In this document: one piece after another, positions 1 through 64,000 of the stretch | Layout of the letters: each line of letters opens with the position of its first letter | Position numbering within the stretch: position 1 is the first letter of the stretch | Source of the DNA: Klebsormidium nitens | Lineage: Eukaryota; Plantae; Klebsormidiophyceae | DNA length: 64,000 nucleotides | Assembly: GCA_000708835.1 (NCBI GenBank) | Contig: DF237134.1 | Coordinates: 62,001-126,000 of the forward strand | Reading direction: 5' to 3' | Position numbers and translations under genes: made by a program | The notes under the pieces: model-generated | Told to the model about the DNA's origin: nothing | Seen by the model: only the letters and a program-made list of their open reading frames with translations | The model's database searches: none

Positions 1-262
1 GATTAGCCCTCGGAGGGGTGCCGCCAAACACCTATGGAAGTGTTTCCGCTTATGAAGCAACGAATCTGTTCCCACGAAGCTGTGGATTGCTGACGAAATG
101 AAGTACCTTCGTGAGGTCCATCTGAGTCAAAATCAAGGACCTGCTTACCGAACACTGAGGGGCTATAAGCATCTCCATGAGGTGCACGGGACACTGAATG
201 TCGGTCGGGTTGCATGCATGCGCCCAACTTCACTAATGGAATTCCTCGACTGCGCCCGGGGC

Positions 263-3200
263 TTACCACCGGTTGACGAGCTGGTCCTTGGACGCGATGA
301 CGTCCTCTGCCTCGCGCGCGAAACGCTCGTACAGCGCAACGGCGTCGTCCAACTTGATCGTCAGCGACCGGACCTGAGGGGAAACGGAGCGTATCACTTC
401 AGACGCGTAAAAGAAACGAGAACATCGCCTCTTTGCTCGTCACGACCAAAGTCACAGAAGTGGTCTGGTGCTTCATAGCCTCGTTAAGGCATGGTCATCA
501 GCGAACGGACCTGAGAACGATGGATTTTACCCTCTGGGACACAAACGAAAGGAGGCAGAGCAGCGCTTGAAGTCCCCCGCAAAAGCAGAGCCATGCGCCC
601 TCTCCGCTTTTAGCAAGGGCTCAAAAGAACTGGCTCGAAAAGGTGCTCTGATCCCGATGCTGCTGGGTCGATGCTCTGCCACTACATACCATCAGTATCA
701 ATGAGGAATTCGACCTTAGCATCAATAAGGATAACCTGTTATCTGCTTGTGTTAAGGGTTTTGGGATTTGGAGGTTTTTGCTTCTTTGTTCAGTTGCGAA
801 AGGGCCGCACCTGGGTCTCCTTCTCAAGCCGAACTGCCTGTACTTCGTCCCGGGCTCTCTTCTCCACCTTGGCTTGGCCCTTGCTGAGTGCCCGGTTCGT
901 TCTCTCGAGCTCGTCCACCGTCATCTCCAGCTGCTGCAGCACGCCTAGCTTCTCGTCCAGCTCGCCCTCTACACGCTGCATCGCGGGTTGTGCGCAGGTT
1001 TGAGCACTTTAAAGCCCGTTGGAGGGAGTCTTAGACGAATGATTTACACATGAATGAGGTTTGTAACCGAATCAGCTTCGGCCTTCGAGCAGGTTTAGGA
1101 TGTGCTTGGTGCATATTGAGTCCGGATACAAAATGTGTGACAAGTGTCGAACAGAGGGGATGGACAGCGATCTCGTAGTCGGCGGCTGATTCCTCAAAAC
1201 AGGATAGAAATTGAACAAGAACTCTATTTGTGCGATCAGTTACTGTCAAACGTCTTTCTCAGTGCCGCACAGCCAGGTGTCAACTGTAGCTGAGGTCGCG
1301 CGCCGTGCGGCATCCCTCGCACGCTCTCACCTGCAGCTGCCGCCCCAGGTCGGCCGCCTGCGCGAGCAGCGCGCTGCGCTCGCGCTCCCAGTCGTTCATG
1401 CTGCGCTGCGCCGCGCTCGAGAGGCTCGCCACCTTCTCGAGCGCCTCGTCGCGGCCGGCCTCCGCCTCCTCCGCCCGCGCGGTCGCGGCCGCCAGCTGCA
1501 AATATGGTGCCGAGGGAAAATTATGAACGACATTCGAGAAAGACGACCAAATAGAAGGAGGCACGAAGTGGCCGCTATGTCCTGAATGTTGTCACAAGAA
1601 GGAACTTTTTCCTTCGTCCGAAAATCCGAGATTTTAATCCTGTCCGGACAAACGAGTTGGTCTGCGGGAACGTATGCGACCGCCGCGCCTTTGCTGCCTA
1701 TACAGCTGAGCACCTTCTTGATCAGCACTGAAGAAAGAATACGTCAGCAAGTCGTTTTCGCTCTCGCACATGCAGCTGCGAATTGAATGTAACCGCATGC
1801 TTTGCAGCTGATTCGTACTCCCACAGTCACTCTCAATCTTAAACTCTTCCAATATTCTTGCAACAAACTGCCGTCGGCTGACGTCGTCACCCCTCACCTG
1901 CGCCGCGTGCTTGCTGACGTCCTCGACGCGCCCCGGCACGAGGTGCACCGCGCGCGCCTTGAGCTGCTCCATCTCCGCGGCCGCGCTGCGCTTGTCGCGC
2001 AGCGCCCTGTCCAGCGTCGCGTGCAGGTCCGCGCACTCGGCCGCGGCCGCGCGCGCCTCCGACTGCGCCGCTGACAGGGCCTGGGCGGCGCGCGCGGCAT
2101 GGCTGCAAGGTCACGAGGCAAAAGGTTTTACCTCGATAGTTATCGAGGCTTGAATGTGGGGCAGACTCGAACGACAGAAAGTCGTTGGGCTCTTATCCTA
2201 GGAAACTGGATAAAAATCTTGCTTGACAACAAACCATTGCCATAGAACGAGAACCTTAACTTCCAAAAACCTGAAGTGTGGTTGAGGAATCTTTCTTGAA
2301 GAGACCCACCGGTTGACTGGCACGCGTCAACTGCCCGGGGTCTTTCCTCGTAAGTTCGCAGAAGGGGATTGTGGGGCCCCTAAAGAAAGGTGCCCAGTCT
2401 AGTTCCGATGCTCGGCCCGCCAGAAATCGCCCAGCATTTTGGCTACAGTCACGAGATTCGCGGTCAGCGTGTGAGCGGAAACTTATGTAGCCATTTTCCC
2501 CACGAGGACTTGAAGGACTTGAATAATGAAACGCATAAGCTAACTCCGGCCTCGCGCGCCGCTCACCTGGCCAGGTCCGCCTCCCGTTTGTTCGAGAGCT
2601 CGGTTCGCTGCGCTTCTAACCGCTGGGTTAGACTAATCACCGCCTCCTCCGCTCGGGCCAGCTTGGCCTCCCCTCGCGTCCGCTCGCTGCGCGCCTCCTC
2701 GGCCTGGCCACACCGGAGCGCTCGTGGGTCAGCGAGAGCATTGAACAGAATGCTGGCAAGATCAAGAAGTTTTTCAAAGGTCGTTTATGCGGGGTTTCGT
2801 TGAGCTTCGGGCACAACTACAGACCACAGCCCGTGCGGTTATATCTAGATTGTTCTGGTAGGGCACCGTTCTGGGTCCTATGTTTCAATCTGTGCGGCTC
2901 AGAAGGCACAGCCATTATGAGTGATCGGGTCCGGAATTTCATTTGCGCACTATGCTTGAACTTTACTGTAGCCCATATAGTAGCTCAAGCTTCATATGTT
3001 GCATGCCATACCCTCACAACAACAGCTCCATCAGCAGTATCCCTTGATACATCTATGTTTTCGTCGACAACGAGATCTCATCCGCATGCACAAACTTGTG
3101 ACTTTTCAAACGGCACCGATGTCCAGCACCGCGAGTTCTTGCACCCCTCACCTCGTCCCTTGCCTTCTTCACGTTCTGGAACGCCGTCTCGTCCTTCAGC

Positions 3201-6200
3201 TTATACTCCTTCAGTCGCACCTCCAGCGCTGCGGCCGCGCGCCGCGCCTCGTCCGCCTCGCGCCGCGTCGCCGCGAGCTCGCGCTCGCTGCTCGCGCACC
3301 TCTCTCGCCACGCGTCGACGTCGCGGCTGGCGGCCGCGAGCGCATCGGCGGCGATGCGCGCGCGCTCCTGGGCGGTCGTGGTTTGCGCTTCGAGAGCGGA
3401 GACGTCAGCGTGGAAGCGGGCTTGCGCAACTTCGAGCCGTCTGAGATCAAGAAAGCAAAAAATGTTCTATTATAACCTATGCTTGTTACAACGAGGTTCC
3501 TTAGTTGTAGGCTGGGGTACGAAGAAGAGTTGCTAAGTGAAAGGCTTCCTTTGTCGCAAGCTGTTGTACACACAGATGTTAGTGTTCCGCGAGTCCGCTC
3601 TGACGACCGACACTTACCAACGGGAGCACAGCAGGCCAACTCTAACACAGTACAATCGGCTTTTTAAAAGCAGAACTTGAGTTGAAACCAGCCGTTCTTT
3701 GTTTCAGAGGACAGAACTGCGTGGCGAATTGGTTTCTTCCTTGGGTGGCAGAGGATTCGTCCTTGCTTTCAGGGCTTAGCTCAGCATTGTTGCTTATTTC
3801 AACTTTGTTCAGACAAGCCCGTAGTGTTTCAGCCGTAACATGGATTTCGGCTTCCGCAATTTGCCACGTCCTGCACCGCCTCAAGCAACAGCCATTGTAT
3901 CGCTTCCTCGTTTTTGACAGCCTCGACATGTCAAGAACCTAACGAGTTTTCTTGGAAAGCCACTATGAAAGGAAATAAGAAGAAAGCTTGACCAAAATCA
4001 CTCATTCCTGAAACCACCCCCACCTATCTGCCCGTTAATTTATTTCCAATTATGCCCCTCCCAACGAAAAACAGTATTTCTCCTTGAAATTCCAAATCCC
4101 AACACCAAACAATCCCAAAGACCCGGAACCTGGTAACCAGAACTCTCGACGTAAATCTCGCTTTCATGAAGGTAAGCGCCAAGAAGGGTAACAACAACAC
4201 TCAAAACTTAAACCCAAAATCAACACGCTCGGCAACCGTACCCACCCTAACCCGCTAGCCAACCCCACCCGTCCCATTGCCCTTCAAGGCGCTTACCCTT
4301 CACGATATCGACCGGAATCTGGTGAGCCCGACAGTCGAGATTCTTCTACAGCACAAACTGGGAGCTTAAAGTGGGCGTAGGGCTCGCAAGCTCATCTGCA
4401 TCATGGACGGTGTTTGCAGCTGGGTTGAATTTATCGGACGGTTCACAGATAGCCTCTTCAACTCGCCCTCAGGACTCAGTCTCACTAGCGTGGTTACGAT
4501 ATACGACGCCCACTTTAAGCAGATTCCCACCTTCGGCAGTCTGCCGCGGTCTCCTCGGCGGCGCCTTTCTCGGCCTTGAGCCGCGCCACCTGTTCGATCA
4601 CCGCGTCGTACCCTTCCGCCAGCTGGCGCAGCTCCTCCTGCCGGCTGCCGCGCTCTTTTGCGCCCCGCTCTAGTTCCTCTGCGGCGCTCTGTGAGCGCTC
4701 GAGCAACTGCGCGACCTCGCGCTGCAGCCGGTTGTCTGGAGGAGAGAAAGAGCGTTAAGAATAGGTTAGGCAATGGCGTGACAAAGGCGCTGTTGAAACT
4801 GGCTTAGGGAAAAGCTGGTTCAGGTTGGGTTGCGGAAGGGCACCTTATCAGGCTCGGGTAAGGTGGCAGTTGGAGCGGTTGAATAGTCCACGAATGCTAG
4901 GAGGTAAAATCGGCTACAAAAATCCCGTTTCTGTCACGAACTGCAAAAAGCGCTCCGGAGCGGCTTTCTGAACAACCTGGTAGGCTTCGAAAACGTAAGC
5001 AAAGCCGCAGAATATGAGAGACGGGCTCGAGAGTGTGAGGAAAAATGCATCAAGTGGGACTCCATGGGGCGTTCTGCGAAGAGATTTTGGCAGCCCACGA
5101 TGTACGTTGGCAAACATTCAATAGGTCCGAAAAAAACCTTTCACCCAGTTCTAGGCGACGCGAACAACGGCAAACCTTGAATCAGTTCAAACCCAAGCTT
5201 TGACCATTCTAGGCCACACGATAAGACTGCGCAGAAATCGTCACTGAGGGCGCAGGTCCCGGTAGCTTACTCTCCGCAGTGGTGGTCGTGAGCTGCCCCT
5301 GAGCGCGAGAAAGTTCCGCCTCTAGTTCCCGCTGCTGATCCACCAGCAGGTCGTTCTCGCGCGACAGCAGCTCCAGTCGGGCCATTGCGTCGGAGTCGCT
5401 GCTCGGAAAGGTAGGCACGGGTTAGGCTAAGGAAGAACTAGGTCGGGGGGGAAGTTTTTCGAGAGCGGGCGTCTGAAGTCACCGTCGAAGTGAAGCATGC
5501 AACGGCTAGTTCAGAAGGAACAAGCTTCCTTTGGATATCTGGCCAGAAAAGTTTTGGTCATTGGCCTGAGCATAGAACAGTCTCTGGCGGACAAGAAAGA
5601 GTCTATCATTCTCCAGTAACAAAACGTTGGACCCATGCAATAGGCTGTTTGTCTGCTTGAAACAACTCGTGGTCCCCACGTAAGCGAACGACGGGATGCT
5701 TCCAGAGGCATACAATCAGCATCTAGTCCCTGCCTTACTCATCAATGACACAATTGATGAATTTAGTTTTTTCTTTTCTTCGTTCTTTTCTTTTCCCTCT
5801 TGTAAAGCCGCTGGGGCTGGTCCGTCAGCCCAGAGTCTTCGAGCTGGACTTTGAGGTTTCGTGGTGAAACTGAAAAAGCTGAAACCTGAAATGCATCAAC
5901 TGCCGCAGGGTAATCACGCTGAACCGATCAAGTTCCGCACAAGGATCTCAAGAGCTTCCGAGAGGCGGAGAGTTTTGCTCGACGTGGCCCATATTGCTTC
6001 CGTGCTGCAAACAATGGCAAGAATAACCTTCTGGAAGCATGCCCGAACAAGTTTCCAAAAGCCTCTTAACAAAGCCCCGGTCTTAAAATGCTTCTGGATA
6101 CACATTACAACCACACCACGTCCTCTGAGCTCGATCTTCAAAAGCTCAACCAATCATTACCTGCCAGGTGGCGCTCCCTCGGCCTCCCTGCTCTGGATGA

Positions 6201-8147
6201 CGTGCATACAGCGCTGCACTTCGGACAGCAGGTGCTCGTTTTCGGACACAAGCGCGTCCACCTGTACGGACAGCTCCTCGGCCCGGGCCTGCGGACAAGC
6301 AATGACACTTTCATATTACAGCTGTTTTCAATCAACCTGGCGATCTAGATAGAGAGGGAAGCTTAGAAAGTTAGAAAAGTTAGTTGTTGCTATAATGTCG
6401 CAGACGGGACTACTAGTCTATCCATCTACCTTTTGAACTTTCCCTCTCCTATCTGCATTGGCAGGTTGCGTCAAAGCGCTGTTGTAACCAAAAGGAATAG
6501 CCCTTGGGACGGGTAGGGTTGCTTTGGGGGTTTTTGGTGGTACGCTTGTGGAGCAGGTAACCCTTACAGGTTAGGATTCTAGTGTTTGGTTTTTGAGCTT
6601 ACTAGTCCTAAGGCTTACAATCCTAAAGTGTCGCGACATCCCCCAGACATGCTATGACAACAGACAAGACTTTGGTAGCCGGACAGTGGTGCAGGCGAAT
6701 GGCTAGTCACGTCGTCCACAAAGGATTTAGCTATCAAGAGATTTGAAGTGAAGATGTTGTATCTCGACATCAAGTGCCCCTTATACTCCTCCTACTCCCT
6801 CGGTCGTTGCTGAGGCTGCAGACCATGAACATTGCTTACCACGAAAGCAGGAGTGTTTGACAGAGGGGGAAAACGTGGTTGGACACAAACGATAAGGGAG
6901 CAAAGTTTGGGTCTCCTGATGTCCATCATAAAAAGTGGTTGGAAGTGTTAAACATGGTCAATGGACACAAAGCGCCTCATCTTGTTTGGTGCAAATAAGT
7001 CCCAAGACAGGACTCACTCAACAATCCACTCTCTGTCCTGCCTCCAGACTTTCAACAATTGCAGCTCACAGTGCCTTTCCTTTCCCAGCCACCGGGAAAG
7101 AAACTACACATTGCCCCGTACAGTTTCCTTCCGCAAGGTTTGCTGTCAAAAGCAGCCCCTAGCAACTCACCGTCCGCTCCTCAATCACCTCTTCCTGGTC
7201 CCTCAACCGCCGATCATATGCCACCATCAAGGGAGTGACTGCATCACTGTCGGCCAGCGACTGTGGCTGTGGACGGGGCCACCCTCCCGGGGGGCTGGCC
7301 AGAGGGCTGCGCCCCAGCCCCAGGGATCCCCCTGGAGAGGCGGCCTGGTATTGCGCCAGCTCTGCATTTAACCGTTGTACTGCAGAAGATTGGGCATCGA
7401 GTGCGTTATAAATCTGGTAGGTTGTGATGGGTATTGCGACCAAAGGCTTTCTGATGCCTTAAATGCGGACAAGTCAGAGGGCCGACAGGTGGCTGCCAGC
7501 ATATGGCACGTCATTATCCACACTGCTCCTGTCAGCTGTCCAAAGAGCAGGGACTTTTTGTTGGCTTCATTGATCGCCCCTACTGCACATCGTCCTGCTG
7601 TATTGGAGTGTTCGAATCAGGCTGGGTCGACCTGCACTATGCTTTGATGCACACCTCATCCATCCAGGTCAGAATCTGGGTGCAATAAGCTCTTCATCTC
7701 ACCACCTCGCAGGCATGCCACCGCAGGCATGCCACCTCATCGTTTGGCAGCTGATTGTGATGATGACAGCAGCATTGGTCACAATGTCTTCAGCAAAGCC
7801 TGTTTGAGTCAGCAATTCACAATGCGGCATCTCTTTGCGTTCCTGCATGAAGGTAGCTCTAACCTCAGTACATCAAACCCGCCAAACTCACCAACTCTCC
7901 CTCTCAGCGTGAATCACGACCTGACTCCGGTTCAGCACTTACCTTGATCCTCCAGGAACCGCATCTGCTGCAACAGCGCATCAATTTGCTCGCCCTGCGC
8001 TTCTTGCGTCTCTGAAAGGACTGAGCTCAGCAGCTGTCGCTCTGACTGCCGGCGGCTGGGGGGCACCCCAATGTCGCTTTCCACCAGGACCACCGAGCGC
8101 GGGGGGGAGGGCTTGTGGGCTGGGGCGTCCTCTGAGGAGCCCGCCAT
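263..8147 (-). CDS. SCLT1/CEP89-like centriolar (distal-appendage-type) coiled-coil protein, ~648 aa, 11 exons
   Basis: Exons 7943-8147, 7171-7379, 6161-6288, 5271-5398, 4531-4735, 3152-3440, 2567-2703, 1898-2102, 1331-1495, 811-975, 263-373 join with GT-AG sites and matching phases into one 1947-nt frame. The protein is heptad-rich throughout. N-terminal VTPLMVAYDRRL...QVDALVSENEHLLSEV...LELLSRENDLL resembles, from memory, the PL(L/V)xxY...ENExLxxEL segment of SCLT1/CEP89. The final TAA overlaps a possible GTAAG donor, so the 3' end could differ. Confidence 0.75.
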
Positions 8148-9271
8148 CTTGCCAGCAGAAAGGGTCAACTGTGGCCTGACTCGGTGCTCTTTGAACCAGC
8201 TGAACGTGCACAGCTTAAAGTTCAAGCGTTGGAAATCGGACTTTGGTCTATGCGGAGAACTACCGTTAAAGAGGTCTTGGTAGCGTACCTGGTAGCCCTA
8301 TAAGATGGTACCTATAGGTAACTCTGAGCTGATCAATCCGCAAATGAGGTGGCCTTCAGCTAAGCGAGCTCGTTACTGTGCATCGAGACCGTCCAAATCG
8401 TTTCATCTTTTGATCGGACGGCATAACGCTCCCATTTTACGCTCGCGCGCAAAGCATAAATTTCCGGCCGGTGGCAACTACAAGGTCTGCCGCGCGAGGA
8501 ATCATCATCCTTGGACCATCATCGCAGCTGGTCAAAAGCTTGTTCAACTCACTGCGCGTATCGAAGCTAATTCACCTATACAGCTTAGTGTGACTCCACG
8601 CGATTGATCAGATGGAAGCAGCTTGTGCTCATCCATGGCGAGTTATAAGCCCGCTCCTTTGAGTCGAGCTATTCAGCTATTGGTTGCACCTTCAAGACAT
8701 ATAGCTGCGCACGCATGCATGGTTTCCGCATGCAACGTTGATGCCAACAAAGTCTAGCTTCGAAATAGCCTATGCACCTTATGTTGCATCAACTTTTTGG
8801 CCCGTGATAATCTTGAGCAGTTGCAATGAAACGTGCATAATTGCATGTGCACGACAAGTCTTGTGTGGCATATCATCTGTGGAAGCCTAGCGAGGAACTT
8901 GGAAGCATCAAATGCACCCTCACCATCACTGAGTCACGTTTCACCGTCAGAAGCAATATTAACTCAAGAGCGAGACTGTCGTTCTGGTGGTTTGTTTGGA
9001 AGCAGCTCTTGTAGGGAAGTGTAATTTTCATTCACAACTGCTAAGCTGTTGTGTCAAGTTATAGTAACTCCTTTCCGGCTTGTGTTCATGTTTCTCACCA
9101 CGTTTGTTCCAGGATATGCAAGATTGACTAGCCTCAACATGATCATTATCTACAGGATGCACCTTTCCGTCTTTCTATACAGGTTGGGCGTCTCATGAAG
9201 CCACCGTCGGCTCGTAGCTCTTTCAAAAGTTCGTAACCTCGTAAAGTTACTCAAGCACCAGTAACGTAGGG

Positions 9272-12200
9272 CTAAAAGGCAGCCGTGTCGTACGACTTAA
9301 TGCCACTGTCCATCCTCGTGAAGACGGGTCCATTGGCCCCGGAAGAGGGTGGCGTTTTTGACACTCTGGGGCTCTCGAACAGGGAAGCGTAGTAGGTGGA
9401 CGTTGGCGGTACTGCAGCACAGGGGCGTTAACGTCAGTAGTTTGTTCTCGGCAGCCAAATATTGAGGTTAACTGTTAACATCTTTCTAAGCAGGGTTTGG
9501 CAAAGCTGCGGCCAGTCGGGTGCCCCCAGATCGTGCTTCGGACGAAATGACGGTTGAGTGCGCTTGCAAAGCTGACGGGAGTGAGGAATGAGCATGCATG
9601 TTGGACTGGCCTAAGCTACAGTATCCTTCTCGACTCAAACGTGAACATACAGTATCCTTGCAGAACAAGAAAACTCACCTTACATTTACCTTGATCAAGA
9701 GCATGACAGCATATGGCAAAATCGCAGGAGCTTCCATATGTACAACACAACTGACGAGTAGCTTCCTAGCACCTCGAACGGCAGCATTTGGCAAAGAACT
9801 CTCATCCCTGTAGTGAGCAACTTCTTCTCTCAAGCAACGCAGCCACCAGGAGCGCATAACTTCGATTGAAAGGTACCACATTCGACGAGCGTGCTAGTGT
9901 TTCGAGCAACAAACCAACGGCACAAGCGCGGATAGCGTACCCTTGAGATTCGGCAGGTTATGGCCGTTCGCCTCTCCGCTGCGGAGCGACGCGCGCGTGG
10001 GGGTACCGAACGCGACCGCGTTATCCATCAGGGCCTTCACCGGCTCCAGCCCGTACGGGTCGTTCTTCTCAATCACGGTCAAAACCGTGCCGCCGCCTGT
10101 GAACAAGTAGTACCTGGCAGAGGTATCGGATGGCATGTGAAAACGCAATCAGCCAACCGGAGCTGAAACGCCGTTGCAGGGGCTGCTGTGCTAAGGAAGC
10201 AAAGCGTCGAAGTTAAGTGTTCGACTCTTTTTTTCAGATACCCGGTTTGAGGTTTGTGCGAATGCTTCGAGTCTGTACCGAAGCACGGAAACCAACACAC
10301 AATAGTCGAAGAGCGGTTGTTCGAAGCAATGACGGGAAAGGGAAAGGGTACGGTGAACGAAACTACGGAGTGCGCATGGTCGTATAAGTTCAGAGACTTC
10401 ACCAGGTTCGCGTAAGCATCTGAGAATCTCCATGCAAGCGCCTTTCAAGATCAGGCAGGACGCTGGCAAACTTCGTATGATACCTGGCATTCCTCCTGTC
10501 TCTCGGCGCCGGTCAACCCAAAACCGCACATGCCGCAGAAACACTGCTCCGCAAAAAGCTCGGCTAGGCTGCAAATGTTGCCGCCAAGCGACAGAGGAAC
10601 AAATCGCTCTGGGCGAACAGGTGTGACGTCAGCATCGCAATTCTAAGCTGCGGCGGTGCTCACTTTGAATTGTCGATCGCGGCATGGTACAGACCGGGGT
10701 TGAGCGACTTCAGCTCTTGCAAAGTGTCACCACCGCCTGCAGGAAGAGAGACCACGTTTTCATTTGTCCTTTTTCTTACGTAAAGCAACTCGGCCTTTTT
10801 GTCTTGCGTTGAGACCTTTGAGTCCAGGCCTCTCCGATCCGAGGAAGGTACGGACCGCATCCGGAGCAACAGCGCTATTCGAACACACGAACTGTGACCA
10901 AACGACCCACTTCTCAAGATCCAAAAGAGGACTCCTTATAGGGGCCTTCCAACTTTCTAGGACGAAACATAAGCCTCGACAGGACCTGCAAACTTTGTGT
11001 GGGACAAGAGGGAAAACGAACAAGGCAGTGCAAACAACACTGGGCACGTGTCAGATCTCCGACCTGCTCAAAAGCCGCGACGTCCAAATTCAGAATGCCG
11101 CACGCATCTGAGCCTCACCGTAGTACTTTTGCGCGCCCGTGTTGCTGTCGATGACTTCGTCCATCTTCTTGGTGCCCTCGAAGAAGAAGGGCGTGAATCC
11201 CATGACCGCGTTCACGAAGATGGTCTTGGCCTCCGACAGCGCGCGCGCCACCTCCGGCACCTCGAACGACTTGGGGTCCGTGTCCAGGATGTAGCCTGCG
11301 GGGTGTGTCTATAAATTTCCGGTCAAGAACTTCCGTATTCGTTACGACTAGCTTCTTCTTCAGGGTCGTCCTTGAATCGACTTTCGAGTCCCTCTCCAGA
11401 GAGTCATAAAACATGTGTGAAGTACTAGTAGTGACACTTGTTTGCGGAACACCCTTCAATAAGTGCGGCCAGCATTTGGATACCTTCTACGACAAACAAA
11501 TTCGATGCTCAATTGGAGTAGGCTTCTTTAGGGCCTACCTCTTTCGAAGAGGTTCCCTTGAAAAAGAATCAGCTCGCCATCAAGATAGTCGGCGGCTTAC
11601 CGTACGAGTGGCCGGGCTTGAAGTCGGCGGTGCTGATGGTGCGGTACTGGCCCTCCTTGCGGCCGTCCAGCGTGTCCGACTCGACCAGGTACGGCAGCTC
11701 CACCAGCTTCTTGGCCTGCCAATCAACAGCCGCCACGTCAGACCCTGAAACCGCGCTAATGATTTGAGGACGCGAGCTCCTTCAGAAGCCTCTGCGCGCA
11801 CTGATGCAGGGTCCTCTTGCCTCAGAGAGACTGTGAGATTCTGGAACCTTCGTTCATTACTTTTGTAGGCTGGTCGGAGCAGCACGAGGAACGAGGAAGC
11901 AGAATCGCAGCCCGTGAAGCGAGAGAACGAGCTCATATTTTTGAAAGAAGTGGACCTCGGGTTGTCACCTCAGACAGGTCCCACCCTACCCCGCGAAGTG
12001 CAAAAAGAGCGACGAACTTAGGAGGTACAAAGGAATGACAAAGATCCCAACAGAAAGCCACGAGTGCTCAACCGATTGAGCAGAGCAATCAAAGTCAACG
12101 AGAACGACAAAAATCCTCAATCTCAGCCCGGCACAGCAACGCGGAAGAGCGCGCGCGCACCTGCTCGTGCCATTTGACGAGGCCCTTGGCCAGGTGCACG

Positions 12201-15200
12201 TCGGACCATCACAACACCTCTGGTATCTGATTGATAGACAGAGCAATCAAAATCGACAACGCCGAAAACAACTCTTGATCTCAGCCTGGCAAACGCGCGC
12301 GCACCTGCTCGTCCTGCTTGACGAGGCCCTTGGCGAGCTCGACGTCCGAGTCGTCGACGCCCTTGATCTTGACGCCGTACTTGGCGCACAGGTACGCGTT
12401 GTACACCACGCCGCCCAGCAGCAGGTGGTCCACCGTCTCGTAGATCTTGGACAGCGGGCCGATCTTGGTGTCGTACTTGGACCCAGCCACAACTGCGCGC
12501 GTGCAGAAAAAGGTCAGTCAAGGGGGTGGAAACGCTACCTAATAGCGGGCCGATCTTGGTGTCGTACTTGGACCCCACCACAATTGCGCGCGCGCACAGA
12601 AAAGGGTCAGTCAAGGGGGTGGAAGAAACTTCCTGCGGATCCTCAGCGGGCTGGCGTTGTACTCAACCATTGCGCGCGCTGTGGACCGGGGGAATCAGTC
12701 GAGGGGTAAAAAACAGCTGCCTACAGGATACTAGCTTCTTTCGCCAGCGGGCTGGTTTTATATTTGGTACTGCTTGCATAGTGTCAGGCGCCACCAGCAG
12801 AAATGATACAGCAAACCGGACGTTCGGGGTCGTACTTAAGCTAACGCACTTATGTCGCACATCACAGTTCTGCTCCCACCTCGTTTTTTGGGACGGTTCC
12901 TTCTTTCGAGCAGAAACGTAAGAAACTCTCAAGAACGGGCCGACGGGATTGGATGCAACTTATTGCTGTCAGGTGGGCGGCCGAGCTACGGAAGCTGCAG
13001 TTTGACCTTCCGCCCATGCACGCCCGGCACAATGACTAAGTTTCGACCCAAGATTCAAAGTTACATCTGAAAGAGGATAATGGAAAGTCAAACTCACTGG
13101 AGACGAAGGGGCGACTGGGCCGCAGGATCTCGCTGACGTGCTCCAGCTCCGACTGCATGAGCAGGCCCGCGTAGCTGGGCAGTAGCTTGGTGATGTGGAA
13201 CGTGGTCGCGTGCGGCTGCCACGACCCGAACGCGTCGTTCACGTAGCAGTCCGCCAGGCCCGCCAGCTGCACCACGAACCGCTGCATCTGCTCGCCCTTG
13301 TCCTCCTCACCCTGCACGCAGCAAGTAAGTCTCGATGAATTGGAAGCTCGTTCTATCAGGCCTTAAAGTGGAAAAGCCGGATCCCGACGTTCACGTGCCA
13401 GCTGCACAACGAACCGCTGCATCTGCTCGCCCTTGTCTCCTCGCCCTGCACGCACAAAGAAGTGCAGCGGTGTCCTGGAAGGTGACAATCATAGATTCTT
13501 TTTGGGGAAAGCCAAATGGTAGTAAACAGCGCATTGTATGATGACCCGAGGAATGGTTTTTTTGCCCTGCGCACTTGTCTCCAAGGATTCAAGCGCGCTA
13601 TTTGTACGGTTCGGGACGGCAATCTAGTGCACCAATCTGTGATTCGGAACTCAAATCCAAGTGAATCGCTGGGGTTGTCATGCTGGGCTTCTCATCACGA
13701 GCCTAGCAATCAAATGATGAAGGCTGCCGAAATATGGTCTATCTGCAAATTCATTCACCTCCGCTAGGTACTCCTGAGTATGCGAAGCGTGGGGGCCAAT
13801 AGACGGGCAGTCGACTCCCGCTGCTCACCGCGAACCACCGGGTGTTTGGCAGGTAGATTCCGCCAATGCGCCTCTCTCGCAGGTCGTGGATCAGGTGGTT
13901 GATGCTCGTATCGATGTCCAGGATGCCCTTGTCTCCCCGCGGCTGGAAGTTGGGCACCGCAAACTTGATGCGCAGCTTGCGCTGCAGGTACGTCACTACG
14001 GCGTCCACGGCGTCGTTGGGGTCACACTGCATTGCGAAAACGTTATTAAAGAACTCGCCTTTGCTTCGGAGCCAGATCCAGCATTCGTGAGAGCAAGGGA
14101 TCTGGATCAAGGAGTCTGCTCCATTTTGTGAAATTGTTGGTACTGGAGAATGAGCGCCTATCCGAAAAGTGGAAACGGCTTTAAGGACAACTTTAATCGT
14201 AGCAGACGACCAGACAATATACAACAGAATTCGTGTGCATCAAAGCTGTTCAATGAACAGGAAACAAGGAACACTTTTCTATCCAGGGGCCTTTGTCCGA
14301 ATCCTCTTCTTCCTGCCTTTGTCTCCTATTCACCCCTGATTGAAAGCAGTGGTCGGCGCTGACCTTAAGTGTCTTGGTCTTTTTGTCATAAGGCCGATTC
14401 ACGTGTGTCATCAGAATGGGGCGCCCTCCGCGCTCAGCAATGTTGTACCTGCCAGGAGGTGTGCAACTCGTCATCGTGGCCAAATGTTCAGTGGTGCATC
14501 AAGCGTTTCTAGGTTGACTAACTTAAGAAGTGAATTGGAGGGCGGCTATGCCTTCCTTCACACACTGATGCTGTGAATGTGTTTCAGGAGCGGTTAAACT
14601 TTTCCCAACAACAAAAACAGAAGACAATGAAGGCTTTGGAGTCGGATGCCCAATTTGAGCTTCGATGGAAAACATCTCTGTATAGTACTTCCTCGGGTTC
14701 CCAGCTCGACACACTAGGTCGAGATAAATAGGCAAATCAGCGATCGAAGTTTTCCAGCCACATCATTAGGTCTCTACAGCATCTTGTATGAACGACTTCA
14801 TGTACCACCATCGACAAGCCAGACAACAATCTCCCAACAATTGAGCACTTACAATGTCGCCAACGTGCAGTCAATTCTGTACTGGTCCAAGATCTTCCCC
14901 TTCTTGACAACGTTGTGATCCTGCATGCAACATATTTCACAGAGTGTTTCCGCAAAAGTTCCTGCATAAGTGACCCTTCGCTAATCAAGATGAATCAGCT
15001 ACAATCTCTTGCACCCGTTTTTCTCAATAGTACATAGATCAAGCACACACAAGTCAGACTGCTTATCACCGATCACTGAACAATCTGTGATGCCAACTTT
15101 TTCAAGGCCTATTTCTGTATCATGGATGAGGGTCAACGCTAAAATAGTTGAACAATCAGTAAGTTCTCTTTGATGCTACTTAGAGCGGAGAGAATCGGAG

Positions 15201-15604
15201 TATCATACAACAACTAGGAGGATCTGCCACAATAAGTGTCCTTAGAGGCACCGACTTGTGCAAATCAGCACAGTCAATCAGTGCAAGCCCTGCATTGTGC
15301 AGTCAGACCTCAAAAGAGATTTTTTACGCACCACTCGAAGCAGAACGATTTTGTCCTGCAAGTCCGCATCCTGGACCTGCACCAATCAGAGCACAGCATG
15401 AGTTTGGACACACAAGAACCAGTGCTTGATGTGATCAATGAGCATGAGTGATGATGGCCAACTTTTCATTTCATGTAAATCTACATTGAATTTACCTCCC
15501 AGAAGGTCACAGCCATCTGGTGGAAGCTCCCAGATCAAATGCATAGACCAACTCACCAAGGGCAAGCGTGGGTCCACCTTGTACTCATACTTTGAGTCGC
15601 CCAT
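9272..15604 (-). CDS. PGK: Phosphoglycerate kinase of a divergent type, ~507 aa, 12 exons, with a Ser/Thr/Pro-rich C-terminal tail
   Basis: Exons 15557-15604, 15332-15376, 14853-14920, 14364-14448, 13829-14026, 13098-13311, 12305-12492, 11601-11715, 11119-11295, 10664-10736, 9941-10113, 9272-9411 are phase-consistent. PGK motifs occur in order: LLRVDHNV, YRID, LMTHVNRP, LPNTRW, YVNDAFG, AGSKYDTK, LLLGG, GGGDT, FTGGGTV. The start codon and last exon are less certain. Confidence 0.9.
12074..12350. repeat. Decayed ~150-bp tandem duplication spanning the PGK donor site at 12304
   Basis: 12074-12205 repeats 12229-12350. The copy reads SDVHLAKGLVKWHEQ|GTGCGC versus the true SDVELAKGLVKQDEQ|GTGCGC. 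The decoy donor lies 144 nt downstream on the transcript. Confidence 0.9.
12464..12710. repeat. Three-copy tandem duplication spanning the PGK acceptor site at 12493
   Basis: The unit agcgggccgatcttggtgtcgtacttggac...caa(c/t)tgcgcgcg...ggtcagtcaagggggtgga starts near 12465 and 12544, with a more decayed copy near 12644. In the extra copies the acceptor AG reads AA (plus-strand ct to tt, e.g. 12584). Confidence 0.9.
13263..13465. repeat. Partial duplication of a PGK acceptor plus exon start inside the upstream intron
   Basis: 13397-13463 (gccagctgcacaacgaaccgctgcatctgctcgcccttgtctcctcgccctgcacgca) copies 13263-13330 with a 1-nt deletion. The AG is retained. Confidence 0.9.
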
Positions 15605-16790
15605 GCTTGCAGGTGTGGAGGAAACGCAAGTAGGCAATGTACTAAGAGTTGGTTATAGATCAATTCGTCTTCTGCAAATGAATCTTGCCTTTCCAGCGTC
15701 TTGAACAATTGTAGGGGAAACACGGGACTCTCAATTGTCCCTTGCTAGCAGAGAACGAAATGGCACCTTGGGATGCTGCCTAATCAGTATGCACCAAGAC
15801 ACCTCTGACACCTTAAAATCAGCTGCCAGCGAGAAATGATCACCAATCCTGCAAACATTCATAAACCAGCGGGTCGCCTCCTTCCTTGCAACATGTGCAG
15901 AGCTGGATGACAAGGAGCAATTGCGTCGCTAGCAACGTCTTGTTTCGATTCTTCGAAGTCAGGTACCTACATACGGTAGAAGAACAGCTGCGGAGTCCAC
16001 GTGAAAATCTAATTCCCTCCTGACGCAATCTTATCAATGCAGTCGCTAATTGAGGAAGACAAAGTTGAAGGGTGTGGCGGCGCATGGCCCCGTTCAATCG
16101 CTTGCTGGTTTGTCGCAGAAAGAAAATGGCGCAAGGAATATCCAATCATTGCAGCCGAAAAGGATCACGTGGTTTGCAGACAAGTCATCAGTCGCTTCGC
16201 ATGACGTCTGTTTTGCCCCTCGCTGTGAGGCTGGTGTCGTCAGCGGAGGCGGCGACGAGTGTATTCACTTTGGATCATTCGTGTCGGAAGCATCGAGCCA
16301 GGTAATCACTGAAGCCGTTCTCTCCGGCCAAATTCCTCTCGATGTAAAGGGGCCCCCGCGTGGATTCTGGAGTCCAGTCAGCTTCAGCTGCCAAGTCAGC
16401 AAACCAGATAAAGTCGCGAAGGCCCTGTGACGGTGCTTCTTCACTTCCGGAACCCACCATGCGCCCTGAGAACCCCCAGCCGAAATGGTTTGCTGACCAG
16501 CGCAGGGCCTCAGGCTTTGGTGGACTTTCTGTTGAAGCGGAACTTGCAAGTGATCATCGTCACGTGAAAGCCTGCAGCACATGCGGTAGGCTGGTCTTGC
16601 ATTTGCTTGCCGCCCTTCGGCAGCAGACACGATAGATCTCCAAGCTGAAGTTCAGCTTCACAAAAGCTGTCTTCCCTCAGAAACTTCTGAAAAATTCTTC
16701 TTTCCGGCCAACTCTGTTTTGGAAAGTTGGCGCCTCAGCTGCTCAACCCGACCCTTTCTCTGCAAGGCTTCTCAATTCAAGTGACACAAG
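15605..16790. promoter_or_regulatory. Putative bidirectional promoter / 5' leader region between PGK and GAPC
   Basis: Divergent ATGs at 15604 (-) and 16791 (+). A CpG-rich patch at ~15900-16640 holds three CACGTG G-boxes (15998, 16166, 16561). Function is inferred from position only. Confidence 0.55.
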
Positions 16791-20609
<3,819 letters not shown>

Positions 20610-21614
20610 ATTGGTAGTGTCGGCGAATTGACGACCTCGAAGCAGATCTCGTAGTGAGGGACATGCTCAGCGAAAATACTCTTAGCTAGAGGTTGTTTCG
20701 AAGCAGTTGACACTGCCGATACTCAAAAACCACGAGCTGCAGCAATAAAGCAAGGCCCAGCCGCGCCTTGCGAATAGCAACACGTTGCTCACATACAGCA
20801 GATTGAGGATTTGACGTAGCGCCCCCATTAAGCTCTTGTACAGAACAGATATTACCGGCTTGCAAATTATCCAGAATGATCGAGCGAAACGACTGCGCCA
20901 AACTGAAGTCCACACATGCGCGCATGGGCAAATTTGCAACCGTTAGGCGTATGCATTGACTTTACCTACAGTGCTCGGAGGATGTTGTATCGCTGAGTGA
21001 TACCCTTATAAGACCCGATCATGGCTAACCGCGATTTTGACTTAACGCAATGGCCGTATCCTTCAACGCAGCCGGTTCCGACTTAAAGTGGGTCTCGTAT
21101 CAGGCATAATCTTATATCTGACAGGCTACGTGCTTCGAAGAGGTTCAGATAGCCAGGCCGGGCCGGAAAATCGATCCGACATGGTGCAACGTGGTCATGC
21201 AAGCTCTCGGCAAAAGACAGTAGCGGTTACAGTGAGCATTTTCTGCTCGGCGTTTTCTGGATACTGAAATGCTTCATGAGCAGCTAGCAGGTCCCGCATG
21301 CCATTATCATGTGGATCGATGTTCAGGCTCGAAGCTTGACCATGTTTGATCTCTTTTTGCGGATCGCAGAGCTAGTTGTGAGTCCCAATGGTCATGCACC
21401 GTTTCATGACACCTCTTGAGAAAGCAGCCTAATCGAGCACTCTTCTATCTCGGCTTTGCACGTATCCTGTCTTCAGCAGTCAGCTGCGAGCCTAATTTTC
21501 TGTCTTTCTCCTGGTGTGATTTCAATCAAACACGGTACTCAACAGGCGCAATTGCCCCAACAGAAGGCGTATAAGGAACTTTGCGCCAGAATTTGGTAGC
21601 GGGAACACAAGTAG

Positions 21615-24600
21615 TTAGCCTGCCGCAGCCTGCGCCGTTCCGTTGACACCCGCTGGCCTGTTTGCAGCCGCTCGCTGCTGACGGGCCTTCCGCAGCTCCT
21701 CTTCACTTTCGTAGTGAGCAAATGCGGCGTCAAGCATCTGCATTCCAGGATAACCAATCATCTGACGGCGCTCGTGGTGAAGACTCAACCAGACATCGAG
21801 TGCGTGACTCCTCCTTCATTTTGAATCAAACATTTCCAAGCAAGTTTGTATGTTTCATTGCAGGAACCCTCGTGAAACAGCGAGCAGCCCAAGAGAAGGG
21901 GAGGCTTTCGGGCCCACTTCAAAGCAGAGGCTGCTTTCGGCAGCCTGCTTACTCAAGACCGTCTCCTTTTTAAGCAAGACAACTGTGAAGAAGCCTGCGT
22001 TCAGGTACGTCATTCAGGCGCACTCGGAGAAGAGCTCCGCTTCATCGCAGCTACAATCTGCTGCAGCAAAAGTAAACAATCAAAAGAAGTGGATCACCGG
22101 ATGCCGAGCAAATTGCCGGCCACGTGCACTCGGTACATGGGCCCCGGGCGACCCTTACCTGAAAGACTGGTTTGAAGAGCTGAGAGACCGGCTCCCGATA
22201 CTCTGAGGGGATCCCCTCCTTGGTGCGCTGCATCCGCTCGTACAGCCCCGCCATGGCGTCTTTCAACCGGTTGGCCTGCAGTCAGCGGACCTATATATCA
22301 TTCGGCCCCCGGGGGAGAACGCCGGGGCAGCTGGTCTTGCTGCAGTAGCTAGGGCTCCACAACAAAGAGTGCCACTAAAGAAGCAACTTTTGCCACTTCT
22401 TGGGAGCATTTGCTTTGAAAGTTCGATGGCTTGCAAACCACGAAAGGAAGACCGCTGCTCAAGCTTGATTGCCATTGAATCGAGCCCAACGTCCGATTCG
22501 CGGTTCCTTCTCGGCCTGTTCTCTACCGGCCCGGTGTTTACGCTCCCCTCTTACCTCGATAGCTGATTCCTACGCTGCGATTCACGAATTTCATGCGCCC
22601 AGGATCCGTCGAGCAGCATGGAACGGTACCACTAAGCAGAACCGTCGTTATGTGAAGAGAGCGGGGTCAAGAAGAAATTCGTACTTTCAAGGACCGAGGC
22701 CGGGGACGCTGTTTGAAGGGATGACGTGGCGAGCTTTCGGGCTTGACCGGGAGCTTCTCGATCCAGGATTGGCCCGGAGGAGCCAACCCCAGGCTTCCGC
22801 TCCTAAAACCCGCCACGTCATTCCTTCCAACAGCGTTCCGGATTGAGGAAGGGACACGCTTACCTTGTTGAGCAGAGTCGCGCTCGTGATCGGGTACGCC
22901 CCCCAAAAGTGCCGCAGCATCTCGTGCGCAGTTGCCGCACTCTGCGCCACAAAGCAAATGGAAACGGTCATACGAATGCTGGGCCTGGTTGATTCCGAGG
23001 TCACTTTCAGTCATTCCATTGTCGAGCAGGCATCTCCGTTGGAACAAGGTCCGCGTCGTCTTAAATACCACGGCTTGGAAGATCGGACTTGGCTTTAGGG
23101 CCAAAAGTTGGGTTATTGGGGTTTGCCTTTATTGACCTTCTGCCGGCTTTCAGATTCGACACATATCAATCTCCTACTATCCTCTTGTCTAGAAGGGTCA
23201 ACGTACTCAATCTTCTGCCGTCCTCGTGTCCACTTGGATGAGAAAGAAGTCCAGTCGCTCCCTTGCACTTTCCCCTCAACTTTGATAACCAGCACCAATT
23301 CTTCTTCAAATGGCATACAAACATCCATGCTTTTTACAGTAGACAAGACAAGACGCTAGAGCGGCAGTCCAATCTAGGCGCGGCAACGCTTCCAGAGCTC
23401 CTGCGCCATGGGGGAAACGCGAAGCGTCCAAACGTACCTGGAAGACGTCATCTTTGACGGACGCCGGCAGTTGTTTGAGCAAGTCCTGCCCGGCCTTCTT
23501 GCCGGCGCTCGCGACCGACACTTGGATCTGCTGCTGCACCTCACTCAACACCTGGCGGTCAGGGTTGCACGCGGGTTAGGGTATAGGGTGGTTAGCGGTC
23601 AGAGCCCAGGCTATTTGGAGCGAGTTCAAATCAGAGTGGTGGTGGCTAGCGTTTGACGGGAAATGCTGTTTAGGATTGGGGTGTTTAATCGTTGGGGCTT
23701 CAGAAACTTGCGGGCACTGCGGTTGAAGCTGTGATGAACGCGCTCAACAAGTCGACTCGGGTCCATCGTCTAGTGATGATTGAGGGCGGGTGCAAAAGCC
23801 TCTTTAACTTGGTCAGCGCTCAGGAATCCTGCACCTTGGGCGTCAACGTAGGTTTTAACCCGTTCCCATCCGCCGTACCCACAGTCAATCATCCGGCATA
23901 ACGGACCGTCAGAAACCTTGATGCAGCTCAGAGCCGCCCGTATCCGGCTTGGCGCTAACCCAATAAAAGTGGGAGTTTCAGAGAGTACGAAGAGAAATGG
24001 GGGAGATGCAGGACATGTAAACAGATCCGCGTGGCTCTCAGCTGCCACTCCATCTGCAGCCTCGAATCTCTTATCAGATTTCATGGAGAAGAGAAAAGTC
24101 TTTGAAGCACCATGTGGCAGAAGTGCGTGGCTTTCCCGTCGGTGTGGCAGCTTTTGCGCAGATTGCCGAGTAGCGGAGTGAAGGGGCACCTGGAAGGCTT
24201 TCGCGGGCGGCAGCACGCCGCCCAGTCCCTCGGTCCGCACCGCGCCCGCCTGCTCGCGCATTGCCGCCCAAAGCGCGCCGTCGGTCTGCGGCCCTCCTGC
24301 GCTGGTGCTTGCAGGACCGCCGGTGCTGACGTCAAAGTAACGCCGGGGGTCCTGGACAAGGCAGTGAGTGTGACATTCACGCGGAGAGGCTTTCGTCAGT
24401 GCGGAGGGAGAGACGTCTGGCGACTTCGTGTGTCGGAAGCGTTTGAAGGCTGTGTCCCAATGGGCAATAACCCGCTGTAATGATGCAGACAAGCCAGGCC
24501 GGTATCGTGACTTCGTGTCCTTCTCAAAACCTTGTAGAACCTTGCACAGATTCGCTGAGAGTCCTCAACGCGAAATGCTCACTAGGCGTTTTATGTGACC

Positions 24601-27600
24601 AAGAACGCGAAACCTAGAATCGTATGCAGTTCAGGGACCTTCCGAGATTCCGCGGAACCGTTGCTTAAAGCATATACGCGAGCTCACCTCGATGCGCAGC
24701 GGCACGGCGGGCGCCTGCGGCTGCGGGTGCAGGTCCGGCATGTCGGTCGCCTCTTGCAGCTTCTCGTGCCACCGCTGCTCGCGCGCGGGGTCGCCGTTTT
24801 CCGCTCGACTTCCGGCGACTGCAGCGGAAAAGGAGGCGATCATCAACATTGCAGCGGAAAAAAGCTGATTAGCGTCTGGCCATTTTTCGAATGTCGCAGC
24901 GGAAACCAGTTTTCGCTTTTTTAGGACTGGACATGAAGTCTGTTTCTCATTGAAGAAAGGGTCAGCATAGACTGCTGGTAGGGGGAGTTACCGCCTTCAC
25001 GACAGCTGTATACCACAAAGAGAGTCAACAACTGCTCCAGAGGCAGAGACGGCGTTTTCCACTCCGCGTCCGGCAACTGCGACGGAGAGGAGGTGTGCAA
25101 CGTTTCATACTCGATGAAACGGCATCCAAGCAGGAGGTTACAAAAACGAATCCGAGGCAGACTGCAGACGGGATTTCGTGCAACGGGTTGAAATGCAGGG
25201 GAGCAGAATGGGCAGCGTTGATGCGACTCAGGTGTTGGAACTTCAAAACACGAACAATTTAGAACTAGTTCTGTGTACTGGGGTATCCGGCGATAGACTG
25301 GACTACAGCGCCAAACGACGAGCGAGAGCTAAGCAGAGGAAAAAGCTTGTCTCTCTGCATTGGTGTCATCGGCCTGAGACCCTTGAAGTCCACAATGCTG
25401 TTCCACGTTTTTCCAAATCCAGAACCCCAAGAAATGAACGATAAGCGTCGCTCACGCTGCGCGGCCGCTCGGGCGGCATTCACGGCGGCCGCAGCGGCGG
25501 CGGGGTCCTTGATGTCCTCGCCTGCGAGAAACGAACGGTGTCAATAATTTCACAACTTACTTGCCAAAGGAAACATGACACCATCTATATGGACTGAAAA
25601 GGCTTTGCAGCCGCAAAGCTTCCTCGTACACATCACGCATGATTCAATCCTCTCGAAGGGACAGCTCCCTGGGTGCTTCGTTGTGAACTCTAGCGCCTAG
25701 ATGAGACGCCGCCACGACGCATTCGTGAGGACCTTCACTGGGAAGCTGTGACGAGAGGAGACGCCCTGTTCTCTGAGCTTATCTTCATAAACCTCCCTAT
25801 CATGTTGAAAAGTGTGTAAACGGACGCGTCCGGAGTGACGTCAAGAGCGACAAAGGGCCGATAATAGCAGCAGTGTTGGTCGCCGAGGGATGACATCAGC
25901 GCCTGACCACGAACTACCATCTCGGCCACCAAAAACCGGGCCTTCTCCAGTCTAATGTCGCTGCGTTTTTTGTCGTATCGCCACGGCCTCTTGAAATTGT
26001 CGCTGCGAAGGGAACTAGACTGGCAGCCTTACCTGCCGGCCTCCCGTCCAGGACCACCGCCGCGTGTCGGTTGATGTCGTGGGCAATCTTTCGTTTCTTG
26101 GCGCTTTCTCGTGACGGGCCGGCTTCTTTCCCTCCGTCCCTCAGCAACCCGTAACCCTGCAAATGGTCAAGATAAGTATTGAAGCAATCGCAGCTTTTAA
26201 GTGGCTCGACTTCAATGAGCGGCGATCAGCCCCTCGGTCACAAATGGACATCTTGACTTTGGTGAGAGTATCGCACAATCTTCCAGCCGGTTGTAGAAAG
26301 GAAAATTTTCACACGCCTTTGCGACGAAACTGGCTTCAGCGGCCTTTGCAGACCCAAAAAAAGTTGCACTCGAAGCTTCAAATCAAATCCTGCAAAATCG
26401 CCACATAGTTGGCGGATAGGATGCTTAAAAGAGGCTCATTTCAGGCATCAATCTGGCAAGATAAATCCAGCAAACCAAAACGGACATACGAAGGGAAGGT
26501 AGAGACGTTCTGTGATTCACACCTCAGCAATCGATCGAGCAGAAGAAAGACAACAAAGACGTTGGCTCACCGACGTGCTCTGGTAATAGTCGTCCGCTTG
26601 GTCCGCCGCCATGTTGAGCGTCGGGTCCACCCCGCGAATCTGCAAAGACAAATTGGACAGCTTGAGATGGGGATGAGACCTCCCCGGTACAGACTTGCTC
26701 AAAGCAACGGATGGAGGCAGCCTGCTACATAGAACGGTAGGCGTCAGCCTCGTACGCTCTACGCCGGATTGTTCGCAGAAAAGTCCTGCTGTCGAACCTA
26801 TTCACCGACGAAAACCAATAAGGCAGCAGCATATGGGATTGAGCGGTCTTTTGAGTAGGGAAACCTTTCACACGCGATTCGGCAGTTAAGGCGTCAGCGG
26901 CCTTTGCTGAGTGCTAACCGGCTAGGGAACGCCCACTGTGTGCGGTCTGATTTACACCCTGCCGCTTGTAATCCATGCCGCTTCAGTCCCCAACAGTCTG
27001 TCTTGAGTAGCCATGTCAACGCACGATCCATTTGATGATACCTTTCGACCGTGAGGCGCCAGCGACCCTCAACGCCGGAGTATCCTTAGCTTTGTTGCTT
27101 TTCATACCACGGCCCCTCGTCCGTCACACTCTTCCTTGATTTCTATCCATCACATGCCATACCCTAATATCCAAGTCCTTTGTATCTCAGATTACGATCT
27201 ATGCATCTTTCAAATAATCGAAACCCGCAGACAAACCAGGACTCCATACTCCGTAGACTCGTTTGTTCCTCCAGCGACCACCCCGCTTGGTCATTTACTA
27301 ACCTTGGTTTGTTCCTCACGCGACGGCCCCGCTTCGTCGCTAAACCGAATCAGCTTATCTTGATTTGTTCCTCCTGCAACGGCCCCACGTCGTCGCTGAC
27401 CCAACATAGTGAACGTTACTTCGTTCCTGCAACAACGGCCTGCGTCGTCATCAACCCGAAATCACTAACCTTGGTTTGCTCCTCCCGCGAAGGCCCCGCG
27501 TCGTCGTCCCGGAACATGGCCTCCGCCTCCTCGTCCATGTCGGCCACCGCCGCCTGCGCGCCCGCGCGCCGCTGCGAATGTAAATACTCCGCCTTGCAGT

Positions 27601-30600
27601 AGCGCGTCCAGAACTCGGCCTCGCTCAGCTGCGGGAACAAGGGGCAGAGCGTGAGCAAAGATTGACGGAATAGGGTTTGGGGAAGCATGTTGAAAACTTA
27701 GTCGGCCTCTCTTAGCTGCAATCAGAAGGGGGCAGAGTGTTATGAAGATGGGAAGAGCACGGTTTCAAATTGTGGAGAAGCATATTGATGACTTATTTGG
27801 CCTCACTCAGCTGCAATTGGATGGGGCAGAGTGTGAAGAAAGATTGCCGAGATAGGGTTTTTTTTTTTGTGGGGAGGCATGTTTGATAAGATAGTCGGCC
27901 TCGCTTAGTCGCGAACATAAGAGGCGGAGTGTGGGAAAGGAGCGGGGTTTGAAAGGAGGATTCCAAGAAGTGCGTGCTCAGCACTCAGCCCTTTGCTGAG
28001 GGAGAATATAGGAAGATGATAAAAGAGGGGTTTCGTATCCGTGGCAAAGCAGGTTGTTGTTCAATCTGGCTCAGCTACGAAATGCAGACTATGAGGAAAG
28101 TCGCAACGACGAGAGTATGTTTACACTACCCATCTTCCTTTTACGTGACTTGGACAAGTGAACATAGAAGCGCGTGGGGAAGAGAGTGATTGCTTTGCGT
28201 GTGTCGAGGCTTCAAGTAAGTAATTGTAAACTCGTTTACTCTCAGTTTCGAGAAGGTAGATGGCGAAACGAGACCGAGGGGCTTCCTAAGCATGGAAGAC
28301 GCATATAGGGCATAGTCAGAATCAGAGCGCTCGCCGTTCTTGACGGCAGTGGAGTAGCCAGTTACCAGGACGTCATTCTTCGCACCATTACTCACTAGGC
28401 AGAACGGCAAGGGGGGCATAGTGCGAAGCAAGGTCAGGATTTAGTTTCGCTCTCACCTTGTCTGGCACGTTCTCCATGTATCGTTGCAAGACGAGCGGTC
28501 GCTCCTGGAAGATCTGCATGAATGATCGCCCTCGTTTGTCATCCAGAAAATCAGTGCCCAATAAGCCGGCTCCGTCTGATGCCCTTCAGCTTTAAGCATT
28601 CCCGTTTCCGCTCGTTCCGTTTTTGTCAAAGCCCCCTGTTTTTCTTGCAAAGGTCTGGACTGCTGGCCTCCGTCTGTGTACATGCTGCCTCGTTACGCGC
28701 ATTTGTGACCGTTTCGTCTTCTTCCAGCAACGAGGATAGGCGGATAGCATTACGGCCTAGCCTCGAAAGAAGAGGGTAAGATGAAGTGCAGCTACTCATA
28801 TCGATGCCGGGAGGCGGGAAGGACCCAGACATGCAAAAGGCTGCTCTTGCGCGGCAAAGAGAAGGAGCGGAGTTGAAAGCATACCGACCTGGTGGATGAT
28901 CTGGGGGGTGAGGTTGAAGCTGACTTTGTTCGTCTGCAAGGACATCAACACAACAAGCTGTTACGAAAGACGCATTCCCGAAGTCTTCGTCCTCAGAACG
29001 CAATCTCCAAACTTTTCGTCCTCAAAACGCTCGTCCTCGGACTCTTAATCGCCTACAGACAGCTTACAGCGAGCGCGAAAACGCTGGCTTTCTTCTCGCA
29101 GGGAGCCCATTCGCGAAAGGGCCTGGTGAAAACTAGATGTGGGGCTCACCCGGCCGTCAACCACCGGCTTGAGGGCGGTCAGCATTTGGCTGGAGAGCCC
29201 CGTCTTCTGGTCCGACTGCTTGGCGGCCTCCTTCTCGAGCAAGCCCTGCGAAACATGCGCTCAACATGCACTAAGACGACTTTCATCCTGAGAGGGTCAA
29301 AATGCAAAGAAAGGTACCATAAAAGCTGGGCTTGAGGGTCGGATCGTTGCCACGGACAAGCTAATAGGTGCATCGAAGCCCGGAAACACACTTATTGATG
29401 GACAGGGAACAGGAGTAGACGGTGCAATGTGTTTGGGTCGAAAAGAAGGACCTTGGTAGGATAAGATGTGTCCGGCCACCATTTGCGGAAAGCAGAAGAT
29501 GCGGGACCCAAATCGCCGCGCGTTTCCCCAACATTTTGAACAGCATATCCAGATTTACCGACGGGTCTTTGGTTCAACCTAAAATCCTATCACAAATACC
29601 CCCAAAACCCGAAAACCCAAAACCCGACAACCCGAAACAATACATGCGTCGGACGCTCGTACCTTCCGCGTGCTCCAGAACTCTGCGTCCGTAAGGATTC
29701 CTGTCCCGACGAGCTGCTCGTGCAGCTTCCGGAGATCCCTGCAGCCGGTGGCGTGGCGTCAGTCTCGCTTGGAACGTGACGTCACTCTGTGGGCTTGACT
29801 CGTCAGGCTAAGCAAATATTTGTCATACCGCACTGCAGGTCAATAACCTACACATGATTAAAAGCAAAACTAAACTTATGATAAGAAGTGGCTTCGTCCT
29901 GACGAGTTGGCTCCGGCGACAATCTGGTTAAAACCTTAACCAACCAGCCAACTACAAAAGCCTCCCAGTAAACCTTACCAAACAATCTCTGTGTGAAGTT
30001 GCTCTTCCCAAAGGCTGAATTGGGTGCTTGTTCCGTCCTTAGAACATTCACAGCACATGGTTCGAGTTTCCGCAATTGCAGAGTCTTCCTTATCGTGGGT
30101 ACACCCAGACCAGACACTTTGCTCAAAAGATTCTTCATTAATTCGTTTGATTGACTTCCATTCCAAAGAGACAAAGCAACTTCCCAGTGGAAGGAAAACA
30201 ATGGGTAGAAAAGGCCATAAACAGAGCCGAAGAGCATCTCGGGCTGGCACGTACGCATCCTTGGCAAGCACCGCCATGCGCTGCTCAATCTCCGCTTGGC
30301 TGACGTTCTCGAGCTGCGAGGAAGCCCGCCCTGCGCCGGAGGGTTTGGAAGTTTGGGAGGGGGCGGTCGGTCCGGCGCTGGCGGCCGCTCCGCTTGAGCT
30401 TGGACCGACCGGCGGCTGATGGCGGGCGATGATTGAACCTGTTGGAAGGGTGGTTACTTTGTCAAGCCTGAACCGCATGCTCGCATAGGCTCGGTTTGCC
30501 AAAGTAATGTTTAACTACGTCACGGTGTTTGCGGACCGGCCACGTCGGACCAAAGCGGCCTAAACAAGCGGCATTGGACACATTCGAAACGGGCATAAGA

Positions 30601-32356
30601 GCTGATTCGCTTCCTCTGCTGGGCGATGCGCAACACGTTCGTTTGCATGATGCAGGTCGTCTAGTCTTTGGTTATTGACAACGAGATCGGATTACGTCAG
30701 TGGACGAAGGCCTAACCACGTTCTCGTTTGTGACAAGGAAGCTCTATTGTGTGCGGGTGCACCATATGCAGAGAATCTTAAACCGACACCAGTGACTGTT
30801 CACGGAAGTTGCGTATGAAGGCAATCAGGCAGGGCACTCACCGACGATTGGGTTGGCCTTGTTCCGGTCGTCGAATGAGTTGAACTCGAACATAAACCCT
30901 GGTTTCTGCAGGAAGTTGAGACCTTGGTTGAGGTGTACCTAGTCTGGAAATCAAGCAACAAATGTTCCGACTTTGTGGGTACCACTAGACCTTTGTAGGG
31001 CTATTTCCACGAATTGTATTGCTTTTGTTTCTATTTTCTTGTTAAGAGCTCAGTCGGCAACATAGACAATTGGTCAACATGTAACATGAAGCATCCAAAA
31101 GGCAAAATACTATAGCACGGACCTTATTTGCACAAAAGATTCATCTGAATGTCAAATCTGGAAGTTACTCGTTGAGAAAATGTCTGGCTAACAAATCTCC
31201 GCCTTTTGAGTTTGCAAAGAGGCAAGAGCTGTACCTTGGGATCCACGTCTGTCATCAGCTTCATGAGCGCCTTCTTCGACTCCTCCTTTGTGTTGAAGTG
31301 CTCTGATGCAACAAAGAATAGAACTGGACCATCGGAGAACGCTTCTTGGGGCCCACCATTGAAATATTAGATTGAAAGCAGCAGCTATCACATGGTCGAG
31401 AGGATGGTCATCGAAATGGGAGCGAAACCACTGTAAGTGTCACCACATTAATGGGGCGTGCGTGTGTACCACCACTACAAACTCGCCAGGAGGTGAGATT
31501 TGCCTGTTCACACCATCGCGCAATGTCAATGATTCGCTCATTCATGCCACCAGTCAAGGCATAAACCAAGGAGAGAATTACAATGCTTGATCGCACTGCG
31601 GCTATACTGTCTCTGTTTTCCTGGGACTACTTTCCTCAAACTGGCTATCATAGCCTACCCAACTGCAGTGATACATAACACAACCTGTTCTGATCTCAGT
31701 ACTGATTATTTGACCCTCAATATGGCGTACCACCTCAAATAGGATCTAGGAAGATGGGGGAGATGAAAGAGCTCACTTTTAATGGTCTTGAAGTCGATGG
31801 AGAGGGGCGTAGCGGCCCCAGGGTTGTTTGGGGTCCATTTCGCGAATCTGGGGGTCTGCACGGCCAGAGCAAATGGTGGTATGCTTTTACAATCCTCCCC
31901 ACGCTGCTGACAATGATTCCGTTGGGGCCATGTGCTTGAAAAAGTAATTTAATACACCAGACAATATTGGCACCCTCTGGACGAAAGTGGGTTTCTAGGG
32001 GACCAACTTTGTAGCACGCTGCTGCAACTGATCACGCCCATGTGTTTCATACCACAAGGAACAAACACAGCTAGTCCTGTTTGATTTACATGCGACACCA
32101 CACTTTCCGTCCTGTAATACTTCTCAGAATAAACTGTAAATGACCTCGGAACTAAAACGTCGAAAGAACATGAAAGATTTCAGGATAGTGCCCATCACTT
32201 GGCTTCAAGTATGAGCACTGGCGCAGCATTGGCGCCAGCGATCAGGATTTCGGTTGCGGCTCTCACCAGCATGAGTACTCCCTCCAGCCCCGCCTCCTTC
32301 ATTGATGGCTTGTACTTGGCGCGGACGGTTAGCAGAACGCTCTCTGCCTCCGCCAT
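21615..32356 (-). CDS. GTF2H1: TFIIH subunit 1 (p62/Tfb1), PH domain plus two BSD domains, ~633 aa, 19 exons
   Basis: Exons 32267-32356, 31777-31855, 31235-31302, 30842-30905, 30255-30438, 29663-29738, 29150-29245, 28889-28933, 28457-28513, 27470-27628, 26571-26639, 26033-26156, 25456-25521, 24688-24818, 24190-24351, 23438-23551, 22864-22941, 22159-22275, 21615-21737 are phase-consistent. Motifs matching plant TFB1: LTDAEFWSTRK, FNLTPQIIHQIFQERP, LSEAEFWTRYCKAEY, DINRHAAVVLDG, DPRRYF, EMLRHFWGAYP, LKDAM, MLDAAFAHYE. Confidence 0.92.
22700..22841. repeat. Imperfect inverted repeat (~42-bp arms, ~58-bp spacer) in a TFB1 intron
   Basis: 22700-22741 (ccggggacgctgtttgaagggatgacgtggcgagctttcggg) versus the reverse complement of 22800-22841 (ccggaacgctgttggaaggaatgacgtggcgggttttaggag): 30/35 identical in the core. 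Confidence 0.85.
24819..24906. repeat. Triplicated acceptor motif at a TFB1 3' splice site
   Basis: ctgcagcggaaaa (true acceptor, 24819), ttgcagcggaaaa (~24849) and tcgcagcggaaa (~24894). The AG is lost in both extra copies. Confidence 0.7.
27255..27515. repeat. Array of ~55-60-bp decayed copies of the TFB1 BSD2-exon end plus donor
   Basis: About four copies of tt(g)gtttg(c/t)tcctc..gcga.ggcccc.c.tcgtcg lie next to the true donor at 27469 on its intronic side. The copy at 27302 keeps AAG|GTTAGT. Confidence 0.85.
27615..27930. repeat. Four-copy ~86-98-bp tandem array spanning the TFB1 BSD2-exon acceptor
   Basis: The unit t(c/t)ggcctc.ct(c/t)agctgc...ggggcagag(c/t)gt...agatt...tagggttt...gcat(g/a)tt starts near 27616, 27702, 27797 and 27895. 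Copies 2 and 3 keep TGCAG on the sense strand. Confidence 0.85.
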
Positions 32357-34350
32357 CGCGTCCTTCTTTCTTATCTCCTCAAGGCGTTCCAAATTGAAAT
32401 AGCGTTCATGGCTGCCAGCCTATCATAGCCTGATCAATCTTTTGTGCTGAAGCCACATTCAAACCCTATAATCTTCGAAAGCCTGAGGCAAGCGCCAGCG
32501 CCCGGGCGGCTGCTTGAACTCAAACCCAGGGCGCAAACCCCGTCTGGACAGCCTGATCACCACAATACCGCCCGCGGCGCGCCGAATGCGCGCTTCCAGC
32601 TTCCCTTAGGTAGATGTTAGCGCGGCCTGCTTCTTTGAATGCTGCGTTGAACTTGTGGCGGAGGCGCAAAACATGGCCGGGATGTAATGAAGCTGAGAAA
32701 AGTGGACACTGGACTAAGACTTATATAGTGGCATTTCTAAAAGTTAGAAAAGCCCTATCGAGCAATCGTGAGCTGCAACCATTCTGTCCAACGCTAATCT
32801 GAAGACACCACTGCAAGTTCAACCACAGACTGGACAGAAACTGAGCAGGTGGGGCCTGTTGTCAGCCTTTGCTCAGATCTCCTAGTCGGCCTATTAGTCT
32901 CGGTGCTGAAGTTGCGTTGGGGTGGTGCTGAGGAATCAAGAGTCTTTGGTTTATGAGAGTCTCCCGCAATGTCCGTTTTAAGGTTCTGCCCTCCCCTATC
33001 CACCAGTTGCTTCTGTTTTCCTCTGTGCGGCGGCAGCATGCTCTTCAAATATGTGACCTGTATCACTTTATAAGGCTAGTGAGCAAGCAGACCAATGAGG
33101 AAAGATTGTGGTGAAGGGGTGTTTGTTCACCAAACTTGTTCAGGTCGTCACAGCCACCAAACTGTCAGAAAGTTGCTTCTACTAGAAGGAGGCCCTATGA
33201 GCTGAGAAGCATTCACTAAGCTTGAGACTACCGTAGAAGTTTCTTAGCAACATATTCATTGCCTCTGTCTCAACCCATCATCAAGTCAGTCTGCTACTAG
33301 CTCAATACCTGCAGCTGACTGGCTAGTGTACTTGTCCAGCTTTTCATGGATCTATCATCATAGGCTGGCAGCAAGCGGGAGCCCATCAAAAGTCCGGGCT
33401 TGTCTGAGGGGTGCAAGAAGGAGGACTGGAGAAAAGTCTTTTCTGCATGTACAAAGCATCTTAAGTAGTTTGCCTCTCTGTCACTCTCAAGGCCTGGAAA
33501 CTTCCATATAAGTTGCTCAAGTTACCTCTTCCAAAGAGCTCTTTGCTTGTTTGCGCAATGCAGGGGATGGCCTGGCGCCATGCGGTCATTCATTTATGCA
33601 TCACGCGACTTTCTGAGAGCCCTTGATGCCCTGAACCAAGCCAAAGAGAAAGGTGGGTGGATGTTTGAAGGATCTTCAACAAGCTCAATTTGTAACAAGT
33701 CCACAATACAAGCTTGTTCTTTGAATACGACTCCAGCAGATATGCAGGGACTATGAGACACAGTCATGGTTACGTAAGTATTTGATGCAAGCTCTGACAT
33801 TTCATGTGGTGACTGGTCTATGAGATTCAGGCAAAATGCAGAAGGGTGCTTCAACCTGCACTCGCTTTGGTTTGACTTCCTTGTGATTGGTTAAGACTTC
33901 CCACAGGTGGAAAGCTCATACTGGGAAGAGCTCATCTGCCTCCCTGGTCAAGGCCTCCCTTCTTCTGCTTGCAGCAAAACGGCCTATCAGGTTGTGCCTT
34001 GCCATACTCTTTGCCCTGGAGGACAGCTTCGGAGGTACGAAATATGCTCGGCTAACAAGCAGTGACACTCGCTTAATCAAGGAATATAAGAAGAGGAGCC
34101 AAAACCGAGGGACACATTGAATCAGGCCGATAAAATTCAACCAGGAGGCTTATCAGTGGTTCGGTAAAGAAGGAAAGTCTGGCCTATTTGGTGGTAGTCA
34201 CGCACTGCAGCCTGGATCAGATCCTCTTCAGGTAGATATCCCCTGGTCAGTAGTATTCCGAGCAGCTCCTCCCAATCCGCCGAGGTTGCGAATGAGAAGC
34301 AGATAGACCCCAGCCTTGCAGTCAGCTTTTAGTGCCTGCGGGGCAGCGGC

Positions 34351-37267
34351 ATGCAAGCAGCAAGCGCGTGCGCAGTGGCGCCGTACAGGTCGCTTCTTCA
34401 GAAGGCTTTCCTGTGTCTGGTGGCGCTAGCATGGGCGTTTGAGGGGGCGAGTGGCTGTGCTGTCAGCAGGCTGCTGGGCTCTGGTCAGGTGAGTATTTCC
34501 TAAACTGCGACCCGTTTAGTGAATTCGAATGTGGCAAGTCACCTCTTTATCGACTTTAAGGCCCGGGCGCTTTTTGAACTCTTGACCTGCGATTCGCATG
34601 AATGAATTGCGGAAGGGCCGAGAGAGATTGGAGAAAAGGGGGTACTGCTCAAGCCAACAAGCTGCGCGCCAATTCGCCACACGCCGCCTCCGCCGCAGCT
34701 CGCAAACGCTTGTGTCCTTCATCTGACTGCAATGTAGCTATCGCAGAGATGCCTGGTGTATCCGCTTTCCGCTCCATCCAGCTAATCAAGACTGTCCCTC
34801 GCCTTGCCGTCGGATGCAATAAAAGTCTCCAAATTTCCCAGAGGCAATTTAGATCCCTACCTGATCAGACTTCTTCTCCCATCTGAAGATCAAAATTACT
34901 TCCTGCAAAGCCGAAAGCGCCCACTCTGAGAAAGGCACCTCGGTGTACTTGCAGGCATCGGGCTTCCACACACTCGGCTCTATTTTCGAGTGGCGCTCTC
35001 GCGGGGGCGCACTCCAGCTGGGGAATCCAGGGAGCGGCAGCAGCGGCTGGCGCCTCGCCGACCCCTCGCCCCTCTGCCCCCTCCTCTCAACAGCCCTCTC
35101 AGCTAAGCCTCCGGAATGTGTGGATTCGACCAAGTCGCGGGAAACACGACAATACACGGAGAAGACGCAGTGCGAAGCGGCGAAGTCAAATGAAAGTTGC
35201 GCGTGGGAGAGCGACGGTCCTGGGGGGCAGTTTTTGGCTGCAGATTGGCCCCCGCTGAAGTCAGTGATCGTCCTGCCGGCCCCGCTGGATCCGGTTTTGC
35301 AAACCGCGCTTTCTGCCAGAGTCAACCTCCGCTGCCCCGACGGTTCGATAGGAGAACCCTCGAACGAAGAAAGAAAGCCGTCGCACATTGGACTGTACTT
35401 CCACCGCACACCGGATCTAGCTGAAACCTCGTACGAGGGGAGCGCAGATGAAGGCATAAGCGGAGCCGTCTCGGGGGAATGGACGGTCGGGGGAATGTCC
35501 CGGGAGCTACAGGGCTCGGGGGCGCATCGCCAGTTGTTAACGAGACTGGTCCTTTCGCCGAGGCGGAGTTCGAGCGGGGGGCAATCGGTGCGATTCGTGG
35601 CTTTGGTGGAGGCGCTGCCGACCGGAGTGTATGCGGACAAGTTTGAGGTTCGAAGGCTGGCGTCGGATGGAGGTGAGGCGGACAGAGGCGATCTTGTTTT
35701 TCCCTTGCTCACTCAACTCCACGAGAGTTAGAATAGTGCTTGCAGGGGCTTTCAGAACCAACCAGATGCCGCTGTCCTCTCACCAAACTATGTTCACAGG
35801 GCCTCTTCTTGAAGTAGATCTGCTCAGTCTTCCTTGATGCGTCAAGGCTGGGGGGGTCTTGTTCAGGAGGGAGAGATTGATGCCCGGGTTTCCAACCAAA
35901 TCAAGATTCAAGCCAGCTGACGACATTGCTGGCAGTCCGCTTATCATTCTCTTCTCAGATGATTTTGCAACTCTGCCGGTCATTCCTTCGACGAGCGGAT
36001 GCGTTCTTCCTACGGACGCGTCCGACTCCTTTAGAACGAGTCACCCAGATCCACCTCTCCCTGATTCGCTTCCTCCGCTCCCCGGCTGCTCACCTCCTCT
36101 CATTCACGCCGTCCTCTCGAAGCCTCCACTCTTGTTGGTTTTGCTCCTGTTTACCATCCCTCTAATCAGTACGCTTCGTCGCTTCGATTTTGGCCCGGTG
36201 GCCATCGAGCGCCCCGCCCCCGGGTGCACCCAGTCGCCCTCTCGTAATCTCCACCTTTCTTTGGAAGATTTCACATTCTTCAACCGTCTCTTTGCTCAGC
36301 CGCTTCCGTCGCCTCGATTTTTGGCCCGGTGGACATCGAGCGCCCCGCCCCAGAGTGCACCCAGTCGCTCGCCATTGCTTACGCGCGCCCGGTGGAGCTG
36401 CCCGGGGGCGGCTTCGAGGCGACGTTCGTGCTTCCTCTGCACTCACGCTATCCGGTGAGAGAGCGCGTTCCGTCGCAGCTTTTGCGTGTATCCGTCAGAT
36501 TCTGGCCAAGACGGAGAAGGCTCTGATTGCCTTCGTACTCGATGACGCTGCGAAATTGTTGAAAGAGTGTGCTCTGCCGGATCTCCTTCTTATGTTGGAA
36601 AAGCTCATCCGGTAAGAGAGCGCGTTCCGTCACGGCTTCTGCATGTCTTCGTTCGATCGTTGCCAAGACGGAGAAGGCCCTGTTCGCCTTCGTACTCGAT
36701 GACGCTGTAAAGTTTTTGAAAGAATGTGCTCTCCAGGGTCTCCTTATGTTGGGGGAACTGGATTCGAGCGCGCGGCTGGCACGCTGTCAAGGGTCAGTCA
36801 CGACGAGGCCGTATTGTGCTGGACAACCACTGTCGTAACTTGATTGCGTTGAACATACGAAAAACTCGTCCTTTCTAAGTTAGCTTCTTCATTCGGTCAG
36901 GAAACAGTTTGAGAACTTTACTGCATTGTTCATGCAGGCTGTCGCCCCTATTCAGTATAACGGAGCTGGATCACAATCAAGTCCCCAGTTCACTGCGGTT
37001 GATATTGGGCCCCCTCTCTACGTCCTCTGGACAGAGGGCCAGGGGCTTTCCACCGAGGAGGACCTGCGGATGCACACCGAATGGCGACGTGCCACGTGGC
37101 AGGGGATCACGGACAGAGATACCGTGGTTCAATGGCGGGTCCCCAACGGAAAAGCGGAGCATGCAGATATAGTGCGGGTCGGTACGGTGTTGGTGTGCTT
37201 AGCTGGCACCGTGTACTTGCTGTCAGTTGTTATGTTGAAGAAGCGAGAACCACGAATCGTAGGGTAA
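34351..37267 (+). CDS. PIGX: GPI mannosyltransferase I subunit PIG-X/PBN1, ~446 aa, 4 exons
   Basis: Exons 34351-34488 (signal-peptide-like AFLCLVALAWAFEGASG), 34955-35672, 36300-36454, 36938-37267. Family motifs: RELQGSGAHRQL, VEALPTGVYADKFE, FGPVDIERPA, LPLHSRYP, WRVPNGKAEH followed by a C-terminal TM helix and KKR. Confidence 0.85.
36160..36765. repeat. Tandem duplications on both sides of PIG-X exon 36300-36454
   Basis: 36162-36245 is a frameshifted copy of the acceptor plus exon start (36291-36375). 36606-36765 is a 157-bp copy of 36449-36605 that includes a second atccg|GT donor at 36612. Confidence 0.9.
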
Positions 37268-38106
37268 CTCCAGTTACATAGCGCCGATCCGTTACCTGTC
37301 GCGTGTTCCTGATCATCATGTACCTCGCAGTGTCCTACTTACAAGCATTAAGCAGTGTAGCTTTGTGCACGTCTCATGTCATGCAATACGCGATCAGAGC
37401 TCTCTATTGATGGCTTGCTACTGCAATCAGACCGTCTGTTTTCATGTCGACCGTACTTCATTCGATCAGGTTTTTAAGCAGAAGAGACAAAACGCAATAA
37501 CCATGGTATACATATGCGTCATATACCCTGAAACTCAGGTGCGTGGCACTACTATATAGTCATTGACTATAATCATTGAAAGAATCCCCAAATTACAGGC
37601 ATGCAGATGCGCGGGTATGCATTATTGCCCCAGCCACTACACAGTCATGTCATCATCCGGTCCATCAACGTATGATTAAGTTGACGGCTCCTCTATGTAT
37701 GCTCAGATGCACAAATCCGTAATTTGCACACAGCAATCGAGGAGACAAGATGTTGGAACGGATGTACGTTGCCTGGCATCGTAACGTAAGCATCCGACCA
37801 GTGATAAGCTGGAAGATAGCGAAATGTCTTCTGGGTGAGCTTTCTTTAGACCTCTCAAAGAATGCAACAAGTTGTTCATCACAACGGCGCTGGTTATGCA
37901 GCGACAGACCTCTCTACAACGCTCTCTCTTTCTGGGCCAAGCCCTACAGAGTCCTCCAACAGCAATTGCAACTGAAGCTGCGAACTCCGACCGGGGAGCA
38001 CCATTCGGCGGCTGGTAAGGCATTGCGCGTAAACGACCTTAGCAGTTAGACCATGACTGGGAAGTACACTCTAAGTGAAGAACCAACCGAACAGCAGTGC
38101 TTGAGT

Positions 38107-41100
38107 TCACTCGCCTTCCTCGTCTTCGCCTTCATCCTCGTCGCCCTGTAAACAATTTCGACAAAAGAGTCAATGACAACCTCATGAATACAAAAGAGAA
38201 AAATGGGGGTAAAAGCGGGTTAACAGTCGCTTGTGGGGGCGATCTTCCGTATCCAGGCAGGTCAGAAGCGCAGGCCGTTCACTTTGCGTTACATGAATCA
38301 TTGACGAGGCTCTGCGTCGGCCGTAAAGGCTGGGGCAAAGACCCTGCCAGCATAGAACCTCAACCTCAGGTTATTGACCGTGTTGTGACTTAAAACTCGA
38401 TGTTGGCGGGTCAATCAATCCCACACTGGCTTCTTCGTTCCCCAAGATCCAAATCCTAAGTGGAAATTCAATAAATCCAGAGGCTCACAGCAAACGCGAC
38501 CTTCAGAGCCCAACAAGACACTGAGCATTGAGGCCCAATGAGTCGCCGCAATATCTGATAGACACCCGGTCAATCAACCCAAACCCTGCTTCATGCAGCG
38601 GCGAGAAGTGATGCGCTCACCCCCTCTTCGTTCCCCTCCTCGTCGCCCTCGCCCTCCTCGCCGCCCTCCTGAAATGGACAGACCATTTTTTTAGCGCTGC
38701 TCGGTCTACTTCACAGCAGCCATGATTTGCAGTCGAATCACTGCGGTGCCGTCCTGCTCTGCCGAGACTGTTCAAACGAAATCAAACTAAGTCAAACAAC
38801 CACAACAGACACACACTCTATACATAGTCAGTCCGCCACCCAAAACGACGGTCTCACAATCTGGTCCAGATGCGGCTTGCGCCGGAGATGGGAAGTGTCC
38901 GCTCAAAAACGGCGCACGACTGGACCACGAACGCGAGAAAATATGATATTTGAGCAGGGGGCCAGCTGTGACGACCGCAGATCATCTTCTTAGCTGCAAA
39001 TCGTCTTCCGCATGCGCAAGTCCCAGGCCGTAAAAGTTGGGCCGATATGAAACGAAGAACAGGTAAAAGAGCAACTCCGCCCGCTTGCTTTCGAAGTCGC
39101 TTCGCTCTCGCTACCACTTCACTGGATCAAGCGTTCGGTTGGCACAAAAGTCACCTGTCTCGGCCCTTATTCTTGGCCCCTGATGTGCAGAAGATGGTGA
39201 GGCAACTGGTTGGCCGACGTCGCACCAGATCGACCTAATCACAGAGATCCTTGCATATCTGCTTTCGTTCCGCCTTGGCACTTTCTAGTCCCTTATGGAA
39301 ACCAACAAGCAACAATACTGACCACTCCCCCTTCCAGAAACTCACCTCTTCTTCCCCTTCCTCTCCCTCTTCCTCTGCCTCTTCCGCCCCTTCTTCTTCC
39401 TCCTCCCCTTCTCCCCCCTCCTCTTCTTCCTCCTCTTCGCCCTCTTCCTCCTCCCCCCCTTCTTCTTCCTCGCCCTCTTCTCCTTCCTCCCCCTCTTCCT
39501 CTTCTTCCTCCTCTAGTTCCTCCAGCTCTTCTTCTAGATCCTCCTCGCCCTCGTCCTCCTCGTCATCGTCCTCGTCGTATTGCTGCAGAGGGATCCCTTC
39601 GCATGAGTCTATGCATTTTTAGTCTTCTACAATGTCGCTTCAGCATTAATCCTTTACCACTGCAGGACAGCTGTTTGCGACACCCTTTCGAGGACGTCGG
39701 GGGCAATCCGAACAGGTGCAAGATCCCCGAGTCATCTTCCGAAACGTGAGGTGACCTGTGGGGCAGTTTGCATCTCGGGGAGGTCGAGCATTCAATTCTA
39801 TTCTTTTCTGTATCTTATTATTTGTCGCACATCAAGGTGTGCGTAACAACTCCTCGCCGTAGGCACCAATTACACAGCGATCAAGCGAAGAGAAGCTATC
39901 AAAGCCGACGTTCTGGACCGACTTCCTGAGCGACATTCTGAGCTGCTGATTCACTTAGGCAAGCTGCCTTTCGGTTACGAGCACGGAGTATAGCCGTACA
40001 AAAGTAGACGGAGAAGGATCCCGGCTGCAACCCTAGACCAGAACCTTGAGTCAGGTTAGCCGAGATCTTGCAGAGAAGCCCACGACGCCGTCTGACGAGT
40101 ACCCTCTGACGGATTCCCGTTCTAAGGAACTTCGAAAAGTTTCTATCCGTCTCGCTTCTGTGAAATACCCTCAAGAAGGCCAGCCTTCGAAGGTTCGAAC
40201 GGTCGAAGCCTGTGTTAGCCGTCCCCGCAGGTGCAAATTCGATAGAGGATCCGAAACCGCGGCCCGTCATGGCCCACAGCCCTTCAGCAGAACAAACAAT
40301 CGCAGAATTCATGCGCGGATCAGCACTCACGTCGCTGTTGAAGTACTTGAGCGGGTTCGGCCACAACTCGTCCTTTATTACCTCGGCAATCTGCAGGGGC
40401 GCAACGAGTGACGTCATCACTGATATCCGGACGCTCGGCGCGCACCAACACCAGCTGGCACCGAGTGCAAGGGGAAAACCGGAAGCCCGAGCCTCGCCGT
40501 CCTTGACTTTTCGTACTTCGTTACAGTGGTCCTCTGACGCTAGTGATGTTCTGCTACGCTCAAAAGATGGCACTTTCATCCAAACGGCACCGCTTTTGGC
40601 CACAGAATACTTGGGTTGCATTCGGGAGCGCGACCATAGAAGCCGGAGTTCGAATCTGACGCGCTCTTTAGAACTGCTTGAGAAACCGGGACCGGATTTC
40701 TTTTAGAAGAGGGGTCGCGATTTCGATTGGCGCTGGCCGACAAGCCAGCAACACCGCCAAAACGTGACGACGAATCCCCACCGAGAAAGGCTAGGTTTTG
40801 AGAGACACAGTCCGGTCAAGTCAGCGGTAATTGTCGGAGTCGACTTGCAGTCTTGCACGGTAACTATGGGCTTGTTACTACGCCCCTTGGACAATGTCCT
40901 TGGATATAAATTCAGGCAAGCAGAAAAGCGCTACAAGCTCTCGAAAGCAGTGCGCGGCGCTCACTTGGTCCTGGTCTTGGGAGGGATCGTACGTGGCGTC
41001 GCTGTCGTTGAACCACCGGAAGAAGCTGCGCAGGAACGCGGGAGGTGAGCAAGAGGGGTGAGCTGACGTTACTGACGTCGGCTACTTTGCAACCCGAAAA

Positions 41101-44100
41101 GCCGGCCCACAACGGCAGTCCCAAGGTGGACGCAGGCCGTTGTAATGGTCGCTCGGTTCTTTAGCGGCAGTCCCAAGATGGATGCAGGCCGTTAAAATGG
41201 GCGCTCGGTTCCTGTAAAGTTTGGAGGGTTACGAAAGGGGATCGCTGAGCCAGCTGAATCGAAGACGCGCTCAAAGGCAATGTCGGAGTGTCTGGACAGA
41301 CACCCCCACTTCCCCTGCTGATTGTGCTTGTAGCATTGACCGTGATTGGCCACGTCATAAGGCGGGGTATCCGGAGCATAGCGCAAACACTGAACGACTG
41401 CGACAATAACACCTCCCTGCCTGCGGGACCTCGACACGCAAGTTTGCCCCGCTCTCTGGCGACACCGTGCTTTTTGCGCTTGCAGGACAGTGGGTGGAGT
41501 TACAGCGCACCTGTCCTCGCTTCTGGCCCGTTTCCGCCCTTGCTCGTCCTTTACGCTGCCCCCGTTTACCAGGTCCTGCATTGAATACACACGTGTGGGT
41601 TTGCAAACGTGTTGTCTTCCTCGTTCTACGGACCCTCCAACTTCTGCCGCCTTCATGTCCACTGCGAGTGCAACCAGTCCGACAGCCCTGCCGCATTCGC
41701 GCCCTGAAAAGACCGAGTCCTAGGCCGATCTTTGGAGGTGATCTTTCGTGAGGAGGGATGTTTTCAAATGTAAAGCCAACGCTAAGCTCCTCCAATTGAC
41801 TTCCGAAGCCTATCGGCATTGCCTTTGTTTACTCAAAGCATCCAGATCTGGACAGAAGATTCTTTGTAAGCATCTCATGGCTATCCAGAGGTCGTTTTCG
41901 TCATCGGTACAAGCGGAGAACGAGACAAGTGAATAAGATGGTGCTCGAAAAACTTTTCTGTCGTCATGATGCCATTGGCTGCAGTCCCCTTGCTGACTAT
42001 CCGCGGGAACACCAGAGGGGAGAAAGCGAGAAAGGATTTGAATCTGGACACATGTAAACCCTCCACGAAAGCGAGATTAAAGAAACCCAACAGCTTTCGC
42101 AGAATGAAACAGCGCCCGTCTCACCATGCCCTCATTCCAGCGTGGCATGGTTCCCGTCACGGTCACCAGGCCGTCCTCCGAGAAGCGGAACGTTTTACTC
42201 AGCCTCTCGTCCTTGAAGAACGGGTTGGGCTTGAACGTCTGCACATAGCGAAAACCGGTTTGAGTCAGGTTACGGTGGCTTCATATCGTCGCTAACGGTC
42301 CTCTTCCCACCCTAGCCTTCGTTTTGAGTTATGTTGGCAAAACTTGAGCCGTCGGATGTCACCCTATTAATGGTTCAACTGTAGCAACCGCAATGCTCCA
42401 AGCGTTCGGAAGCCCAGCAGCGACTTTGGCGCAGGAAGCCATAGAAAGTCACAGACCTGATTATGCCGATGTTGTGCATCAGGATTACAACCATTCTTGA
42501 GTTAGATACGCGTTTGCTGGGTAAGAGACGGTTAGCCAACCGCAAAACCTTTTGCAAAGCCAGTTCTCACTCTCGCCGGCCATGTAAGAGCAAGGCGGGA
42601 CAGAAAGCGTACCAAGGGGGGCAACACGAAATCGCACAGATATGGGCGTGACTGGATTGATGCACGGGCCAAACGATACAACGTAGGTCTGAGCCGGGAT
42701 TGTCGGCTCACGAAGGAGATGGTGTAGCCGGACTTGACGTCCTTGAAGTCCTCGACGTTGAGCTCCTTGAGGTACTTGAACACCTTCTGGTCGTCCTCCG
42801 ACAGCACTTGCGACAGCGCGGGGTGGCTCAGAAACTGCACGAGCGGCACGCGGCTTTGGTGTCAGGGAGAGCCGTTACGATAGTTTAAAGCGAGTGCAAA
42901 GCAAGGTAGGTCAAAAAGGAGTCATCGTTGGCACCCGCTCCCCTCGAAAATCCGTCTCCGCAAGAAAGAAAAGGCCCAATAATAGTGAACAAAGGTCTAT
43001 GTATAAGCACAAAAGCTCCCGGTTGACAACGATTTGAGAGTTGCTTTGCCAATCTCAACGCGCTGCACGAATCTTGACGAACTAAACTTCTGCGGCGATG
43101 TCATACGAAGTCAGTAGTTGACAGCAGGAGCTACTGTGGACAAATGAAGCCGAGGCCGTTTTGCAGTTCTGAGCCTTGGTCATACCACAGAAGCGGGACT
43201 CACGCTTCCAACAGACGTCTCTGCGACAAAAGCTGCCCACTGTGCAAAGCAAGCGGTACCACCTCTGACATGAGCCACCAGCTGATTTGTCTGCTTTCTG
43301 TACTTCAGTACAGATTTCAAGTTTTGGACGCCTACGAGACAGAATAATCATGAGCGGCCTCACCGCTGTGAGCCAGAAGTCGGAGATGCCGCCAATGATG
43401 TCATTGCGGCGGTTGTAGACGGGCCGCCGCACCTCGTTGTACTTCTGCTCCACCTCCAGCACCTTGTCGCTCGCCTCTTCATTCACCTGGCAGGGAGCAA
43501 AACGTTGCTTTTCCAATGACGAATCTCGTCTGCTGTAGGGGGTATTGTCTTGGTCTTGCAGGAGCAGAGGCTTCTTCTGTGGAGAATCTTCCCTGCGGAA
43601 ACGAGTTCCTTTGACATGGGAACCTGGGAACCTGGGAACGTCTGTCCGTTGACCTGGCGGGGACAGACGTTATTTCCTAGGTGGAAAAGTGTGCCTGCTG
43701 GAGCAACCTCTATTTTGAATATTACCGTAGACAGTTCAAGAGTTCACAGGGTCACTGTAGTTGCAGCGCCTGTCACCAGTCGCGGAGCCACCGTACAGAA
43801 AGATGACGTGGCGGTGTCTCGCTCCTAAGTGATCAAACTTGTCAAGAGTGTTGCCCATGCTGAGTCAATCATTGTTGCCATCTTGTTGCCATCTAAATTA
43901 TATCTACTTTCACTGACAACCAGCCACCCGATGCGCAAAGGATTGTTATGAGATGATACACATTAATCTCACCGGTGTTGTTTGTCCATCAGTAAGTGGC
44001 AAAGCGAAGAAGCCATCAGGCAGTGCAATGAAAGCCAAAGGGCGAGCGCCTGGATGATGGAAATTCAGTGGCAGTAGGGACATTTGATGTCTCCAACACT

Positions 44101-44997
44101 TGCCACATGCAAACAGATATCCAGATTTTGGAACTTTATCTGATTGACAGACCTTCAGGTAGTGGTGACCATGATTGGAAGGCAGTCTGACGGAGCCTAT
44201 GATTGTGATAGTCACTCGTAAACTAAGAAACCCACAACAAGCCTTTCCTCCTGAACCTATATATTGAAAATACCACAAACACGTCATGGCGTCAACAAAC
44301 TCTCAGCAAATTACGAATTCACCCAATCTTTTGCAAGTGCATCTTGTTGCTATATCAGCCTTGCCAAGAGACCTAACATCTGAGACCCAAAGTCAAATTC
44401 TCAGACTCTGATCAGATTGCAGCGATCGCATGAATTCACAACCTTGCCTTCGAACCGTTTTGGGACCCAAGTCAGTCCCACATTTGATGCTTTCCGCAAA
44501 GAAGCACGCGCAAGAGTGAGATTCATAGATATTACCGGCTCGCGGCCAATTCGCGGGTAAAAGTCGGAGGATACGGGGCGAGGTAAGTCTGCGGCCCCAA
44601 TTAAGCGGAACACAACCGGGCAGAATCAAATTACGTCGCATTGCCTAATGAAAGCCGCAACGTTTGGTTCCTGGACAGATATCAACACGAATCTCCCATA
44701 AATTTGAATTATGCCGTTATTTCTCAAAAGTGTAGTAAAAGTACAAGTCTGACAATTGCCGCACCTTGATTATCGACAACTTCGCTATCAGACTCTATAA
44801 TGCAATCTAGAAGTCTGTTTAAGAAGGAATTTCCAGGCACCCACCCTTTCTAGCTCGTCTTGCACCTCTTGCAGCTTCTCAATGTCCTTGAGGAGCTTCT
44901 CATCGTACTCCGGAGCATCCGCATCGCCCCCCCCCTCCTCGGCCCCATTTTGTTGCCCCTCCTCCTCCTCCAATCGCGCTTTCTTGGGCTCAGCCAT
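38107..44997 (-). CDS. NRP: NAP1-related protein (NRP/SET/TAF-I histone chaperone), ~340 aa, 10 exons
   Basis: Exons 44845-44997, 43364-43486, 42712-42834, 42125-42238, 41511-41575, 40965-41025, 40331-40390, 39346-39582, 38621-38668, 38107-38145. Motifs [84 protein letters not shown], then an acidic tail. Confidence 0.95.
39346..39582 (-). repeat. Low-complexity GAR/GGN coding tract (Glu/Gly-rich tail); near-pure polypyrimidine on the plus strand
   Basis: A 79-codon exon made almost entirely of E, G and D codons. Confidence 0.9.
41113..41215. repeat. 52-bp intronic tandem duplication in NRP
   Basis: cggcagtcccaag(g/a)tgga(c/t)gcaggccgtt..aatgg(t/g)cgctcggttc starts at 41113 and 41165. Confidence 0.9.
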
Positions 44998-45877
44998 TGA
45001 GGCGGTGCACAATTTTCCGGCTTCCCACTCGACGTTGCTATCAGATGATCACAATGAGATGCCAAAAAGTGCAGGATACGCGGTCAAACTCGAGCGGCTG
45101 CTTTTCCCTCTCTGCGCAAATGCAGAAAGGACGGAACCAATCGCTGCATTGCTCAGGCCGGGCCTTCCACCTCCAGGCAGCTCTGCCAGCCGCCCTTCTT
45201 GTGCTCCCCACCCCCCCACAGAAGAAGACTACCGTAGCCTTAGGTAAAAGTGCCTTTCAATTTGTCGAAGAGAGCCAAATGCGTGGCAGGGGACTGTGCA
45301 CAACGTTGCAGGAGCTTGAATGCAGGGTGCATTCTCATGCTGACTTGGGATGTGTTTGAGGGCCACGATGCGTCGATTGTGCGAAAAGGCGCCATCGAGT
45401 GTGCCATCGGTAACCCCCGGCTTCATTGCCGTCCGATTGTCCTTGAAGGAATTGGACGGTTCAGTGAGTACTGAGCCAAATTAGGGTTTGCTCTTGCCGC
45501 GCTGCAACTTCAAGCTCGACTCGGCGAGGATCGACTTGAATATTATGTATTATATATATCCCATGGGTTGTTGCATTGGCGCTGAGCTCATCTTTCAATG
45601 ATCGAATCTCATGAGCTTTTTGGAGGCCTTTGCAGACTTTGGGACGCCATCCGCCTTTGCAGCTCAGTGCTCTATCGCTTTTACTCATTACCCCCGCAGG
45701 CACGTACGGAAAGAAACCATCAAGACAATCACCAGTCAATCCGTAGTGTTTCCATTCTTCTGAACGAAAGCTTTGAGAAGCTTCTGGACAGAAGGGACCC
45801 CATTCACCTGACACTTGACAGAAAAACAAGTCTCGGGCAAGATGACATGCAGCTGATGATGTCAGCGCGAGCATGAG

Positions 45878-48800
45878 ATGGCGCCAGCCATAGCTGGGGC
45901 GTCGGGAGGGGGGGACGCTCAGCAGAAGAAGGACATCTGGAGCTTGATTCTCGAGCAGAAAAAGGGGGCGGGCAAGGCGAGAGGTGCGCTCCCATGATTT
46001 TTAGGCCCGGAAAGAGCTGGGGCTCTTGGCTTTTTGGTGCTTTTGGTGGGGAATTTTGCTTTTTCGCACTCGGTGCATAGAAAGGAGGTGACAGGACTGG
46101 TATTGATTGGAGACAAGGTGGCTGTTTGGACTAAGCGGTGGTGCTAAAGATCTACAAGTAACTTTGCAAGCAGATTGGAACTCAGTTGCCAAGCTCTCTT
46201 GAACAGGCAATGTGACACCTGAGAAATGATCCTTCTGCCACCCCCACCTCACATGGATGCAAGCCTTATCGCAACTCAACCACCAGTCTCAGTGTTAGTC
46301 TCTGGACTGCCCTCCGTTCATTCAAAAGTTTTAGGCAGACCAACTGTCTCATTTGATCCACCTTCAGTACAAGCAGATTCCGGAATATTCGTACTTGATG
46401 CCTTCTTCAGGAGCTGGCGACCTCCCTGACTCGCATGTCTACTTTGTGGGGGCCGTGCGTGGGGGCAAATCCACTCTAGTTAGCCGCTTCCTGAATCCCG
46501 ACAAGGAGGAGGAGCCTCGTCCCGGACAAGGCCTTGAGTACACGTTTGCAAGGCGCTCATCTGCGGCGGCAATTGACAAGAAGGTGAGCCTTCAAATCGA
46601 GCCCTCTCTTCTTCATATCGAACCTCATCTTCCTTGTTTAGAGACGTGCCAGGGGTTGTGATGGGGGGCCTCTGAGTGGGCATTCGAAATGAGCTTGCAT
46701 TCCGTGCGCAATCGAGTCGACAGTTGCGGAAGAAGGGGGCTTGGTTGGAGTGTGCTGGCACCATCGTTCGGCCAGCTTAGCAGGTCTCAGTTGCTCAGCC
46801 TCTTGATTAATCTGGCCTTTTTCTCTTGGCGGCCTTATCTGGTGGCACTGGGGCTTCTTTGGAGCGTTCAGACAGCCATGGGCCTTGAAAGCACGTCCGC
46901 TCAATCCTTGGAAGATCTTGTGTAAAACGTCATCCGAACCACGATCCACGTCAGTTGTCTTCACAAAGTCATCTGAACGTTACATACATCAGCTGAAATC
47001 TCGTGCCCGTCATCTTGTGTGTGCAGGACACGGCTCACCTGTGGGAGCTGTCCGGCGGTCCGGCGCTGTCCAAACAGCTCGCGGACGGCAAGCACGCGTT
47101 TCTGCCGATTACCGCAATTCCGACCGCGGTCGTCGTGATCGTACTCGACCTCTCAAACGTAAAGAAGACTCGTCCCTCTTTCCTACGCATTGTGATTGGT
47201 GGTTTGCGCACAGTAAGACCTGAAAAGGGGCCACCTCGATCCGCGATGCTTCAGGCCTTTCGAAAAGAAGTTGGTGGGTTGCAATGACGATTTCAACGAG
47301 TTTTCTTTAACGGTTTTTGTGGAAAACTCAAAAACCACAAAAAGAGGTTTGTGCAAACATAGCGGTTTTTTATCAACCCTTCGGACTGCAGAAATCAAAG
47401 TAGGGCTTGACAGGTGGCAACATTTGGGTCTCAAATTAACAATGAGGAAGCTTGACTCTGCCGCTGAAAACATCAGTCTCCCTCGTTTGAACGGTGCAAA
47501 GGTTGGCCGACTCTGAGCCAAAAGAAAGTGGCTCTTCAACGGAACGAAACGTTGGAACGTCGTTGACTGTCTTGGCAGTCTTATGTGTCACTAGTATCGT
47601 TTCGTCTATGTGTCACTAGTATCGTTTCGTCTTGATTGCAATTCCTGACCAACTGCACTTCCCATGTGATGCAGCCGAGCGGCGTTTTGGACACGCTGAC
47701 GTGCTGGCTGAACAAGGTGAGCTCAGGCTGACGTCACATTCTTAGTAAGACCGTAAGAGCTAGAGTAGCTTCAAAATGCGGCCTCCGAAGTGGACAGACA
47801 CTCTGACGCAGTGCATGGAATGGCAAAGGGCGCACAAACAGTTCCGCACTTCAAAGTCTTGTATCGTTGATTCCCATGGCCGCCTCACCAAACTTCGGCA
47901 AATGGTGACGACGAGCCGCAGCACTCCATCATCAACAAGGAAGAGAGCACTTTTGGAACTCCCGTTGACTGAACATACTCTGATTTCCGTGCAGACGCAA
48001 GAGCGGCTCGACACATGTTACCGGCTGCTGGAACGGAAGGGATCCAAGCTGCCGGAGCAACTCAGAGCCCGCGCCAAACAGGTGTGTCGTTCCTTCCCGG
48101 TGTCTGAAGCAGTATCGTTCGAGACGAGAAGCTCGATACCTTTGCGAAGTGTCTTCGATCGACACTCTTACGATTGCAACTTGAGAACAGCGCAAGGAAA
48201 GAGGCGTACTTCTAAGGCTCCCGCACCGATTCGTGCAATCAGTGCGGTAGTGCGCAACATTTTCAGATATGGCCACTACCATTTACATGAGCGGTTTCGT
48301 GATCGGAGCCAAGCTCGAGCGGAAGTCTCTGCTCGCACTCTGTTGAGAAATCAGCTTTGAAAGCTAATATAGTAAACTGAGCAAAATTTCGTTTCACCGT
48401 TCCAACTCCGAATTCTACGACAAACCGTCTGCTACCTCGGGAGGTTAACGGAAAAGCAAAAATCCCTGAAGAAAAAGGGCACTTGACTTTGCGTTCGACG
48501 TTCTGCCTCATCTCCTTACCAGTTCCAACATAGATAAAGAAGGAAGATCCATGTTGTCAGTCTCTGTGTGACAAAACGTCCTTATATGAACAACAGTAGT
48601 AAAAGCCACTCGGCCTGACTGGACGTCCGTTCTGCGTCCGCAGCGCTTTGGCAGCGAGCACGAGGATGCGGACGCGGTGCAGCACTCGGGCGTGCCCATC
48701 GTCATCGTCGGCGCAAAAGTGAGCACATTTGGAGCTGCTTTGTCGCAAAACACTTTGCCTCCGCGGTTAGATAAAGCGGCCAGAGTTCGCCCTGAAGGCC

Positions 48801-50837
48801 ACTGTAAAGTGCTAGATCCAATATGGCTGCGGCTGGTCAGGGCGAGAGCCGTCCAGCCGCTTTCAACCCGTCGAGATTGGTGACCTTTGAGGTTTCTAAT
48901 TTGAGGATAAGTCAGAATGTCAGATCGATTTCATGATGTTGTCAGAGAGATGATTTGAATGGATTGAAAGGGTTACCTATATCAAATGTGCCGGACCGTT
49001 GACCGCATCACGTCCTGATCCGCTCTGGGGATCCGGAATTCCAATAAAGTCTAAGAGGATCGTCTAAGTTACAAACGGTGCACTAAACGCTTGCTTCGTG
49101 ACTTTGAAAAGAGTCGATTTATCCGCAGTACGACGCTTTCATGAACGCGGATCCCGAAGTCCGCAAAGTCATGGCGCGGACGCTCCGGTACATCGCCCAC
49201 AGCCGGGGCGCGTCGCTTATTTACACCGGGGGCTTGGGGCCCCAGCCGCCCGCGTCCTCGCAGCCGGAGGAGGCGGTGAGAATGCGCGCCACCAGCAAGG
49301 CGGCCCTCAACGCATTGAGAACCGTGCTCAACCACTATGTCTTCCGCACGTGAGTCGCCGTTTTGGGTGTGTGCTTCGGGCTTGGGAACCAGATTGTGGA
49401 TGCCGGCGCTCGTTTCAGGGGTTCCGACGTGTGGAACCTAGGATTTAGCTTCGAAATTGAATGGTTCGGGAACTCTGGACCTCTGGTATGGGGTTAAGAA
49501 GTGAAGTCAAGGTCTGGTCAGAGTCTCCCCGACATTCTAAGCTGGTCAGATTCTCCCCGACATTCTAAGGTCTACGGTTTTGGCAACTCTCTCTGTTTTT
49601 GGTGTTAGCTTTCTTTAGCTTCTGTCTTGTAGCCCGCGATGTTGGTTGAATCCTTCAGTCCAGATCCGCTATTTTGTCAATATTGGTCAAAGATAGGAAT
49701 ACTTACAAGAAAGCAAGGCCGAGAAGCTTGGCAATCGCGTAACGGCCCGTAGCAACTCCAATTTGACAGTTTTGCCTTCCAGCATGCATCGGCTCCCATC
49801 GTATCGCTCAACCTGACTGCCAGGTGTCGCTTTGCTACGCAGGGCGCCCTTGAAAATTGTGGAAGTGGATCATACGCGCGCGCTGTGCATACCCGCAGGT
49901 GCGGACCGCTTTCGAGAAATCGGACGTCCGAAGGTCAGTTCCCTGCAGAGTTTGTTACTCTGGTCCGCAAGTTGGACAGGCGGGCTTCTCCAGGAGCCGA
50001 CTCGAAAAGAACCGAGATCTGATGCACAGCCTTCGAAGGATCCGAATGCTTCCCCAAGGTCCTTTTTCTCAATTCCTATTTCGCAGCGAAACATTTGGAG
50101 TAAGCCAAAGCGCTCGTGCCGAAAGTTGTCCGCTGATGGGCCCTCGTGCGCTCAGGGCTTTCAATCACTTGCTTTCCTTTCTCCATTCTCTGATTCCTTT
50201 CCTGCTTTGCTTTTCTGCTTTTCGGCACCGGGTAAAAGCTCGAGGATTCTGACTGTTTGCTCGTGCTTTGGATGCAGGGCGGCAGTAGCAGCGCGGACCT
50301 GCAAGCGGGTTTGTCGGAGTGGCGGGCCATTCACACCGCCGTCTTCCCGCCACCCCCCCCGGAAGTGACGGAGCCGCAGTGGAAGCTGGACCGGGACAAG
50401 TACGCGGAACCTGAGGTGGATTCAGTCTTGATGCAGGTAATCCGATTCACTTAACCCGGGTGCAGGTAATTGTATGCACTAACCCGTGCCAAACCGGTGC
50501 GTCTTCCCTGGTGGCTGACTTTCGACCGTTTGTCACCACGTGCATTTATGTACGAGCGACCCGTTATTGTGAGACGTTTTGGAAGTTGTGTAAGATTCTG
50601 CGGCGTAGTCCACCCGAACGAGCTGCGATTGTTATTTTTGATGCAATTTCCGGCAAGGAGATTTGTAACGATCTGTTTTGGATTGCCTCTTTCCAAAATT
50701 TTGTATGCGGTTTGGCTTCACATCAATGCGGAATGACTGACGCGTCTTAAACCTTGATGCAGCTGCAAGCCGGAGACCGGAAAGCAGAAGCCGAGGGACA
50801 GGAAGAGAGTAGCAAAGGAGTCCCAGTCCAGCGGTGA
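45878..50837 (+). CDS. DYNC2LI1: Cytoplasmic dynein 2 (IFT dynein) light intermediate chain, D1bLIC
   Basis: Exons 45878-45983, 46411-46583, 47027-47158, 47675-47716, 47995-48081, 48644-48718, 49129-49349, 49843-49933, 50278-50436; the last exon is tentative (50763-50837). Motifs: DIWSLI, P-loop-like GAVRGGKST, LEYTFARR, AHLWELSGG, VIVLDLS, PIVIVGAKYD, RTLRYIAH..GASL, LCIPAGADRF..IG, YAEPEVD. Confidence 0.88.
47582..47631. repeat. Perfect 25-bp intronic tandem duplication
   Basis: tatgtgtcactagtatcgtttcgtc x2, ending ~43 nt upstream of the acceptor at 47674. Confidence 0.95.
49514..49569. repeat. 28-bp intronic tandem duplication (1 mismatch)
   Basis: ctggtcaga(g/t)tctccccgacattctaag x2. 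Confidence 0.95.
50432..50490. repeat. ~29-bp duplication spanning a DYNC2LI1 donor
   Basis: tgcag|gtaatccgattcacttaacccggg is followed by tgcag|gtaattgtatgcactaacccgtg, giving a second GT at 50466. Confidence 0.75.
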
Positions 50838-51994
50838 CATACAGGCACGCGACGGAGAACGTCTAGACTCTGTCGACTCCGCATCAACTTCTCTACGTGT
50901 TTGCTGTACTTGCCGTTCCTGACGGTTGCGAGGAATCATTGACGCCATGCAGTGTTGCTGTCTGAATGGTCTGCAAGCGCTAAATGCTGGTCGTCAATCA
51001 GCCGCAAGCGCAGAAGCCGCGAGGTGGGTTACGAAGGGACCCGTCAAAGAACTTAAGTTCCAGTGCTTAAGAGTTTCAAGGTCTGCTCATTCGTTTCGCC
51101 TCATGGCAGTGCCGTCGGTCATGTCGCGCCCACGTGCAGCAATGATGCTTTTCGAAGGCCGGGCGGTTGAGATGGCTCACGTTAGGAACTTGCATGCTAC
51201 ATGAGAGTTGGTGATGTCCAAAGCCCCTTAGCTTCGAGACAAATGTTAAGGTCGTGTCCACATACTTAAGATCAATTGAGTCGTTACGTATGTACACTGA
51301 TCTACTGCGTTTGGAACTCGATCGAGCTATATGCTGCCAGCGCTACGGATATCATATGCCGCGGCGACGACCGGCGCTAGCTTGCGCGAATGAATGATGA
51401 TAATTAAGTCTGCGCATGTGCATAATATCTCATGTTACTGCGCGGTCAAATGCATCATGTGTGCCATCATTCAAGGTGGCCGGGATCCCTGAAAACGAAT
51501 CCTCTCAATATGACTGATTAGTGTGTCCTTGAATACTATATAGATTATGCGCGCAACGATTGCATCGCAACCACATTAGAACGTCAATTCTCATAGGGAT
51601 GACCTGCGGATAAGAGAGCATGCTGATTACTATGCATTTTTCGACCGCATGTTGAATTGAACAAACCCGGCCGGATGATCATGTATGTACCCTGGCCTCG
51701 TCGTGTCAAGTGCGGAACGTGTCCTGAGCCTACGGTATCTCAACCACGATCTCGTTGTTTCATGATGTTATGAACGTGTTCATGCATCCAAATTGAATCA
51801 CTCCATATTTTCCACAAATTGTTTGACCTGAGTCCTACCAAAATTTACAAGCAGCTTTTAGAACTCGTGTCTCATCTGGTCTAATGCTGACGCGATCAAT
51901 CGAAGTTTCGTTCGAAATCCGCTTATAAGGTTGCAGCCAAGATCAACCGTTCTTGCCAAAGTACGATTCTATAGCCATTGTCTAGGTTGCCTAG

Positions 51995-53624
51995 TTACTC
52001 TTCGTCTAACTTTCTGTAGCTAGCCTGCAGTTCTAGGAGCGTGCTGAGACACACCAGCAGCCACATGATGCTGAGCGCTCCACCTTGCGGAAAGACGACC
52101 TCCTGAAAGTGGTTGGCGTGACCCAGAGTTGCAGGATAGACCAGTGCGGAGACCCAACCGATCGGATAAACGATTGTGACCACCCGAAAGCTGAAGTGGA
52201 CATCGTCCTTTGCCCTGCGAATCGCCCCTGCCAGGTTCTCTTTTTCCTGCGACCGTTATAGCTATCTCAGCACGGGGTTAAATCGTAATTTTCAAACTTT
52301 TTGAAGGGATTTTCGCGCAAATCAACGATAACAGCAAGCCTTAAATACCGGAGGCGCTGATTGGGGGCGCCGTTTATCTTTTCAGCGAGTACCATATAAT
52401 CAACAAAGCTCCTGTATAGAGCTGGTGATTGACGACCGTAGGCATCGAATCCGCCAAGATTTGTGTAGCAGTCTGCTCACTCACCCCGTTCTTGTCCCCA
52501 AAACTGCGCGCCATCACCCTCGCTCCCAGGGGTTGCTACAATATATAAAGATAGGAGAGAATGAGGCTTTGCGCCAAGGATCTAACAAGCCAACCAGGCT
52601 CCTTTGTCCTTGCACGATGCGGAAGGTCGATAAGCCGCCAGTCTGCCGCAGTCTGAGTTGGGTGATTGATGAACAGCTGGTCTCCAATTACAAGGAGCAG
52701 AGTAACAAGACCGGTCAAGCCAAGCGTCGTGTCGTTTCGACCAGATTGTCATTGATGCTACTAATTTTTCGGTAAATTTGGCTCAATCTGGACACATTCG
52801 CCTCATGTAAGCGTGTGCGATGATCTACCTGCTTAGGGTTTTCATTGCATTTCACCCTCAGAGTGCGGCTCCAGACCTTCGGAACCCCAAAAAGCTGCAA
52901 GCACACTTGAGAAGATGAATTAGATTTTGAAAGAAAATCTGAGCCGCAAAACTGTGTCAGCGTCATTTTGTCAAAGCTTTTCGAAACCTTTTCATATATA
53001 AGGGTGTCAAAAGCCAAAAATTTGAGGGTAACCAAGGTCGATCACAATGTAAGAAATATTTTCTGGACATTGCGGTGATATCAACCATGCACAAGGACTT
53101 TAGTAGGCCAATCTGCAAAGGCGTGTTGAGTAGATGCGCAAATGCAAACTTTGACTCAAGAAGCAAATCTTTCTCGGCCAGAATGGAAGAGATTGACTTC
53201 AGCTATTGATCAGCAGTCGTGCCTGATTGTGCTTCATGAAAAACTTCAGAGAAAGACACGATCCAAAAACCTTCATGTACCAAACGACGACTAAGGAATA
53301 TTTAATGGTCTTGCACGTAGGTCTATATTTCAGCATTTTTACAACGAATATGCCTCAAGAAACCCAAGGCGTTCAGGCGCCCCTGCTTGATTCAGGAAAC
53401 GGTAACTTGAAGCAGCGCTCAAGGTTCTGTCTGATAAGGTGCATAATCTTCTGCCAAGATTGGATGCAATTCCAAGATCTTCTAACTCATTGTGATTTTA
53501 TGAAAGACATTCGACCTACCTTTATGAGCAGGGGTCTTCTGTGATCATTGAGTCCTTTGATCGATGCATGCCCCTTGCCAACCACCACCGGAGAAACTAA
53601 GCTCCTCTCGACCGCCGCTGCCAT
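51995..53624 (-). CDS. Unknown membrane-protein-like gene, paralog 1 (internal exons unresolved)
   Basis: Terminal exon 51995-52246 encodes EKENLAG...RVVTIVYPIGWVSALVYP...NHFQEVVFPQGGALSIMWLLVCLSTLLELQASYRKLDEE*. It is homologous to 54579-54827 with an in-frame indel. Candidate first exon MAAAVERS... starts at 53624. Confidence 0.55.
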
Positions 53625-54578
53625 CTGCTTCGAGGTCTCAGTGCTTGCAGAGACGAAGGTTCAACGTTCACAGTCTGCGCAAGTAGATGGAGCTAACTTG
53701 CTCTCAGGCGCTCCTGCTCTCTTTTTGATGGCAAAGATCTGCTACCAGGAAAACCTCCAACGCTTTCTGATTGGATGCTCGACGTCGCTCGCCAGCTCAC
53801 ACTGTGGATGCGAAGCGAAGAAGTGCGAAGCCCATTTTTGGAGCTGAAGGGAATCGACCAGATCAAAGCAGTCCTGTGGACCATAAGGTTACACTCTGAG
53901 GACACCATTCTGAGCGCGCGCGGCTTGCCGCGGCCGCATCCAAGTTAGATCTTAACAGCCGCGCATGCCGCCGGGCGGCCTGCGCGGCCGGTCTAGCAAA
54001 TAGGCTAACTTGGCGCGAACCTTTGTAGGTGGCGAAAATGTGATTCTGCACATTTTTAAGCAATGCGTCAGGCGGCTTGGAGTAGCAGATTATGTGGCCA
54101 TCCATTCTAAACAGCTGCCTGTCGGCGCGAGTTGTATCTTAGGTAAGAGGAAGAGGAGTCTCGTGGTGTTCACAACGCTTCAGATCTTCGATAGTCGGAA
54201 AGGCTGTCACCACAAAAAAGTACAAAGGAACGGTGAAAACCACTGCCAATGGCACGAAGGGAATGTATACTCATGGATTTTTTGCTTCTTTGTTACCGTA
54301 TACCTATATACGAACGGGGCTGCTACAGTCTTCCAAGTACGAAAACGAACATGAATCCCTCCAAGTGATCCTGATTTTACCCGGATCACTGCATTCTTTT
54401 GTTTCAGGACGGATGAAATCTTCTATGCAGCTTGATTTCAAGACTCATGTCTCATATGAAGTCTCGTGTCTTGAGCTGACGCAATCATTCTAACTTCGCT
54501 TGAATCACGATTCTTGAGAGTGCAGGTATACCAACCTTTCCAACGTACGAATCGACAATCATGATCTAGGTTGCTTGA

Positions 54579-56139
54579 TTACTTTTGGTCTAGCTTCCTG
54601 TAGGTAGCCTGCAGTTCTAGGACCATGCTGAGAGACGCGAGAAGTAACACAATGAAGAACGATCCATTTAGCGGGAAGACGACCTCCTGAAAGTAGTTGG
54701 CGCAAAACCATGCAGGAGTCGCCAGTGCAGAGATCCAGCCGATAGTATAAGTGACAACCACCCTCTTGAAGTTGGTGAGAACATCCTTCTTCCCCTTGCT
54801 GATTGCTTCTGCCAGGCGGTCTTTTTTCTGCAACCGTCGAATCCGTGTCAACGAGGGGTTGAAGTAAAGCTCGAAGAGTTCAGCACTTTGACCGGAACCC
54901 AGATAGGACCTTGAACCTGGATCACGGAAGGCGCTGATCGGGATGCCGTTGACACCTCGAAGCAGATTGCAATCAGAACAAGCTGCGGTACTTTCTAACC
55001 ATATTGCCAGGATCGTGTAGCAATCACCTCACTCACTTCGTTCTCCTTCTCGAAGCTGCGTGCCCTTGCCCTGGCTTCCATGGTCTGCCACGAAAGTAAG
55101 GAATCAGGATTTAGCGCTTCGATAAAGCGAACTTCTCTTCCCTGTTTTCATACCTACGAAGACCAATATCGACCGGCTTTTCGCGAATCTGGATGAATCA
55201 TTGTGTGCGTGGAACCACTGCAAATATTGCACTAAAGCAGCATTTGAAAATTGGTCACGCAACATGGTCGTTTTGGTTCAAAACGAAAGTGTCAATTCAC
55301 GTGAGATCCCTCCATATATTGGCGTTGTTAACCCCATGAAAGCATCAAGAATGGATTGATTGCTTCTGATCGCATCTCACCGGTGGAGTGCCGCTCGAGA
55401 CCTTCGGGACGCCAAAATGCTGCAAGCAGAGCTGCAAAAATTACAAACCTCAAAAGACAAGACTCTGAGCCGCATGATTTTCAGCCTTGTCGGATTTCAT
55501 CTAGGTCTCGAACATCAAGAAAGACCATTTGAGTGTTAAGGACCACAATCAGTAAACTCAGTGTTTTCTGGAAGGCATGTGTTATGAAGTTGGCCATGCA
55601 CGAGGAAGGCAGAGCCCTAAGAACCGAGAAAAGGGCGTTTCAAGTAGGTGTTCAAGTCTATATTCTGAGGTTGTGAGCCTGCGAAACATCAAGAAGGTGA
55701 GATTTGTAGCCTGCAAAGAAAAATAACGTTGTTTGAACGATATTATGGAAAAGCCCGTCCTGTGAGTCCAATCATGGCTACAATAACTAAAATGACGAAA
55801 TTAATGTGACACCCTTTAAGACGTTTCAAATGAAAACTGAATCCACCTTTCAGCAGAATTCTTTCAACCCTCGTCATAAACTCCAGCTTTTCAGGCCTTT
55901 CAGCTTGTTTATGCTGGAGATATCTGTGCGGGTTTTCAAGCAATCTCTTTGGAAAGGTGCATGCATTGTACCAGTAATCTGAACACTCCAGGATTGAGCT
56001 CTTATCCGATGGTTGAACTTGCGCAAGTCCTACAACCTACCTTTTTGATGAGAAGTCTTTCAGCACGACCTTTGCTTGAAGCGTGCCCCCTATCGACCCC
56101 ATTCGGAAAGCCCAAGCTCCTCTCAATTGTCGCTGCCAT
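54579..56139 (-). CDS. Unknown membrane-protein-like gene, paralog 2 (internal exons unresolved)
   Basis: Terminal exon 54579-54827 encodes KKDRLAE...RVVVTYTIGWISALATP...NYFQEVVFPLNGSFFIVLLLASLSMVLELQATYRKLDQK*. An upstream exon TMEARARARSFEKENE|gtgagt matches paralog 1 QPLGARVMARSFGDKNG|gtgagt. Candidate start MAATIERS... at 56139. Confidence 0.55.
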
Positions 56140-56439
56140 GGCCATTGGCACAAAACCTCAGGTACGAATCCTTTGCAGAATGAAGGGTCACAAACTTGAA
56201 ACTGCGCAAGAGGATAGATCGCAGGCGCTCCTGCTCTGGTCTTCGATGCCAGTCGAAGTGTCCTATGGAAGTGAAGCGCAGGTCTTTTGATCGGCTGCTC
56301 GACGTCCCTTGCGCATGCTCACAATCTGCATGTCGAGACAGTGCGAAGCGCAAGTTTAAAAAGGATCGACAGAGCACTGCACTTCAATCTTCGTAGACTC
56401 TAGGTATAGCTAGCGAGCATCGGTCATCAGCAGCTAGCC

Positions 56440-56560
56440 GCCAGGCTGTGCGCGTCGAGTCTGCGGGCGCCGCTTGAATAACAGCTAGTCGCGGTGAGGC
56501 GCGGCCGCATTTTGCCTGGCCCCGTGCCAGGCCTGTGCGCGGCCGCGCGGCCGGCTTGGC
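56440..56560. promoter_or_regulatory. GC/CpG-rich element (cgcggccg-rich) repeated at ~53915-54000, 56440-56560 and 59270-59400; candidate shared promoter
   Basis: Core cgcggccggcttggc(g/a)ca in copies 2 and 3, and cgcggccggtctagca in copy 1. Each copy lies ~300-400 nt upstream of the MAxxxE(R/K)S start on the minus strand. Confidence 0.45.
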
Positions 56561-57570
56561 GCAAACCGACTCGAATGTCATTTCGACTGTTGCCTTAGCA
56601 TTCTAAGTCGACCTGCATGAGCTATTCCTACTTCAAGCTGCCTGGACGCAAGTTGCAAGGTCAGAAGCGCACTCCTTCGCTGGAAGCTCAGAAGCGTAAG
56701 ACGGTAAGTTGCAACACGAGGGTGGAGCTTGTCGAGTTAGCATACCTTCGAATTAATGTAAAAGTTCAGCTTTTCTGACCCAAAGACGTCTGCATGATGT
56801 CTTTAAACAAAGCCAGACGTTCGTTTGTATTCAGTTGATATATTGCTGAGTACTCCTGTCTTCACTGGCAGCGTTTTTTCTGTGTCGAAAGCAAAACAAA
56901 ACGCTGTCCTTTCGATTGACCTGCCACAGTTCAAAAGAACACCTGAAAAAGAAGCGGGGTGATTTGTCCACCAGCTTCTTCTTCCTTTAACTTAGAAAAG
57001 CACAGGGGTGATGAAGCTCAGGGTAATCCAGAGGCAACTGCAAAGCTTGAGGTTTTTGCTTATTGAGGCTCCATGCTGAGGATTGGTTCAATTCTAAAGA
57101 ACGTTTGTTAGCTCTTCCCTGTACGGTCTCCTAGTAAAGCTTTAAGACTAGGTCTCGAATCAAAGTTCTTTGAAAATGAAATTCAGTCAAAGGTATCCGT
57201 TTTACGGCAAGGGAAGCAGTGCATTACCGTTCTGGTTTTGTTCGCAATCTTCGATGAATACTACTTTGCAGTTCGGCTACTACAAGCAGGATAGCTGTAG
57301 GCGTCTGTCAGTTGAGAACAACACGGGAGAGTGTCGCTCGAAACCAATCCAAAATTTGAGGGAATCTTGAGACGCTCCAGCAACGAGTCACAACCTCGTA
57401 ATGGTGACCATCCGTTGAGTTTTTGTTGTACATGACAAGAGAATGCAGGGAACGTTATCCGAGCCCAATCTCGAAAAGTTCAATTTTCATGCCTTTGCAG
57501 ATGGCCTTCGAAGTCGCTACACCCCGTTGTCCTTTTTCAAGGATCTGATGGTGCAGGAAGCTGTACTTGA

Positions 57571-58653
57571 AAGATCCACCGCCGTAGAGAAGCTCAGCTA
57601 GAGGCACTTCGAGAGTCTGTCCGCAGCTTGCGCAGAGCTCTCGAGGCGGAGGCGGCGCGCAAAACTAAGGCAGAGGCGGCCGCGAGGCAGGCCCGGTCAG
57701 AAAAGAACGTCCTTCAAGCGCGAGTCACGAGCTTAAGCAAGGATCTTGCCAAAGCACAGAGCGATCTAAAGGAGGCCAGGTCAGAGAACGAAGTCCTAGA
57801 AGCAAGGCTTTCAGCACTAGAGACGGTGACAGCGGAAAAGGAGAGGGAGGGCAAGCAGAGAGTGTCGGCTCTTGAGGAATCTCTGAAGGGCTTCCGCGAG
57901 GCGGGCGGGCGATGCGCGAAGGAGCGCGAGCGATTCTGTTACGTACTCGCATCCAACGGCCAGGAGGGCTCCGTTCCTTGGAGCGCCCTGGCGTCCGATC
58001 CGGAGTCGCTGCTTCACAAGATGTACTGCGGGGAGTGGGACTACGCGCGCGACGAGAAAGGGCGCGCGCTCGTCACCTGCCACCCGCAACGGTGGGCTGC
58101 CATCATAGAGCACCTGGCGACCGGAGCGGTTCCGGCGGAATGGGATCCGCAGCTCCTGGCGCAAGCGCGGCACTGGAACCTGCAGCGCTTGGTGGAAGGC
58201 CTCGAGGCTTCGATTCCTGGGATGACCGTTACGGCCGACCCAGACTCCAAGGGGTTCAAAGTCCGTTGCGTGTTTGCGTCCGTGATGAAGGAACTGAGCA
58301 GTGGCGAGAAGCTGATGAAGTATACGTTTTCAGGGCCGCAGAAACGATGGTGGGCCGTGAAATTGACGGAAAAAGGCATTTGCCTTGGTGCTGTTGCGCC
58401 TCCGCACGCTGGCAGTTCCAAGGTAAGCGGGTTACGAGAGATCAGTGCAGTTCTGACGTTTCGAGTAGTTTTGCGGAATGGAGACATGGTGAAGAAATCC
58501 GCAGACCCCGTCCTATTTTCTGCCGGGAAAGAGGAGGATCGGGGCTTTTTCTGGCAGAGATGGGAGCACGACTTTCATCAGTTAGTCAGCGAACCTTTGG
58601 CTCCAGCATACAATTGTCTTGTAGTTGAGATAACAGCCCGCTACGTAGACTGA
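57571..58653 (+). CDS. Coiled-coil + KCTD-type BTB/POZ + MATH-like C-terminal domain protein (5' end unresolved)
   Basis: Open frame of ~360 codons. LASDPESLLHKMYCGEWDYARDEKGRALVTCHPQRWAAIIEHLATGAVP...LLAQARHWNL fits the T1-type BTB pattern. The C-terminal beta-rich region (RWWAVKL...LTFRVVL...DRGFF...LVVEIT) resembles MATH/TRAF. There is no in-frame ATG before 58021; a possible first exon is 56617-56703. Confidence 0.7.
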   Translation, partial: KIHRRREAQLEALRESVRSLRRALEAEAARKTKAEAAARQARSEKNVLQARVTSLSKDLAKAQSDLKEARSENEVLEARLSALETVTAEKEREGKQRVSALEESLKGFREAGGRCAKERERFCYVLASNGQEGSVPWSALASDPESLLHKMYCGEWDYARDEKGRALVTCHPQRWAAIIEHLATGAVPAEWDPQLLAQARHWNLQRLVEGLEASIPGMTVTADPDSKGFKVRCVFASVMKELSSGEKLMKYTFSGPQKRWWAVKLTEKGICLGAVAPPHAGSSKVSGLREISAVLTFRVVLRNGDMVKKSADPVLFSAGKEEDRGFFWQRWEHDFHQLVSEPLAPAYNCLVVEITARYVD

Positions 58654-58929
58654 GTTGGACAGGCAAAGCACTTTTCTACTGTATTATGACCGAGAAAAGT
58701 GATCCATTTGCCTCGCATAGACCGTTGCAACATGGCGTGTGCCCCTTTGTTGCTTCAGCCAGAGTGACGCGGCATGCTTGTCGGGTTACCTATCATTTTG
58801 GTTGCATGCGATTCCAGATGTATTGTCCTGTGCCAATGAACACATGTACACATACGCGATTGCATCGTTTTACGCTTCTCCGAATCCATCGCATCGGAGA
58901 CTAATTGCAGCAACTTGCAAAACCATGCT

Positions 58930-59004
58930 ACCTCCTATCTCATGCTTAATCCACACAAGACTATCAACCTCATAGACTGCGCTCTTCTCGAAAATCACTG
59001 CCAT
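58930..59004 (-). pseudogene. Truncated 5' fragment (MAVIFEKS...) of the unknown membrane-protein family, copy 3
   Basis: Homologous to 53520-53624 and 56040-56139, but followed directly by the BTB gene 3' flank. No copy of the conserved terminal exon is present. Confidence 0.5.
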
Positions 59005-60539
59005 GGCCTGCCCTTGCTCCCTATCACAGGTCCTAATCCTCTGCAGAAAAGAGGCTGCAACCTTCACAAGTGCGCAAAAGAATGAATGCGGGTTGCGCTC
59101 AGGCCCTCCTGCTCTCCTTTTGGTGCCGCATGTCTGCTATACGAGTGAAGCCTCCAGGTCTTGTGATTGGCAGCTGAAAATCAATCGCAAGCTCGTGACA
59201 TTCTCTGGATGCGAAGGAGTGCGAAGCGCGCGCAAACTAGAGCATCCAGTCTCAGAGTACGGTTCGCAGGCTCTGCGCCTCGCGGCGCGGCTTGAAGTAG
59301 AGGCTGACGCGGCCGCGCACGCGCAGCCGCTCGGAACAGACTTGGCCCGGCGACCTGCATGCGCGCGCGCGGCTACCACGGGACGCGGCCGGCTTGGCAC
59401 AGATCGCATAGCCTGAGCCGTCTCGAAATGTCTTTCATTCACATCACCATTCCTAGAAAGCTGCCTGTTGGTGCAAGTTGCAGCGTCGAACAAGCAGTCG
59501 GCAGTCGCTAAAGCCCAGAGGCTGAGAAGGTAAGGTGCAACCCGAGAGAGGAGCCTGTACGTGATTGTGTACTCTTGTTTTGCATTTGAAAGCTTTCACG
59601 ATCTCAGGACGTTGCTTGAAGAACTGTGAATAGAACCAGACTTTTTCTGTGCTCATTTGACCTTCGTCCCTAGTGGCAGCGTGCATTCCTCTGTCAAACT
59701 CTTTCAAAGACTTGCCGCACTTTGAGAGGATGCATCGAGGATGAACAGGTGTTTTTGTTCATAACATCTCCCTTCGTTTAGCCAGAGATCCTTAGAAGGC
59801 GAGAACATAATTCAGACGCAACTTCAAACCAGAGATTTCTGCTTGAGGCTTTGTTTTGAGCCTCTTATAATTCCTTCGAGAAGACTTGTCCTGGTCAAAA
59901 AATGGTATGTAAGGTAGTTGTCGAGAAAAGCACCAGAAGGAGCTCCTGACCCACTGATCCTCAAGTAAAAGAATTATCTTGAAAGATAGTCGCGGCGAAG
60001 GTCTTGATTGTATGATATATTGTGAGAGTCACAGTGCTTTGGTCACTTTATTTTCTACTTAGTGCACTTCCTGTAATACATCTGTATTCAACTTTGCTTG
60101 CGCTTCCCACCTCCCTTTCCACCTCCCGACTTTGCTGACCTTTCAATTTTCTGCCTACAAACGGGCCAGCTAGGATGCGATCTGACATGGGAACAAAAGA
60201 GAGGTGTGGTCTTCATTCCGTCGTTTAGGAAGAAGATAAAGTCGCTTCTGAGCAACAACTTACAACTTGTAGCAGGACTAGCCGTTGAAAGGTCGTCGTA
60301 TCTCAGAAGACGAAGTAGGAGAGTTCGAGGGCAAGCCTAAACACAGGTCAATGCGCTCCTTTGCAGATGGCACTCAGACCAGCGACAAGCCATTACCAAT
60401 TCTTCAAGAATCTGATGGTGGCCATGGGGTGCTCACCATATGAGCAAGAGTCTTCGTCTACTCGCGATCGCTCTCTTTCTGACGTGCTAGAAGCAGCATT
60501 ACCAGAAAGGGTGCAGAGATTAGCCCTTTAAGGAAATAG

Positions 60540-61616
60540 CGCCGGAGAGAGCGCGGAAAACGCTGAGCTAGAGGCGCTTCGAACGGCTGTCGGCAGCTCG
60601 CGCAAAGCTCTCGATGCGGAGGTGACGCGCGCGACGGAGGCAGAGGCGGCCGCGAAGCAGGCCCAGTCAGAGAACGAAGCCCTTCAAGCGCGAGTCACGA
60701 GCTTAAGCAAGGAGCTTGCGAAAGCACAGAGCGATGTAAATGAACTCCGGTCAGAGAACGAGGTTCTTCAAGCGACGCTTTCAGCGCTGGAGACGGTGAT
60801 AGCAGAAAGGGAGAGGCAGAGCAAGCTGAGAGTGTAGGCTCTTGAGGAATCTCTGAAGGGCTTTCACGAGGCGGGCGGGCGATGCGCGAAGGAGCGCGAG
60901 CGATTCTCTTACGTACTCGCATCCAACGGCCAGGAGGGCTCCGTTCCTTGGAGCGTCCTGGCGTTTGATCCGGAGTCGCTCCTGTACAAGATGTACTGCG
61001 GGGAGTGGGACTATGCGCGCGACGAGAAAGGGCGCGCGCTCGTGACCTGCCACCCGCAACGGTGGGCTGCCATCATAGAGCACCTGGCGACCGGAGCAGT
61101 TCCGGCGGAATGGGATGCGCAGCTCCTGGCGCAAGCGCGGCACTGGAACCTGCGACGTTTGGTGGAAGGCCTCGAGGCTTCCATCCCTGGAGTCACCGTC
61201 ACAGCCGATTCAGACTCCAAAGGGTTTAAGGCACGTTGCGTTTTTGTATCCGTGATGAAGGGACTGAGCAGTGGCGAGAAGGTGATGAAATATAAGTTTG
61301 CAGGGCCTGAAGGTCGATGGTGGTCAGCAGAAGTGATGGAAAATGGCATTTATCTCCGATCTGTCAAGCCTCCGTGCGGTGGCGACTCGAAAGTGAGTGA
61401 GTTGGAGGAAATCAGCACACAGTTGACGTTTCGGATAGTTTTGCGGAACGAGGAGATTGTAAGGACAACAAAAGATCCTCATTCATATGCTGCTGGAAAA
61501 GAATCGGATTGGGGCTTTAGCTGGAAACACGGATATCAACAGTTAGTCAGCGAGCCTTTAGCTCCAGCTCATATGACAATCTTGTTCTCGAGATAGCAGC
61601 TCGCTACAAAGTGTGA
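60540..61616 (+). pseudogene. Disabled paralog of the coiled-coil/BTB gene
   Basis: In-frame TCG to TAG at 60835-60837, between the coiled coil and the BTB domain. A 2-nt insertion near 61569 shifts YDNLVLEIAARYKV* (equivalent to YNCLVVEITARYVD* in copy 1) out of frame. Confidence 0.8.
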
Positions 61617-62172
61617 GTTGGAAAAGCATGGCAATTTCCATGACCCATCCAAACCAAGGAATAATCTTCCAGTTGCATGCCTTGCAGAAATATTGTTGCA
61701 TACGCTGGCATATGAATTGCTTTTCTTTCAGTCTAAGAGACGCAGTGCAGGCTTGTCGGGTAACTCGTCCTTTCTGGTTGCACGCGTTGCAGCTTGTTGC
61801 CCTGTGCCAATGAAGACACACACGGAAGATACAAACTTGCATATCATTTTGTGCACTCTCAGCCAAATCATTGCATTGGATACTGGCTACACGTACAGCA
61901 TGCAACTTGCAACTTCATGCTAGCTTTTTGCACCGCTCTAATGATATCGAAACTAGGGCTTATTTCGAGACTCTGACGGATACTTGTCTACAGGAGCATG
62001 ATCATCTTTGGATAAGCTGTGTTTATTAAATTCCCCGTCACTTCTCAGATTGCTAGTCTGGATGAACGAGGCTCCTAAGACACCTCATTTTGAAACTTCC
62101 CGGGCCGTTCGTCGCAGGTATGGTTTGTAAGTAACTTCGATAGTCGAGAAGCACCGGGAACTGCCATGCGCA

Positions 62173-64000
62173 TCATGTCATCATGGTTTTGAATTCCTCG
62201 TAGTCGATGAAGCCGGATCCGTCCAAATCTGTTTCCTTGATCAGCTGCTCTATGTCGATCGTAAGCCCAAAATCCTGCAAGCATCGAGAAGTGATAATCT
62301 TGCAAAGGTATCCGGGTAGCGGTTCTGAAGTATCCTGCAGCAGGAATCCGGGACAGGCTCCAAAGGTCCGCCACGTGTCAACGCAGAGTTCTATATCTCA
62401 AGCTATTGCGCAAGCATGATAGAAAGGCGTTTTGACCATTCGATAGCATCAGGCGTGGCCTGTTAAAATCAGATTGACAGACCCGTACCCTGTAGATTGA
62501 GGTCGGCAGAGCCTGCTTTCTTGGTTTTGAGTCAAAAGTCGGTCCTCTGGACAACTATTTCTCGTCTCGTGGGGCGCCGCACAGGCTTTGGGGACCCAGT
62601 GAGTATTCAAGTCTCGTTGTTTGCTCAGAATTCAGGCTGAAATTCCTTTTACAGACTCTACTTGCCATCGGTGCCGTAAATCAGAGGGCTGCCTTTCAAC
62701 CATAATAGGACAAGCAAGGCCTTGCTCCAGGCACATTTATGAGTGCTGTTGTTTTGCAAGCGAAGCACGATTAGATGCTCACCTTAATCACGGCTCGCAG
62801 CTTTTCCGTCGAGATTTGCCCGCGCTTGTCGGACTGCAAGTAGGGCGAAGCAAACGCTTTGACTTCTGCTACGACGCATCTCGAGGGAAAAAAAGATTCT
62901 CAGAGGAAGCCTCTAACAAGAGCAATAGTTTAAGCGGCCTTCTACCAAGCATATGGGTAAAGTCTGGCTCGTTGCCATCTTATCCGGCGTGTAGTTTCTT
63001 TGCCGAACAAACGGAGAATTGAGTGCATAGGAATCAAAATCTAGCAGCTTCGAATCTGTTCAAAAAAGTTCCTGCTTTCCATAACTTTGACTGCAGATCC
63101 TCAAGATTGCTGATAATGACAGCGTTTCAAGCTGCTTCGTCTGAAACAAGCAAGCCGTAGTGGAGCGAGGGTGAAACTTAGAAGAGCGGGTAGCTTTTTC
63201 CACAACTGTACGACAGGTGCTTGATACGCCTTGTTTCAAGAGAGCCACTTCGCTTTCGTTGGTTGAAACGGTTTATCAGACCCGAAAGAGGACGTTCGCG
63301 CTCGAGAAACCCTCCTTACCTCGCCTCCAAGTGCAATAAAAGCGTCCAACGTGTCCGTCTCGTCGCCCATGGCTGCAAGCACCTTCTTCTGATTCTCAAT
63401 CACCTGCAATTGGGGTACAATGAAGCGTGAACATTGACTACAAAGAACCAATGCTCCTTTGCAGGACTGAACGTCGGCAGAAAGGTTGTGCAATATAGCT
63501 GGCACAAACCTTGATGCAGCAGGTTTAGAGCGCCTCTGCTGAACTCTCACCATTCCTTTCAAGAATAGAATCTGCGCAGGGAGCAATGAAAGCTGATAGG
63601 AAGCCGGAATCTGATCAAAGCAGACCATTTCTGCCATCCTGGCCAAATCTGAAGTCGCTCATCTCTTCGCGTTATACACCTGCTTCCATCGTTGGGGGGC
63701 TTCTTTTGTCCATATCATCACAGATTACGAGCTCTCTACCACACGCTGCCAAGACAACTTCTCCATAGCTACCGATCGATATCCAGACACGTCTTTACTG
63801 CCACTATGTCGAATCCTTGTCAAAGGCATGCAGACCGACGACCAAGCAGTAGCAGGGGGCGCACCTTGAGAAACTCGGGGAACTCGATCTCCCCGCTGTT
63901 GTCTTCATCCACCTGCGCAATCATGAGGAAGAGCTCCTCGTCCGTTGGTTTCTGCCCCAGTGCCTCTAGGGTAGCCCGCAGCTCCGTGGCATCAATTGTG
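62173..64000 (-). CDS. DLE1: Outer-arm dynein 18-kDa EF-hand light chain (LC4), 5' end beyond the window
   Basis: Exons 63865-64000+, 63320-63403, 62783-62833, 62173-62274 give TIDATELRATLEALGQKPTDEELFLMIAQVDEDNSGEIEFPEFLKVIENQKK...DETDTLDAFIALGGESDKRGQISTEKLR...DFGLTIDIEQLIKETDLDGSGFIDYEEFKTMMT*. The DTLDAF(I/V)ALGG signature distinguishes LC4 from calmodulin and centrin. Confidence 0.85.

Follow-up and report, generated by a model that had tools for sequence, protein, structure and literature searches.

The gene on the minus strand at positions 9272-15604 of the window (the whole stretch of Klebsormidium nitens DNA that was analysed, 64,000 nucleotides) probably encodes, judging by its product, an active kinase of the phosphoglycerate kinase (PGK) type in which the 3-phosphate site, the domain-closure contacts and the ribose contacts are remodelled. 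It is a PGK4A-type paralogue in a streptophyte alga, of a subfamily that Foflonker and Blaby-Haas described in 2020 from green algae and early-diverging streptophytes (Mol Biol Evol, PMC7826186), in a paper that names K. nitens. The sequence-only reading, which had seen in this gene a PGK with altered substrate- and nucleotide-binding motifs, was correct in its observation, though not new. A literature search found no functional work on PGK4, the PGK-TrmB fusion or the Desulfatibacillum PGK later than the 2020 paper.

Structure and transcription of the gene

The span 9272-15604 runs exactly from stop codon to ATG and comprises 12 exons, separated by 11 GT-AG introns, for a product of 507 amino acids (aa). 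The gene and its upstream neighbour are arranged as follows, with all exon boundaries given in window positions.

9272-9411, minus strand: exon 12, aa 462-507 and stop; non-conserved, low-complexity C-terminal tail; joint 9411/9941 in 4 runs
9941-10113, minus strand: exon 11, aa 404-462; FTGGGTV at 10083-10103; PGK homology stops near aa 436; RNA joints
10664-10736, minus strand: exon 10, aa 380-404; GGGDT, Mg/phosphate loop kept; RNA joints
11119-11295, minus strand: exon 9, aa 321-380; VNAVMGFTPFF at 11183-11215, ribose-binding Glu deleted; Pfam PGK E=2e-6; RNA joints
11601-11715, minus strand: exon 8, aa 283-321; RNA joints
12305-12492, minus strand: exon 7, aa 220-282; AGSKYDTKI at 12461-12487, both lysines kept and Asp shifted one residue; Pfam PGK E=1.5e-10; RNA joints
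13098-13311, minus strand: exon 6, aa 149-220; NDAFGSWQPH at 13210-13239, Arg170 equivalent lost; Pfam PGK E=8e-17; alignment to PDB PGK; RNA joints
13829-14026, minus strand: exon 5, aa 83-148; PNTRWF at 13832-13849, Arg122 equivalent kept; RNA joints
14364-14448, minus strand: exon 4, aa 54-82; THVNRP at 14391-14408; RNA joints
14853-14920, minus strand: exon 3, aa 32-54; DHNVV at 14906-14920; joint 14445(+3)/14850(+3) in 4 runs
15332-15376, minus strand: exon 2, aa 17-31; AG/GT signals; RNA-contig loose end at 14921
15557-15604, minus strand: exon 1, aa 1-16; ATG at 15604-15602, GT donor, in-frame stop 16 codons upstream
15605-16793, no strand: divergent spacer of about 1.2 kb separating the PGK-like and GAPDH genes
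16794-20609, plus strand: GapC-type GAPDH gene, head-to-head neighbour; 5' limit approximate

Joints at all predicted boundaries from exon 3/4 to exon 11/12 are seen in spliced RNA contigs (4 runs, 4 studies), whose depth is roughly 1000 over the exons as against 0-28 over the introns. The loose end of the contigs at 14921 is the reverse complement of the 3' end of exon 2. Exon 1 and its junction with exon 2 were placed from GT-AG signals and N-terminal homology, the RNA contigs covering the gene from the end of exon 2 onwards; the N-terminus of the product, KVDPRLPLVQDADL, is homologous to that of the bacterial family members, MKFDPRLPLVQDADL. At the other end, no homology between the bacterial members and the window protein was found past aa ~436-439. 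The codon bias is host-like (GC3 of 0.86 versus a GC of 0.50 in the introns), and the genes on either side are ordinary eukaryotic ones. The PGK-like gene is a real, spliced and transcribed nuclear gene of the alga, rich in introns.

A PGK subfamily of algae and bacteria

The five altered motifs on which the sequence-only reading was built are all present in the spliced product, namely DHNVV (aa 32-36), THVNRP (68-73), NDAFGSWQPH (173-182), VNAVMGFTPFF (348-358) and FTGGGTV (408-414). Its proposal of a separate PGK-like subfamily is borne out by phylogeny, in which the divergent clade splits from 40 canonical PGKs with 100% SH-aLRT in one tree and 100/100 in another; the window protein is placed outside the canonical clade and is just 26-33% identical to canonical PGKs. 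The departure from plant and bacterial PGKs that it had also claimed applies to the canonical forms, whereas hundreds of bacteria share the atypical motifs. By an exhaustive search, more than 500 bacterial species, mostly Desulfobacterota and mostly anaerobic, carry the family; its bacterial members are 60-85% identical to one another, and the alga and a bacterium share 65%. Among the carriers are Desulfatibacillum aliphaticivorans, with a protein of 437 aa, D. alkenivorans AK-01 (CP001322) and the MAG chromosome CP070673. Every member of the family goes in the databases by the plain name 'phosphoglycerate kinase'.

The closest full-length relatives of the window protein are bacterial, a Desulfatibacillum PGK-like protein being 65% identical to it over 430 aa. 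The closest eukaryotic relative found, L091, is 68% identical, AT-rich and has introns. In a quick tree the window protein was grouped with P0022 and P0034 at 97%, and the eukaryotes were nested inside a clade rich in Desulfobacterota. In a more careful tree, with more eukaryotes and a long outgroup, the eukaryotes formed a weakly supported basal grade, and in an unrooted careful tree six eukaryotes made up one clan with moderate support (77/15, in 82% of bootstrap trees). The topology thus shifts with sampling and rooting. The horizontal acquisition that had been suggested for the gene is plausible, its closest full-length relatives being bacterial, and one or more transfers may have gone in either direction between bacteria and algae.

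PMC7826186 calls PGK4A algal-specific and gives no bacterial relatives, in contrast to the bacterial distribution found here, with identities of up to 65%. According to the same paper, green algae retain PGK4A besides a canonical PGK, and its PGK4B corresponds to the PGK-TrmB fusions present in the same K. nitens genome. The PGK3 of Chlamydomonas (Cre07.g354250), which adjoins ArsJ and GAPDH3 and whose insertion mutant is arsenate-sensitive (PMC7826186), is likewise a non-canonical PGK paralogue. That paper reports it as another subfamily, whose relatives are actinobacterial, chlamydial and deinococcal PGKs.

Fold, active-site residues and proposed activity

Pfam and PDB searches of the window gene were run exon by exon, and family members represent the full-length product. 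Exons 6, 7 and 9 each exceed the PF00162 gathering score by themselves (E values from 8e-17 to 2e-6), while full-length family members cover profile positions 1-377 of 379 with an E value of about 1e-78. The AlphaFold2 model of P0154, a family member 65% identical to the window protein, has a pLDDT of 92.7, and all 50 matches listed for it are PGKs, with target-normalised TM scores of 0.72-0.89. On this evidence the two-domain PGK fold is complete in the PGK4A-type family. It has in common with canonical PGK (EC 2.7.2.3, PF00162) the fold, the domain order, most of the substrate-binding residues and all those of phosphoryl transfer, and differs from it by the loss of Arg170 together with a one-residue deletion, the shift of Asp218, the deletion of Glu343 and its separate clade.

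The roles of Arg65, Arg122, Arg170, His62, Asp23, Asn25 and Asp218 in PGK have been described (PMC7729029), as has the ribose-binding Glu (PMC4106842); human/pig numbering is used here for canonical residues. In the window protein the basic patch for the 3-phosphate is incomplete: H69, R72 and R145 are present, and the position of Arg170, the third arginine of this site, is occupied by W179/Q180 within GSWQPH, where one residue has been deleted besides the replacement. Among full-length, unbroken sequences aligned, canonical PGKs always have a basic residue at this site, either as xHRxHAS or, in two variants that lack one residue, as Arg/Lys. The family has basic residues of its own, His of DHN, Lys-Lys of VVKKG and Lys-Lys of DKKTG, which might take over the contact of Arg170 with the 3-phosphate. 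Asp218, with which Arg170 forms the salt bridge of domain closure, has its equivalent displaced by one position within SKYDTK. In the nucleotide pocket, the canonical motif WNGPxGVFE is absent: W is changed to V, G to A and P to V, and VNAVMG(F/Y)TP lacks the ribose-binding Glu343 through a deletion. An HMMER alignment of a family member against 1VPE gives a two-residue deletion, F-E, with Asn336 and Gly340 kept. In addition, LLEN of canonical PGK becomes LPN in the divergent family.

By alignment, the residues that are kept include Asp23/Asn25, Arg38, His62, Arg65, Arg122, Lys215, Lys219, Asn336, Asp374-Thr375 and the Gly-rich loops. In an alignment of 33 family members, with a mean column identity of 54%, H65, R68, R141, K221, K225, G242-G243, N345 and D379-T380 (P0154 numbering) are invariant. 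Conservation is complete or at least 90% for the equivalents of K215, K219, R38, N336 and D374, as it is for S-W-Q of GSWQPH, N-x-R-W-F and both lysines of SKYDTK. On this comparison the five motif changes are beyond chance and not drift, because the same signatures (DHNVV, GSWQPH, AGSKYDTK, VNAVMGxTP, FTGGGT) recur across the bacterial and algal family. Mutants of yeast PGK at Arg168 or of human PGK at Glu343 have a lowered affinity or rate and are not known to lose activity altogether.

The catalytic core is intact, and the joint change of Arg170, Asp218 and Glu343 suggests that the enzyme is active and handles its substrate differently, and is not a relic. In such an enzyme a 3-phosphoglycerate-like acid would receive phosphate from a nucleotide, or give it to one, through its carboxyl or acyl-phosphate group, and substrate affinity, anion regulation and domain closure would probably be unlike those of the housekeeping PGK. 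The enzyme would probably act in the cytosol, as an N-terminal extension is absent, alongside a GAPDH. From the conservation of residues, it may act on 3-phosphoglycerate (3-PG). The protein retains three of its four 3-phosphate ligands but, with the fourth and its closure partner lost, a different anionic substrate is equally conceivable; the nucleotide pocket is also clearly altered.

Gene neighbourhood and alternative functions

The head-to-head GAPDH gene does not figure in the account of PGK4A given by the available text of PMC7826186. The exon translations of this neighbour match best the rice and Arabidopsis cytosolic GAPDH structures, and for each exon tested the best NCBIfam is the general type I/GapA-type, the ArsJ-associated family being lower-scoring or absent. 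A tblastn search with two ArsJ-like proteins as queries found no ArsJ in the window, and neither an ArsJ-type GAPDH nor TPI was found there. This agrees with PMC7826186, where adjacency to ArsJ/GAPDH3 holds in Mamiellophyceae and the K. nitens PGK4A is the stated exception. The window gene has the signature motifs of the prasinophyte genes that adjoin ArsJ and an ArsJ-type GAPDH, and groups with them with moderate support. In marine picoalgae, the best families of the genes adjoining the orthologues are ArsJ (NF033734) and ArsJ-associated GAPDH (NF033735), which suggests a link of the orthologue to arsenate handling. L091 has no GAPDH within 10 kb, so the head-to-head adjacency of PGK and GAPDH may be lineage-specific.

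Clustering of the open reading frames at 80 bacterial loci returned only generic families (HD-GYP/GAF, ABC, hydrolases, DctP, sensor kinases), none recurrent at a fixed position. With two Desulfatibacillum loci added, tblastn of the 82 found neither ArsJ nor GAPDH, TPI or a further PGK at a distance of up to 8 kb. The absence of gap, tpi and a second pgk from these loci fits an accessory gene better than a housekeeping one.

It is possible, though we consider it unlikely, that the enzyme, while active as a kinase, prefers a substrate or phosphoryl partner other than 3-PG/ATP, such as another anionic hydroxy-acid, an acyl-arsenate-related intermediate in the algae, or some other nucleotide or donor of phosphate. 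The concerted change of Arg170 and its closure partner and the deletion of the ribose-binding Glu speak for this, as do the new W175 and Q176, whose conservation is complete or at least 90% in bacteria and algae alike, the presence of a canonical PGK in green algae, the lack of glycolytic neighbours at the bacterial loci and the picoalgal adjacency to ArsJ genes. However, the phosphate ligands His62, Arg65 and Arg122 and the ligands of the 2-OH and carboxylate (Asp23, Asn25, Arg38) are kept, so that the pocket still looks suited to a 3-PG-like molecule, and the gene context yields no candidate substrate. Extended to the whole PGK4 family, in more than 500 bacterial species and the green lineage, the idea of an uncharacterised activity, in a PGK-fold kinase whose remodelled 3-phosphate site, closure salt bridge and ribose pocket would suit it to another substrate or phosphoryl partner, and which in algae would have been recruited beside GAPDH genes to handle arsenate or triose phosphate, is in our opinion unlikely too.

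We think it quite improbable that the protein has lost catalysis altogether and serves, as a PGK-like pseudoenzyme, in structure or regulation. Two classic ligand contacts, Arg170 and Glu343, are missing, and the lack of this Glu is among the reasons given for considering the trypanosomatid flagellar PGKL (Tb927.11.2380), also a PGK homologue, inactive (PMC4106842). Nevertheless, PGKL is a multidomain protein of ~100 kDa that is poorly conserved between species and predicted to be inactive, whereas the window family is single-domain and strongly conserved, Lys215, Lys219, Arg38, Asn336 and Asp374-Thr375 being invariant or nearly so, and the K. nitens gene is clearly transcribed. That the gene is simply a plant-type PGK, or that bacterial DNA contaminates the assembly, as the database names and the bacterial best full-length matches might suggest, is refuted by the 11 spliceosomal introns, the spliced RNA, the host-like codon bias, the eukaryotic flanking genes and the placement outside the canonical clade.

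To the 2020 description the present analysis adds that the catalytic core is intact and that Arg170, Asp218 and Glu343 are changed together. In K. nitens, moreover, the PGK-like gene has a 1.2-kb divergent region in common with an ordinary GapC-type GAPDH gene, though the ArsJ system is absent. Finally, the family is not algal-specific: many Desulfobacterota and other bacteria have it in highly conserved form, and their proteins are easy recombinant sources.

Transcription and splicing of the PGK-like gene

The strand reading assigns a single minus-strand gene to the PGK-like protein, and a model of 12 exons built by GT-AG rules gives a 1524-nt ORF of 507 codons; the ATG at 15604 has an in-frame stop 16 codons before it. 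The coding GC3 is 0.86 and the intron GC is 0.50, and exons 6, 7 and 9 each score alone above the Pfam PGK threshold.

Features of the gene
9272-15604, minus strand: PGK-like gene
12081-12349, 12453-12624 and 13262-13437, within the gene: three short tandem duplications that place copies of exon-intron junctions in neighbouring introns

Four public runs, which come from four studies and carry two organism labels, supplied RNA contigs that were aligned to 9250-15249. The contigs have joints at exactly the predicted introns within this stretch (9 of 9), and a loose end at 14921 runs on into the 3' end of exon 2; the exon 1/2 junction is the only one placed outside the aligned stretch. Contig depth in the best run is about 1000 over exons versus 0–28 over introns. 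Therefore, the gene is transcribed and spliced as modelled over 9250-15249. No joints at the duplicate junction copies were seen in the RNA contigs.

Tandem duplications in the PGK-like gene (identity; spacing)
Exon 7 donor: 75-84%; 144-158
Exon 7 acceptor: 90-92%; 91-93
Exon 6, 5' part: 98%; 135

A divergent PGK family in bacteria and algae

The five altered motifs described by the sequence-only reading (DHNVV, THVNRP, NDAFGSWQPH, VNAVMGFTPFF and FTGGGTV) are all present in the window protein, and they mark a family rather than drift. Exon 6, used as the query of an exhaustive HMMER search, returned 46 proteins at E<=1e-10, in which the full-length top matches that were fetched carry GSWQPH (GSHQPH in the family member P0039) together with the other atypical motifs. 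A word search with another full-length member, P0015, gave, among the matches listed, 120 proteins with 60-85% identity and lengths of 432-470 aa; all those listed carry the automatic name "phosphoglycerate kinase", and the named ones among them belong to Desulfobacterota/Thermodesulfobacteriota, Nitrospirota, Nitrospinota, Planctomycetota, Spirochaetales and WOR-3. Moreover, when GTDB species were scanned, each represented by one genome, at least 512 loci were confirmed. The motif table gives as family-wide signature DHNVVKKG, LPNTRWF, NDAFGSWQPH, AGSKYDTKIG, LGGVIYN, FVNAVMG(F/Y)TP, GGGDTLQ and FTGGGTVL.

Identity of the window protein to other PGK-type proteins
Desulfatibacillum aliphaticivorans protein: 65%, over 430 aa
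Spirochaetales MAG protein: 65%
Marine picoeukaryote proteins P0034 and P0022: 46-53%
Four canonical PGKs: 26-33%

In the trees, the split between the divergent family and canonical PGKs has 100% support, which establishes the separate subfamily that had been proposed. The AlphaFold2 model of a 65%-identical family member has a pLDDT of 92.7, and all 50 of the 50 structure matches listed for it are solved PGK structures (target-normalised TM 0.72-0.89), pointing to a fold that, as modelled on this member, is fully PGK.

Origin and genomic surroundings

An inter-domain transfer of the PGK4A-type gene is very likely, given the 65% identity between alga and bacterium versus about 30% to canonical PGK. 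The horizontal acquisition suggested from the sequence alone is thus plausible, but the trees disagree on eukaryote placement. The eukaryotes form one clan in an unrooted tree (77/15; in 82% of bootstrap trees). A second tree nests them inside a Desulfobacterota-rich clade, and a third has them as a basal grade with weak support. Because of this disagreement, phylogeny does not settle the direction and timing of the transfer; one from a bacterium to the green lineage is favoured by breadth of distribution only.

According to Foflonker & Blaby-Haas 2020 (PMC7826186), green algae have four non-canonical PGK subfamilies. PGK3 (Chlorophyceae) and PGK4A (Mamiellophyceae) adjoin an ArsJ-like transporter and a bacterial-type GAPDH3, PGK4A of K. 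nitens and Selaginella lies away from such genes, streptophytes have in addition PGK4B, a PGK-TrmB fusion, and a Chlamydomonas pgk3 mutant is arsenate sensitive. The subfamily, with its K. nitens copy, has thus already been described.

Among the picoeukaryote relatives, P0272/P0022 adjoin a GAPDH and an MFS gene; P0292/P0034 lies head-to-head with an MFS gene, and two further loci repeat these arrangements. The best NCBIfam of the MFS proteins is ArsJ (346-391 bits), and that of the GAPDHs is ArsJ-associated GAPDH. On the picoeukaryote contig L090 (8087-14563), a candidate ArsJ-type MFS transporter lies head-to-head upstream of the PGK4A-like gene and a PHO4-family phosphate transporter follows some 2 kb downstream, which may hint at a phosphate/arsenate theme.

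Surroundings of the PGK-like gene in the window
266-8300, minus strand: run of GC3-rich exons with Ala/Glu/Arg-rich, coiled-coil-like peptides, probably parts of a single large gene on the downstream side of the PGK-like gene
15605-20609: GAPDH gene head-to-head with the PGK-like gene, with a divergent region of ~1.2 kb
38001-40000, especially 39322-39513: strong C-over-G skew (GC skew -0.20) with a CT-rich low-complexity run, Lys/Arg-rich when read from the opposite strand
57571-58650 and 60838-61593, plus strand: long open stretches ~3 kb apart with near-identical peptides (...SVPWS.LA.DPESLL.KMYCGEWDYARDEKGRALVTCHPQRWAA...), suggesting a local tandem gene duplication

No ArsJ-like gene (by tblastn) or TPI gene was found in the 64-kb window. 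The exons of the neighbouring GAPDH match best the cytosolic GAPC structures of rice and Arabidopsis; the best NCBIfam per exon tested is general type I/GapA-type GAPDH, with the ArsJ-associated family scoring lower or not matching. This GapC-type neighbour therefore differs from the ArsJ-associated GAPDH beside the picoalgal orthologues. The closest eukaryotic relative found, at the AT-rich locus L091 (68% identity; grouped with the window protein as its sister at 100/99), has no GAPDH found within 10 kb, so the PGK-GAPDH adjacency may be lineage-specific. In bacteria, no neighbour family recurs at a fixed position among 80 loci, and tblastn over 8 kb found no ArsJ, GAPDH or TPI and no second PGK at any of 82 (the 80 plus two Desulfatibacillum loci).

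Active-site residues and predicted function

HMMER aligns GS-WQPHAT of the window protein against GTAHRAHAS of solved PGKs, that is, with a one-residue deletion and the His-Arg pair lost, which bears out the suspected loss of a basic-patch Arg (Arg170). This position is basic in every full-length, unbroken canonical PGK of the motif alignment (xHRxHAS), and two canonical variants with a one-residue deletion have Arg/Lys there; in a 33-member family alignment, conservation of the S-W-Q triplet is complete or at least 90%.

In human/pig numbering (window residues in brackets; ligand roles from PMC7729029 and PMC4106842), the residues kept on the 3-PG side are Asp23/Asn25 (D32, N34), Arg38 (R46), His62 (H69), Arg65 (R72) and Arg122 (R145). 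Lys215/Lys219 (K225, K229), Gly237-238, Asn336 (N349), Gly340 (G353), Asp374-Thr375 (D383, T384) and the TGGG loop are also kept. Upon domain closure, Asp218 salt-bridges Arg65 and Arg170 (PMC7729029). Family-wide, Arg170 is replaced by W/Q plus the deletion, the Asp218 equivalent is shifted one position (D227), Glu343 is deleted, and WNGP has Trp to Val, Gly to Ala and Pro to Val. The C-terminal ~70 residues of the window protein are a non-conserved tail, and the lack of an N-terminal extension relative to bacterial members suggests a cytosolic location.

In both bacteria and algae, strong purifying selection acts on the whole phosphoryl-transfer apparatus and on three of the four 3-phosphate ligands, from which we infer that the window protein would be an active kinase on a 3-PG-like acid. 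Yeast Arg168 and human Glu343 mutants are still active, which would fit this reading. Such a kinase may have altered affinity, regulation and closure mechanics.
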